From contig CM114271.1 in the NCBI GenBank assembly GCA_050084515.1, forward strand, positions 23,870,001 through 23,934,000: DNA of 64,000 nucleotides. The letters run 5' to 3'. How positions within the stretch are numbered: the first letter of the stretch is position 1; every line of letters begins with the position of its first letter. The DNA is from Blasia pusilla (lineage: Eukaryota). The notes under the pieces are model-generated. The model worked only from the letters and a program-made list of their open reading frames with translations, was not told the DNA's origin and did not search any database. A program made the translations under genes and the position numbers. Positions 1 through 64,000 of this stretch are shown here, piece by piece.

Positions 1-2791
1 TTATTATTACCAAGAAACATGGGGAAGGCTGTTTCACTAGAAACTTGTGCTTCTTCACAATAGCCTCTATCCGTACCCGTATCATCTAGATCTCATTTCA
101 TACATGTGCCCTAAGAAATTCCGTTCCTTACGCACGTCATCATTCCTCTCCTCCGGTCTACAAATCCCAAAAGCGGTGGGCGGATCCACAAACCCGCTTT
201 TGGGATTTGTAGATCCGTCCCTCTGGAAGTTTGTCGGAGGCACATTGCTATCAAATGCATCGGATTCACCCTCGACAACTCGCCATATAATCGTACCGTT
301 CATCGACTGCCGGCGCTGCCCCATTCCTTGCACTGTCATTCCCCATAGATCCACGGTGTAGTGTAGCCTTCACGCTCCTGAAGATTCCCGCTAATCAATG
401 CTTTCGTGAACTCTCATCCCGTCCCAACTTCCAACTCCGCCGCTGCTGAGGGTTCCCGGAAGGTTGTTGGGGCATCTTCATGGTTCTATTTTTGTAGGGC
501 TTTGGATACTTGAGGGACTCTTTGAGTCCCTCTTTGGTTTTTCTGATGTATTTTCATGCAGATTTTTTATGCTTGAACTTTCAACTCATGGAATTCACTT
601 AGGTTCACAGTTGAGTCTTCATCAAATAGTGTTTTTACTCGGTGGTAGGAAATTTCATGTCATGGGGTTTCGTGGCTCAAAATTTTAATACAATTAGAAG
701 TCTTACAATTTCTTACACCCAACTTAAAATATTTTCCCATGTCATTTTAAATCCCCTCACCTTCTCGTCGTGCTACCCCACTCCCATCACTTCGAATCAG
801 GAAGGGAGAATTAGTCCGTAAATTCTTACTAAAATCAATGTCGAGAATTAGGGGTTCATACCTAACATGGAACTCTTTGCATAGCATGGGTAACCTTCCT
901 AGGCAACCGAAAAAACCCATCTCGCCACTTTATTCTAAGAAGATGAAAAAGAATTCAAGGTTTGGATAAAAAAAACCGAAGAGCCGAACAAGATAAAATA
1001 AGTAATAAACCACACAATTTATTCCTTTGTTCTTCTAAGAAAATTTTCTTCCTATTCTTTTAATATCCACCGGTCATTCCACAATCTTGTAGCCCTAAAC
1101 GCCCCGTTAGATTTGAATACCCATGCCACCGCCTCGAACATTATGGGTTCAAGGGATCATTTGAAAATCACTCCTCTATAATAGATAATAGTATAGATTT
1201 CTGACTGAAGCAATACATCGAACCCATTATATATTTCCCTTCCTTTTAAATACTACTTTTGAATTTTATAATAACAAAGTTCCCTTTCGAGAGATGCCCC
1301 CATCCAGTTCTTTGAAGGATGATGAAAGTCTTGGCATAAATCTACACTCCATATGTATTCTTCCTACTGCCACAATACACAAGATATGTCTCCCTACACT
1401 AACATGGCAGTTGGCACACAATCTATGCCTATTTTAACGCTAAGAAAATGCAATTATAAAAGAATGCCTCGTTGATTAGGTTGTATTGGTGAGGTGGAGA
1501 GTGAACGGCACCATAAGGGACGATAGCTTGTGGATTTATAAACGTACGACAATTGGAAAAAAGTGATGAACCTCAATTAAAACGCATGATGGAAAGAGAT
1601 TTAGGGTCGTCAAAGAATCAAGTATCCTAAGGCTGGCCTGAAAAAAAAGAAAAAGTGGGCACTCCCCCTATCGACTAAACTCACCTACAGCATAGACCAT
1701 TTTTCTTTTTGAAATTTTTGAAATTTTTCGGAACATGATTATTTGTCCCACGTTATAGAAGGGCTCCACCCATTTCGTGTGACGCTTCCAAACCCCATAA
1801 TCTTAAGCGCTCTTACACATAACCGAAACACCTCGTAGCACTTTCACACGAATCATGTGATCAGTTCCAACTATGAATCTTAAAATGAAATCTAAGGTGC
1901 ATGTCAGAAACATCAACACCTCCATCAACATGCCAAGGCCAATGCCACAAGTGGCCTACGTGCTCGTATATGTAGTTTTCCTTTTCGCAAATAAAAAACA
2001 AACAAAGAAATTCCCTTAAAAATTCTCCGCGTGGACGATAAAAACAAGTAGTCTCTTACCTCACGGAGAAGGACAAGAAATAAAACTTAGTCGCCATTCT
2101 TGACAAGTACACAACTACCACCCTCCTACGACTGCATCACCTACGACCAGGTCTTCCCACTAAACGACAAGAAATATGATTCCGTTCATCTTGCCGTTCG
2201 AGCTGGGACTCTGGGAGCTGCGAGGTCCACAAAATCCGGAGCTTTCCAGGCTGGCAAATAGAGTGCGCAGTTGCCCAGTTGGCGCTAAAGATGCCAAACC
2301 AAATTAGTGGAGTTTTCGTGGAGGAGGAGGAGGAAGCACTTAGGGTTACCCAAGTTTAGATCAACGCTTTAACATGGTTAGTTTACAATTCAATGCCCGT
2401 AGGGTATTGGCATTCTACTTCTAATATGAGAAGCCCTTTAAGATCATTCCTTCACACCGTTGCATAAGACAAGCACATGCATGGGTAAAAATTTCATGAA
2501 TCATTTAGAGATGATAATATGTAATTCAGATATGGTTCTTATTCAAATTTGGCATGTTTCTTTATGAGCTGCTTGCCTTAATAATACAAGTGAGGAAAAA
2601 GAAAGCGTGAATGAAGGGGTGTTGGGGGAACCCATTGAAAGTCCAAAAGAAGGGGGACTCAAGGAGTCAAAAACGCCAAGGCCACACCCGGCCAGGATGA
2701 AAGAAAAACGGGGGCACCCTCCCTAGCTACCAACTAAACTCACCAACAACAGAGACAATTGTCAACTATGCCTAAAGAAACATGACTACCG

Positions 2792-4976
2792 CTAATAAGG
2801 CCTAGCCTCTAGCAATAAGAGGGCGTCTCCCACAGCTTGAGCCCCCCTCAAAATCCCATTGGCGAGGGCATGTTGCAAAGCTATGGAAACCCGTTGCCTA
2901 CAATAAAGAATCGCAATAACTAAAGATAACAGATTTTTCAACTGGAGATGATGATTGCAATTTGCAAGGAACGAGTCAAACGTCTCTTGTGCAGCCCCAT
3001 ACATCACTATGGCTAGAGGGACGAATCGATGTCTATCATAAAGTTGACTATAGAGATGGATCTTTGTCACTGTTGCCACTACTTGTAGCAATCTCCTTTA
3101 TGCCACCACATCAACTCACACAAATTCATACATAGGATCCGTCACTAGGACTCACTACAACAATAGCTACCACTACTTGAGCCTCTCGCGTAGGATCTAT
3201 CACTATAACATCAACCACAACTACCTCAGCCTCCTACGTCATACAAAGACAAAACGAATAAGGGAATCCCACCTTGAGTAATGGTGTTGTCTTTGCACAT
3301 GGAAGCCACTCTCGTGAGCAATATAGAACATGATATCCCGTGCAACATTGTGAGTGGCAATGCTCTCATCCCCAATTGTACAATTGTACAATTGGGGATG
3401 AGAGCATTTGGCGCCAAATGCTCACTAGGAGGATCCAAACTCCGATAACACTCATAATGTGTTTAACAATCACCAATGGTTGGGGGAGGCCTAGTTGGAA
3501 GTGCATCACTATGGTGTAGGTAAGCGGTATGATACACAAAGGTGAGATAAGGGGGTCATCCCCCATTCATGAGCCTAACCTCTTCTCGGAGCAAGAGCAA
3601 ATATAGGCTCGAACCTCCGTAGGAATATCCCCATTTGACAAAGTGACTCTAAAAATTGCCTCAAAGTAGGCTTCCATCAAAGAAGATTGGAGCCCAGACT
3701 GAGCGAAGGTAAATAAGGAGGAGAAAGTGGAGAGAGTGGCTCTAGCCTAAACTCTAAGGGAATATCTTCACGCTTTGAGGCCAAATTGTAGTGGGAAATT
3801 CATCAACCTAAGATACATATTGTAGGAGAACTGGTCTATCCCTAACCAAGAAAATAGAGCAAAGGAGGGGTGCTCTAGTGGTCCAACTCCTATAAAGGCT
3901 CAATGCACCACTAACTCAATTGAGAGAAGACCTACCCCGCCAAAGGCAATCCGCCAAGAAGCCCATTTTTGAGCTAACTCCCCCATGGGGCACTCTAAAG
4001 AGTTGGATCCTAATAAATCCTCAAACACCTATAGGATCTTCCTATCGAACGATCTAAAGAAAGTAGAAAGGTGATTAGACATCCATACAATTCTAGTAAG
4101 ATAACAAGGGCATCCACAAGCAACTTAAGGACCACCAATCTTTATGAGATCATCGACGTGGAGCATATCCTTGTTAAGAGCCGCCACCATGAAACTCGAG
4201 TCAAAGTCTTGGTTCCTGAGTGGGACTCCAAAGACGCAAAGGCCTCTGATATGTGTCATGAATCCACCATGTAAATAAAGAAAATGGGGTAGGCCTAATA
4301 GAGACCATGCTAGGCCAACATGTACGAAATGTGTAGTAAAGTGTTGGAAAGCAGGGACGAGTGCATCTCTAAAGCCAAAAATATCAGTATTATCTACGGG
4401 CAAGGGGAAAATGCAATTTGGGATAGCCATAGAGAGAATCAGTCGATAATGAGCCAAAGCAAAAAAAATGCACCACCTAGGGGATCACCTTGACAAGTGC
4501 CAATGGTGCACTTCAAAATCGTTACGTCCTCCTCAACCATGGTGGAAATAGAGGGCCAAAGGGGCTCCATAGAAAGCATGTATGAAGAGAATGACACTCG
4601 CAATAGGATCACCTGTGTCCCTCAACGTTGTGAAGATAGTTGCTCTTGACAATGAGTTGAAGGCGCTTGCCATATGTTCTTGGAGAATCCACCACTCAAG
4701 ATATACATCAAGATAAATCCTCAAACCTAAGATGAATGTCCCACACCTGGCTAGTGTGGAAACTCCAAATTAATGCACGCAGATGTGACTAGAAAGCGTC
4801 ATGGAATCGCAAAGCAATACTATGACTCACCAATCTCAAGAACACCTTACTATGGCTATTGGGAAAATCCCTCATAGAATCACTAACCACTTTTTGGTAG
4901 ATATTCTCATAGGAGACCAAATGTAAGAATAGGAGTAGAGCGTTGGGGATAGCAAAGGTGCCAAAGAATGGAAAGA
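2792..4976 (-). pseudogene. Decayed non-LTR retrotransposon (RT + Zn finger + restriction-like endonuclease; CRE/NeSL/R4-like) fragment
   Basis: Minus-strand fragments resemble RT motifs (ILQEHMASAFNSLSR; GDPLGG..FALAHY..IFPLPVDNTDIFG, a degenerate xADD motif). They are followed by a GDESIATHNVARD Zn-finger remnant and an RLE-type C-terminus (FVPLAIVMYG...RQRVSIALQHALANGIL). Many stops and frameshifts. Confidence 0.65.
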
Positions 4977-4980
4977 GACT

Positions 4981-5105
4981 TGTCGTGCGCATACACATCG
5001 CTACACAACATACATCGCTGTCATCGAACACACACACGATCCCATGCTAACTCATGGCATCCAAACAATGAGACAAGAAGTACTAAAATATCTCGAATCG
5101 CCCCC
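4981..5105 (-). repeat. Copy A terminal repeat B2 (~125 bp, 3' end, ends CA)
   Basis: Near-identical to 5586-5718 (tgtcgtgcgcatacacatcgctacacaacatacat...aatcgccccc on +). Confidence 0.9.
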
Positions 5106-5112
5106 AACCCTA

Positions 5113-5583
5113 AAGTAAGATCCAATCTCTCTCTACACCATCTCACACCATAACTCTCAAAGGTGTGCACTCTCTCTCATGTCAAACCAAACCCACTCTC
5201 CTAATGAGAGGCTTGGGTTACACTCACAAGGCAAGGGACCATAGCTCCGCCGCTTCATGCCAAGAGGTTCAACAAAGAGAGAATGAGCTCTCAAACTCTC
5301 TCTCCTTGAGGTATACCCCTCCCCTCTCCCAAGCTCTCTCAATGATAACCTATTCTCCCAAGTCACCTCCTTGGCCCTTGACCTGATGTAGGAGGTCAAC
5401 GGACACTTACCTAAAATAGTAAGTTCCTCAATATCGCTCCAAATGAGCCGAAACGAAGGGGAAACCTGCTCTCCCACGTTTCCGGGGGCCTCAGCAGGTC
5501 ATCCTCGACCTACTAAGCGTGTCCTCCACTACTCACGAAGGCGCTCTACTAGATCTCACCAATCTATCCTAAAAGACGTGACA
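5113..5583 (-). repeat. Copy A repeat A2 (~470 bp)
   Basis: Direct repeat of 13731-14239, lacking a ~40-bp internal segment. Confidence 0.9.
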
Positions 5584-5585
5584 GT

Positions 5586-5718
5586 TATTGTGCGCATACA
5601 CATCGCTACACAACATACATGGTTGTCACCGAACACACACACAAACAAGCACGATCCCATGCTAACTCATGGCATCCAAACAACGAGACAAGAAGTACTA
5701 AAAACTCCAATCGCCCCC
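5586..5718 (-). repeat. Copy A repeat B1
   Basis: Copy of B2, separated from the start of A2 by a 2-nt spacer (AC on the element strand). Confidence 0.9.
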
Positions 5719-5897
5719 CTAGCTGGTGGTTAGGTCCCTCTAACTCCAAATAGCCATCTATCCCTACTTACCATGATATACATCTCTCGGACGCTAAGAG
5801 CAAGAAGATCGGGTGCTCATGTGGCCCCATCGTTAGTCGCCTTCCTGTCATCCATGTCACAGAAAAAGTCGGAATCAAAACCTACCTAGTATCTCCT

Positions 5898-6038
5898 CTA
5901 TGTACATCTGGGACACATCCATCGTCCCCGAGGAATCCTAGTGAGAGGTGGCGTCAGACATGCCATATGCCAACCTCTCGAACATCCATCACAGACTAGC
6001 ATCGTGGCCGCACCACGGAAAAAACCACACAATATACA
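5898..6038 (-). pseudogene. PHD finger (C4HC3) at the C-terminus of the copy A polyprotein
   Basis: CILCG...MLVCDGCSRGWHMACLTPPLTRIPRGRWMCPRC, in frame with the integrase tail (ORF 5898-6386). Confidence 0.92.
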
Positions 6039-7150
6039 AAGCAAGCTTGTAGGAACTACTGCTAAGCTCGGATCTACTGTACCATCAATGTTAGGAAGGT
6101 GACATGGCGCACAATTACGCATATGGTCCTTCCATACCATACCATCGCATCCCTCTAGTAAGAGAACACCGGATGGCAAAACGTCACGCACTCTCAGGAT
6201 AGTGCGCCCTGCAGTCACATCCAACGTCATCGGTGCCGTCTGCTGCAAGTAGACATAATCTCCGTGATGAAAACTCCAGATAGTTGGTCGATAACCACCA
6301 CCCCGAATAGTCGCATACCTCAACATATCCCGATGCTGCGCAATCGCCAAGTTCTTGAACGCCATGGGCATCACTCTCCAAATCAACTCAGCCCTCTAAG
6401 ACCATGCTCGCATCCATACATCTAGGTCATCAAGGTCCAGCACCTCACCAGCATCTCGACGAATGGCGGCAGGTAAATCTGGCTCTCGGCCATAAAGTAG
6501 CAAGTATGGTGAAAAAGACGCTAAGGATGCCTGCATGCTGAATCTGTATCCCATCGCCAACCAGGGGAACTCGACGCCCCAATCTCCTAGGTGACCTCTC
6601 TGCAAGCCATACTTGGGTAAATCCCTCGTCACCATCTGCACAACTCTCTCCGCTAATCCATCCGCCTCGAAATGATCTCGCGAAGTCGTGCGATGGTCAA
6701 TTAGCACCTGATCACACAAGGCCTGGAACTCATCGCAAAACTCGATACCCTGGTCTGTCAACACCTCATCTGGTGCGCCATAATGACTCAACACTCTGTC
6801 AAGGAAGGCATAAGCTACTCCCTTACTCGCTTTGTCAGGCAATGCAACCAACTCGATCCACTTTGAGAAGTGTTCAACCATCACCAACACATAACGACTG
6901 TGACGTTCCGTCAAAGGCAAAGGTCTTGCAAAATCCCAACTCCATCTATACCCTAAGCCCATGATCGGTAATGGATGCAAGTGTGGAGTTAGAGCATTGA
7001 AAATGCTCGGACCCGATCATACACTATGCACCTGGCAACAAACTGCTAAACGTCAGTCTGCATGCCTCGCCACCAATACTGAATCTCGAGCAAGTTGTAC
7101 GTCCACTTCACCCCAAAGTGACCCAACTTCTCATGGGCATGCTGCACTAG
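6039..7150 (-). pseudogene. Copy A DDE integrase (HHCC zinc motif + rve core)
   Basis: HAHEKLGHFG; WSWDFARPLP...VEHFSKWIE...VLTDQG...ADGLAERVVQ. Frameshifted. Confidence 0.92.
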
Positions 7151-7559
7151 TCGTCCTCTCTGCAAAGGATGCAGCACTACGCGTACCCTGCCATCCTCCC
7201 AAACCCTCAAAACATGTGTCCCCTCCCAATGGAACTGTCTGGCGGGTTGTAGGATCCGATCCCGCTCTCTAGCACCCACGGTGCTCGCAATGCTGCCAGT
7301 TCGAAGGTACTCCAAGACTACTCCATCATCATGAATATCTCGGCCATCTATCATCTCCTCACTGGCCTCACGATCCAAGGACTCTCCACTAGACCTTGTT
7401 ATCGAAGTCTCCACACTCTGGCTCTCCATAGCCAACATGCCTAAATAGGCTGACGCATGCCATCCTGGCACTGACTCCTCATCACTCTCTCCATGCCATC
7501 AAGCTCCAGTCACATCTCGCTGACTCAGGCATGGGTTAGGACTCAACCCATCTGCATCT

Positions 7560-8930
7560 TGGTTGAGCATCCTAGGTCTATGTACCACCTGAAAAATCAT
7601 ACTCCTGCAACAACAGAGCCCATCTCACAAGCTTCCCTGTAAGCTTGTTGGACTCCATCAACCACTTCAGTGGTTGATAATCACTGATGATGGTAAAGGG
7701 GTTGTCGAATAAGTAGCACCTGAAAAGCGCGACAGCCCACACCACAGCCAAGCACTCACCCTCATACGAGTTGTACTTTGCCTCTGCAACGTTGTTTGAG
7801 CGACTAGCGTAAGCCACCACGAACTCTCTACCCTCATCATCATGCTAGGTGAGCACCGCTCCAAGCCCCAACATGCTCCAATCTGTGTGCAATTGGAAAG
7901 GACGCCCCGTGATCGGTCTCCTCAAGATGAGCGCGGATGTCAACTTACCCTTGAGCAACTGAAATGCTTGCTCGTGCTTATCCCCCCAATGCCACCCGTA
8001 ATCCACCTTGGTTAGCAAGGTCAGCGGCTTTGCAATCGAACTCAATCCCTTAACGTACCGCCGATAGAATTTCGCCAATCCTATGAATGCGCGAACACGA
8101 CTCACATCTGTGGGGCGTGGAATGCGTGAGATATCCTTTACCTTTGTCTGCTGAACACCAAGACCCCCTAGGTATATCGTATGACCCAAGTTCTCAATCT
8201 GGTCGTAGAAGAACTTGCACTTGCCTAGATGTAGGTTCAGCCCATGTAATTGCAATCGTCGAAACACCTCCTCTAGATCTCGCTCATGCTCCTCAACCAT
8301 GGCGCTAAAGATTACGATGTCATCAATATAACGCCTAGCAAAATCCAGACCAGCCAAGATCCTATCCATGACCCTCTGAAACTCAGCCGGGGCGTTCTTT
8401 AACCCAAATGGTAAGAACCGCCACTGGTACAAACAATCCTTCCGGTGAGGATCGATGCCCCAAAATGCCGTCTTCTCCCTGTCCTCCAATCTGATAGGCA
8501 ATTGATGGTATCCGGCTCGCAAATCCAATGAACTGAAGATCTTTGCGTGACCAATCGCATCAAAGATCTCCTCAGGGGTGGGCATGGCATACCTATCGGA
8601 CTTTGTCTGCCGATTGATAGGTCGGTAATCCCCACACATCCGCCTATCCGACCAGTTGCCATGCACATCCTTCTTGGCGGGCATGACAGTGCGGATGGAT
8701 ACTCCCCGTACGATATCTCCACTAGTCCTGCTCCGACCAAGGTTCTGGCTCCTACTCTGAATCAGAACCCTCTCCATATCATTGTAACTGTAGGGTCGTC
8801 AGAAGATCGGCGTATCACTCGACAATTCAATGCGGATCATGAGTCCCTTCAGCGTACCCAAATCCTCCATGCTAAATGCAAAGCAGCTCCTATAACTCCT
8901 AAGTAACTGATGTATTCGGCACCGCTCTCC
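7560..8930 (-). pseudogene. Copy A reverse transcriptase + RNase H (Ty3/Gypsy type)
   Basis: RMCGDYRPIN, SLDLRAGYHQ, LPFGLKNAP, YIDD, FQLHTDWS, VVAYASR, YEGECLA, WALLLQEYDF. Confidence 0.95.
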
Positions 8931-9299
8931 TCCTGTCAACTTAGGGCCCATATCTGGCTCCCAAGTCTCTATCGTGACTACGGTAGGACTCTCCGGCGCG
9001 GATATCGGTGGTTGCTATGGTGCAACCCTATCTTGAACAACAACACTCGACCGCTCTCCTACACCTAACTGCAAACTGTGATCTCCTCCACATGCAGTGC
9101 CCAAAACCACGCTCGATGCTGTGGCTATCATCTCCTCGCGTACATGCAAAACATCCCAAGAAGTCCAAGGGTGTCTCTCTCAATCTCCCCTCGTGTGTCG
9201 ATCTCCTCAGGTCTCGCCCCCGGCCACTGCCTCCACCGTCTCGGTAGGCATGGGGCTCACAAACGCAACCATTGTGATGTGTCGCGATCTCATCCGACG

Positions 9300-10265
9300 C
9301 TACTCAGCCACTCCCAAGTTGAAGATCCATATCAAGCAGTTCACGTCCATCGCCTGACCCAAGACATGGCGTCGTGATGCCTATGATACTGACGGGACTG
9401 CCGTCACTCCTAGGGGAAATCCCATCGCCCGCTCTCTCTTGTTGGCATTGGGCTCCACCAACCTCTGAACCTGGTCATCCCAAACCAAGCCACGACCGGC
9501 CTCCTTGTATGCATGGGAAGCAAGAAAGCTCACAAACGTGGGAAAGGCTGCCCGCGGCCTGCCTACCCTGTTAACCACAGTCAGCGGTGGTCGATCATCG
9601 TGCCTCACTGCTTGTGATCGACGACCTGGATCTAGAATGGAATCCACTAACAAATGGGAGGGGCGCTCCACTTTTGCATACGCCCTCCGTAACACCGCAT
9701 GGGGCACCAAGTTGGTCCACCATAGAGGCGGACGATGGGCTCTAGAACCTACACTCGCCGCATCCAAGAACACTGTTGGGCTGATCCAAGCACGCACCTG
9801 ATAAGCACTTGTCACCACCCGTGACTGGAGTCTCCTAAGATGGGCACATTCTCCAGAATGTAGACTGGAGAACGAGATTGGTGCTCTTGCAACTTCCGTA
9901 AGACCCTCAACATCTCCCAAAACAACCTGGACCAAGTGTCACCCAATCCGCTGCCTCGTCCAACACTCAATTGGCCCTGACATGGCCAACCGGCAATGAC
10001 CAAATCAATGGTCCCTACACGCTCTAAGTCTTGCGCCCCCAACAACGAAATATCCCTCGATAGGGAACTCTGGTACCCCTGTACTCCGGACGCAGATAAT
10101 AAGTCGGTAAAACATAGGCGTTACTGCACCACATGTCGTAGTGAGACGCGCCTTGCAACATCATCACTCTCCACATACTGGTACTGCTGTACTCGCGCTC
10201 TTGCCTGCAAAACAACAACTAACCCGCTACTAATCCCTCCAAAGAGATCTAACACTCAAATATCC
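9300..10265 (-). pseudogene. Copy A DNMT3-like C5 cytosine methyltransferase domain
   Basis: Motif I VLDLFGG, IV IDLVIAGWPCQG, VI YILENV, VIII region LDAASVGSRAHRPPLWWTNL, IX ERAMGFP, X LGQAMD. Frameshifted. Confidence 0.9.
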
Positions 10266-10679
10266 TCCTCCGGGGTACACCACATAATGGATGTGGTATC
10301 CAAGGGTGTCACCGTGGCACTCCTGCTACCTTGGGTTCCTCAGACCCGTCATGCTCTGGTGCAAACACCTCGCTCCACACGGTTTGCACGTGCTCATCTG
10401 CCAATGGTCGGAGCTCCTCAGTCGAGCCCCACAAGGGCACCTCTCCTCCACAGAATGATGCGACAACCATAACACTCCTCTCCGTATAAATGTTAGGAAC
10501 GGGAGTATCCTCTGCATTGACATGTCCCTCAATCAAATCACTAGGACAAGTGATGGCACTGCTAAATGTTGCCAAGGTCGCCATCTCTCTTGGCCGTTGC
10601 TCGATCACTGCACATGTGAATCGAACGGGTAATGAGCTAAGTCGCCCATCACCTGACTGCCATCCTGGTCTGTAGGAAG

Positions 10680-11000
10680 TTGACTCTTCCCAGTAATCCA
10701 GGGAAAACCCCATCGGGTATAACACTGCTCCACCAACCAAGATGTCGTAGGACTCTACATTAGTCACTATCGCCTTCGCTCGCACCACGGACTCATCTGT
10801 AGGATGTCCCGAGCGAATCCTCACCACCACCTCCTCTCGGGTGATATACTGTGTGGTACTCGCTCCACCCAAGGATGTATATATCCGGAATGGACTACAC
10901 TCCATATCGGCTCTCGTCAAGCCCAATCCTCTGAATGACGCTTTCCCCAACATCAGGGGTTGCGCTCCTGAATCCAACAAGACGCGCTGCAGACTAAAAG
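10680..11000 (-). pseudogene. Copy A aspartic protease
   Basis: VLLDSGAQPLMLG ... YDILVGGAVL in ORF 10309-11019. Confidence 0.85.
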
Positions 11001-11899
11001 CTCTACCTCCGGGACTCACCTACTGGAAGACCTCTCCTCGGTTATCTAGCAACACAACACCAAGAGAAGCCATGGCACGCTCTCGGGTCTAGCGGGCATC
11101 TCCGCCATCCTAGCAGCCGCAGCGTGCCATGAATCTAACGTGGACGGTCCGAGCATCCGCTCCAAGGGCAGGTCCATCACCTCCTCTGCAATCACCTCTG
11201 AACGTGATGCAAGAACTCCAACTCCACGCTCACATAGCGTAGCGGCCAGCTGAAAAGCCTCGGCGGGCATACCCCCCAACGTCATAACATCGAAGCAAAA
11301 ATAAAGGAGCGCAGTACACAATGGTGGCCCCTCCCAACAACGTGCTCGACACATGCCCCTCTTGAGCATCAACAATAGGAGTCATCGCACTTGCTTCTCC
11401 CATCGCCCTCCATGCCTGCACACCAACTACATCACCAACTCTCTAGGAACTCTGATCAGGACCCATCGATGGGGTCCTCATTGCCTCGAACAACGTGAAA
11501 GATTGAGGAAGCCTAGTCTGTTTCCTGGCTTCCCCTCGCTATGGATCCAACTGTTTGGCTGCTCCACGCGTCACAACTACGGCTGCCTCCATCTGCGCAA
11601 CCCCGAACATCCAACCAGGATCCTCCATATCTCTAGCTCCTCCATATGATGTCGATGCCATGGATCCGGCATCGGGTAATCTCAATGCCATAGCGGCAAT
11701 TTGCTCCTGTAGCTGATGTATCTGAGCAACCATCCTAGCCTCACGTTCGGCATCTCCCTCAACGCATCTAGGTGGTTGGACTCTACCTCCTCCACGAGCA
11801 GCTCCACCACCCTGTCGGGCATCTCCAGCTCCTCGTCCCCCAACAGGACCACTTGGTGCACGATCTCTAGGCCCACCCTGACCGGCTACTCGCTCTGGT

Positions 11900-13170
11900 G
11901 CCCTCTCTAACTCTCGATCCGGACATAATTCAGGATGTTAACTAAAACACCTAGCGCATGTATGACCATACCTCTGATAATAGTCACACTGATAAACTCC
12001 TGGTGCAGCACCATCTCCTCCTCCATGCTGAGGCACACGTCCATGACCCTGACAAGAGCAATCGCGTTGATGATAGGCTCCACCACATGACCAACAAGTA
12101 ATAGTAGGCGGCTGCTGCTGAGCCGCATATGAAGGCGCACGTCTCTGTGGCACGGCCTCTTGGTATCCTCCCTGAGCTCATGGTGCCACAGTCGATCTGT
12201 CTCGAAGTCCATGTTGCTGCACAAGAAGTGCAGACAATCGTGACTGCTCTCGCCCTGAACCCATGGTGGCTATGCTCTCCTCCGCCATGTTGTGCTCAAT
12301 GTTCTCGGCGTTCTTAAACACATTTCTCAACGTAGGGGAGGTGTTCATAAGAAGCACCCCTCCCACACCCGTGACCGCAGGGTCCGGTCGAGCATCACGT
12401 ACCATGACTGGATAGCATGAGCCTCTATCACCCCTTGAGTGACGTTGATCACCCGGTGCAAGCGAGTGTAAGCCTCCGTAACTTCTCCGTCCGTACCCCT
12501 TGATAGCTCGCCGTCCATTCAGCAAAGAACTCAACCACAGGGTTGAACCTAGGACAAACCGGACTGGACGATGCAACTGCCCCAGTCCAACTCACCCCTC
12601 CTAGAACATCACTAATGGAAGACGAAGTAGCCTCTCCTAATTCCTCCTCCTCATCTGGGAATGGCTCTATCCATGACACGTAATGTGGGTCATAGTAGAG
12701 CCTCCATGCCTCGATCTCACGCGCATATCTCTGAGAGAACTCATGGTAATCGTCCATGGGCGCCCCTTCTAAATGCTGGAACATACCGTTCCATGCTGTA
12801 AACGGGTTGAACTCTCTAGAGTTCGTGGCCCGCTGGAAGTCGCACCAACTCCTAAACTCTGCTATGAAATCGTGCAACTCAATCGTGCCTACTGCAACTG
12901 AAAACCTACGCGGTCCTCTACCCGGGTCATCCATCTCGTACTCCCAACTGGTAGGACCACTCACAATGTGTGGCGATGTGATCACAAACTCCTCTACACC
13001 CTCCCCCTGGTCTGACGATGACACAGAAGGAGGTCGAGGTGGTCCCTCACGTGAAGACCCTCGGAACCTCACGCCACTCCTGATAAAACCTCTAGAGCTA
13101 CTCTCGGGTTCACCACCTCGGCTCTCAAAGTCCCGAACGGACGCCGTAATGACCCTCGTGCCCCTCTCAC
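11900..13170 (-). pseudogene. Copy A gag with two CCHC zinc knuckles
   Basis: ORF 12449-13072 plus TCWSCGGAYHQRDC and YQCDYYQRYGHTCARC (degenerate CX2CX4HX4C). Start codon not determined. Confidence 0.75.
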
Positions 13171-13730
13171 TTGATCACCTGGTCGACGGTGATGGCGCCG
13201 CCAACGGTGGCTGCTGCTTTAGGGTTTTGATTTTTACCCTAAAATTGGCCATAACTTTCTGCTCACAGCTCCAAATTGCGCACCATCTATTGGACAACTT
13301 GCACAGCTTCAAGATCTACGATGGCGTCAAAAAATATTTTGAATCAAAAAATCCTATAAAAACTGATGGGGATTGTCGTAAGCCCCAACGTCTCTTTCTT
13401 CTACACAAAATTTGGCAGCGCTTCCGCGCTGATTTCTCCCAATGAAAATGTAAAACCTGTGAAACGAAAAATCACAAAGCTACATGGTGCTCTCGAGAGC
13501 ACCGGCGTGAGTAATCCGCCCCCACACTCAAATTCTACAAACATTTGGGCAGCGCTTCCACGCGCCACTCTTCCGTACGAAAAAATGGTAAAGGAAAACA
13601 ACAAACTAAATGATTCTTGCTCCCGTGAGCACTCCCATGAGTCATGAAGGAGGGTACACGGTCCCTAGCCTGCAAGCATAGCGAAACTCCAGCAAGCTCC
13701 CGCATTGTAGCTCTCATTCTCTCTTTGTAG

Positions 13731-14239
13731 AGTAAGATCCAATCTCTCTCTACACCATCTCACACCATAACTCTCAAAGGTGTGCACTCTCTCTCATGTC
13801 AAACCAAACCCACTCTCCTAATGAGAGGCTTGGGTAACACTCACAAGGCAAGGGACCATAGCTCCACAACCTCATGCCAAGAGGTTCAACAAAGAGAGAA
13901 TGAGCTCTCAAGCTCTCTCTCCTTGAGGTATACCCCTTCCCTTTCCCAAGCTCTCTCCATGGTAACCTATTCTCCCAAGTCACCTCCTTGGCTCTTGACC
14001 TGATGTAGGAGGTCAAGGGATACTTACCATAAATAGAAAGTCGACCATATACTTAAAATGGTACTTACCTAAAATAGTAAGTTCCTCAATATGGCTCCAA
14101 ATGAGTCGAACGAGGGGAAACCTGCTCTCTCAGGTTTCTCGGGGCCTCAGCAGGTCATCCTCGACCTACTAAGCGTGTCCTCCACTACTCATGAAGACAC
14201 TCTACCAGATCTCACCGATCTATCCTAAAAGACGTGACA
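13731..14239 (-). repeat. Copy A terminal repeat A1 (5' end, starts TG)
   Basis: Matches A2. It is followed directly by leader sequence, not by B. Confidence 0.9.
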
Positions 14240-16204
14240 GACTACAAAGAAATGTCAAACCATTCAAAAAATGCATGAAAATTGTAAAAAAAATCCTAGA
14301 AGAGCAAGAAGTCAAGTTAACATAGGGGGGATGTTGTGTGTTGAGCAAATACACATTGCAACACAATGTATGTCGGGTTGTTAACATCCACATAACAAAC
14401 ATCGGCGATCTTCCCATCACACAAGTAGATCCATACACATAGAAACATATACTCAGACATGTAAAATTAGACCAAAAAATAAAATTAAAAAATAGCTCAC
14501 CCAATCAACTCCACCCTCAAATCTACATTTAATCATCAAGCCACATCCACCCTCCATCGTGAGGAAATTTGGATTCTAATGCTCATGTTCCTACCAAATA
14601 TTAAAACAATGAGTGCTCTAAGGGCAAAAGATGAGAAAAATGGCTAGAACGAGCAATCTCCCCATCTTTCATACCCTTGGGAAGAGACAAAATAGCTCTT
14701 TCTCCCAAAATAGCCAAAAATGATAACTTTGCGCATAAAGATTATTAGGTGATTGTTGACTTGGTCATCTAGCCCGAAATAGCAAAAGAGAGGTTTTTTT
14801 AGAAATAATAATCCCCACACAATGTGATTGTCTCAAATTTCATTCGATCACTCAAGAAAAAGTTATGTCTAAACAATCCATTAACTCCCTAAACCATTGA
14901 CACTGTAAAACTCTACATGTGAGCCGACTATAATGTGACAATCTCTATGTGAGTGGTGTCCAAAATGTTTTTGGATACCTTTGAGTGGTCCCATTAGGGC
15001 ATGTAATATAGACCCTTATGAACTTCCTATGACATTAAGAGAGGAGTCTTACATCACATGGTCAAAAAATGGTCTCTATATCTCAATGTACCTTGTAGTA
15101 GACATAAAACATTTGACCAACCACTTCATGCATGTTCTTTATCCAATCTTTAATATTTAAATATTTATGAATTCTATAATATAAAAATCATATGAGTTCT
15201 TGATTTGTCAAGAGTATCTATGTTCACATTACTTAAGCAATGTTAACATCCCGACTTAAGTAATGTTCATGATTTCATGTAAAAATCATGAACATCCACA
15301 TAACAAACATTACATGAAATCAACAACAGATATAAGTAGTTGGGCAATGGAGATAAATGAAACTACTAGAGAAAATTGGACTTTTAAAATGTCCATGAAA
15401 TAATACTGCTTATTATGCATAAGTGTTGATGTAATGAAAACTCCAAGAGTGTATGATTAGATGTCCTCTTCTTTGCAAGTAAGTTGTGAACAAAATGACA
15501 TTATTATTTGTTCCACATTATTCATGCATCCATAATCTTCAACGCTATTAACATGCCCACACATAACCAAAAACAATTGCTTCATGTTGGAAAAAATGCA
15601 TTCTAGTCCACTTCTTATTTTATTTTTTCTATGTGAAAAACATGTGTCATAAAATGATAACCTTCAAATTATTTGAGATTTTCATGAATTGCTCTTTAAA
15701 TCAACTATATTATCATTAGAGGATTGATTGTAATTTTCAACACTTTAGTTGCAAGACTCATGGCAAATGATTGACAAAGAAAAATGTCAAATTTTCTTAA
15801 AATTTTGTAATTTCAATCATGTATTATAAAAATTCTTAATTTATACTAATCTCACTAGTATAAATTAGTGTAGAACCACACTAGTCTAATAATTGGGCCA
15901 CTCAAAGTTGTGACCACTTTGAATCTTATTACAATTGGCAAAACCTCTTTTCCGAATATTCCCACTCACCTACAATAGAGAGGGGGGCGGGCGGTTTTAT
16001 GCAAGGCCATAACCAAAATGGACGGGAGGATTTTGGGATGACCACGGTATAGGGAGGTTCCAATGTGGGGACTCCTCGTGGCGAGAAGACAACAAAAGTA
16101 GTGATCATGGCTAGGTGCAAACGACAATGGACTCAGACCTACCATTGGCAATAATGGGAATTTCTATAGAATTATCTCGTGGGTGCTATCTTAAGATGTA
16201 CGAG

Positions 16205-16568
16205 TATGTATGTTGCCCCTGCGATGCACAGGTGATTTCGTTTTCCTCTTAATTTAATGATCTTTAAAAAAAAAGGGAACATGTGTCAACAATAAGGCCT
16301 TAAAAGGGACAGGTGTCAACAATAGAAGGACCTTGAAAGGATATGTGTCATCACGGGATGAGGGTTTCTCTAACCCCATCCTCTTTTACTTAATTACTAG
16401 CCGATGCCTATGCTATGCACTGTGATACTTAATATTTTTTTTTTACCTCTCCTTAATTCAACTCCCTCTCCAAAGTGACGTGAGTCGACATCATAGGAGC
16501 CCTTAGAGGACATGTGTCAACACCTAATGAGGGTTTCTTCAAACCTCGTCCTCTTTTCATTATATAGA
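16205..16568 (-). mobile_element. Two tandem short non-autonomous Helitron-like elements
   Basis: The unit 16397-16568 reads A|TCTATATAATG...imperfect hairpin...CTAG|T on the minus strand. The adjacent unit (~16205-16396) shares gacatgtgtcaac/atgagggtttc/tcctctttt blocks and a gcccctgcgatgcacagg hairpin remnant. Confidence 0.5.
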
Positions 16569-18878
16569 TATAGACAAAGGCCGATAGGGTAGTCACAATT
16601 CCCATTAACATATTTTTATGCTACCTATTTGACTCTGTTTTCAATATGCCTAGCATGGAGGCTATTAAAAATAAAAGAACCCTCCTCTCTTAATCATACT
16701 ATTAAGGGCGTTAGCCTTTGCTAAGAAGCTTCTAGGGAACGCCACATGTGAAGCCGGTCAAATATCCAATTATTGTTTAATTTTCCCTATACTAAGCTAA
16801 GATTTGAATAGAAAAATATTCTATTTAAAATAATACTTTTTATTTTTAAAGACAAATTAAAAATATCAAAAAACAAATTTTTAAAAAATTATCAGTTTAT
16901 TTTTTAATTTTATTATTTTTCAGCATTTAAGGAAAAATTTTAAAATTAAAATTTCAAATTAATTTTACCCTATATTAAGTAAAAACAAGAACTGGTAAAG
17001 TTTTCATAATAATTATTTATTTATAATTAACTCAAATTAAAATATCTTTCCCTATTTAATCTTTCCTCATTTGAAAATATCAAATTATTTTTTCTCAAAA
17101 AAAATTTAAAGTTCAGTTGAGGGGAAATTAATTTTTCTTTTGGGAAAAAATTGAAAGAATAATAGGACACTAATGGGAAAAAAAATATTTTTCAAAATAA
17201 GGGAAGACATATTATTCCTATTTATTTTTAACTTTAAAATTAGATTGGGAGAAAATTTAATCACTCTTTTAGGAAAAAAATAAATTATTTTCTTTTATTT
17301 ATTGAAAGGCAAGGATTGGAACGGATAAATTATTTTTCAAAATTAAAAAACAAATCTATGAAAAATCGTCTTGAAAGAATTAGATGTATTATAAAAAATT
17401 TCATGTTCTTTATTTTTTATCGTAGTTTTAAAAATCAAACTTGTGTTTCCAAGTGAATGGCAATGAAGAACTGTAAAAATTTAGGCCTGCCTACCTACAA
17501 GTGTCCATTATGAGCTCATTAAAGGGTCGATTCCATGGGCCCACGCGGAGGTCGCCACGACCGTCCACAAATCCGATGATCACCAATCCACAGTGACATA
17601 AGCACACGAAGCTCAAAAAGCCGAGGATCACAAATAAGTGGAGTGAGAATAAGCCCCAAAATCCGAGGATCACAAAGCCCGACTTAATGATCGCCAAGAC
17701 GGCGGGCTGCGTTCGGCGTACTTTCTCAAGGCGGAGGTCGTGATCAATTCCGTAAAATGTCAAACAGAATGAACCCGATATATTTCATCACCGGACATCA
17801 GTCAAAAGAAGCGATCCTGATCGATTCCATCACCGGACGAAAAGAGAAAATGATTTTCTCGACAAAGCTCGAATCTGGACGGTCGGACGCACATTGGAGA
17901 TCCGTCCCGAAGTTGGGGCGGGTGGATTAGAGTATGTTGCCTGACCAGAAGAGATATAATTGATGATGGCCGCTGTGGAATTTCGTGTTCGTCATGGCAT
18001 CGCTCATTTGGAGGGGGATTTGACAGACGGGTGAATGGACGGATTCCGTCATAGTGCTGCCAGATCAAACCTCCATCTCTCGAGTGCGTTCGCGTTCTTG
18101 AATCCGGTTTACCGTCTGCGCTACTGGTCGAAACGCCTTTGCAGCTGCTGTGCTCGAGGTTCAAATCTCAAAAGGGACAAGCGACTCTCAAAAAGCAATA
18201 CCCGAGAGAAGCTACAACTTTTCAGGATTTGGGAAAGCTAGATGGAAGCAAGAACGTTTTGAGATCAAACCGTGCAGGTTCCAAAGAGGTTCGGTTGGGA
18301 GATGTAATCTTCAGCGGATCAGCCATACATATTTTCGCCATGTGATTATCACGTACACTTTCAGTTCGAATCTAGCAATTTAGGAACTGCTCGTGTTATT
18401 TGATACGGGAGCCATCGGCATCCATGAGGTTGACAAACCAATCCACTACTCCGTTCTGGATTGCTTAAAACACAGTCTTCCCCAAAGGCGTTATACCCTG
18501 CAGGTTGCATAGAAGATGCGTGTAGATCAACAACATACATTGGCAAACAGGGCCCTGAAGAATTAGTAGTACCTCGGCCCTCCCTGAGATGGGAAATACG
18601 CTCCGATGACCTAGAGGAAAACCCGTTTCCATCTCTTCAGCTTAAAGAGGCAGTGCCTGCCCGCCCAGAGATTGAGATGGCAGCCACTTCGCCAACCACA
18701 TGATTTGATGTCACGCCTCCTCCGATTCTGACCCTACTACAAAACCTCATTCCTCCCTGTTCTATTTGGTGGATCTGACACTGCCTACAATAAAATTACA
18801 TTCGTCGGGGAGCTAGGGCTGATGTTCATTTTGCATTTGGTGCTGTGATTTCAACCCATTCATTACTGTGACTTCCAC

Positions 18879-21800
18879 TCAGTAACGCGCTCCTGTCTTC
18901 CGGTAATGAACAGCGGTAAGGGTCTTATCGTCCTATACAACGATGAATGAAGTACACATGTCAGCCGCTCTAAATGTAGATGTGCAATTACAAGATGCAG
19001 GATACAAACCGAAGCGATTACCAGCTCAGAAGGCGAGTAGTGCATTGGTATTTCGGAGATCGATAAACACAGTCATGCCTTCCCATGATGAAACGTTCTT
19101 TAGGTGTTAGCTCATGGAGATGCTGTGAAAAGGAATAGAGGAACGAACAAATTGAGACAGTTACGAATCTGTGGGATAGAAGTACCTGAAGTGCTCCAGC
19201 TTCTACTGTAGCATACAACACCCAGTGATCACCTGTCTCCAAACGGCTTCTCACAGTGCACTCCATCCAAGATATCTGCAAGCAGTGATGTGCCTTAGTT
19301 CGTAGATCATGGCACTTCAGAACTGATCTGACTGATCCCAACTTTTCGTTGAGAGCCTTTTCGAAGGTCTAGAGTCGTCTGTTTTCTCTTCAGTGATTCA
19401 CTTAATTCAATGTTGGAGAAATTAGAGATTGTAGACAGCATTACAGATATCTGGTGACTCCTTAGAGCCACCAGTTTTAGCATCATGAGGCACAGTAAAA
19501 CTCATCCGACTAATCTGAACTCCCCCCTGGAGAACCATTCCGAGCACCTGGAGACACCTATTTTCTCCAGAGGTTCACTCAATTCAATGTGTGAGGAGTT
19601 AGAAAAAGAAAACAGAACAGAACTACAGATATCTGGTGACTCAGTTTTGGCATGATGAGGCACAGTAAATCACACTTCTTTGGAGAAAACGATCCACCGC
19701 ATATAACAAGTAGATTGGAAACGATGGTAAAAATTGTATCTCATTGTTGGAATAAAAGAGCCTTATTCAAGAAGAAGTGGGGTCGCTCCGAAACTCATGC
19801 CTTGTACTCATGTAGTACAAGGCACTTTGGGATAGAGAATACTCGGCTTTGTGAAGGTCACTGAATTCACGGCGTGCATAAGCAAAATCAATACAGTACA
19901 CCTACCGCATCGTTGAGAATAACTCCGCCATTGCTTGCTACTTTGGTCTCAAGGCCTGCTAGACGCGGCTCTCCGGGCTTGAATGGCTTCAAAAGCTGTT
20001 TCGCAATAGCACCACTCTTGTTCTGGCCGAGCACGTTAAGCACGAACTTCCCTCCTACCAACACAAGTCCTTCCACCGCTCTGTCTTTGGCTACCTGCAT
20101 GGATGATAACCTTCACTAAGATGTAAAGCAGAAATTTTTTGATCAATCCGATCAAGACTGCATCTCCCAAGCATTACATCATCTATGAGAACATCAGGAT
20201 TCTTGCGTTAATACAGAAAACCTGTCAGCATGCTTCTCCCAACCACACCCAGGTCTTAACCATACTACCACTCTTTCAGTGCTTAGTCAACTAATTCACC
20301 GCAGGGAGACACTTCCCAGTCGGAAATGATAAACCAAAAGACCATTACAACAACTCTTGGTTTCTGAGAGAATCTTCTCAAGTCTGGGAGCTCAGTTCCC
20401 CTGTTTAAGTTTTATCCACTATCACATCGTCAAGTACATTGTGGCAGTTCGGCTTCGAGCACCTTATAACATCTCCAACCTTATTGGCTTTGGAGAGATT
20501 CCAACTATCAGCAGAGGCATTATACCTTCAACTAAACAGTCCACTAGGAAAGTTTCAAGAGAGAGTGGAAAAGTCGCTATGGAAACACAACTACCTTGAC
20601 AATTCACCTCTGTTACAAACGGTATGGCCAATTGTGTGCACACATGAGAGTTGAAAACTGCCATTCATCTTTACAGGATAGATGTATTGAGACTCACCGC
20701 TACAGTAAGGCCTGGAGGAACAAAACTAGCTTGGCTCACCCACGATGCTAGCATGGCACTCTCTGCATCTCCATCTCTTGCTGTCAAGACGCACAAGGAG
20801 CCCACTACTCTCCCTACTGCCTGTCGCCATCCTCACAGTTACAACTATTAGTGAATCCATCCGCAACACTTCTTACTTCTGCAAAATCTGCACACCATCT
20901 AAGACAGAATTGGGGAGAGTATACAAACTCATGACTTTCGTTGTCGATTCAAGTCTTTTCAAGCATTGTAGATGCTGGAAAAATGAAGTTGTAGCTTAAA
21001 TATGAGTCACAACATCTGTACGTGACAATGCTGAAGAAACCACTTGCTTTTCAGTAAGCGATCAAAAGCATTTCTGATCGGAAGTTATCAATCTTACACA
21101 TTGCAAGTGAGACTGAAATCCAGTTACGTCATCATGAAGCACAGACAAGAAACACACAAACCTGTTCAACATTTGAAGCCACCGTGAATTGGGGAGAAGC
21201 CTCCGTGCGCCTCTTCAAGTTGAATCTCTTCACTGCTTGTGCCAAGTCCGTCCCACTTTCCTCACAAAGTTGTAGTGTTGCCTCAGTGGGCTGCATTTTA
21301 AAGTCCAACATTCCTTTAGAGAGACTTGCTGAAGCAGAAATCTCATGTAAAATTGTACAAGTGTGCAAGTGGTGACACAAGAAATTGCAATTGGGGGCGG
21401 AAAGAGAGCTGAGGAGGAAATTAAAACTTGGGGTCCCAAGTAAGGCACCGGTGCTTGCCTTGAACTTACACCGGATGGTTGGGAAAGCCAAAGTAAAATC
21501 ACAGTCTTTCAAACGCTGCTCGATCATATCTACCGCCTCTCCACTCCATCCAAACGATCCAAACACACCGCAAGGCTTCACTTTTGAGTTATCATCCCTC
21601 AAAATTACTCCCAACGCGTTCTGCCACAGTGAACATTGCCGCAGTCAGAACAACTTTACTCCGATCAAGAGATGAGTATATTCTCCGAACCTGATTTGGA
21701 GGCTCTGGACTAGATACGAGGTAGGTGACTTCTGCCAGATCTGAAAAATTGACGGAGTGATGACGATAACTATTCGAAGACATAGGTTAGCAGGCTGACC

Positions 21801-24800
21801 ATGGACGAACTCTTAATGCTTCAAAACCTCACAACAATCATTCTGTTTCAAAACTCAAATAGGCTGAAACAATTATTGTGAAGGGATTAATCGAGAGGAA
21901 TCATGAAGCATCACATCTTGACAGATTATTATATTACCGATATTGGAGTTGGCATGTGACCTCCGAGTGTAGGACTTCCGATGACAAACCCAGAACAACG
22001 TTGGAGAGATGAAATAAGCTCCTCAGTTGAACATACTTCCATGTTCAGTGTTTCAATCCCAACACCAGCTTTGCTTATACCCCGACTAGTAGTCATAGGT
22101 CAACAATTCGAAATAAAATTAGTTCTAAAATAGGGTCGTGCTTTTAACTGCCTCCCGCAGAACGGGAAACACATACTTATCACGACTTCTCACTCTCTGT
22201 TGGGTCACTTCATCAACTCGTTCAAGCAGACAGAAACCTAAATGTTTAGACGGCCAATGCCTAGAATTGTGATTGAGCCAGAATTCCATGATGCAGTGAA
22301 GGATTCACAAGTCAGAGGACTTCAAGCAGCACAGAAAATCGTTTCGTTTAATAAATCTTTGAAATATCCATATTTTCTTATCCCAATCCTCAAAATTTCT
22401 GTACATGGAACAACTATAGATCATTGCGGAGTAGCCGAAGTTGGTTAGGCAGGACTTAATCCTCTACATATTTGTCTTTGGGTTAACCAAAGGAAATTCA
22501 AGAGGACATCGCTATGTACCTGATCGCTTGGGCTAGCGCAGTGGTGTTTCCATAAGCTGAGGCGTATATCACAGCAATAGTTGCATCTGCTGCATGCTTC
22601 AGTTTATCTGTTGTCCACTGCAGTAAGCTCTAGGATGAGACTGTTTTTTTCCTGAACAGTTGCTTGATGCAGACAGTACACTACTAGCATCGTAGAACAG
22701 TGTCAAAAAATTTGTTGACGTGAATGGATTCAAAAGCAGATTTGGCTTCTTCAACTTGTGATCTTCAGTGCGTTTGAATTCATCTGATCTCATGGGCATT
22801 AGGGCTATAGACCCAAAGAAGTAGGAACTTACTTATGTGGCACACGAGATGAGCGTCCATGAGCAACTATATGTCATGCATATAACAAAGCTGGAGATAA
22901 CCTAGAGCTTACCTCACCATACTCGCGGACAAGTTCTGTAATTGTGGAACGCACAATGGGTCCATGGAGAGGACAGATAGCAGTTGTCACTAGTTTCCCT
23001 TCACCTTCATCGAAGAGCAAAGATTTACTTATGGGTAATTTGAAGACTTCCAGCACAGTTGTTGCTAAGAACTTCACATCTGCCTGTATCAGAAAAATGT
23101 GCACAAGGGCATGAATACGTTCAGCATACATAGACAACTCCGGTGCTTCTGTGGGTGCTACCACTGATGGTCCAAAGATAAGTTAGGCAAGGCCCGCCAG
23201 TAATTCGGAGAAAGGTCGAAAACTTCGAGCTATAAGTGACGACCAAGCAGATGACATAAAACGTCACAATGACAAATTTGTGACCCTACAGCAGCTATGA
23301 AACAGATGGACAAGACTTGTAAATGAAACAATTCTTCAGATAGAATCAAACATCGCGCACAAAGAACCACGCGAAAAACACCTTTGCTCGATGACCCCGC
23401 AGAAAAGATGCATGTTTTCAAGTCTACAAACCTTCACAACATCAACGCCTGTCCTCCCCTTGTAGCTGGGCTTTGTATATTGCGCAACCACAGGCAGTTT
23501 CCCCAAAGCAGCCTCCGCCTGTATGACAACAAACCAGAGCTGATGATCAAATCTCATGCGCCTCATAAGTCTACACTACAATTATTATGGAGCTCATGCA
23601 TATTTGCACCAGGTGAGGTTGTACCGATTTCTAGGCACACGATGATTGCAACACACATTCTAATCCACTGAATAAGCTCCATCTTGTGTACAAACTAAAC
23701 GACTACTGCGCAGTCATAACATTGAAGTAGACCTGTCTTGGTGAAGGTCCAAGCATGCAGTCGTAAAAGTAACGCCAGTCTTCTCCATATGCATCCCAAC
23801 CTCCAATGTCGTAGTCGTTGGGCTCGCAAACATGTGCACTGACAACAGCAAAATGAATCAGCATGAGCCCAATTGGTGTCTAAAATCTCAGATTTCTTTC
23901 TAGGACGCAAAAGCCATCACATATTTTTTCAAAGCCATTGAAGACCGCGATTATAAGGAGGACAGTGAGGGTGTGATTGCGTCCTCTGTCTGAACGGCTT
24001 GCATCAATTTGATACAGATTAATTCCATAAAACACGGAAAAGCTTGAGTCAAAAAATACAATTGTGCGAGAAGATCACAAATACGTGCAATCTCGAACAA
24101 GCTCAAGATTCGCATCCCAGCAACCACAGAGTAGATGAAATAGCTTCTGCATTCTAGCAACAAGCCTACATTGTCATCAGCACAGACCTTTCAATCCTGG
24201 AAGAAAAGTTATCCGCCTTGAACACCATTAAGAGAAAGCTGATTGCTAATAGTAAGCCGACGCAGTTTTGTGACTTTAGGGGGACGAACCTGAAAATCTT
24301 CTGTGAAAACAACAGTTGCGTTGCAGGATCATAAGTGCACATTCCATCAGGCCATCGAGGTGTTGGAGTCAAGATAAATTGAAGCTCATGTCCTGCACGC
24401 CAGCAGTACCTTGATTCTTTTTATGCACCGATGATGATCAAAACCAAGAGCACTCAAATTCACATGATTTGACGTAATGCACATCGCACATCAGCTAGAC
24501 AACAATCACGTGAAGTATTTTCACATACGATCATCCTTTCATCCATCCTCATGGATACCCTGGCTACAACCTCGAATCAGCTAGATCCTAATGTTGAGGA
24601 CGGAGGTAATTGGTCATTTCATAAAAGATACCCGCATTTTTAGTTACAGAATTGCATGTAGATTGCATGAGTGCCTGCAAGATGTATCCTACCTCCTCCA
24701 AGATCAAGCCCATCGCCTGGTCGTACAACTTTGATTGAGATGGATTTTTCTACGGGACTATCTGCAAGTGAATTTCTCAACAACAGCGCTGCTGGGTTGG

Positions 24801-27576
24801 AACAGTACACGTCAATTGGTTTGGCTGGTCCATCATACACACCATGGGAATTCAGAAAGTTAGTATTATTCACAAAATCAAGCATGAACAGCATTTGCTA
24901 AAAAATGATAAGGCAAACTCTGCACCATTGAAGGAAACATTAGCAGTAAAGAACAGAAAAGGTAAATTAAGGCTGGCGAATCCGTAGATGGTTTCCAGGA
25001 GCGAACCTTCAACGGGACGGGCTTGCAGCAAACTCTTGAGACTTTCGAGTCGCTTGGGACTAAAATGGCCCACAATCAGGTATTTTATGTTCCCCAAATC
25101 AACAGAGTCAGCCACAGCATTCGTGAAAGCTTCAGCAAAACCTTGATCCATCACATCAATGAGAGCAGTCCCGCTCGAACCCTTGATCAGGTAAGAGTTC
25201 TCGGTGGTACCACGTTTCAAGCCGTATTCTATCTGTATTAACAATGCAAACATTTAGTCCAAATTATGACTAGTAACTCCACAACAATCTTCAACATAAC
25301 AGTGCGAGGATTTCTCTTGAACCGACCAAAAAATTCAACCATACAAGCAAAACCTGTTGTGAAGAACATACTCAGCTCAAGAGAGAATTGTAATCACGAG
25401 ACATTTACCTCATATTTGAATCGGTCCTTAGTAATGCGTCCTCGGAGAGTAAAAGTATCTTCAGCAACTTTGAGGACCCCAACATCTGTCTCCTGTGGCA
25501 TTCATACATTCATCACTTCCAAATCTGATTACAAGAATCGTACTTCATTATGCTTCGTAACATATAAACTAGTTTCTGTTTAAATCCTCTAAACATCCAA
25601 ACTTAGGTTCTTCACCTGGACTTTTGATATCAGACTATGGTTAATGCACAGCTTCCTGAAGGGAGTAAACCATATCTTGCAAACTAGATTAACTTGGAGG
25701 TCCTCAAACGAAAACCCAGGGCCCAATACATACAGCAACCTTAGAGCTCTTTCTTTTTCCTAATTACTTAGAACGTTGAAGGACAAGAGACAGCCTCCTT
25801 GAGAAGGGATCCCTTGTCCGTTTCACGGGCGGTGTCATTAACAGTACTTATTTATTCAAAGACATCATGTGTAGGGAACTTTCGCGATATATTCAACAAA
25901 CTATTCAATGACTTCACATTTACACACCTTCTTGATGGGTACTGCAGAAACTGGTGGAGCACCAATCGAAACACTGTTTTGGTCCGCAACCGATGCGCGA
26001 ACCACACCAAGCTCTCTCCGGATCTTCTGCCAGCCATGAATCTCATCTGCCTAACGAAGGAAATCAATATGTCTAGTGAATGAGGGCACATAAGTTGTTG
26101 CTGATCCACGCAATTTTTCCACATGCAGTGTAATAGCAGCTGTGAGACAAACAACTACAAGACCTTACAAAGTTGCAGATGACTTCTGCAGGATTGCGCT
26201 GTGCCTGTGTAGGAGTTTAATGGTGAAACTCACAACACTAAGTGCATAATAACAGAGTACATGGCAGATCTGAAACAGTCGTGCGTTTGGAGAGAAGGCC
26301 TAGTCATGACTTTAACACAGTCGATTCCATAAAACAACACAAAAGCTACCGTTGCTGACGACAGTGAGAGCTAGCACGCCTGGGTGAACCAAAACGAGAA
26401 TCCGCTTATGGGGTTTCTCCCTGTACATTCCAACTCCAAATTAGGAGTGCGAGGAACATAGCCTTGCAGGTGACGAATTCGTCAATCTTAAGAGTTTACA
26501 CAAGGTGAGGAGTATGGATAGTCAGCCAAAGCCCACTCTTTCCTTTCTTCCTTTTCTCCATGCAGATGTGGCTCTAGCGAAAGTCAGAAGGAAATCAGCC
26601 TTGCAAAGACATCCCATTCCCTTTCACTAAGTTCGTTCCCCTTCTCTTCCAGTTTACAGATGAATGGTCAAAATTTGAACTTGAAGTGGATGCAGAGAGG
26701 ACAAAAGACGACACTTGAGTGCGCAGAGGGACTCGAAACAGCCAACCGAGATTAACTATTATTCCAAAATTTATGTCAGTGTTCATGGAAAAGGAAGATG
26801 TGCTCATTCATTAACCCATCCCACTGAGGATAGCCAAAGCAATCTGGACCCTCCATAAACCGTCCAAGTAAGTCAAAATGGTAGTACAAGAGGAGAATGC
26901 GGGCAATGCACGTAGAGAGGGCTCACTTATATGATAAGATTACTCGGGAAATTGGTTGCCTACCAATTCGAAATGGGAACATTCAAGAAATTCTTCAGCG
27001 CAATCCATCCACAATCTTCCAATTTCGCCAGAATTTCCATTTCTACGTGATAATTCACATTACTAGAGACAGTGAACTATCACACTCCATTTCTCCCCTT
27101 TATTAACAGGAGAATTCCCCGGAATTGTCTTTTCATATACTCAGAGCTGAACAGTCACGAACAGGTCATGGATGAGGGCCAATCAGGTGGAGATAGATAT
27201 CAGTCTAGCAGGGTTTTAATTAAGCGGCCACAGAAAGATGCGGCACCATCAATTCGTCACAATTCCTTGCTACCCGACTCGCAGCAACCAACGGATGTAA
27301 GAGACTAGATAGCACCCATAATCCCACTCTTCTTTAAGCGATCCTGAATGCGGAGAAGCCCTTCACGAGAGGTACCTTTAAGGTGCTCACTGCGACAGAC
27401 TTCAGACCAGACCAGTACGGCAATTGCAGCCTCTGATACGCTGCCGAGACACCGCAAGGGCGATTCACGAGCTCCTGACTTCTCACAACGCTGGACGGAG
27501 GAGCACAACCCACACAAGCACCCGTCATAGCTTGAGCGATGGGCATCGCAAGGGAGCCACAATTCGCAGTCGTCAT
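18879..27576 (-). CDS. FLVA: Chloroplast flavodiiron protein A (Flv1/FLVA type; metallo-beta-lactamase-like + flavodoxin + flavin reductase domains), 17 exons, ~741 aa
   Basis: Hand-spliced exons (minus strand): 27576-27376, 26050-25928, 25492-25409, 25232-25007, 24824-24693, 24392-24290, 23838-23733, 23518-23432, 23083-22913, 22617-22520, 22085-21938, 21620-21459, 21290-21162, 20820-20698, 20094-19906, 19275-19186, 18932-18879. Total 2226 nt with consistent phases. Motifs: EYGLKRGTTENSYLI, YASAYGNT, GSPTLGGH, FGSFGWSGEA, ASWVSQASF, GDHW, TAVHYRKTGARY*. Non-canonical ligand motifs HFSPKR and TPTPRWPD (versus HTEPDH/HWPD) mark the Flv1/FLVA clade. The N-terminus is transit-peptide-like (VVRAS). 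Confidence 0.93.
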
Positions 27577-29590
27577 CGCATCTTCTAATCTCTACCTCCC
27601 GCTAGCAGCGCAACCTCAAGAGAGCTCCTTCTCCATCCACACATCAGCTTCTTCCTTCCTACAATCAGGCACTACGTCAACCCTCTCCTCGCGTAGATTC
27701 TGAAGTGCCCAACCCCTCCTCGATCCGTCCGTTCAGCTGCTTCTGCCCGTGCATCCTCTCAAAGGGAATCGCACCACATCCCCCCTCGTGCGCCCATCGA
27801 AGGAAACGCGCCTGGCAGAGCAGGGGGGAAGCCAGTGGACCCGCGGGGACCCGCCATGGATCTGTGCGCTAAACGCTGGTCCTCCTATCCTACACTCCCT
27901 CTATCCTCATCGGTTTGCTGACGATTTCTTCCTTTCACCGGACGATCACGTCTGATTCGGTAGCCCCTCCAACGCATCATTCTTTCTCCACTTACCTCGA
28001 GGCTTTCGCGGTGATTAATCTCGTGCTCCGTTTCCTTCCTCCGATTTTCCGAGTGTCATCTTCTCACTCGATCCCGATGTCACTAAGCTCCGCGACTGGT
28101 CCAATGGCGGAGCCCCAAATAATATCCCAAATTCGCTGCTATCCGAGATCGCCATGTTTGTACATGAGTACGCCCTCGACAAGTAGTGCGAGTGAACGCG
28201 TTCATAAATCACGCTTCTACCGTATGCAAAGGTGGCCATGCGCATGGCCTCCACGTTCCATTTTGAAACCGGAGAAGTTGTGGTTAAAGTTTTTTGAATA
28301 TTGTCCACTGCATGAAGTTCACCTTCAATTTTCCAAACCGGAGGAGGGTACTTTTTTCAGAGAAAGAATCTATTTGGTAGGAAAATATGTGTTAATCAAT
28401 TTCCTCCGCTTTTTTATGTAAGTAAAATCTTACACCAAACTTTGTAGTGTTTTTTCTTGGGAAATTCTAGTACAGTTTCCATTGGGGAACAGTCATTCCG
28501 ATTTTTGAACGGGTTTTCAGATACTTTATACAAAGAAGTTACACAAATCTAGGAACTTCAAAATAAATCGGAAATTCTCAACTGGATAACTTTACTCATA
28601 ACTCCGGATCTCCACGATCATTGCGCCAAACAAGGAAAATCAATAATATCCCATTAGAAATGGAATGCAAAAAAACAGTGGAAATGAGCCAACACAAAAA
28701 AATGATTGAAGTGAAGGAGCCACAACACTAGTGGTTTGTTGGATGTGAATGGTTTACGAGAGAAGCATCCACCCGCCACTTTGGCTTGACATATCGACGC
28801 CGATGCTTACGAACATTGTAATGTCATCAAGATGCATTGTCGATCATACGTAGTGCCAATGGAAAGATTACTTTGGGAAGGAAAGAGTTGATAAGTCTCG
28901 AGGTCATAATAAGCATATGTTTTGAGGAAAATAACAAAAGACCCATGCAAGTACACAAAAACTTCCAACGCAAAAGGGATGAAGCCATCGGTTGCATGTC
29001 TCACCGCATAACTTAACCCATTGATTCTTGTTGATACCATAAGCATCCATACATGCAACTTAACACACCAAGTCAGAATTTGTAGGATTGGTAAGCATCA
29101 CATTACTCGTTAGACAAAAGAAAACTAGGGACATAACTAGGTCAACTCATCGACAAGGGGTTGCTTGCATAGTAGAAGGTAGGATATGTAATTTCTCATG
29201 CCTAGCGATCGATGAAACTTGAAATAGGAGCCATTGATTTTATTGCTTCTTTAAGCACGTGACAGATTATTGTTCATTCTCCACCATATATATGCACTTC
29301 AAAAAATATGGATATCATTTGCAACAATGGGCTTCCCATGCACACAATTAGGAAGTCTGAGCCATAAATACAATGTTGTCAAGAATATACCTCACGGAAA
29401 AAAAAAAGGGGAGAATAAGATGATTTGTAGTGAGCCATGCCCTTGCTCCTACACAAGCACGTGAATGCAAACAAGCTTAATGAATGTCAAAGGTTGCCTT
29501 AATGAGAATTCTAGAAAGTTCATTTGGTGCAAATTCTCAAAAAGAACCTCTTTATGTCAATCACTTTCTTCTATAACCAACTAATAGAAA

Positions 29591-29872
29591 TGTGGAAAAC
29601 TGCTAAATAAGCATAATTGGTGGGAAACGACTCTTACACTCACACACCACCATGGAGAACGAAATTTGCAATGAGAGAATGAGTTGATGAGTATGTACAA
29701 GCAACCCTAACCTTAACCATAGTCTCGAGTTAGACTAATTGTGATTAACTAACCCTAGTTAAGATAATCGTGCTTACCTAACTAACCAAGATTAAGCTTC
29801 CCAACTTCGTGTGAGTACCAAATGTAGCAGTTCAAATGTCTCATGAGTTTGATTGTAACTCTATCTTCAATA
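29591..29872 (-). repeat. Copia 3' LTR (about 120 bp shorter than the 5' LTR)
   Basis: Matches 35558-35961 apart from an internal deletion. Confidence 0.9.
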
Positions 29873-29879
29873 CTCCCCC

Positions 29880-32800
29880 TCAAGCTCATATTGATATCTC
29901 TAACGCCTAAATCATTTCTAAACATCTCGAACTTATCTCTAGACAATGCCTTTGTAAAGATGTCAGTAATTTGTTGATCTCTACCTATATACACAAGATC
30001 AATTTCTCCTGCAAGCACTTTCTCTGTGATAAAATGATAGTGCACCTGAACATGCTTTGTACGAGCATGAAACACAGAGTTATTAGCAAGTTTGATGATA
30101 CTAATATTATCTACATATATTACACTAGGTCCTAAGTTACTAACACCAATCTCAACAAGTAATCGATGAAGCCACACCGCCTCACATGTTGAATTGGTTG
30201 CTCCTCTGTACTCACCCTCAATTGAAGATAAAGCAACTGTAGGTTTCTTCTTTGAAGCCCAACTTATAACTGCACTTCCCAAAGTAAGTGAATAACCAGA
30301 TGTGGCGTGTTGATCAGACACGCTTCCTGCCCAATCAGCATTTGTGAATCCATGTAATTAAAAACTCGGAGAAGGTTCAAATTGAAGCCCGAATTGAATA
30401 GAGAATTTCACATATCGCATAATCCTCCTCATAGCATCAAGGTGAGGTTTTTGAGGTGCTTGCATAAATTGGCTGACTAGGCCAACAACATAGCTCAAAT
30501 TTGGTCTGGTTATAGTTAGATAGATTATCTTCCAACCATGCGGATATACATATTAGAATCTGCAAGTAACTCTCCTTCATCCACTCTTAGCTTCACACTC
30601 TGGTCCAATAGTGTAGAGATTGGCTTACAAGCCGTCATACCATATTTTGAAAGCATATGAAGAGCATATTGTCATTGTAGTAACCACATGCTCTCTCTAA
30701 CCTTGATAAACTCAATACCAAGGAAGTACTTGAGTTCTCCCAAGTCCTTCATATTAAATTATGCTTGGAACTTAAGCTTGACTTGTTGTATCATTTCTTC
30801 AGTACTCCAAGTAATCAGGAGATCGTCAACATACAACACAATGAGAACCATATGATCTTGTCCTCTCAAGACATATAACGAGGAGTCAGAATCACATACC
30901 CTAAAACCCAACTCTTGTAGGACGTATATAATCTTGCCATACCAAGCTCTTGGAGCTTCTTTGAGTCCGTATAGAGCTTTCTTCAACCTGCATACGCGAA
31001 ATGGAAACTTGGAATGCTCGTATCCAGGTGGTTAAGTCATATATACTTCCTCGTATAGATCTCCATTCAAGAAGGCATTCTTGACGTCCATGTCATGTAA
31101 TCTCCACTTCTTACTTACTACAACTGTAACCACTGTTCTCGTAGTCGCTATCTTTGCAACAAGGCTAAATATTTCCTCATAATCAATGCCATATTGTTGT
31201 GCATAGCCCTGTATATGTTAATTATACCATCTTGATTGCACTTGATTTTGTAAACCCATTTGCAACCAATAGGTTCATTACCGAAAGGTATATCAACCAA
31301 CTCCCATGTTTGTTGATGTCTTAATGCACCAAGCTCTTCCTCCATAGCTTCAATCCATTTGACTTTACTTGCAGCTTCTTCAAAATAACTCGGCTCCTGT
31401 TCTTGAAGGATAGTCATCATATATGCACATGTGTCGCAAGGAAACCTTCATTTATAAATCTATGAACTGGATGTGTAACTCTACTTGATCTATGAAGTTG
31501 TTGTTTAGAGGTAGATGCCTCTTACCTGACTCGAGCTCTAACTAGTGTTAATTGATTGAATACGTACTCTTCTCGTCCATGGACTCACAGATTTAATTGA
31601 TGAATCTAGGACCTCTCCTAATCCTGCACTAGTACTTGGGGAAGTTGAAGACAATGTCTGTTGGTTTGTAGTCACATTCTCCCCTCAACAGACAAGTTTA
31701 GAGGTGGAATAGGCTCAGATGGAGCATACATGACTTTAGTTCATCAAAGACGACATCGCGACTAATAATAAGTTGCCTAGAGGATGGAATGTAGCACTTA
31801 TACCCCTTAGTTCCATCAGCATAGCCAATGAAGATATATCTTTCAGACTGGGGGTCTAATTTTTTACGTCTCTTAGAAGGAACATGAGCATAACAAATAC
31901 TGCCAAATACTTTCAAGAAGGAAAAATCAGGTTTACTTTCTATGAAGACTTCGGATGGAGTTTTATCATGAACTCTTGCTATTGGAGTTTGGTTGATTAA
32001 GAAGACTACACATGTTGGAGCCTCTGCCCAATACACCTTAGGCATGTCCTTCTCATTAGCATAGCTCCTGCCGCTTCAGCAATATATCGATTCTCCCTCT
32101 CAACCACTCCATTTTATTGTGGAGTGTAACGACAAGTCACTTTGACGTTGGATGCTCGTCTGACGTAAATAGTCATCAAACTTTGTTGAAAGATACCCTC
32201 CTCCTCCATCACAACGCAATTTCAAAATATGTTCTTTAGTCTACTTCTCTACTAGAAATCTAAATGTTTGGAACATTGAGAATATCTCTGACTTAGCTTT
32301 CAGAAAGTATACCCACATATATCTAGAGAAGTCATCAATAAATGAAACAAAATATTGGCAACCACTAAGGCTATGTTGTGATGTTATCCATACATCACTG
32401 TGGATCAACTCTAATATCGTGGATGGTCTTCTACCTTGCTTTGGAAAAAGAAATCTACCTTGTTTTCCAAATTGGCAAGCAAGACATACCTCTAACGTAG
32501 CAGAACTCGCTAATTTAGGGAGTCTAATTATTATATTAGAAGATGAAAGACTTTGTAATCTTGAAGATTCATATGTCCAATTCTTTTATTCCACACATTT
32601 AGATTTATGACTTGTTGGCCGGTTTGACCATACATTGTTGTTTGAATCTCTGGCGTAGAAACATCTAATTTGAACATTCTGCTAGATCTAGTTTCTTTGG
32701 CTATCATAGTCTGGTCATCCGTTGTTTCAATGAAACAACCATACGCATTAAACTTCACTTGATAACCTTGTTCTACAATTTGTCCTATAGAGATCAGGTT

Positions 32801-35042
32801 TCTTGCAATAGTAGGAACGTAGAACATTTTCAAGAGCACAAAGACCCTATGATGCTATTGGAACTTTATCGGTATGCGTGATATGATGTTGAGTGTCATC
32901 TCCTATGAGCACAATAACATGATCTTTTTCGACTCCAAACTACTGAAATATTTAGCTTGTGAGGTCATGTGATTTGATGCACCAGAGTCAATGTGCCAAT
33001 TTTCTCTCGAGTCTTTCTTAACCATTGTTCCCATATGATGAGTCATGACCAAGAGATGCTCTGTTTGTGATTGTTGTTATTCTCGGTACTGCTCTAGGTA
33101 TTGTTGCTCCACATAGTTTTGTCGCTATAAGGCTCCTATTTCGCGACCCTCATAACCAAACAACACCAAATAGGCGCCAATCGGAACATCAGAACTCAAA
33201 TGGACTCACGCTGCGATGTTTGCGCTTTGGAGAGGCGTTTGGTAAGGTCTCTTGGAAAAGTCCTAGAGACGAAAAGCGGAACAGAGTTGTGCGTTTTGTG
33301 TGTTAGTGGTCGCGACCAAGAAACTTAGACCAAACGCGAGCCAAGACTTGAGATGAGTTGAGTCTTGGAAGGTTGGTTGCCAAGGAGGTGAGAATCGGTT
33401 TTGGAACACGACTAGCCTTTGGGGAATTTGACTGTGTTTTGGACCATAATGTTTAGCTCTTAGATGCATTTGAGACAAATAAGGGCGCTTATCTTGAGAC
33501 GCTTCCAACGCACCAAAGATCTTAGCAAATGCATAAGTACAGACTAAGATATTGGCCAAAAACTATTGTGAGAGCAATCGGGTTGAGGGCCAATTGGAGA
33601 GGCCCAGGTGTCTCTCCCTAAAGGTAGGGGGACCCCGGAGATCCCCAGAAGTATTAGTAAGGGAAGAGTCTCTCCAAGATGTCTTGGGACACGAATCCCC
33701 ACTTTGAGCGCCAAACGGCGTCTCAGAGGCACGGAATGGAACGGGAGTAGTTTGGCGTTGGAACTCGAAACCCAAACCTGATCCAAGGAAGTGGACTTTG
33801 TACGCCACAATTGGATTCCAACCCAAGACTCACTTTGTGCGAGTCTCGGTTAGGGACTCATTGGATGTCCATGGGACAGTTGGAATTGCCAGGCGCGAAA
33901 CGCCCTTTGAGGTTTATGAACCGACCAGAAAGTCTGTCCCAAGTCTTTCGAGACTTGCCCGTGTTGTAAACTACAAAACTAGGAAGGGTGAGCCTGTTGA
34001 GAGACCGACACGAGAACTCAGAAAGTTAGCCTGCTGATTGATCCAAGACCCGACTAACCAAAGTGCGTGTTTGGATGTAGATCAATGTTGAGAGCGTGAC
34101 CTACTAAACGCACACTTCCGCAACAACAAGATTAACGTTCAAAGAGAGTAGGCCCACGACACTTATTCTCATATTTGCCTTCTTCTTGAAGCAAAACTTT
34201 GCATAGTTATCCTTTATCCCATAGTAATTGCAAGATCCAGGGACCCTCTACTGTTGACCTCCATCCCAACGGTTTCCACCATCACCACCTTGTGATTATG
34301 TCTGATACTGGTTCGTAGTTGATTGAGTGATATTATATTGAGTGCCTCTTCCTCCATATGCTTGATATCCACCACGATCACAGAAGCTTCTGCCACGATC
34401 ATTGCCTCTGTTTGATCCATAACTTGCAAATATCGCACTCTCTTGCACACTAGACGAGCTACCGCTGCGTACTACGCGCATCTCTTCACTGATTAACAAT
34501 GGGACTAACTCTTGAAAAGTTGGATATTTCTCTCTCAGAGAAATAGAGGTCTCAAAGGACTTGTAATTCTTTGGAGGGCCTTAAAGAGTGAACAAAATCA
34601 AATCATCATCTTCTAATGTCATTCCAATGCTATTCAACTAATCAACAATATGTCTGGTACTCAAAATATAATCATTGATGCTCTACGATCCTTTCCTCAC
34701 TTCGTTCAATTGTTGTTTCAATTGAAGCTTTTTGGCCTTTGTAGATGTCTGGAACAACTTTTTCAATGCATCCCATGCCTCCTTCGGAATACCAACATCT
34801 TGAATGTGACCTATCATTGGCGAACTAATCGTTATTGAAATATAGTGGATTACTTGCCATGCACGTTTGTTCCAGGCAAGAACATTCAAGTCTGTTGAGT
34901 CACCTTCTGGCTTAGCCTCATCACTTGTGACAAGCTCCCACATTTCTTGACCCAATAGAAATTATTTCATGCAAAACTTCTAGACATTATAATTCTGCTT
35001 ATCTAGCTTCTCGTTTGTGATTGTTGTTGAGGAATACTCCAT
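29880..35042 (-). pseudogene. Copia gag-pol polyprotein, disrupted by stops, frameshifts and a solo LTR
   Basis: ORF fragments 34683-34955 (gag), 32531-32839, 31698-32045 (integrase), 31148-31420 and 30759-30986 (RT), 29782-30321 (RNase H). Confidence 0.92.
33139..34161 (+). mobile_element. Solo LTR (~1.0 kb) of a second, conventional Gypsy family, inserted in the Copia
   Basis: Homologous end to end with the LTR at 36901-37889 and ends CCCACGACA. Flanks ccta(t)/ctta(t) resemble a TSD with one mismatch. Confidence 0.88.
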
Positions 35043-35557
35043 GACAAACAATTTCACTCACAAAAATATAATTTCAGGCTCTCTACTACTCTAATTGAAG
35101 CATAGACCACTCCTACAAATAAGTTGACCCGAAATTTTCCAAAATTGATCAACTGTATGAGAGAACTAGTCAAAATTGGCTTGTATAGAGCAAACTGCTT
35201 TACTTTTCTTTACAAATTGCACTTTCCTACACTGAAATTGCTACTGCAGGAGCTCAGAATATCAAAATTGAGCGATTTTGGATGCGTTGGAAAGCTCTCA
35301 TTAAGCTCTTAAAGATAATGGGAGAAAATTTTGGAATTATTCTAGCTGCTGCATACCCAGATGGCTAAATCCACCGGGAAAGTCCTAAAAAACACCTCTA
35401 AAGTTTTATCACCGTCAAAGCTCCACCTAAAATCTGCACCGACTGAGCTCTGAACAAAATTTCCTTCTCCCAAACTGAAATTGTGCCTTCTCTTGCCTCT
35501 CTTCTCTCCTTAAACACCAAGAATTTCAAGTGATGTTCTCCTATCGCTTTGATACAA

Positions 35558-35961
35558 TGTGGAAAACTGCTAAAGAAGCATAAATGGTGGGAAACGACTC
35601 TCACACTCATACACCACCATGGAGAACGAAATTTGCAATGAGAGAATGAGTATCGAAAACCCGAAATCAAAGAACCAAGCTTCGCAAGGTTCTGGCATCT
35701 AAAAGTTTACAGTGTTTCTTCATGATGAGTTAAGAATCGAAGGCGAAAGGAGGCTGATCCCCTTCTCAATTATATAGGGTATGTACGAGCAACCCTAACC
35801 CTAACCTTAATCATAGTATCGAGTTAGACTAACTATGACTAATTAACCCAAGTTAATATATTCGCGCTTAACTGACTAGATTAAGCTTCCCTACTTCGTG
35901 TGAGTATCAAATGTAGCAATTTAGGTGTCTCATGAGCTTGACCGTAACTCAATCTTCAATA
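35558..35961 (-). repeat. Copia 5' LTR
   Basis: Adjacent to the PBS; contains a TATATAA-like box on the minus strand near 35770. Confidence 0.9.
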
Positions 35962-36900
35962 AGAAAGGGGGTAAATTTTCTTGTACAACAAGTGGAAGAA
36001 TAGCTCATATAAATCTCAAATATTCTTGGAATAATAGATCTCTCCCCTTTACATGAGCCAAATAATCCATTAAGATAGGTGTATCTCCTTAAAAAAACCT
36101 TCTAGTTACAATAAGGATGGCTAAAGCCCAACTCACAAAAAAGTTCTAAATCCAATCACCATTGTGGAGGAAACCCCCACATCTCGAGAAGAACTCGTCA
36201 AGATACCTGCCACATCTTTTAGGATAGATCTAGTAGAGTGCCTTCGGAGGTACATGAGGACACCCTCAAGAGGTCGAGGATGACCTGCTGAGGCCATGGG
36301 TAACCTGAGAGAGCAGATTTTCCCTTCGTTTTGGCTCATTTGGAGCCATATTGAGGAACTTATTATTTTGGATAAGTTACCGTTTGAGATATAGTTGACT
36401 TTCCACTTTTAAAAGTGGCCCTTGATCCGCTACAACAGGTCAAGAGCCAAGGAGGTGACCTGAAAGCATAGGTTACCGTGGAGAGGGCTTGGACGAGGGA
36501 AGGGGGTATACCTCCAAGAGAGAAAGAGAGAGCTTGAGAGCGCATTCTCTCTTTGTTGAACCTCTTGGCATGAGGCGGCGGAGCTATAGTGCTCCTTGTC
36601 TTGTGTGTGTAACCCAAGCCTCTCATTAGGAGAGTGGGTTTGGTTTGACATGAGAGAGAGTGCACACCTTGGAGTGCTTGGTGTGACATGTTGAGAGAGA
36701 TGTGATTGATATACAAAGAGAGAATGATGGAGTGAGAAAGCTTCAATAGAGGAGCTCGCTGGTCACTCGCTTTTGGTGCAGGTTGGAGGTTGTGTTCCTT
36801 GTTCAGCAAGCAAGAGCCGCTCTGTTTTTTATTTTATTAAGCGATTTTTTGTGTGGGAGAGTGGTATGCAGAAGCGCTGCCAAAATTTGGTTAGAAATTG

Positions 36901-39100
36901 TGTCGCGACCCTCATAACCAAACGAGCGCCAAGCGGAACATCCGAACTCTAGTGGGCTCACACAAGGATGGTTTGCGCTTTGGAGTAAGAGAAACACAAG
37001 GGCGAGATGCGAGCGCGGCGAGAGTTTCAAGTGTTTCATGCATTTATGGTTGCGACTAAGGAAATCGGAACCAAATGCAGAACCCAGACTTAAGAGAGGT
37101 CGAGTCTTCGAAGGAGACGTGGCCAAGGGGTGAGAACCGAACTTGGGACGCAACTAGCGTTTAGAGTTTCTGAATATACTTTTGATCATAAATTTAAGTC
37201 CTAAGATGAGTGTGGGACAAGTAAGATAGCATTGGAAAGCTTATGTAGAGCCGATTCCTACGCATCAAAAATCTTGGAAAATGCTTGAGCAGAAGCCGAG
37301 ATATGGACCAAAACTGACTATACAAAGAGTCGGATTAAGGGCCCAAAAGAGGGGCCCGGGCGCCCTTTCCCAAAGGTAGGGGGACCCCGGGAATCCCTAG
37401 AAGTACTAGTAAGGGGAAAGGTCTTCAAGGGTGCTTGGGACTCGAACCCCACTTTGGGCGCCGCGGGGCAACTCAAGGGCACGGAATGGATCGGGAGTTT
37501 TGGCGTTGGGATTCCAAGCCCGAACCAAGTCCTATAGAGTTGGATCCCAACTTGTGACTCATACTGTTGAGTCTTGGTTGGGGGCTCATGCGAGGTCCAT
37601 TGGAGAGTTGGGACCGCTAGGCCCGCAAACGCCGTTTTAGGGTGCCTAGACTAACCATAAAGTTTGTTCCAAGTCTTAGAAGACTTGCCCATCTTGGGAA
37701 CCTAAGAATGAGGGAAGGTTGAGCTTGATGAGGTGCCGAGTCAAGGACTCCGTGGTTTGGAAGGCTGCTTGACCCAAACCCAACTAATGTGAGTGCGCTT
37801 GGATGCAGGTTGGCGATGAGAGCGTGTCCTACTGAACGTACGCTTCCGCAACATTAAGATTGACGTTCAAGGAGAGTAGGCGCACGACATGTGGTATCTG
37901 AGCTAATGCTTGGTGAGCGAGAACTTAGGGTCGTGGGAAGCAATTGGACACTTGGGGAAAACCCAAGGTAGCGGCGAGGCCCCGATGCTCGAGCAGGGAT
38001 GCAAGAAACAAGGAGGAGATCTGAGTGTGGCGGCTTGAAGATGTCCACCAAGGGAGATGAACCATGGAAACGCCGAATCAAGCGATGCAAACTGAGAGAT
38101 GAACCGATGCCGGATCGGGAGCCGGAGCCGGAGGAGGAGACACCGGCTCCCAAGGTGCCAAACACCAGACATGAGGGTGTTCCGAACACAGACCCTCGCG
38201 CGCGGCCAATGGCTCCAAACTCAAGTGAACCGGAATTCTATGCCCAACTAATGGAATATATGAAAATGATGACCGAGCAAGTGTTCTTGCAAAGCAAGCG
38301 GATTGCGAAGCTCGAGTCGGACCGAGCTTCAAGTTACGGAAAAAGCTCTGCAAGACAAACCTACCCACGCCATTCCCTGGGTGTTCTCGCAATGTGAAAG
38401 ATTTCCTTACGGAGATGGAATACTACTTCGAGGCGCAGAGGGTGGCGAAGTAGGATAAGGTGGCACTGGCGGTCACCTTTCTAAAAGATCATGCGCTACA
38501 GCGATGGACAGCTCTACGAGAAGAACATCTGGCCGGTGGTTCACCTTTGAGTTGGGTGGAGTTAGGACGTTGATTGGTGACCGATTCACCTCAGAGTACC
38601 CAGAGATCCGCAATAGGGTAGAGCTCGTAGGACTCAGGCAGACTGGGTCCCTTGGCGCTTACGTGAGGGAGTTTAGCGTGAAGTTGAACTCCATTCCTAA
38701 GATATATGAGGCATCTCAGATAGCAATCTTCATCGGTGGACTCAAAGTGAGTGAGGAGAAGGCACCGTACAGAATGTCGGAGTTTCCGAACACCTGCGTG
38801 GAGCTTTTGAGGCTAGCGGAGTGGATTGGGGACAATGAGGTCCAAACACCGAAGCCCTTTGAGACAAATTTTTTTTCCAAGAGTTTGTAAAACAAAGGGG
38901 CATCCAAGAGAGTCTAGAGTGGGGTTGAGCGGGATCAAGGAGAGCCACTCAACCCGATGGTAAAGCGACAAGAATGCCATGCTAAGCCAAACGGAGCGCA
39001 GCATCTGAAATCAGGAAATGGCAAGGTGGTATACTACAACTGTGGCAAACTTGGGCAGATGGAAAACTTTCCGAGTTCACTCAAGAACCGGTTGTCATAC
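36901..39100 (+). mobile_element. 5' remnant of a conventional Ty3/Gypsy element (LTR, PBS, gag) inserted in the copy B leader
   Basis: LTR TGTCGCGACC...GGCGCACGACA at 36901-37889. PBS tggtatctgagc (tRNA-iMet-like) at 37892-37903. Gag fragments (EYYFEAQ..DKVALAVTFLKDHAL; LRQTGSLGAYVREF) and a broken zinc knuckle near 39030. Right boundary approximate. Confidence 0.85.
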
Positions 39101-40690
39101 TTTGAGTAATGGGAGTGTGACAACCTCAATGGCCTTCGTCCAAGACAAACGGTTGCAGGTGAGATTAGTTCACGAGATGCCTGTGCGAAAGGAGTTGGTG
39201 AATGCCATTACAAGGAGGAGTCTGATTATTTATGGTGGAGCCCATCACCGGCATGATTGGGCCTGTCAGGGCATGGAGGAGGAGATGCATGGTGTTGCAC
39301 TAGGAGTTTATCAGTGTGACTATTGTCAAAGGTACCGTCACACACGCGCTATATGTTTCAGCCTACACCTTGAATTGCGCCCGAACCGAGGGCCAGAGAG
39401 GGCACCATAGTGAGTTGCCAGTCCGAGTGGGCTAGAGGTTGTGCACTAGGTGGTCCCGTTGGGGGACAAGGGGTTGGATTTGCCCGAGGGGCTGGTGGAG
39501 TTGCCCGTGGAGGAGGTAGAGTTCCGCCATCTAAACACGTCGAGGGAGATGCCCGGCGTGAGGTTGGGATGGTTGCTCAGATACAACAGCTACAGCAGCA
39601 GATTGCCGCTATGGCATTGAGGTTACCCGATGCCAGATCCATGGCATTGACATCTAGTGCAGCAGTCAGAGATAAGGAGGATCCTTGCGGGATGTCCGCG
39701 ATTGTGCAATTGGTGGCAGACGATGTTGTTACACGTGGAGCCACCGTAAAGTTGGATCCAGAGAGAGGGAAAGCCACGAAACTTACCAGGCTTCCTCAGT
39801 TTTTCACGTTGTCCGAGGCGATAAGGACCCCATCGATGGGTCTTAATCAGAATTCTTGGAGAGTTGATATTGTTGGTGTGCACGCACGGAGGGCAATAGG
39901 AGAAGCTGGATAACCGGGGAGAAATCTTCTAGTTGGTAAGTCCACGAGGTAGATTATTTTGTCCGCAGCCTGTCCTGTTAGATTTAGGAGCGCAACCCCT
40001 AATGTTGGGGAAAGCGACATTTACACAGTTGGGCCTAACGAGGGCCAATGTGGAGCATTTTCCATTCCGGATACAAACATCCTTGGGTAGAGCAAGTACC
40101 ACAAAGTTTATCATCCAACATGAGGTCATGGTGAGGATTCACCCAAGAAATCCTACAGATAAGTTTGTGGTGCGAGCCAAGACAATAGTGACTGATGAAG
40201 AGTCCTACGATGTCTTGGTTGGTGGAACAATGTTGTATCCGATGGGGTTTTCCCTAGATTATTGGAGGAGTCAGCATCCTACAGATCAAGATGGCAGTAA
40301 GGTGATGGGCGACTTAGCTCATTACCCGTTTGATTCACTGGTGGAGTGATCGAGCGAAGGCCAGGGGAGATGGTGACTTTAGCAACATTTAATAGCGCCA
40401 TCACGTGGCCTTGAGATTTGATTGAGGAGCATGTCCATGCAGAGGACACACCCACGTCTGACACTTTTAAGGAGAGGAGTGTTATGGTAGCCACATCATT
40501 CCGTGGAGGAGAGGTGCCACTGTGGGGCTCGCGTGAATAGCTCCGACGCTTGAGAGATGAGCATATGCAGACGGCGTGGAGTCAGGCCCTTGCATCAGAG
40601 TGTGATGGGTCAGAGGAACCCGAGCTAGCCAAGAGTGCTCTTATGACCCCTTTGGACACCACCCCGATTGAATGGTGCATCTCAGAGAAG

Positions 40691-41660
40691 GGTATTCGCG
40701 TGTTGGATCTCTTTGGAGGGATCAACATTGGCTTAGCTATTGTTTTGCAGGTTGGAGTGCGCGTCCAGCAATACCTGTACGTTGAGATTGATGATTTTAC
40801 AAGGTGCACTTCACTTCACCATGTGGCTTAGTTACGCCTCCGATTTCCCAACTTGTTGTTTGTGTCCTCCATGGAGGATTACCAGAGTTCCCATACCGAG
40901 GGATATTTCATTGTTGGGGGCGCAAGACTTCGAGCGGGTAGGGACCATAGATTTTGTCATTGCTGGTTGGTTGTGTAAGGGACAATCGAGTGCTCGATGA
41001 GATAGCAAGTTAGCTGACTCTTGGTCCCGATTATTTTGAGAGATGATACGGATCTTGCGACACTTGCAAGAGTATCTGTCCTATTCTCCATCATACAATA
41101 TGGAGAATATGCTGATTTTGGGTGATTCAAGATCTTGAGTGATGACGAGGGCACATCAGGTGCGCGCATGGATCGGCCCAACAGTGTTGTTGGATGTGGC
41201 AAGGATAGGTTCACGAGCACATCACCTGCGTCGTTGATGGATAACTTGGTGCCACATGAGGTATTGCGGAGGAATTATACGAGAGTGGATCGACCCTCTA
41301 ATTTATTGGTAGATTCTATTCTAGATCTAGGTTGTCGATCACAGGCAGTGAGGCACGATGATTAAATGTCGTTGACTGTGGTCAGCAAGATTGGCATACC
41401 ACGGGCATCCTTTTCCACGTTTGTGAGTTTTCGTGCTTCCTATGCATTCAAGGAGGCCGAACCTGGCTTGGTTTAGGATGACCAGGTACAGTGATTCGTG
41501 GAGCCCAATATATGCCGATAAGCGAAAGTGAGTGATGGGATTTCCCACAAGAGTGATGGTAGTACCGTCACTATCAGAGGCATCACGATGTCATGTCTTG
41601 GGTAAGGCAATGGACCTGAACTGCTAGACATGTATTTTCAGCTTAGGAGTAGGTGAGCAG
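40691..41660 (+). pseudogene. Copy B DNMT3-like methyltransferase domain (decayed)
   Basis: GIRVLDLFGGINIGLAIVLQVGVRVQQYLYVE; IDFVIAGWLCKG (PC motif mutated); downstream motifs interrupted by stops. Confidence 0.85.
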
Positions 41661-42687
41661 CGTGGTTTGAGGTTGCTGAAGATTACAGTTGTTGCATTGG
41701 TGAGCCCCATACCTACCGAGAATCTTGAGGCAGTGGCTGGGGCCGAGACTCGAGAAAATCGACACACCATGGGTGATCGGGAGAGACACCCTTGGACTTC
41801 TTGGGATGTTTGCTAGACATGCCAAGAGATGGCAGCCACAACATCGAGCGCGGTTCCAAGTACTGCATGTGGAGGAGATAAGAGTTTGCAATTGGCTGCA
41901 AGGAAGCAGCCAAGTTCTACTATCCGAGACAGGGTTACACCATAGTAGCCACCAACACCCCCATCGGAGAGTCCTACCATAGTGTAGATGGAGACTTGGG
42001 AGCCAGATATGGGCCCTAAGTTGATAGGAGGAGAGCGGCGATGGATACATCAGTTCCTTAGGAGTTATAGGAGCTGTTTAAACATATTTTGCATTTAGCA
42101 TGCATGATTTGCGTACGTTGAAGGGTCCAAGAATCCGCATTGAGTTGTCAAGCAACACGCCAATCTTTCAATGAACCTATAAGAATAGTGATATGGAGAG
42201 GGATCTAATTGAAAGTAGGAGCCAGGACTTGGTTGGAGTAGGACTAGTGGAGATGTCGCACGGAGAGCATGCATCTACCACTGCCATGCCCGCCAAGAAG
42301 GATATGCATAGCAACCGGACGGATAGGCAGATGTGTGGAGATTACCAACCTATCAATTGGCAGAGGAAGTCCAATAGATATGCCATGCCCAACCTTGAGG
42401 AGATCTTTGATGCTATTAGGCATGCAAAGATCTTCAGTTCACTACATCTTTGAGTCGGATACCATCAGCTGCCTATGAGATTGGAGGACAGGCAGAAGGA
42501 AAAATTTTGGGGCATTGGTCCTTACGGAAAGGATTGCTTGTACCAATGGCGGTTCTTACCATTTGGGTTAAAGAACACCTGGGTTAAGTTCTAGAGGGTC
42601 ATAGATAGGATCTTGGCATATCTGGATTTTACAAGGTGTTATATTAATGACTTTGTAGTCTTTAGCGCCACGTTTGAGGAGCATGAG

Positions 42688-43005
42688 CATGGTTGCACAA
42701 TAATGGACAAATCCTCCCTTAGAACGGATATGGACAGACAAGTCTGAACACGTCCATGGACATGGGTTCCAAGAGGTGGGATCCACACTTTTAGTCCATG
42801 ATGGAAGTCAATGCAAGGATGAGAGGAGCAATGAGTGAGGAGGGAGTGGAGGTGGAGGTGGAGGGAGGAAGAAATAGGGGAGTATGGAACACGAAGGCAA
42901 GTAAGGGGAATGCAAAAGAAGGGAAAGGTGGGGCCCATATGGACAAGTCCTTCCATAGGACGGACATAAGTTCACCGACATGGACTTTGTCCACATGCAA
43001 CCTTG
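42688..43005. mobile_element. hAT-type MITE (318 bp) inserted in copy B RT
   Basis: Termini CATGGTTGCA / TGCAACCTTG; perfect 8-bp TSD AGCATGAG at 42680-42687 and 43006-43013; repeated subterminal GGAC motifs. Confidence 0.9.
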
Positions 43006-43639
43006 AGCATGAGCAACATCTGGAGGAGGTGTTTCGATAATTGCAGTTATATGGGATGAAGCTACATCCAGGCAAGTGCAAGTTCTTCTATAAACAGATT
43101 TGAGTAGCTGGGTCATATGATATACCTAGGGGGCCTTGGTGTACAGCACACAAAGGTAGAGGCTACTTCACGCGTTCCTTGCCCTACAAACGTGAGTCAA
43201 GTTCGTGCATTCATGGGATTGGCGAACTTCTATCAACAATACGTCAAGGGTTTCAGTTTGATTGTGAAGCCGCTAAACTTTTTGACCAAGGTGGATTAGG
43301 AGTGGGACTGGGAGGATGAGTTGGAGAAAGCGTTTTAGCTGCTCAAGGACAGGTTGACGTCCGCGCCCATATTGAGGAGACCAATCAAGGGGCGTCCTTT
43401 CCAATTGCATACCGATTGGAGCATGTTGGGGCTTGGAGTTGTGCTCACCCAGTATGAAGATGAGGGTAGAGAGTTTGTGGTGGCTTACGCTAGTCGCTTA
43501 AACAAAGTTGCAGAGGCAAAGTATAGCTTGTATGAGGGTGAGTGTTTGGCTCCAACGTGTGGGCTGTCGCACATTTTAGGTGTTTTCTATTCGGCAACCC
43601 CTTTACCATGATTATTGATGACCAACCACTTAAGTGGTT

Positions 43640-44653
43640 TATCGTGCTCCTACTCTCCTTGAATGTTTATCTTTGTTGTTGCGGAAGCGTGCGTTTAGTA
43701 GGTCACGCTCTCAACGTTGATCTGCATCCAAACATGCACTTTGGTTAGTCGGATCTGGATCAATCAGCGGGCTAAATTTCCGAGTTCTCATCTCGATCTC
43801 TCATGATCATCAAGCTCAACCTTCCTAGTTTCGCGGTTTACAACACAGGAAAGTCTCGAAAGACTTGAGACGGACTTTCTAGTCGGTTCAGGAACCTCAA
43901 ATGGTGTTTCGCGCTTCCCGGTTCCAACTATCTTATGGACATCCAATGAGTCCCTAATCGAGACTCACAAAAAATGAATCGCCGGTCAGAATCCAAATAT
44001 GGTGTACAAAGTCCACTCCCTTGGATCAAGTTTGGGTTCCGAGTTCCAATGTCAAACTCCAGTTCCATCCCGTGCCCTTGAGACGCCGTTTGGTGCTCAA
44101 AGTGGGGTTTGTATTCCAAGACATCTTGGAGAGACTCCCCCTTATTAGTACTTGTGGGGATCTCCAGGGTTCCCCTAACGGTAGGGAAAGACAGCCGGGC
44201 CCCTCAAATTGGCCCTTCATCCAATTGCTCTCACGATCATTTCCGGCCACTTTCTCAGCCTCTGCTTATGCATTGCTGAGATCTTTGGTGCATTGGAAGT
44301 GCCTCAAGATAAGCTTTCCAACTCACCCTTATTTGTCCCGAATGCATCTTGGGGCTAAATATTATGGTCTTAAACACAGTCAAATTCCCCAAACGCTAGT
44401 CGTGTTCCAAACTTGTTCTCACCTCTTTGGCAACCAACCTTCCAAGACTCAACTCATCTCAAGTCTTCGTTCGCGTTTGGTCTAGGTTTTTTGGTCGCGA
44501 CCACAACTGTGCACCGCGTTTTCTCTCTTGGACTTTTCCAAGAGACCTTCCAGAAGCCTCTCCAAAGCGCGATCATCGCACCGTGAGTCCACTTGAGTTC
44601 TGATGTTCCGCTTGGCGCCTATTTGGTGTTTTTTGGTTATGAAGATCACGACA
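43640..44653 (-). mobile_element. Solo LTR of the conventional Gypsy family, antisense, replacing the copy B integrase region
   Basis: Reverse-complement homologue of 33139-34161. The left flank is RNase H (..QPLKW) and the right flank is the PHD tail (..RGRWMC). No TSD. Confidence 0.88.
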
Positions 44654-46761
44654 CTCGGGGACGATGGATGTGTCCCACATGTATATAGAGTAGGTAGTTC
44701 TAGATTCCAACTTGTGTGTTAAATCTTTTAGGATAGATCGTTGAGATGTAGTAGAGCGCCTTCGTGAGTAGTGGAGGACAATCTCAATAGGTTGAGGATG
44801 ACCTGTTGAGGCCCCGAGAAACCTAAGAGAGCAGGTTTCCCCTTCGTTTCGGCTCATTTGGAGCCATATTGAAGAACTTACTATTTTAGGTAAGTACCAT
44901 TTTTAGTATATGATCGACTTTCTATTTTTGGTAAGTGGCCCTTGACCTCCTACATCAAGTCAAGAGCCAAGTAAGTGACTTGGGAGAATAGGTTACTATG
45001 GAGAGAGCTTGGGAGAGGGGAGGGGTATACCTCAAGGAGAGAGAGCTTGAGAGCTCATTCTCTCTTTGTTGAACCTCTTGGCATAAGGCGGCGGAGCTAT
45101 GGTCCCTTCCCTTGTGAGTGTAACCCAAACCTCTCATTAGGAGAGTGGGTTTGGTTTGACATGAGAGAGAGTGCATACCTTTGAGAGCTATGGTGTGAGA
45201 TGGTGTAAAGAGAGATTGGATCTTACTTTATAAAGAGAGAACGAGAGAGTGAGAGAGCTTCATGGGGGAGCTCACTGGTCACTCGCTTTTTTTGCAGGTT
45301 GGGGACCGTGTTCCCCGTTCAGCGGCTCATGGGAGTGCTCACCAGAGCAAGGGCTGCTTTGATTGTTCTTTGCATTTGCCAATTTTTCGTGTGAAAGAGT
45401 GGCGCGCGGAAGCGCTGCCCAATTTCTGATAGGGATTGATTATGGAGGCGGATTGTCCCATGCCGGTGCTTTTGGGAGCACCATGTAGCTTGTTGATTTG
45501 TATTTTTATAGGTTTTACATTTTCGTTTGGATAAATTAGTGCGGAAGCGCTGCCAAATTTTTTGTAAGAGAAAGAGACATTGGGATTTATGACAGTCCCC
45601 ATCAATTTTTACTGGAATGTTCAATTCTAAATATTTTTTGATATTGTCGTAGATTGTGAAGCTATGCACCTAGTGCAATAAACAATGCAAAATTTGGAGT
45701 TATGAGCAAAAATTTATGGTCAATCTTGCAAAATTGCCATTGCTAAGCAATTTGTAGGGTTAAATTGTTCAAACCCTAAACGAGCCGCCACGCCAGCGGC
45801 AGCCTTCGCTGTCATAGTTACCCTCAACGGTCTACCATCGACGGTCAACCATCACCGTCAATGGTCCACCGTCTGTTGTCCACCCTTTGGTTGCCATTGC
45901 CGCCGTTACGGAGTGGAGGGTCTTCCACGACGTTCGTTGATTCTCTAACTTGCGTCGTCACCACGTACTTTGTTTTGGCCGCCACCATCATCGCAGTTTT
46001 GTCATCAACCAATGATGGTAGATAACCTCCGGTTATGGTGTTTGAGTTTTGATTTCATGCTCCTATGTTGTGATTGGTAGCCGTTTGACGACAATCGAGT
46101 ACCGTGCCGTGACGCCCGTAGCCGCAACGCGCCGCCGATTGCCGCGCCGTGCCGCTCGTGGCCGTACCGCAAGGTCTCGATTGTGAAGCCACTCCATCAT
46201 TGTGGAACATAGTGTGTGTTTATTATTGATTGAAGAGGGTATGCCGCCGAGTGCTGCATCCCACCATCGAGGGTCGTTCCGTGCCGCCTGCAACCCCGCA
46301 CCGTTCCGCTGCAACCGCACTGTCTATCGAGGAGTTTTGAGCAGCGTCAGCACGGGAGGAGTATGACTTGGTGACTGGAGGAGTTGTCTCCACGACCGAT
46401 TTGGGGTCGAGATTTGCAGTTCAGGTTACCTATTCTGGATTATGGGATTTTGGTAATCCCATAATCCCTCACACGTCCTTTACCCTACAGGTGTGAGGGA
46501 TTATGGGATTTTAGTAGTTTATTTGGGGATATTCGGTGTGTGGATGTTGAGAGCATCATTTATGTATGTGGTTTAGGGGACATAGACCTATGTGGGATGT
46601 CCGGAGTTGAAGGTAGGTTATCGATGAGATGATAGCTTGGTCGATTTGCCGCACCACGCCGCTTGTTGCCGCACGTTATACGTCTTGGGGAGGGAGAGTG
46701 TAGATCGAGTGCCGCATGTTTGGGATAAGTGATTGAGGGATTACTCGCGAGGCGAGAGTGA

Positions 46762-49370
46762 TTGGATGAGAGGGGCACGAAGGGCACGAGGATCATCACG
46801 GCGTCTGTTCGGGACTTTGAGAGACGAGGTGGTGAACTCGAGAGTAGCTCTAGAGATTTTACGCGGAGTGGCGCGAGGTTCCGAGGGTCTCCACGGGAGG
46901 GACCACCTCGACCTCCTTCTGTGTCATCGTCAGACAAGGGGGAGGGTGTAGAGGAGTTTGTGAGCACATTGCCACACATTGTGAGTGGTCCTACCAGTTG
47001 GGCGTACGAGATGGACGACCGGGGTAGAGGACCGCATAGGTTTTCAGATGCAGTAGGTACGATTGAGTTGCATGATTTCATAGCACAGTGTAGGAGTTGG
47101 TGCAACTCCCAGCGGGCCAGGAACTCTAGAGAGTTAAACCCGTTTACAACATGGAACGGTATATTCTAGCATTTAGAGGGGGCGCCCATGGACAATTACC
47201 ATGAGTTCTCTCAGAGATATGCACGTGAGATCGAGGCGTGGAGGCTCTACTATGACCCATATTATGTGTCATGGACTGAGCCGTTCCCAGATGAGGAGGA
47301 GGAGTCTGGAGAGGCTACTTCCTCTTCCACTAGTGACGTTTTAGGAGGGGTCACTCGCACGGGAGCAGTTGCACCATGTAGTCGAGTTCGTCCTAGGTTC
47401 AACCCTGTGGTTGAGTTCTTTGCTGAGTTGAGGGCAAGCTACCAAGGGGTACGGACAGAGAAGTTGCGGAGCATCCACAACTTCTAGAGGCGCACGTGTG
47501 AGAGTTTGCGTGAGGCTTACATTCGCTTGCGCCGGTTGATCAATGTCACTCATGGGGTGACAGAGGCTCAGGCTATCCAGTCATGGTAAGCCATGCTGGA
47601 CCGGATCCTACGGACATGGGTGCGGGAGGGGTGCTTCTTATGAACACCTCCCCTACGTTGAGAGATGTTTTTACGACGGCCAAGAACATTTAGCACAACA
47701 TGGCAGAGGAGAGCATAGCCACCATGGGTTCTGGGCGAGAGCAGTCTCGATTGTCTGCCCCACCTGTGTACCAACGTGGACTCCGAGATAGGTCGACTGT
47801 GGCACTACGAGCTCAGGGAGGATACCGGGAGGCCATGCCACAGAGATCTACGCCTCAATATGCGGATCAGCTACTGCCGCCTACTATCACTTGTTGGTCA
47901 TGTGTTGGAGCCCATCATTAATGCGATTGCACTCGTCAGGATCATGGACGTGTGCCTCAGCATGGAGGAGGAGATGGTGTTGTACCAAGAGGTTATCAGT
48001 GTGACTATTGTTAGAGGTATGGTCATACATGCGCCAGGTGTTTCAATTTACATCCTGAGTTACGTCCGGACCGAGGGCCAGAGAGGGCACCAGAGCGAGT
48101 AGCCGGTCAGGGTGGGCCTAGAGATCGTGCACCAGGTGGTCCCGTTGGGGGTCGAGGAGAAGGAGTTGCCGGACACAATGGTGGAACTACCCATGGAGGA
48201 GGTAGAGTCCTACCACCTAGACGCGTTGAGGGAGATGTCGGGGGGTGAGGCTGGGATGGTTGCTCAGATACATCGGCTAAAGGAGCAAATTGCCGCTATG
48301 GTATTGAGATTACCCAATGCCAGATCCGAGGCATCGACATCATATGGAGCAGCCAAAGATATAGAGGATCTTGGTTGGATGTGCGGGGTTGCCCAGATGG
48401 AGGCAGCCGCAGTTGTGATGTGTGGAGCAGCCGCACAGTTGGATCCAAAGTGAGGGAAAGCCAAGAAACATACTAGGCTTCCTCACTCTTTCACGTTGTT
48501 CGAGGCGATGAGGATCCCATCGATGGTTCCTGATCAGAGTTCCTAGAGAGTTGGTGATGTTGTTGGTGTGCAGGCACGGAGGGTGATGGGAGAAGCGAGT
48601 GCGATGACTCCTATTGTTGATACTCACGAGCGGCATGTGTTGAGCACGTTGTTGGGGGCGGCCATCATTGTGTATCGTGCTCCTTTATTTTCTGCTTCCG
48701 ATGTTATGACGTTGGGAGGTACGTCCGCCAAGGCTTTTTGGCTGGCCGCTACGCTATGTGAGCGTGGAGTTGGAGTTCTTGCATCACGTTTAGAGGTGAT
48801 TGCAGAGGAGGTGATGGACCTGCCCTTGGAGGGGATGCTCGGGCCATCCACGTCAGATTCATGGCTGCAGCTACTAGGATGGCGGAGATGCCCGCTAGAC
48901 CCGCGATAGAGTGTGCCATGGCTTCTCCTGGTGTTCTGTTGCTAGATAACCAAGGAGAGGTCTTCCAGTTGGTGAGTCCCGGAGGTAGAGCTTTTAGTCC
49001 GCAGCTCGTCTTGTTGGATTCAGGAGCGCAACCCCTGATGTTGGGGAAAGCGTCATTCAGAGGATTGGGCTTCACGAGAGCCAATGTGGAGCGTTGTCCA
49101 TTCTAGATACAGACATACTTGGGTGGAGCAAGTACCACACAATATATCACCCGACAGAAGGTCGTGCTGAGGATTCGCCCGGGACATCCTCCATATGAGT
49201 CCGTGGTGCGAGCCAAGATGATAGTGACTGATGCAGAGTCCTACGACGTCTTGGTTGGTAGAGCAGTGTTATACCCGATGGGGTTTTCCCTGGATTACTG
49301 GGAGGAGTCAGCGTCCTACAGACCAAGATGGCAGTCAGGTGATGGGCGCCTTAGCTCATTACCCGTTTGA
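46762..49370 (+). pseudogene. Copy C gag (two zinc knuckles) and aspartic protease
   Basis: ORFs 46762-47169, 47188-47487, 47700-47921 (TCWSCVGAHH) and 48861-49106 (VLLDSGAQP). Confidence 0.85.
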
Positions 49371-49690
49371 TTCACAAGTGCAGTGATCGAGCAACGGCGA
49401 GGAGAGATGGCGACCTTAGCAGCATTTAGTAATGCCATCACTTGGCCTAGTGATTTGATTGAGGGACATGTCCATACAGAGGATACTCCCGTTCCTAACA
49501 TTTCTATGGAGAGGAGTGTTATGGTAGCCACATCATTCCGTGGAGGAGAGGTGCCGCTGTAGGGCTCGACTGAGGAGCTTCGACGATTGGCACATGAGCA
49601 CGTACAGACCGCGTGGAGTGAGGCATTTGCACCGGAGCGTGACGAGTATGAGGAACCAGAGGTAGCAAGGAGTGCTACGCTAACACCCTT

Positions 49691-50640
49691 GGAGGGATTA
49701 GCAACGGGTTAGTTGTTGTTTTGCAGGCAAGAGTGCGAGTACAACAGTACCTGTATGTGGAGAGTGATGATGTTGCGAGGCGCGTCTCACTACGATATGT
49801 GGCGCAATTACGCCTATGTTTTCCCGACTTATTGTCTACGTCCGCGATACAGGGTTACTAGAGTTCCCTACCGAGGGATATTTCGTTGTTGGGGGCGCAG
49901 GACTTAGAGCGGGTAGGGACCATTGATTTGGTTATTTCCGGTTGGCAATGTCAGAGCCAATCAAGTGCTGGACGAGGCAACGCGTTAGTTGACACTCGGT
50001 CCCGGTTGTTTTGGGAGATGTTGAGGGTCTTACGGCAGTTGCAGGAGCACCAGTCTTGTTCTCCAACCTACATTCTGGAGAATGTGCCCATCTTAGGAGA
50101 CTCTAGGTCACGGGTGGTGACAAGTGCTCATCAGGTGCGTGCCTGGATCAGCCCAGCAGAGTTGTTGGATGCGGCAAGTGTGGGTTCTAGAGCCCATCGC
50201 CCACGTCTATGGTGGACCAACTTGGTGCCCCATGCGGTGTTACGGAGGGCGTATGCGAGAGTGGAGCGCCCCTCCCATTTTTTAGTGGATTCCATTCTAG
50301 ATCCAAGTCGTCGATCATAGGCAATGGGGCACGATGATCGACCACCGTTGACTCTGGTCAACAAGGTAGGCAGGCCGCGGGCAGCCTTGCCCACGTTTGT
50401 GAGTTTTCCCACTTCCTATGCATACAAGGAGGCGAGTCTTGGCTTGGTTTGGGATGACCAGGTTCAGCGGTTAGTGGAGCCCAACGCCGACGAGAGAGAG
50501 CGAGCAATAGGATTTCCCCCAGGAGTGACGACAGTACCGTCAATGTCAGAGGCATCACAACGCCATGTCTTGGGTCAAGCGATGGATTTGAAATGCTTGA
50601 CATGGATCCTCGGCTTGGGAGTGGCTGAGCAGCGTCGTAT
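49691..50640 (+). pseudogene. Copy C DNMT3-like methyltransferase domain (motif I deleted, PC changed to QC)
   Basis: IDLVISGWQCQS, YILENV, LDAASVGSRAHRPRLWWTNL, EPNADERERAIGFPPGVT, RHVLGQAMD. Confidence 0.9.
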
Positions 50641-51019
50641 GAGATCGCGATAGATCACAACGGTTGCGTTGGTGAGCCCCATGCCTACCGAGACGGTGGA
50701 GGCAGTGGCTGGGGGCCAGACCCGAGGAGATCTACACACCAGGGGAGATCGAGAGAGAGACCCTTGGACTTTTTGGGATGTTTTGCAGGTACGCTAGAAG
50801 ATGATAGCCATAGCATCGAGCATGGTTTTGGGCACTGCATGCGGAGGAGATCAGAGTTTGCAGTTGGTTGCAAGAGAGCGGCCGAGTGTTGTTGTTCGAG
50901 ACAGGGTTGCACCATAGCAACCCCCGATACCCGCGCCGGAGAGTCCTACCATAGTCATGATGTAGACTTGGGGGCCAGATATGGGCCCTAAGTTGACAGG
51001 AGGAGAGCGGCGTCAGATA

Positions 51020-53998
51020 CATCAGTTCCTCAAGAGTTATAGGAGCTGCTTTGCGTTTAGCATGGAGGATTTGGGTACGCTGAAGGTACCGGGGATCCGC
51101 ATTGAGTTGTCAAGTGATACGCCGATCTTCCGACGACCCTAGGTACAGTGATATGGAGAGGGCTCTGATTCAGAGTAGGAGCCAAGACCTTGGTCGGAGC
51201 AGGACTAGTGAAGATATCGCATGGGGAGTATGCATCTGCCACTATCATGCCCGCCAAGAAGGATGTGCATGGCAACTAGACGGATAGGCAGATGTGTGGG
51301 AATTACCGACCTATCAATCGGCAGACGAAGTCCGATAGGTATGCCATGCCCACCCTTGAGGAGATCTTTGATGCGATTGGTCACGCAAAGATCTTCAGTT
51401 CATTGGATTTACGAGCCGGATACCATCAGTTGCCTATGAGATTGGAGGACAGGCAGAAGACGGCATTTTGGGGCATCGATCCTCATGGGAAGGATTTTTT
51501 GTACCAATGGCGGTTCTTACCATTTGGGTTAAAGAACGCTCCGGCTAAGTTTCAGAGGGTCATGGATAGGATCTTGGCTGGTCTAGTTTTTGCTAGGTGT
51601 TATATTGATGACATTGTAGTCTTTAGCGCCACGGTTGAGGAGCATGAGCAAGATCTAGAGGAGGTGTTTTGACGATTGCAATTACATGGGCTGAAGCTAC
51701 ATCTAGGCAAGTGCAAGTTCTTCTACGACCAGATTGAGTACTTGGATCATACAATATACCCAGGGGGCCTTGGTGTTCAACAGACGAAGATAGAGGCTAT
51801 CTCATGCATTCTACGCCCTACAGATGTGAGTCGTGTTCGCGCATTCATGGGATTGGCTAACTTCTATCGGCGGTACGTTAAGGGATTCAGTTTGATTGCA
51901 AAGCCGCTGACCTTGCTGACCAAGGTGGATTACGAGTGGCACTGGGGGGAATAGCAAGAGCAAGCATTTCAATTGCTCAAGGACAGGTTGACGTCGCGCC
52001 CATCTTGAGAAGACCGATCAGGGGACGTCCTTTCCAATTGCACACACATTGGAGCATGTTGGGGCTTGGAGCGGTGCTCACCCAACATGATGATGAGGGT
52101 AGAGAGTTCGTGGTGGCTTACGCTAGTTGCTTGAACAACGCTGCAGAGGCGAAGTACAGCTCGTATGAGGGTGAGTGCTTGGCTACGGTGTGGGTTGTCG
52201 CGCTTTTCAGGTGTTATTTATTCGGCAATCCCTTTACCATCATCACTGATCATCAACCATTGAAGTGGTTCATAGAGTCCGACAAGCTTACAGGGAAGCT
52301 TGCGAGATGGGCTCTGTTGTTGCAGGAGTATGATTTTTCAGGTGGTACATAGACCTGGCATGCTCAACCAAGATGCAGATGGGTTGAGTCGTAACCCATG
52401 CTTGAGTCAGCGAGATGCAATTGGAGCTCGATGGCATGGAGAGAGTGATGAGGAGTCAGTGTAAGGATGGCACGCGTCAGCCTATTTAGGCATGTTGGCT
52501 ATGGAGAGCCAGAGTGTGGAGACTTTGATGGGGAGGTCTAGTGGAGAGTCCTTGGATCCCGAGGCTAGTGAGGAGACGACAAGTGACCGAGATATTCATG
52601 ATGATGGAGTAGTCTTGGAGTACCTTTGTATTGGCAGCGTTGCGAGCATCGTGGTGCTAGAGAGCGGGATCAAATCCTACAGCGGGCCAGATGGTTCCAT
52701 TGGGAGGAGACACATGTTTTGAGGGTTTGGGAGGATGGGAGAGTATGCGTAGTGCCGCATCCTTCGCAGAGAGCACTACTAGTGCATCATACCAACGAGG
52801 AGTTGGGTCACTTAGGGGTGAAGCGAGCGTACAACTTGCTCCAGATTCAGTATTGGTGGCGGGCATGCAGACTGACGTTGAGCAGTTTGTTGCCAAATGC
52901 ATGGTGTGTGATTGGGTCGGAACATCGTTCAATGCTCTGACTCCACAGTTGCATCCATTACCAATCATGGGCTTAGGGTATAGATGGAGTTTGGATTTTG
53001 CAAGACCTTTGCCTTTGACGGAGTGTAATAGTCGTTATATGTTGGTGATGGTCGAGCACTTCTCGGAGTGGATCGAGTTGGCTGCATTTCCTGACAAAGC
53101 GAGTGAGGGAGTAGCTTATGCCTTCCTTGACAGAGTGCTGAGTCATTATGGCGTACCGGTTGAGGTGTTGACAGACCAGGGTACCGAGTTTCGCGGTGAG
53201 TTCTAGGCCTTGTGTGATCAGGCGCTGATCAACCACCGCACGACTTCGCGAGATCATCTCGAGGCGGATGGATTAGCGGAGAGAGTTGTCCAGACGGTGA
53301 AGAGGGGTTTAGGCAAGTATGGCTTGCAGAGAGGTCACCTGGGAGATTGGGACCTCCTGTTGCCCTGGTTGGCGATGGGATACAAATTTAGCAGGCATGC
53401 ATCCTTAGCGTCTTTTTCACCATACTTGCTACTTTATGGCCGAGAGCCAGATTTACCCGCGGCCATTCGTCGAGATGCTGGTGAGATGCTGGACCTTGAT
53501 GACCCAGATGTATGGATGCGAGTATGTTCTCAGAGGGCTGAGTTGTTTTGGAGAGTGATGCCCATGGTGTTCGAGAACTTGGCAATTGTGCAGCATCAAG
53601 ATACGTTGAGGTATGCGACTATTCGGGGTGGTAGTTATCGACCAACTATCCGAAGGTTTCATCAGGGAGATTATGTCTACTTGCAGCACACGGCACCAAC
53701 GACGTTGGATATGACTGCAAGGCGCACTATCATGAGAGTGCATGATATTTTGTCATCCGATGTTCTCTTGCTAGAGGGACGCGATGGTATGGTATGGAAG
53801 GACCATGTGCGTAATTCTGTGCCATATCACTTAGTAGTAGTTCATGCAGGCTTGCGTTGTATGTTGTGTGGTTCTGCCCGTGGTGCGGCCATGATCCTAG
53901 TGTGTGATGGATGTTCGAGAGGTTGGTATATGGCATGTCTGACGCCACCTCTCACTAGGGTTCCTCGGGAACGATGGATGTGACTCAAATGTACATAG
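51020..53998 (+). pseudogene. Copy C RT, RNase H, DDE integrase and C-terminal PHD finger (53858-53998)
   Basis: ORFs 51292-51672 (YIDD), 51676-51954, 51936-52352, 52691-53206 and 53210-53983 (CMLCG..VCDGC..C..RW). Confidence 0.93.
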
Positions 53999-56900
53999 AG
54001 GAGATACTAGGTAGATTTTGATTCGGACTTTTTCTGTGACATGGATGACAAGAAGGCGACTAACGATGGGGCCACATGAGCACCCGGCCTTTCTTGCTCT
54101 TAGAGTCCGAGAGATGTATATCATTGTAGGTAGGGATAGATGGCTATCTGGAGTTAGAGGGACCTAACCACCAACTAGGGGGTCGATTGGAGATATTTTA
54201 GTACTTCTTGTCTCGTTGTTTGGATGCCATGAGTTAGCATGGGATCGTGTGTGTTTGTCTGTGTGTTCGGTGACAGCGATGTATGTTGTGTAGTGATGTG
54301 TATGCGCACGACAACTTCACATCTTTTAGGATAGATCGGTGAGATGTAGTAGAGCGCCTTTTTGAGTAGTGGAGCACAGGCTCAGTAGGTAGAAGATGAC
54401 CTGCTGAGGCCCAAGAAACCTGGGAGAGTAGGTTTCCCCTTCGTTTCGGCTCATTTAGATCCATATTGAGAACTTACTATTTTAGGTAAGTACCATTTTG
54501 AGTATATGATCGACTTTCTATTTTTGGTAAGTATCCATTGACCTCCTACATCAGGTCAAGAGCCAAGTAGGTGACTTGGGAGAATAGGTTACCATGGAGA
54601 GAGCTTGGGAGAGGGGAGGGGTATACCTCAAGGAGACAGAGCTTGAGAGCTCATTCTCTCTTTGTTGAACCTCTTGGCATAAGGCGGCGAAGCTATGGTC
54701 CCTTGCCTTGTGAGTGTAACCCAAGTCTCTCATTAGGAGAGTGGGTTTGGTTTGACATGAGAGAGAGTGCATACCTTTGAGAGCTATGGTGTGAGATGGT
54801 ATAGAGAGAGATTGGATCTTACTTTAATTGGAGATATTTTAGTACTTCTTGTCTTGTTGTTTGGATGCCATGAGTTGGCATGGGATCGTGTGTGTTTGTG
54901 TGTGTGTTCAGTGATAGTGATGTATGTTGTGTAGAGATGTGTAGCGCACAACATGTGTCTCTGACATGGATGACAAGAAGGCAACTAACGATGGGGCGAC
55001 ATGAGCACTCGCTCATTTTGCTCGTAGCGTCCGAAAGATATATGTCATGGTAGGTAGGAATAGATGGCTGTATAGAGTTAGAGGGACCTAACCACCAGCT
55101 AGGGGGTTAGGAGAGTGGGTTTGGTTTGACATGAGAGAGAGTGCCCACCTTTGAAAGCTATGGTGTGAGATGGTGTAGAGAGAGATTGGATCTTACTTTA
55201 ATTGGAGATATTTTGGTACTTCTCGTCTTGTTTTTTTGGATGCCATGATTTAGCATGGGATCGTGCATATTTGTGTGTATGTTTGGTGACAATAATGTAT
55301 GTTGTGTAGCGATGTGCATACGCACGACAATTATCACGTCTTTTAGTAAAGATCAGCGAGATCTAGTAGAGCGCCTTCGGAGGTACTGGAGGACATTGTC
55401 ATGAGGTCGAGGATGACCTACTGAAGCCACGGGTAACCTGAGAGAGCAGATTTCCCCTTCATTTTGGTTCATTTGGAGCCATATTGAGAAACTTACTATT
55501 TTGAGTAAATTAGTGTTTGTGGTATAGTTAACTTTCCACTTTTGAAAGTATCCCTTGACCCGCTACAACAGGTCAAGAGCCAAGGAGGTGACGTGCGAGC
55601 ATAGGTTATCGTGGAGAGGGCTTGGGAGAGGGAAGAGGGTATACCTCTAAGAGAGAGAGCTTGACAGCTCATTCTCTCTTTGTTGAACCTCTTGGCATGA
55701 GGCAGCGGAGCTATAATCCTCTTTGCCTTGTGTGTGTAACCCAAGCCTCTCATTAGGAGAGTGGGTTTGGTTTGACATGAGAGAGAGAGTGCACACCATG
55801 GAGAGTTTGGTGTGAGATGTTGAGAGAGATGTGATTGATTTAATTGGAAATATTTTGGTAATTCTTGCCTCGTTGTTTGGATGCCATGAGTTAGCATGGG
55901 ATCGTGTGTGTTCGTGTGTATGTTCGGCGATAGCAATGTATGTTGTGTAGCGATGTGTATGCGTACGACATCACTTATCATGAAGCCAATATATCATCAT
56001 CTCCATAAAAATACTATGACCAAGAAGTTAACTGGTCGTTGTTATGATAGAAGAATCAACCTCCGCACAATAATCTAAAGTCTTGACCTCCAACTATCCA
56101 AGAGTGCCCTAATGCAAACTAGTAATAGAAACCATAATCCTACGTACGTGACCAAAAAACTCTAACCCATCCTCAAACCTCAAACTTCCTCTTCACTCGA
56201 CAAGAGTCTACTCTCTTGCCCCTCGATCATGATTGCGTGTTGACATTACGCACAAGCCTCATTATTATTTTCACCTCTATCATATGCCACCCTTACCAAT
56301 TTCTTATATATTCTCCTTTTCTCCCTAAGATATTGACCTAGGCTTCCATGCCCACTCATTATTATCCACTAATCCAATTGAAGGAAATTGCAACTTTCTT
56401 TTACTATTATCGAATTTAAACTCTGGGGACCATTTGATTTCCATAAATTCAAGCTACCCTTACATCACCTTAACCCACATGTTGTATAAGTCATCAACTC
56501 TGCATGAAAACTCATCACTCCATATAAGGATTTCAAGTATCATGCACCTACAATATGCATCTTGATCGTTGATCTTGTATATTATAGAAGATTGAGGAAT
56601 TCTCCTATCCCACAATGGTTGGACAACTATGCCCTTGGTTCAATTTCCGTGGTTCCCAAGGTTGGATTCAAGCTCCAATATATCATGGAGACTTAACCCT
56701 ATATTCCTGTATATATAGATATAGTAACCCCGGGCCTTCTTATTTCCCAAGTATCTCTCTTAGGTTGCTACTTGTGACCCTCAAGGGCCTTCATCCACAT
56801 TATCGTTTCCACGATTCTAAGCATATTTTAAGAGTTATGATTTTGCGACTTGTAAGATCTTTGTATTGGAAGTGGCTCATCATAAGATTTCCAATGCAAT

Positions 56901-57908
56901 CTTACTCAAACCAAATGCATTTTGGGTCGTTCTAGCCTTCTTAACTTTAAACGTAGAGATACGCTTAGCACTTAGAAAATTTCCAACCTAGGTCACAACC
57001 TCATAAGAGTCTAACCCTTGTGGGATGGGAAAGTCCTCAAGTTCCACCCCACATTTGGTCACTCTTCTAGGTCACAACCTTCACATCATTTGAGACGCCC
57101 ATTGATGCTTATGTCTCATTTTTTAAACTCCATCGCAATTTTGTGAGCCCTCTAGAGTTATCATGTTTCATATTGGTGCACATTTGGTTATGAGGATTGC
57201 AACAACAACTCAACTTATAATCTAACCTTAATTATTGATCCACTTGTTCTTGGGGTGAGAGGGTTCCCACACTTATTTTGTGAGTCTTATTGTGGTTTGG
57301 ACTACTACTTTGCCAATGTAGGACTAAATTAGAGGAAAAAGTAGCAACGGTGGTGTGTTGATACCTAGTCATATGGACGTGTCACGGTTTCACTTTATAA
57401 TCATGTTAGTCTGACCAGGCGCTACCGATTTGGGGCCTGCCAACACACTAATTTCTTCCATAGGGTGTGACTTGTCGATGGTTTGGTTTTCTGGCCCAAC
57501 ATCTAGAGATTTTCTATCCAACTCATAATCAACTTCCTTGCCTACTCAGACTTGCAAATTATCACCGGTGGCAAGATTTTTTTCAATTCTTTGATGGCAA
57601 TAAGATGGAAAATATCTCAAATGTTAGAATCACCTAGTTTAAGCTTAATAGTTAAAAATTATGGATTTTATATCTATTACCAAATTTTAGAGCTAAAGAT
57701 CATTTCATATATATCTAAAGTTGATTTCATTAAGGTGTGCCTAGTTGCTTGTATATAAAGGTTAGGAATTCCTAGGTTGAAGAGAAGAATCCTCTACCAG
57801 CTCAAGTAGAGTGAATGTTGAGTGCAATTTTAGCGATGGCCAGATGATTGAGTAATGCTCCATTATTCCCTACCATACACTTGGTGGTGTTGGAAGTTGA
57901 ACTAGTTG

Positions 57909-58136
57909 TGTCCCGACCATCATAACCAAATACGAGCCAATGCAGAACATCAAAACTCTAGTGGGTTCACACGTACACTAGGATAGAAGTGCATCATAGT
58001 CTTATAAGTGAAACATAAGTTTTAGAAAGGATATGTATTTTAGGGTTTAAGGCGTCTCAAAGGATGGGGATCCTGACCTAGCAAAGCAAGATTGATTCTC
58101 AAAGTTCACCAAGAACATGATAGTGAAGGTGTGCAC
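57909..58136 (+). mobile_element. 5' fragment of an LTR related to the conventional Gypsy family, interrupted by copy D
   Basis: tgtcccgaccatcataaccaaa...gaacatcaaaactctagtgggttcacac matches the LTR start at 36901. Confidence 0.6.
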
Positions 58137-59239
58137 TGTCACGTCTTTTAGGATAGATCGGTGGGATCTAATAGAGCGCCTTCATGAGTAGTGGAGGACA
58201 CGCCCAATAGGTCGAGGGTGACCTGCTGAGGCCCTTGGAAACCTGAGATAGCAGGTTTCCCCTTCGTTTCGGCTCATTTGGAGCCATATTGAGGAACTTA
58301 CTATTTTAGGTAAGTACCATTTTGAGTATATGATCGACTTTCTATTTTTGGTAAGTGGCCCTTGACCTCCTACATCAGGTCAAGAGCCAAGTAAGTGACT
58401 TGGGAGAATAGGTTACCATGGAGAGAGCTTGGGAGAGGAGAGGGGTATACCTCAAGGAAAGAGAGCTTGAGAGCTCATTCTCTCTTTGTTGAACCTCTTG
58501 GCATGAGGCGGCGGAGCTATGGTACCTTGCCTTGTGAGTGTAACCCAAGCCTCTCATTAGGAGAGTGGGTTTGGTTTGACATGAGAGAGAGTGCACACCT
58601 TTGAGAGCTATGGTGTGAGATGGTGGAGAGAGAGATTGGATCTTACTTTACAAAGAGAGAATGAGAGAATGAGAGAGTGGGAGAGCTTCATGGGGGAGCT
58701 CGCTGGTCACTCGCTGTTTTTGCAGGTTGGGGACAATGTTCCCCGTTCAGCGGCTCATGGGAGTGCTCACCAGAGAAAGGGTTGCTTTCATTACTCTTTG
58801 CATTTGCCGATTTTTCGTATGGAAGAGTGGCGCGCGGAAGCGCTGCCCAATTTCTGATAGGGATTGAGTATGGGGGCGGGTTGCCCCATGCTGGTGCTCT
58901 CGGGAGCACCATGTAGCTTGCTGATATGTATTTTTACAGATGTTACATTTTCGTTGGGAGAAATCAGCGCGGGAGCGCTGCCAAATTTTGTGTAGGAGAA
59001 AGAGACATTGGGCTTTACGACAGTCCCTGTCAGTTTTTACTGAAATGTCTGATTCTAAATATTTTTTAATGGTAGCGTAGATCGTGAAGCTGTGCACGCT
59101 ATGCAACAAACAGTGCACAATTTGGAGTTGCGAGCAAAAAGTTATGGGCAATCTTGTAAAGCTGCCATTGCTAGGCGATTTTTAGGGTTAAATCGTGCAA
59201 ACCCTAAATCAGCCGCCACACCAGCGGCGGCCGTCGCCA

Positions 59240-59400
59240 TCATAGTCACCGTCAAGGGTCGACGGTCAACCATCACAATCAACGGTCAACCGTCACAATC
59301 AACCGTCAACCGTCTCCGTCGACGGTCAACCATCACCGTCATCGGTCGGCCGTCACCATCAGCGGTCAACCGTCACTGTCAAGGGTCCACCGTCCATTGT
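59240..59400 (+). repeat. Degenerate short tandem array (cggtcaaccatcaccgtc-like units) in the copy D leader
   Basis: Repeated ggtcaacc/ccgtc units; a shorter version lies at ~45820-45880 in copy C. Confidence 0.6.
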
Positions 59401-62400
59401 CCACCCTTTGGGTGCCATTGACGCCATTACGGAGTGGAGGGTCTTCCATGACGTTCGTTGATTCCTTGACTTGCGTCGCCATCACGTACTTTGTTTTGGC
59501 CGCCACCGTCATCGCAGTTTCCTCATCAACCAGTGAAGGCAGATGACCTCCGGTTATGGTGTTTGAGTTTTGATTTCATGCTGCTATGTTGTGATTGGTA
59601 GCCGCTCGATGACGATCGAGTATCGTGCGTGACGCCCGTAGCCGCAACGCGCCGCCGATTTCCGCGCGCCGTGCGCTCGTGGCGTGATCGCACCATCTCG
59701 ATCGCGGAGCCGCACCGTCATTGTGGAGCAGAGTGTGGGATTATTATTGATTGAGGAGGATATGCCGCCGAGTGCCGCATCCCACCATCGAGGGCCGTTC
59801 CGTGCCGCTTGCAACGCCGCACCGTTCCGCTGGGACCGCAGTGTCTATCGAGGAGTTTTGAGCAGCATGAGTACGGGAGGAGTATGACTTGCTGATTGGA
59901 GGAGTTGTCTCCACGATCGAGTTGGGGTCGAGATTTGCAGTTGCTGAGGAGCGACATCGACATGTGTTCAGGTTACCCATTCTGGTCCTTTACCCTGCAC
60001 GTGTGAGGGATTCTGGGATTTATTTGGGGATATTGGGTGTGTGGATGCTGAGAGCATCATTTATGTATGTGGTTTAGGGGACATAGACCTGTGTGGGATG
60101 TCCGGATTTGAGGGTAGGTTGTCGATGAGATGATAGCGTGGTCGATTTGCCGCACCACGCCGCGTGTTGCCGCACGTTACACGTCTCGGGGAGAGAGAGT
60201 GTAGATCGAGTGCCGCATGTTTGGGATGAGTGATTGAGGGATTCCTCACGAGGTTGAGTGATCGGGTGAGAGGGGCACGAGGGTCATCACGAGTCTGTTC
60301 GGGACTTTGAGAGGCGAGGTGGTGAACCCGAGAGTAGCTCTAGAGGTTTTACGCGGAGTGGCGCGAGGTTTCGAGGGTCTCCACGTGAGGGACCACCTCG
60401 ACCTCTTTCTGTGTCATTGTCAGACGAGGGGGAGGGTGTAGAGGAGTTTGTGAGCACATCGCCACACATTGTGAGTGGTCTTACCAGTTGGGCGTATGAG
60501 ATGGACGACCAGGGTAGAGGACGCGAGGTTTTCAGTGCGAGAGGCACGATTGAGTTGCACAATTTTATAGCGAGTTTAGGAGTTGGTGCGACTAACGGGC
60601 CAGAACTCTAGAGAGTTCAACCCGTTCTGACATGGATGGAACGGTATGTTCCAAAGCATTTAGAGGGGCGCCCATGGGCGATTACCATGAGTTCTCTCGA
60701 GAGATATGCATGTGAGATCGAGGCGTGGAGGCTCTACTATGACCCACATTATGTGTCATGGACGGAGCCGTTCCCATGATGAGGAGGAGGAGTCGGAGAG
60801 GCTCGCCTCTTCCACTAGTGACGTTTTAGGAGGGGTCACTCGCACGAGAGCGATTGCACCGTCTAGTCGGGTTGTCCCAGGTTCAACCACGTGGTTGAGT
60901 TCTTTCTTTGAGTTGAGGCGAGCTACTAGGGGTACAGACGGAGAAGTTGCGGAGCATCCACGACTTCCAGAGGCGCTCGGGTGAGAGTTTGCGTGAGGCT
61001 TACACTCGCTTGCGCCGGTTGATTAACGTCACTCAGGGGGTGATAGAGGCTCAGGCTATCCAGTCATGGTATGCGATCTTTCGATCGGACCTGCGGACAC
61101 GGGTGCGGAGGGGTGCTTCTTATGAACACCTCCCCTACGTTGAGAGATGTTTTAGGACCTCGAGAACATTGAGCGCAACATGGCGGAGGAGAGCGTAGCC
61201 ACCGTGGGGTTCGGGCGAGCGATCCACGATTGTCTCGCACCACTGTGCGGCAAACAACGTGGACTCGAGATAGGTCGATTGCGGGCACGACGAGCTTAGG
61301 GAGGATACCGAGAGGCCGTGCCACAGAGACCTGCGCCTTCATATGCGGCTCAGCAGCAGCCGCCTACAATTACTTGTTGGTCATGTGGTGGAGCCCATCA
61401 TCAGCGCGATTGCACTCGTCAGGATCATGACGCGTGTGCCTCAAAGATGGAGGAGGAGATGGTCGCACAGGAGGTTATCAGTGTGACTATTGTCCGAGGT
61501 ATGGTCATACACATGCCATGTGTTTTAGTTTACATCTTGAGTTACATCTGGACCGAGGGCGGAGAGGGCACCTGAGCGAGTAGCCGGTCGGGTGGGCCTA
61601 GAGATCGTGCTCGGTGGTCCCGTTGGGGACGAGAGTCGGAGTTGCCCAACAGGGTGGTGGAGTTGCCCGTGGAGGAGGTAGAGTACCACCACCTAGACGC
61701 GCCGAGGGAGATGCCGGACGTGAGGTCGGGATGGTCTTTCGAGATACAAACGGACTACTGAGGAGCGATTGCCGCTATGGCATTGAGGTTACCCGATGCC
61801 GGATCTGGGGCATCGACATCATATGGAGCAGCCAGAGATCCGGAGGATCCGGATGGATGTCGCGGGGTTGCCAGATGGAGGCCGCAGATTTGACGCGTGG
61901 AGCGAGCCGCAGAGTTGGATCCACAGCGAGGGGAAGCCGATGAGACGACTAGGCTTCCTCAATCTTTCACGTTGTCCGAAGCGATGAGGACCCCATCGAT
62001 GGGTCCTCATCAAAGTTCCTGGAGAGTTGGTAATGTTGTTGGTGTGAAAGCACGGAGGGCGATGGGAGAAGCGAGTGCGACGACTCCTATTGTTGATGCT
62101 CAGGAGGGGCATGTGTCAAGCACGTTCTTGGGGGCGGCCACCGTTGTGTACCGCACTCCTTTATTTTCTGCTTCCGATGTTGTGACGTTGGGAGGTACGC
62201 CCGCCGAGGCTTCTCGGCTGGCCGCTTCACTATGTGAGCGCGGAGTTGGAGTTCCTGCATCACGTTCAGAGGTGATTGCAGAGGAGGTGATGGACCTGCC
62301 CTTGGAGCGGATGCTAGGGCCGTCCACGTCAAATTCATGGCAGGCTGCAGCTACTAGGATGGCGGAGATGCCCGCTAGACCCGCGATAGAGCGTGCCATG

Positions 62401-63186
62401 GCTTCTCCTGGTATTGTGTTGCTGGATAACCGAGGAGAGGTCTTCCAGTTGGTGAGTCGTGGAGGTAGAGCTTTTAGTCTTGTTGGATTCAGGAGCGCAA
62501 CCCTTGATGTTGGGGAAAGCGTCATTCAGAGGATTGGGCTTGACGAGAGCCGATGTGGAGTGTTGTCCATTTCGGATACAGACATCCTTGGGTGGAGCGA
62601 GTACCACAAGATATATCACCCGGCTGGAGTCGTGGTGAGGATTCGCGGGACATCCTGCGATGAGTCCGTGGTGTGCGCCAAGGCGATAGTGATCGATCTT
62701 TGAGTCCTACGACGTCTTGGTTGGTGGAGCGATGTTATACCCGATGGGGTTTCCTGGATTACTAGGAGGAGTCAACGTCCCCTGAGACCAGGATGGCGTC
62801 GGTGATGGGCGCCTTAGCTCATTACCCGTTTGATTCACAGTGCGATGATCGAGCAGCGGCCAGGAGAGATGGCGACCTTAGCAAAGATTTAGCAAAGTGC
62901 CATCACTTGGCCTAGTGATTTGATTGAGGACATGTCCATGCAGAGGATACTCCCTTTCCGACATTTCTGTGGAGAGGAGTGTTATGGTAGTGCATCATTC
63001 CGTGGAGGAGAGGTGCATTGTGGGGCTCGATTGAGGAGCTTCAACGATTGGCGGATCGCAAGACATGCAGCATCGCGTGGAGCGGCGTTTGCACAGAGCG
63101 TGACGGGTCCGAGGAACCCGAGGTAGCGGGAGTGCTACGATGACACCCTTGGATACTACACCCATTGTGTGGTGTACCCGGAGGAG

Positions 63187-64000
63187 GGTATTCGAGTGTT
63201 AGATCTCTTTGGAGGGATTAGCACGGGTTAGTGCTTGTTTTGCAGCGGGAGTGCGAAAGTCTGGAAGATACTTGTATGTGGAGAGTGATGATGTTGCAGG
63301 CGTCTCACTACGACATGTGGCGCAATTACGCCACGTTTTCGACTTATTATGCGTCCAGCGATGGGTACCGAGTTCCCTATCGAGGATATTTAGTTGTTGG
63401 GGCGCAGGACTAGAGCGGGTAGGGACCATTGATTTGGTCATTGCCGGTTGGCCATGTCAGGGCCAATCGAGTGCTGGACGAGGCAGCGGGTTGGCTGACA
63501 CTCGGTCCAGGTTGTTTTGGGAGATGTTGAGGATCTTACTTTACAAAGAGAGAATCTTACGGCGATTGCAGGAGCACCAATCTCGTTCCCAGCCTACATT
63601 CTAGAGAATGTGCCGATCTTAGGAGACTCCAGGTCACGGGTCGTGACGAGTGCTCATCAGGTGCGTGCCTGGATCGGCCCAACAGTGTTCTTGGATGCGG
63701 CGAGTGTAGGTTCTAGAGCCCATCGCCCGCGTCTATGGTGGACCAACTTGGTGCCCCATGCGGTGTTATGGAGGGCGATGCAGAGTGGAGCGCCCCCCCT
63801 TTGTTAGTGGATTCCATTTCGATCCGGTCGCCGATCACGGCAAAGTGAGGCACGATGATCGACCACCGCCGACGTAGGGTCAATAGGTAGGGTAGGCCGC
63901 GGGCGAGCGCCTTGCCCACGTTTGTGAGTTTTCCCGCTTCCTATGCATACAAGCAGGCCGGTCCTGGCTTGATTTGGGATGACCAGGTTCAGCGGTTGGT
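63187..64000 (+). pseudogene. Copy D DNMT3-like methyltransferase domain (motifs I, IV, VI, VIII retained; small indels)
   Basis: GIRVLDLFGGIST, YLYVESDD, IDLVIAGWPCQGQSSAG, YILENV, FLDAASVGSRAHRPRLWWTNL. Confidence 0.9.

Follow-up and report, generated by a model that had tools for sequence, protein, structure and literature searches.

A Ty3/Gypsy-type retrotransposon of a DNMT3-carrying lineage with split direct repeats (A...B-A-B) in place of two identical LTRs

Coding content and repeat layout of copy 1

Copy 1 of the element occupies positions 4981-14239 on the minus strand of the window (the whole 64,000-nucleotide stretch that was analysed). Its coding region (5898-13171, minus) carries stops and frameshifts and holds, in addition to gag-like ORFs, a DNA methyltransferase (DNMT) domain at 9381-10117, a reverse transcriptase (RT)-RNase H at 7845-8795, an integrase zinc domain at 7046-7495, an integrase core at 6396-7013, and a C-terminal PHD finger at 5898-6392, all on the minus strand. 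Copy 1 has 15 minus-strand ORFs of 100 aa or more; domain scans of 10 of them, and of the 3 in-frame ORFs of locus L001, gave Pfam matches to RVT_1, RT_RNaseH (RT_RNaseH_2), Integrase_H2C2, rve, DNA_methylase, PHD, and zf-CCHC, while Phage_integrase (tyrosine recombinase) had no match in either set. The Gypsy-type domains follow the RT - RNase H - integrase order of Ty3/Gypsy elements (Metaviridae), the best match among solved structures (PDB) was Ty3 Gag-Pol (E 3e-86), and the integrase part matched the integrase of prototype foamy virus (PFV; E 3e-10, PDB), which bears out the DDE integrase of the original prediction. The DNMT that it had also named was recovered as PF00145, located between the gag/protease region and RT, with DNMT3A/3B/3C as best solved matches (E 5e-11) and the bacterial HaeIII methylase at E 3e-4; in relatives, a PF13650 protease is fused to the DNMT, and DNMT-RT-RH-IN-PHD occurs in single proteins. 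Among the matches listed, the closest named proteins come from the liverworts Calypogeia, Marchantia, and Riccia and from Sphagnum, in line with the plant origin suggested earlier. The element is thus a Ty3/Gypsy-type retrotransposon of a DNMT3-carrying lineage, with the gene order gag/zinc knuckle - protease - DNMT3-like - RT - RNase H - DDE integrase - PHD finger.

Read in the sense direction, copy 1 runs A1 - coding region - B1 - 2-nt spacer - A2 - B2, an A...B-A-B arrangement instead of two identical LTRs. Repeat A1 (13728-14239, minus; 512 bp) forms the 5' end of the element, starting with TGTCACG at 14239. At the other end, a G-run (CTAGGGGGGCG in sense; 5712-5722, minus) adjoins B1 (5586-5711, minus; 126 bp) on its upstream side, and B1 is followed by a spacer AC in sense (5584-5585, minus), A2 (5111-5583, minus), a 12-nt G-rich insert that resembles the G-run before B1 (5099-5110, minus), and B2 (4981-5098, minus), which ends the element with CGCACGACA at 4981. 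These sizes and end motifs agree with those predicted (A about 500 bp, B about 125 bp, TGTCAC and CACGACA). A 4-bp target-site duplication (TSD), GACT, flanks copy 1 at 4977-4980 and 14240-14243. Given such a layout, it is plausible that standard LTR finders would mis-call the element.

Recurrence of the split layout

The same organization was found in other copies of the window, all of which belong to one family (80-90% identical). Copy 2 is complete (44717-54953, plus strand), with A1 at 44717-45230, a G-run at 54175-54185, B1 at 54186-54313, a spacer at 54314-54315, A2 at 54316-54826, and B2 at 54827-54953 (all plus), and its target duplication TGTG (44713-44716 and 54954-54957) lies outside A1 and B2. 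It was inserted within the older copy 3, whose internal sequence resumes directly past copy 2; the joints 44716>54033 and 44706>54954 are present in DNA contigs and RNA reads. Split in this way, copy 3 comprises a 5' part (36208-44716, plus; A1 at 36208-36708) and a 3' part (54954-55970, plus), the latter with internal sequence at 54958-55106, an A tail at 55107-55200, a first B at 55201-55329 followed by a spacer, an A at 55332-55842, and a last B at 55843-55970 (all plus). Its 3' order is therefore internal region (int) - A tail - B - A - B, and, compared with copies 1 and 2, it has an additional A-B unit and a deletion. Copy 4 (58137-64000, plus) is cut by the window end, and its A1 (58137-58650, plus) has no adjacent B. 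The layout predicted for three copies, and A without B at the 5' end of a fourth, thus hold for the window copies.

Beyond the window, the B-A-B 3' end of copies 1, 2, and 3 recurred in 4 independent metagenome loci, one with the full layout (L028) and three at their 3' ends (L022, L023, and L030). Taking window copies and related loci together, A stood without B at 9/9 of the 5' ends, and 7 of the 3' ends had B-A-B, with a further B-A truncated where its contig stops. At 8/16 independent 3' ends, B was followed by unrelated DNA, which could partly reflect repeat collapse in metagenome assembly, although collapse is unlikely in L013 and L026 because both are degenerate old copies. Five of these loci (L020, L022, L023, L028, and L030) represent a second family, which shows the layout with A and B sequences that differ from those of the window family and an RT with 60-70% protein identity to it. 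Since independent related loci carry it, the layout is not a chance effect and, in agreement with the original prediction, not a one-off rearrangement.

Within single copies, the two repeat pairs are about equally diverged: A1/A2 and B1/B2 identities are 95.1% (445/468 aligned positions) and 93.9% (108/115 aligned positions) in copy 1, 93.7% and 93.7% in copy 2, and 89.6% and 90.2% in L028, while between elements the B copies share only about 89-90%. This equal divergence within each copy indicates that each transposition generates both pairs afresh. The repeats are not the two identical LTRs of a Ty3/Gypsy insertion; each pair is identical at insertion, yet split.

Transcription signals, ends, and junctions

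By itself, A looks like a complete LTR, with a TATA box and, downstream of it, a complement of the sequence that follows A1. In copy 1, a predicted U3 (14239-13905, minus) containing a TATA-like motif (GGGGTATA; 13928-13937, minus) is followed by a predicted R-U5 (13904-13728, minus), and a predicted self-priming primer-binding site adjoins A1 at 13713-13727 (minus); its complement (13890-13904) lies within A1 and is the stretch with which the transcript is predicted to begin. Copy 4 has its predicted primer-binding site at 58651-58665 (plus), and in both copies the A interior and the bases just past A1 form a 16-nt perfect inverted repeat. All 5' ends of the window family (4/4) have a perfect complement of 10-16 nt that starts 0-4 nt past the provisional end of A, an offset that becomes 0 nt with A ends set at the coordinates given here, and both families have the TATA-like motif 28-30 nt upstream of this complement. 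In the L028-type family, another complementary pair (CTCAAAGAAC / GTTCTTTGAG) occupies the same two places, so that the two sites co-vary between families; by exact match, it was detected in L020 and L032 (9 nt each), L013 (13 nt, offset 8), and L028 (via A2), and was not found in L026. The arrangement would fit a self-priming site of Tf1 type, with the transcript start being a predicted one. In Tf1, the primer is 11 nt long and is released by an RNase H cut. The G-run would serve as plus-strand primer (polypurine tract); its motif also precedes B1 in 11 related loci, and it sits before B1, 115-128 bp upstream of A2, with none just before A2 (B itself ranges from 115 to 128 bp).

RNA evidence came from raw stranded reads of runs X22 and X23 at 88% likeness, a coarse measure confounded by multi-copy mapping. 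Assuming a stranded library of the usual kind, the transcripts are sense. Depth fell from 115 (X22) and 230 (X23) at the B1 start to 63 and 128 at the predicted R start of A2; the A2|B2 joint had 16 and 6 and the sequence past B2 about 5-9, with a 4-fold to 20-fold drop ahead of the joint.

The termini read TGTCA... / ...GACA, confirming the TG..CA ends noted before, and the A start and B end are alike as inverted ends (TGTCAYG / TGTCGTG). The TSDs likewise stand: 4-bp duplications are perfect in 5/7 complete elements (copy 1, copy 2, L013, L026, and L032+L012), and those of copy 3 and L028 match at 2/4 positions. The element thus has the TG..CA termini and a duplication within the 4-6 bp of Ty3/Gypsy elements. 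Inside it, all B|A junctions (8/8) read ..ACA-NN-T(G)TCA.. with a 2-nt spacer, so that B1|A2 equals both element ends abutted (..GACA-NN-TGTCA..). At the A|B joints, the A end is fused straight to the B start in 8/9, i.e., the A2|B2 joint consists of exactly the last A base and the first base after the G-run, and would correspond to the two predicted cDNA ends joined together. The ninth joint is that of copy 1, where the G-rich insert, not found at the other 8 A|B joints seen, places a copy of the G-run between A2 and B2, which would fit a primer left in place.

Origin of the layout and relation to known elements

We propose, with about even confidence, that the LTRs produced by reverse transcription have the form B-A and that the B|A junction is where integrase cuts; the underlying notion that reverse-transcription signals and integrase ends are out of phase in this element is, in our judgement, just as evenly poised. 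RNA from R in A1 to R/U5 in A2 would hold one B, and ordinary reverse transcription would convert it into a linear cDNA with B-A LTRs (B-A-int-B-A). Integrase would bypass the cDNA tips. Instead, at the B|A junction where the two ends abut in the left LTR, it would nick both strands after CA and leave two recessed CA-3'OH ends with 2-nt overhangs. The original tips would be joined together (as part of a 2-LTR circle, or through end joining once strand transfer has occurred) to form the A|B joint, giving A-int-B-A-B after integration. There is precedent for such cleavage, as PFV integrase is described to generate processed ends by cutting 2-LTR circles at their palindromic LTR-LTR junction (PMC1180852), and HIV-1 integrase is likewise reported to cut the LTR-LTR junction in vitro (PMC1905944). 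Elements of the form A-int-B may have arisen as by-products, when a one-LTR circle formed or both junctions were cut, or through B1xB2 deletion at a later stage, and the extra A-B unit of copy 3 may stem from unequal crossover. Counted against the proposed mechanism are the ..TTTA end (not ..CA) of A in the window family and the 8/16 independent 3' ends at which unrelated DNA follows B. Moreover, since a circle or end-joined cDNA has two identical B|A junctions, A-B-A-int-B insertions would be expected as often as A-int-B-A-B, but they account for 0/9 of the 5' ends. This strict polarity is left unexplained by the mechanism; the left LTR may become double-stranded first, or adjacent A repeats may recombine away faster. 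The tip-joining route also seems inefficient for families so successful, and some dedicated route of reverse transcription, not derivable here, may be involved.

Both the polarity and the success of the families would be accounted for if reverse transcription alone built a linear A-int-B-A-B, as in PAT, Ngaro, and DIRS elements, and integrase used the true cDNA tips. The internal B1|A2 block would then be the template that restores U3 of A1 and B2, with no circle or end joining; this agrees with B1|A2 being exactly the two termini abutted and with the DIRS model, in which, as described, transposition requires an internal complementary region that corresponds to the joined termini (PMC7192593). 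We nevertheless regard this route as rather unlikely, because no priming site was detected for a minus-strand start at the B end (B2 is followed by unrelated flank), the A start has no detectable complementarity to tRNA-like or self sequence, and it predicts neither that the A2|B2 joint coincides, to the base, with the predicted U5 end and the base that follows the G-run nor that the copy 1 joint has a G-run copy.

A frozen accident, in which one master copy of an ordinary LTR element (LTR = A or A+B) was rearranged and its layout inherited, with B2 passed on via read-through RNA, would suit the single family of the window and the few RNA reads that span the A2|B2 joint (16 in X22, 6 in X23). 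It is very improbable, however, given that the layout appears again in the second family despite its different A, B, and RT, is reported for Klebsormidium, and coincides with a fall in RNA depth ahead of the joint; furthermore, B1/B2 of one copy are about 94% alike, equal to A1/A2 and above the likeness between elements, which suggests that B2 is re-made each cycle rather than separately inherited. An assembly error, or a solo LTR (A2) in the 3' untranslated region with B1/B2 as target halves or duplicates, is a formal possibility in a window that is a transposon nest, and its probability is close to negligible: base-exact junctions of the same kind occur in three window copies and 4 independent metagenome loci, A-to-B joints are found in DNA contigs of two runs (58 contigs in X1), B far exceeds the 4-bp duplication made by integrase, and the duplication of copy 2 lies outside B2, with copy 3 sequence resuming right past it.

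The combination of a split layout with Gypsy domains has already been published and is hence not novel: the Fig. 4c legend of de Mendoza 2018 (PMC5890265) gives KnitGypsy-Dnmt3 of Klebsormidium nitens as having DIRS-like repeats with Gypsy domains, and in the text available a 2026 preprint (10.64898/2026.05.21.726589) names streptophyte elements 'Gypsy-DNMT3'. Going by the published description, KnitGypsy-Dnmt3 shares with the present element a Gypsy-type polyprotein whose Pol includes a DNMT3-like domain, as well as the A-coding-B-A-B repeat order; it is the precedent, and the present element is by that description a bryophyte-type member of the same kind. The hosts differ, one being an alga and the other bryophyte-like, and Klebsormidium proteins made up 0/120 of the named matches listed in one protein search and 0/52 in another. 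The accessible main text of de Mendoza 2018 (PMC5890265) contains 0 mentions of a PHD finger, and no TSDs, priming sites, or mechanism. The layout was noted once before, in an alga; what is new here is A as a full-LTR lookalike with a TATA box and predicted Tf1-like self-priming, the A2|B2 joint that matches joined predicted cDNA ends, and the B|A junction as two abutted integrase ends with a 2-nt spacer.

The original prediction had also pointed to Troyka-type elements, a kinship that we reject. As described, Troyka has 3-bp TSDs, CG..CG termini, and ordinary LTRs and is restricted to animal phyla (Kojima 2025, PMC12440569), whereas 4-bp TSDs and TG..CA termini were found here, with no defining Troyka feature; the likeness is that Troyka, too, is a virus-like retroelement, encodes a DDE integrase, and was once filed under Gypsy, and 'direct repeat', 'plant', and 'methyltransferase' each occur 0 times in the available text of Kojima 2025 (PMC12440569). 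PAT, Ngaro, and DIRS elements have split direct repeats (A1...B1-A2-B2) in common with the present element, as well as an internal block that corresponds to the joined termini (as described in PMC7192593), but their recombination enzyme is a tyrosine recombinase and they probably integrate as circles, with no duplication of the DDE type, in contrast to the DDE integrase, TG..CA ends, and 4-bp TSDs seen here, where no recombinase domain was found in the ORFs scanned. Self-priming has been predicted for the plant Tcn1 (Tf1/Sushi) clade, mosses included, in the text available of Neumann 2019 (PMC6317226). The present element appears similar in having, instead of a tRNA-type primer-binding site, a post-A1 sequence complementary to the predicted transcript start, and differs in its split repeats, PHD finger, and DNMT, where Tf1/Sushi and Tcn1 elements have two identical LTRs and a chromodomain. 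Finally, the 2-LTR circles of PFV and HIV-1 offer an analogy, with transposon ends abutted across a short spacer and DDE cleavage into integration-ready ends, a cleavage that would apply here by inference. The retroviral LTR-LTR junction exists in the circle only, with 4 nt between CA and TG, whereas that of the present element lies in the integrated copy, and presumably in every LTR, with 2 nt between. Abutted-end junctions are also carried by insertion-sequence circles of the IS3/IS30 type.

Layout of the element and its relatives

The minus strand of copy 1 (4981-14239) carries 15 of the 25 ORFs of at least 100 aa in this element, and its sense was therefore taken as the minus strand. Read in that direction, the A1 repeat runs from 14239 down to 13728, starts with TGTCACG and is followed by the coding region, a G-run (5722-5712), B1 (5711-5586), a 2-nt spacer, A2 (5583-5111), a 12-nt G-rich insert and B2 (5098-4981), which ends in CGCACGACA. 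The target duplication GACT lies on both flanks (4977-4980 and 14240-14243). The original prediction had placed a lone A at the 5' end and B-A-B at the 3' end, and this placement was borne out when the coordinates of A and B were reread in the window. Self-BLAST recovered three further copies, all on the plus strand. Copy 2 (44717-54953) has the same A...B-A-B layout, is flanked by the duplication TGTG and is inserted into the older copy 3 (36208-44716 plus 54954-55970), whose internal sequence resumes exactly past the insertion. Reads and contigs of other family members bypass copy 2 (joints 44716>54033 and 44706>54954), which fixes the limits of the inserted DNA at the start of A and the end of B2. 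At its 3' end, copy 3 has an additional A-B unit together with a deletion, and copy 4 (58137-64000) has A by itself at its 5' end. About 1 kb of the interval between the leader (the stretch after A1) and the gag-like ORF, present in copies 2 (45724-46779) and 4, is missing from copy 1 (about 12240-13240).

Relatives were sought by an RT-ORF scan of metagenome contigs, which gave 47 loci (L numbers below), and the layout census rests on these loci and the window copies; the RT-ORF scan of viral_contigs and genome_contigs found no relative. Duplicate records of one locus were counted once (L012 = L032, L009 ~ L035, L031 = L033 and others), the A, B and leader of L028 served as probes, and junctions were read directly. 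Long metagenome loci have the gene order of the window element, DNMT and PHD included. All nine 5' ends (copies 1-4, L013, L020, L026, L028 and L032) read flank-A-leader with B on neither side of A; most copies were originally predicted to lack a complete A+B LTR at both ends, and 0/9 5' ends showed one. Among 16 independent 3' ends extending past B1, seven were B-A-B (copies 1, 2 and 3; L022, L023, L028 and L030), one was B-A stopped by the contig end (L020), and eight passed from B into unrelated DNA (L006, L007, L009/L035, L012, L013, L015, L017 and L026). Whole elements of the form A-int-B, where int is the coding region, have perfect 4-bp duplications at L013 (TACA), L026 (TACA) and L032 with L012 (ACCA). 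Such perfect duplications flank 5 of the 7 complete elements, and in the old copy 3 and L028 the flanks agree at 2/4 positions. That two unrelated A-int-B insertions (L013 and L026) share TACA may be coincidence or a weak target preference.

Junctions, predicted priming signals and transcripts

The B|A junction, where the end of B1 lies beside the start of A2, reads ..ACA-NN-T(G)TCA.. in 8/8 cases, with AC (four), GC (two) or AT (two) as the spacer, and the integrated termini of the element are alike as inverted ends. At the A|B joint, where A2 meets B2, the last base of A is followed by the first base after the G-run in 8 of 9 cases, and the joint of copy 1 has a copy of the G-run besides. 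Within copies, A1/A2 and B1/B2 identities were 95.1% and 93.9% (copy 1), 93.7% and 93.7% (copy 2) and 89.6% and 90.2% (L028). Since the A and B pairs are equally diverged within a copy, and the B repeats of different elements are ~89-90% identical, both pairs are made at each insertion. Where copies differ from each other, or reads from the window, the changes were mostly transitions (C>T at 368 and G>A at 437 places in sequencing run X22), as were 16/23, 20/32 and 33/35 of the A-pair mismatches; this excess is as expected from methylated-cytosine decay in silenced elements.

An inverted repeat, perfect over 16 nt in copies 1 and 4 and over 10-16 nt across all 4/4 window 5' ends, relates a site inside A, ~175 nt before its end, to the bases directly after A1. 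In a second family, represented by L028, the same two sites differ in sequence and are again complementary to each other, and in both families the internal site is preceded, at a distance of 28-30 nt, by the motif GGGGTATA. In Tf1-type self-priming, the first bases of the transcript pair with the primer-binding site. From these sequence features, we propose that A acts as a whole LTR and predict that the two complementary sites form a self-priming arrangement of the Tf1 type, with transcripts starting at window 45054 in copy 2 and 58474 in copy 4; self-priming is likewise the prediction for the plant Tcn1 clade (PMC6317226). Priming at a tRNA-type site and a tRNA-like element at the 3' end were both rejected, since the window gave 0 genes in ARAGORN and the G-run/B1 region folds no better than shuffled sequence (z +1.38). 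The conserved block ACCACCAGCTAGGGGGGCGA stands before B1 in 11 loci, and its G-run is taken to be the putative plus-strand primer. A near-copy of the primer-binding-site sequence also occurs in U3, shortly before the point where the transcript is predicted to begin (e.g., window 58458-58471; L028:12197-12206), and forms a hairpin with the first R bases (arms of 14 nt and 86% complementarity in the window family, 10 nt and perfect in L028). We speculate that this hairpin may prevent self-annealing of the plus-strand strong-stop DNA.

Two runs with the same species label (X22 and X23; values from the best-supported rows) gave raw stranded RNA reads that run in sense over the family, if the libraries are of the usual stranded type. 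Depth, blurred by multi-copy mapping, was high over B1 and U3, 63 (X22) and 128 (X23) at the predicted start of R in A2, and 16 and 6 at the A2|B2 joint, which is compatible with termination of the RNA in A2 and a single B within it. Each of the two runs has seven RNA molecules that start at window 54806, short of the A2|B2 joint of copy 2 by 21 nt. At window 55075-55106, 45-64 RNA reads per run pass from the conserved G-run block into a B start like that of the L028-type family, so the source organism also expresses a second family of these elements.

Possible routes to the integrated form

With the predicted primer-binding site following A1 and the putative plus-strand primer preceding B1, ordinary reverse transcription would yield a cDNA with B-A LTRs, and the integrated element would correspond to a circular permutation of it. 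The A|B joint would arise where the two cDNA tips are joined, and the opening would lie in the left LTR, at its B|A junction. Nicks there, after the CA on both strands of ..GACA-AC-TGTCA.., would produce recessed ends that carry CA-3'OH and have 5' overhangs of 2 nt. Processed retroviral ends have this same form. PFV integrase cleaves abutted LTR ends (PMC1180852). The A-int-B copies would be by-products or B1xB2 deletions, and the extra A-B unit of copy 3 would stem from unequal crossover. The cDNA forms, the transcript start and the poly(A) site in this scheme are predictions from sequence. It is possible, though on balance we would doubt it, that a DDE-integrase lineage in bryophytes, and perhaps charophytes, integrates through an LTR-internal junction of abutted ends rather than through linear cDNA tips, with tip joining obligatory and the integrated copy a circular permutation. 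A weak point is that, if either B|A junction could be chosen equally, A-B-A-int-B insertions would be expected, and these were seen at 0/9 5' ends.

This polarity would be accounted for by a serious rival, a DIRS-like route by reverse transcription only, which yields linear A-int-B-A-B directly; however, no priming site was found for it, and it leaves the A|B joint unpredicted. Four specific versions (with priming by a second plus-strand primer at the B end, at the 3' end of the RNA, by a hairpin in A2, or by the PBS-like copy in U3) were rejected because none yields both ends and the A|B joint, and inheritance of B2 through the RNA is contradicted by the within-copy A1/A2 and B1/B2 identities. 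If integration at the internal junction is true, it would add, to the routes of classical LTR and tyrosine-recombinase elements, a third one by which a shorter RNA gives back a full element, convergent with DIRS/PAT elements and insertion-sequence circles. The junction anatomy (abutted ends spaced by 2 nt, a joint equal to the joined predicted cDNA tips, and a co-varying self-priming site) lends itself to exact and cheap tests.

Coding content and relation to known elements

The ten minus-strand ORFs of copy 1 that were scanned, out of 15, contain, in order, the Pfam domains DNA_methylase, RVT_1 with RT_RNaseH_2, Integrase_H2C2, rve and PHD. The best-preserved relative, L001, has a single frame of >2,100 codons with two in-frame stops and adds a zinc knuckle, a complete RNase H and a complete integrase zinc domain; Pfam found no tyrosine recombinase in these ten ORFs or those of L001. 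Among solved structures, the RT-RNase H part best matched Ty3 (E 3e-86), the integrase part PFV integrase, and the methyltransferase part DNMT3A/3B/3C (E 5e-11), with a plant DRM and bacterial enzymes as weaker matches. Database relatives have an aspartic protease fused to DNMT, or DNMT-RT-RH-IN-PHD within single proteins of 1,500-2,100 residues. Among the protein matches listed, relatives from Marchantia, Sphagnum and other bryophytes are numerous, with Calypogeia and Riccia also named and Cymbomonas more distant. Split direct repeats have been regarded as a signature of tyrosine-recombinase retroelements. In this element they accompany a DDE integrase, target duplications and all signs of ordinary LTR-type reverse transcription, so the integration enzyme is not inferable from repeat layout.

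The suggested kinship with Troyka fails on every defining feature in the available text on that family (3-bp duplications and CG..CG termini, PMC12440569; here 4-bp and TG..CA). The closest known element is KnitGypsy-Dnmt3, a Gypsy-type DNMT3 element of Klebsormidium nitens, for which a figure legend already gives DIRS-like repeats with Gypsy domains (PMC5890265). Because that legend notes the layout, the window element is a bryophyte-type element of a kind already known but barely described. Beyond it, the papers listed in the literature searched held, by title or abstract, no other DDE-integrase element with split repeats; no mechanism for this layout was found, and a term search of papers on DNMT3/Gypsy/PHD elements gave nothing on bryophyte ones. 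What is new relative to that literature, supplements aside, is the logic of the junctions, the predicted site of self-priming, the presence of a PHD finger, target duplications of 4 bp, the A-int-B form without repeats, and how widely the lineage occurs in liverworts and Sphagnum. LTR finders plausibly mis-bound or miss such elements, and either error would affect the annotation of repeats and the dating of insertions in the genomes of Marchantia, Sphagnum and other bryophytes. As chromatin modules, the DNMT3-like domain and the PHD finger bear on how transposons deal with host silencing.

Several related loci show further rearrangement. The A-int-B element at L013 has ~3 kb of extra DNA between its DNMT and RT regions (6849-10000), including a tandem array (8526-9072). 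At L025 (3200-3600), PHD coding is joined straight to the R-U5 of A, which begins near the predicted transcript start, then to B and flank; this deleted form has a counterpart in the A-tail junction of copy 3 (window 55106/55107). Beside the main elements at L028 (1148-1805 and 14713-16236) and L040/L041 lie nests of the same superfamily, in which related DNMT, RT, integrase and PHD sequences are inverted or fragmentary.

Follow-up and report, generated by a model that had tools for sequence, protein, structure and literature searches.

Decayed copies of a Ty3/Gypsy-type retrotransposon family with a DNMT3-type methyltransferase domain in pol, and their relatives in other streptophytes

The window, the 64-kb stretch of DNA analysed here, contains four copies of one retrotransposon family (A, B, C and D) and one additional fragment (X), delimited by self-blastn and, for copy A, by alignment of the element ends as well. 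Copy A is a complete element of 9259 bp on the minus strand (4981–14239), and copy C is a complete element of 10237 bp on the plus strand (44717–54953). Copy B (36226–43640, plus strand) represents a divergent subfamily, ~80 % identical to copies A, C and D; its 5′ repeat is present, its 3′ end is truncated and its 5′ internal part cannot be aligned with the other copies. Only the 5′ part of copy D (58136–64000, plus strand) is present, as it is cut by the end of the window. Fragment X (55030–55970, plus strand) is a 5′-truncated element end of a B-like subfamily, in which an internal tail with a G-run is followed by the last ~94 nt of repeat segment A plus segment B (55107–55333), and then by a full segment A (55334–55837) and segment B (55838–55970). 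No tRNA genes or Rfam families were found on scanning the 64-kb window. A flavodiiron-like exon is located at 24873–25253 (minus strand), with two protein matches at 57 % and 42 % identity.

The pol order is protease (PR), reverse transcriptase (RT), RNase H (RH) and a DDE integrase (INT; Pfam rve), with a methyltransferase inserted between PR and RT. In copy A, all on the minus strand, gag and protease span 10357–12919 with several frame changes (tblastn of Marchantia P0006; protease motif LLDSGA at 10980–10963), the methyltransferase spans 9150–10318, RT and RNase H span 7205–8963 (tblastn of P0007; YIDDI at 8330–8316), and the C-terminal part of the integrase core together with a PHD finger (6038–5900) spans 5871–7013 (tblastn of P0023, Pfam PHD). 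In copy C, on the plus strand, a motif scan places LLDSGA at 49011–49028; the methyltransferase follows at 49685–50650 in a single frame with two TAG stops, rendered as X in protein P0001, and RT (YIDDI at 51601–51615), RNase H, the integrase core and the PHD finger (53858–53983) occupy 50969–53983, with Pfam E-values of 4.6e-22 for RVT_1, 1.6e-33 for RT_RNaseH, 9.9e-9 for rve and 1.6e-5 for PHD. All window copies are colinear, by tblastn, with gag-PR-DNMT and DNMT-RT-RH proteins of Marchantia and with a Sphagnum protein. The intact polyprotein is a single gag(CCHC)–protease–DNMT3-like methyltransferase–RT–RNase H–integrase–PHD finger chain.

The PHD finger follows integrase in copies A and C as well as in distant relatives, and in copy A it matches the Pfam profile at E 2.6e-7 (31 bits). 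Its nearest solved relatives are the PHD fingers of CHD4, PHF12, KDM5/Lid, KAT6A, PHF21A, DPF3, AIRE and UHRF1, most of which recognise H3 tails that carry no modification at K4. Chromoviruses are likewise Gypsy-type elements with a histone-reader module at the integrase C-terminus; however, their reader is a chromodomain, whereas that of the window family is a PHD finger with a presumed targeting role.

A repeat of ~510 bp, segment A, is found at both ends of the element, at 94–95 % identity (K2P 0.058 between A1 and A2 of copy A). The 3′ end reads B1-A2-B2, while segment B is absent from the 5′ end; the window copies, from which this arrangement is known, thus have split direct repeats in the order A1...B1-A2-B2. 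On the minus strand of copy A, A1 is located at 13731–14239 and the 3′ end at 4981–5731 (B1 ~5731–5585, A2 5584–5114, B2 5113–4981). The corresponding segments of copy C, on the plus strand, are A1 44717–45230, B1 54165–54314, A2 54315–54826 and B2 54827–54953. A G-run precedes the 3′ repeat block. Distances between B segments within and between copies involve too few sites to bear on concerted regeneration. Both complete copies are flanked by 4-bp target site duplications (TSDs): AGTC at 14240–14243 and 4977–4980 for copy A, with termini TGTC...GACA, and TGTG at 44713–44716 and 54954–54957 for copy C, with termini TGTT...AACA, the latter site being in TG-rich sequence. No primer-binding site was identified, a TGG-starting 12-mer ~60 nt after A1 being a guess only. 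The terminal repeats differ from canonical LTRs. Their A1 – internal – B1 – A2 – B2 layout is that of PAT/Ngaro-type split direct repeat elements (DIRS order), yet the latter, as the reviews of Poulter and Goodwin reportedly have it, rely on a tyrosine recombinase and insert without duplicating the target, whereas the window family combines a DDE integrase with 4-bp TSDs (2/2 complete copies).

The domain between protease and RT is a C5 cytosine methyltransferase domain of ~320 codons, present in 4/4 copies (for copy B at ~40690–41660, plus strand, and for copy D at 63187–64000). Motif strings were located by a scan of the six-frame translation and of three-frame translations of the window. 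On the minus strand of copy A, motif I (LFGG) is at 10246–10235, motif IV (GWPCQG) at 9991–9974, motif VI at 9856–9845, motif VIII at 9746–9735, motif IX (ERAMGF) at 9434–9417 and motif X (LGQAMD) at 9362–9345. Along the coding strand the order is I, II, IV, VI, VIII, IX, X, that is, unpermuted. Pfam PF00145 (DNA_methylase) matches domain fragments with an E-value of 4e-9 and the copy C read-through with one of 1.6e-8 (34.8 bits, the cut-off being 22); scores reach 34.8–36.8 bits in copies C and D and 27.6–48.9 bits in intact relatives, again against a cut-off of 22. Chance origin of the methyltransferase motifs is excluded by the PF00145 E-values.

The original prediction, made from the sequence, had quoted a series of methyltransferase motifs for this domain and had proposed a DNA_methylase profile search. 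The quoted strings are present at the quoted places and the profile search scores above cut-off. However, the list is a composite of the best versions, as a complete intact motif set is found in 0/4 copies. Copy A has a stop within motif I (I*VLDLFGG) and reads YQYVE and AHRPPLWW; in copy B, motif IV reads GWLCKG, motif VI reads ENM (MENM) and motif VIII is damaged by a stop; copy C lacks the opening half of motif I, and its motif IV is GWQCQS. Copy D keeps GWPCQG at 63446–63463 among many small frameshifts, and the window ends just before its motif IX, as had been noted. The motif IV Cys, the ENV Glu and the Arg-x-Arg of motif VIII can be made out in copies A, C and D, while the Pro preceding the catalytic Cys is replaced by Q in copy C and by L in copy B. 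Per 322 codons, in the frame of copy C, there are 3 in-frame stops in copy A, 10 in B, 2 in C and 2 in D; frame-breaking indels within the domain number 1, 3 and 0 in copies A, B and C, respectively, and are many in D. All four copies, with their stops and frameshifts, are pseudogenes and therefore carry no working enzyme. Thus, of the earlier claim that the element carries its own methyltransferase, the location of the domain inside pol stands, but an active enzyme in the window copies does not.

Assignment of the domain to the DNMT3 class is based on comparison with solved structures. In a sequence search of the PDB, 27/28 matches were DNMT3A/B/C, and in a profile search of solved structures these proteins made up the top 29 of 58 matches. 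The best profile E-value was 9.8e-19 for DNMT3, compared with 2.5e-10 for M.HhaI, 1.4e-8 for tobacco DRM and 1.5e-5 for DNMT2-type enzymes; no DNMT1 or CMT chains appeared at E ≤1 in that search. An AF2 model of the domain has a pLDDT of 87.9, and a Foldseek search with this model returned DNMT3A/B/C for 34/34 among the matches listed, with a query-normalised TM (TMq) of up to 0.71. The DNMT3-type resemblance first suggested by the motif strings is therefore borne out by PDB sequence matches, profile ranking and Foldseek. The argument against plant DRM from motif order also holds: DRM, a distant relative of DNMT3, is circularly permuted, the window-family domain has motifs I–X in order, and DRM matches the domain profile poorly and as two separate segments (1.4e-8 and 7.7e-7), the outcome expected from permutation, whereas DNMT3A aligns as one.

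The catalytic domains of host DNMT3 proteins (animal DNMT3A/3B/3C; plant and bryophyte DNMT3) resemble the window-family domain in sequence, profile and fold, a likeness that refers to solved DNMT3A/B/C chains, and share with it the order I–X and a short target-recognition region. There are also differences. Host DNMT3 carries N-terminal PWWP and/or ADD reader domains, whereas the window-family domain forms part of a retroelement polyprotein and is without them; when 10 polyproteins, intact or partial, were scanned with Pfam, no PWWP or ADD domain was found. Motif IV reads GWPCQG in the window family versus GGSPC in the aligned DNMT3A, and the family domain has ~35 extra residues with a family-specific N..G.PR.ALPT..S.AFR block. 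The element encodes a catalytic domain of DNMT3 type rather than a complete DNMT3 protein, the sole reader domain being the PHD finger after integrase.

The closest relatives are annotated as ‘hypothetical proteins’ of Marchantia, Calypogeia and Sphagnum in public databases. The relatives search gave 27 matches, among them 14 Marchantia clusters, one from Calypogeia and two from Sphagnum. Relative P0195 is one ORF of 2240 aa with the order PR-DNMT-RT-RH-INT; the same order is found in Klebsormidium nitens KFL_009030040 (P0199), which is colinear with Marchantia P0007. The domain is in frame with pol in these three intact relatives, while the frame is broken in the window copies.

In a DNMT tree of 41 rows the window copies form a clade (100/100) inside a 19-row bryophyte clade (100/100), which is nested in a DNMT-before-RT clade with K. 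nitens (100/99); a separate DNMT tree supports the DNMT-before-RT clade at 98. An RT-RH tree of 29 rows shows the same split at 100 and joins the window copies and Marchantia at 99. In both cases the outgroup consists of RT-before-DNMT relatives only, with DNMT-less Gypsy elements left out. Because the DNMT tree matches the RT tree, the methyltransferase has travelled with the element. Among the bryophyte sequences, Sphagnum is placed with Marchantia (97/90), apart from Calypogeia and the window copies, so that at this point the element tree departs from host phylogeny. The placement of the copies in a 100/100 clade with elements of Marchantia, Calypogeia and Sphagnum lends indirect support to the land-plant host that had been thought probable.

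Among 28 DNMT-before-RT relatives the catalytic Cys is kept in 25, the PC-motif Pro in 24, the ENV Glu in 28 and the two motif VIII Arg in 27 and 28. The Cys, the ENV Glu and both Arg are found in 56/56 members of the RT-before-DNMT group, in which the PC-motif Pro is replaced by Glu in 36/56 (4/28 in the DNMT-before-RT set). With this Pro variable, catalysis may have been altered or lost in some lineages.

Between copy B and copies A, C and D, dN/dS of the DNMT domain is 0.34, 0.36 and 0.30, respectively, with bootstrap upper bounds ≤0.50; RT-RH in the same copies gives 0.38 and 0.30. Over its whole range (0.30–0.49) the DNMT ratio is significantly <1 and equal to that of RT-RH. These ratios were taken from the DNA alignment, since protein-guided codon mapping inflated dN and dS where tblastn crossed frameshifts (copies B and D) and was dropped. 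Before decay, purifying selection acted on the domain and on RT-RNase H with equal strength. The subfamily comparison, at 0.30–0.36, is well short of the value near 1 that would have counted against an inherited module. Since the window copies are pseudogenes, part of their divergence is neutral, and the excess over the <0.2 published for a related element (below) is tentatively attributed to neutral decay after insertion. Decay itself has left a pattern: C>T and G>A changes make up 238/421 polarised substitutions, at rates of 10.6 % in CG, 12.3 % in CHG and 3.1 % in CHH contexts. This dominance of C>T at CG and CHG is the signature of cytosine methylation.

The four window copies are very probably old insertions that have become inactive and, like fragment X, derive from a Ty3/Gypsy-type family belonging to a streptophyte ‘Gypsy-DNMT3’ lineage, known first from KnitGypsy-Dnmt3 of K. 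nitens, in which the domain has been inherited and constrained; confidence at this level refers to the identity and history of the family, not to mechanism. The original prediction of an inherited module, as opposed to a one-off capture, agrees with the colinear intact polyproteins of Marchantia and Klebsormidium, with the congruent DNMT and RT-RH trees and with dN/dS <1.

An element of this kind is already known. The report of Dnmt3-bearing Gypsy elements in charophytes to which the original prediction referred exists (de Mendoza et al. 2018, Nat Commun 9:1341, PMC5890265), and its text describes KnitGypsy-Dnmt3 of K. nitens as having the DNMT in Pol, a Ka/Ks <0.2 and repeats laid out as in DIRS. 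KnitGypsy-Dnmt3 and the window family have in common an unrearranged DNMT3-type domain inside Gypsy Pol (PR-DNMT-RT-RH-INT), membership of the same clade in the DNMT and RT-RH trees, and purifying selection on the DNMT; additionally, the DIRS-like repeat layout given in the legend of Fig. 4 of PMC5890265 matches the A1...B1-A2-B2 order of the window copies. However, the K. nitens domain is only ~41 % identical to that of the window family and is placed in a separate sub-clade (95/92), the nearest hosts Marchantia, Calypogeia and Sphagnum are unnamed in the text of that paper, and the window copies are all dead. The word PHD has 0 occurrences in its main text, figures being outside this search. 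The same text describes SymbioDIRS-Dnmt3 of Symbiodinium, a DNMT3-type enzyme that methylates CG de novo in yeast, and SymbioLINE-Dnmt; both are retrotransposons that encode a C5 methyltransferase in the coding region, as here, but they belong to the tyrosine-recombinase DIRS and the LINE classes, as against the DDE integrase and 4-bp TSD of the window family. The DNMT elements of Symbiodinium and K. nitens are treated there as independent acquisitions (PMC5890265).

Four accounts of the domain can be weighed. That the methyltransferase is not the element's own, but a host DNMT3 gene fragment, a nested insertion or a chimeric annotation, is extremely improbable. The stops and frame changes of the window copies do make ORF continuity unreadable from the window alone. 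However, the domain keeps its position in 4/4 copies despite differences of up to 20 %, PR-DNMT-RT is read as one unbroken ORF in each of several unrelated records (P0195, P0007, P0199), the DNMT and RT trees are congruent, and the PWWP/ADD domains of host DNMT3 are absent from every polyprotein scanned; fixed position, intact ORFs and congruent trees refute this account in practice. The preferred proposal, put forward tentatively, is that the enzyme would be produced within the particle, alongside RT and integrase, and would methylate de novo the element's own new cDNA or its freshly integrated copy. The PHD finger of integrase may steer integration to chromatin with H3 tails unmodified at K4, much as the chromodomain of chromoviruses does.

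Methylation of the element's own DNA would compete with two other roles. The domain could be kept for RNA methylation (m5C), with the genomic RNA of the element as substrate, or as a catalytically silent DNA/chromatin-binding or scaffold module, for which DNMT3L, an inactive relative of DNMT3, serves as a model. Such a role is unlikely. The replacement of the PC-motif Pro by Glu in the proportions given above would suit it; however, the Cys, the ENV Glu and both motif VIII Arg, needless for an inactive scaffold, are kept in 25–28/28 close relatives and in 56/56 of the other group, the whole predicted fold superposes on DNA-bound DNMT3A/B, and DNMT2-type RNA enzymes score far lower than DNMT3. 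According to the text of PMC5890265, the KnitGypsy-Dnmt3 domain gave no methylation in a yeast assay, a result that the authors call inconclusive and that would agree with a silent or RNA role, and RNA methylation is raised there for the LINE-borne DNMT; yet human DNMT3B failed in the same assay too. Alternatively, and a little less improbably, the enzyme would act on host DNA around the insertion site and, with the PHD finger, build local silent chromatin, with less harm to the host and a slower element (self-restraint). The PHD finger after integrase and its nearest solved relatives are consistent with this, and insertion-site chromatin effects and self-restraint are among the hypotheses in the text of de Mendoza et al. 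(2018; PMC5890265). However, sequence does not separate cDNA from flanking DNA as substrate, the methyltransferase and integrase-PHD need not stay together after protease processing, and the histone specificity of the PHD finger is suggested by similarity only.

Plant genomes defend themselves against transposons chiefly by cytosine methylation, so that a transposon equipped with a de novo methyltransferase of its own runs counter to expectation. The published streptophyte case is one charophyte alga, with an enzyme that showed no activity in the single assay done, as described in the text of PMC5890265. No papers naming DNMT-bearing retrotransposons in liverworts or mosses were found in a search that excluded most subscription journals and supplements; Supplementary Data 1 and the species list of Fig. 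4b of PMC5890265 could bear on this point. The bryophyte relatives widen the host range of the lineage to land plants and point to a model organism in which function could be tested. A PHD-finger integrase and split-repeat ends with target duplications are two added features of the lineage. The window itself adds dead copies only, fossils in which the past of the family and its decay through methylation are recorded. It is possible, though held here with reserve, that Gypsy-DNMT3, rather than being peculiar to Klebsormidium, is an ancient streptophyte lineage that accompanied its hosts in the move to land and diversified among liverworts and mosses. Throughout, it would have kept a DNMT3 domain capable of catalysis, an integrase with a PHD finger and a replication design of hybrid type, in which DIRS-like split repeats go together with DDE integration and target duplication. 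In that case, intact Marchantia copies would provide a genetically tractable land-plant system in which to ask whether a transposon writes its own DNA methylation.

Self-comparison of the whole window delimits four copies of the Ty3/Gypsy-type family, A (4981–14239, minus strand), B (36226 to ~43640, plus strand), C (44717–54953, plus strand) and D (from 58136 up to the end of the window, plus strand), together with a 5′-truncated element, fragment X (55030–55970). Six-frame translation recovers the C5 cytosine methyltransferase (MTase) motif strings of the original prediction at their positions; the motif list is a composite over the copies, each of which is damaged somewhere. The Pfam profile DNA_methylase (PF00145) matches the MTase region in fragments of copies C and D (E 4e-9), and a read-through of copy C with X placed at its two stops scores 34.8 bits against a cut-off of 22 (E 1.6e-8). 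In copies A and C the MTase is preceded by the protease motif LLDSGA and followed by the RT motif YIDDI; Pfam matches to RVT_1, RT_RNaseH, rve and a PHD finger lie downstream of the MTase region in copy C. Motif strings, profile match and flanking motifs thus confirm an MTase carried within the element, between protease and RT.

The MTase is a DNMT3-type catalytic domain, as had been proposed. DNMT3A, 3B or 3C accounted for 27 of the 28 distinct PDB sequences matched in a single-sequence search, the remaining one being M.HaeIII. When the query was a profile built from 17 domain-only relatives (alignment A2), DNMT3 took the top 29 of 58 matches (best 9.8e-19, 70.5 bits), followed by M.HhaI (2.5e-10), tobacco DRM (1.4e-8) and, more weakly, Arabidopsis DRM2 (7.7e-7) and DNMT2 (1.5e-5); this profile search of solved structures returned no DNMT1 or chromomethylase chains at E ≤1. 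Foldseek with an AlphaFold2 model of the MTase (pLDDT 87.9, pTM 0.87) gave DNMT3A/B/C only among the 34 matches listed, with a best E of 2.2e-16 and query TM of 0.64–0.71 among them. In an Atlas search the nearest structure was DNMT3A, and the nearest by features was a Streptophyta-dominated cluster. The motif order is unpermuted, which argues against DRM as the original prediction had held, and the DRM profile match is not only weaker but, for tobacco DRM, split into two stretches. PWWP and ADD, which belong to host DNMT3, are absent from the element polyproteins scanned with Pfam; given this and the unpermuted order, the element carries the catalytic domain only and not a whole DNMT3.

Of 27 matches in a word-indexed search for longer proteins, 14 were Marchantia polymorpha clusters, one was a Calypogeia fissa protein (the best match, 65 % identity), two came from Sphagnum and 10 were others; an exhaustive representative search returned 1722 proteins at E ≤1e-3 and 178 at ≤1e-30. 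A profile search also yielded KFL_009030040 (P0199) of Klebsormidium nitens, at 41 % identity, in which Pfam orders DNMT, RT, RNase H and integrase after a protease-like N-terminus, colinear with Marchantia P0007. Likewise, the 2240 aa relative P0195 holds PR-DNMT-RT-RH-INT within one ORF. From these architectures, intact elements always have DNMT in the reading frame of pol. A second architecture, RT-RNase H-DNMT-integrase, is found in 56 of the 68 fetched proteins with both domains (P0026, P0036–P0198); their DNMT is ~30–38 % identical, and both of the polyproteins scanned carry a PHD finger. Several ‘air metagenome’ runs, and runs of three other organisms, contain small shares (0.08–0.12) of the words of copy A.

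The DNMT domain was cut from 151 fetched proteins covering at least 250 profile positions, of which 56 have RT before DNMT, 12 have DNMT before RT and 83 have no RT. A quick tree of 62 rows comprised the four window copies (X placed at their stops), all 12 DNMT-before-RT proteins, 28 of the 56 RT-before-DNMT proteins (every second one), the named bryophyte proteins and a few others, omitting 71 of the 83 proteins without RT; in this tree the split between the two architectures stands at 98. In a careful tree of 41 rows, where five of the 56 RT-before-DNMT proteins served as outgroup and two partial Sphagnum domains were included, the window copies form one clade (100/100) within a 19-row clade of Marchantia, Sphagnum, Calypogeia and five others (100/100), which in turn falls, together with K. 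nitens, in the DNMT-before-RT clade (100/99). An RT-RH tree of 29 rows, copy D being without RT in the window, likewise separates the architectures, at 100, and unites the window copies with Marchantia at 99. The RT-before-DNMT proteins form their own clade for DNMT and for RT, and this agreement indicates that methyltransferase and RT share one history, bearing out the view of an inherited module rather than a one-off capture. Inside the bryophytes, the Sphagnum DNMT domains group with Marchantia (97/90), apart from Calypogeia and the window, instead of falling outside the liverworts, and Calypogeia is not grouped with Marchantia in the careful tree. The element tree therefore departs from the host phylogeny and speaks against simple vertical descent; the alternatives are that bryophytes harbour several old lineages side by side or that elements have moved between hosts.

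Selection was estimated on DNA alignments by Nei-Gojobori counting with 300 codon bootstraps. DNMT dN/dS for copy B against A, C and D is 0.34, 0.36 and 0.30 (upper bounds ≤0.50), well away from the value near 1 that would have spoken against a maintained domain, and among A, C and D it is 0.44–0.49. RT-RNase H gives similar values (B vs A 0.38, B vs C 0.30, A vs C 0.51), so the domain was constrained like RT during diversification of the family. The Ka/Ks of the K. nitens element is lower, at <0.2 (PMC5890265), and the excess in the window is attributed to neutral decay after insertion. Of 28 close relatives, 25 retain the catalytic Cys and 24 the Pro before it; the Glu of ENV is present in all 28 and the two motif VIII Arg in 27 and 28. 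In the RT-before-DNMT group the catalytic Cys is present in 56/56, and the PC-motif Pro is replaced by Glu in 36/56 (GWECQD) and kept in 15/56. The odd PC residues in the window, Q in copy C and L in copy B, also occur in the unrelated proteins P0119 and P0042.

None of the four copies is intact. In the frame of copy C, the MTase contains 3 stops in A, 10 in B, 2 in C and 2 in D, with one frame-breaking indel in A, three in B, none in C and many in D; tblastn with Marchantia and Sphagnum polyproteins shows at least six frame changes in copy A and at least nine in copy C. Motif I is interrupted by a stop in copy A and half gone in copy C, where motif IV reads GWQCQS; copy B reads GWLCKG and MENM. 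Divergence between terminal repeats (K2P 0.058 in copy A, 0.070 in copy C) marks A and C as old insertions. With D or B as outgroup, 421 substitutions were polarised on the A and C lineages, 238 of them C>T or G>A, at per-site rates of 10.6 % in CG, 12.3 % in CHG and 3.1 % in CHH. This is the pattern expected of methylated-cytosine deamination under a plant-type methylome. The elements are strongly asymmetric between strands, with G exceeding C on the coding strand (GC skew 0.12–0.30 in 2-kb windows, over 6001–14000, 36001–56000 and 58001–64000). Since the derived changes divide almost evenly between C>T (111) and G>A (127), the skew seems to belong to the family itself and not to stem from its decay.

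A PHD finger follows the integrase core in copy A (5871–6050, minus strand, Pfam E 2.6e-7) and copy C (53858–53983, plus strand, 1.6e-5), and in the distant relatives P0026, P0197 and P0028. Its nearest solved relatives are CHD4, PHF12, KDM5/Lid, KAT6A, PHF21A, DPF3, AIRE and UHRF1, which mostly read the H3 tail with K4 unmodified. The main text of the 2018 K. nitens paper (PMC5890265) nowhere contains the word ‘PHD’. The element ends are unusual. Repeat A (~510 bp) occurs twice, once at the 5′ end and once close to the 3′ end, and segment B (~130–150 nt) lies immediately before and after the 3′ repeat A and is missing at the 5′ end, giving copies A and C a split direct repeat, A1 - internal - B1 - A2 - B2. 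The same layout closes fragment X, where a partial A comes ahead of the first B; the three 3′ ends span 4981–5731 (minus), 54165–54953 (plus) and 55107–55970 (plus). A G-run, AGGGGG, precedes B1, and in copy A the A2/B2 joint repeats part of it. Both complete copies, A and C, have TGT...ACA termini and 4-bp target duplications (AGTC in copy A; TGTG, inside TG-rich sequence, in copy C). The split repeats fit the K. nitens element, which combines a DIRS retrotransposon repeat structure with Gypsy domains (PMC5890265, Fig. 4 legend). Split repeats here go together with a DDE integrase, and no primer-binding site was found in the window copies.

Elsewhere in the window, flavodiiron-type exons at ~19000–25300 (minus strand; flavin reductase, ODP beta-lactamase and flavodoxin parts) give weak Pfam matches below cut-off; two homologues carry PF01613, PF19583 and PF00258, and this is probably the sole host gene in the window. 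A decayed Ty1/copia element occupies 29785–34961 (minus strand; Pfam RVT_2 1e-20, retroviral SH3-like 1.8e-31, copia-type gag 8.7e-12). Its ~1-kb gag-related repeat (33150–34159) recurs inverted, at 83 % identity, at 43642–44642, directly after the truncated end of copy B, and 33487–34161 recurs at 37239–37889 (72 %) inside the 5′ part of that copy. This 5′ part fails to align with the gag region of the other three copies, and copy B appears to have been rearranged or to have taken in another element.

The charophyte precedent named in the original prediction exists: a Gypsy-borne Dnmt3 is reported, in the available text of PMC5890265, in K. nitens only. PMC12344493 and a 2026 preprint (10.64898/2026.05.21.726589), both citing the 2018 paper, place such elements in ‘streptophytes’; DNMT-bearing elements go unmentioned in passages from PMC11982613, from PMC11244446 and from the Marchantia 4mC preprint. 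No liverwort or moss copies were found named in the literature, in a search largely outside subscription journals and supplements, which is not proof of absence. The finding is thus real and was correctly interpreted, and the kind of element is already published.

As to function, the K. nitens domain showed no activity in a yeast assay in which DNMT3B failed too, and self-methylation of cDNA is one of several hypotheses offered there (PMC5890265). For the window family, methylation by the enzyme of the element's new cDNA or new insertion would rank first, as a tentative reading. An action on flanking chromatin ranks second, and a non-DNA or non-catalytic role of the MTase domain third.

The window family is added as a member of the published Gypsy-DNMT3 lineage, with a close kinship to many bryophyte elements left unremarked in databases. 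Further additions are a DNMT constraint equal to that of RT, a methylation-type decay of dead copies, a PHD-finger integrase and split repeats combined with target duplications.
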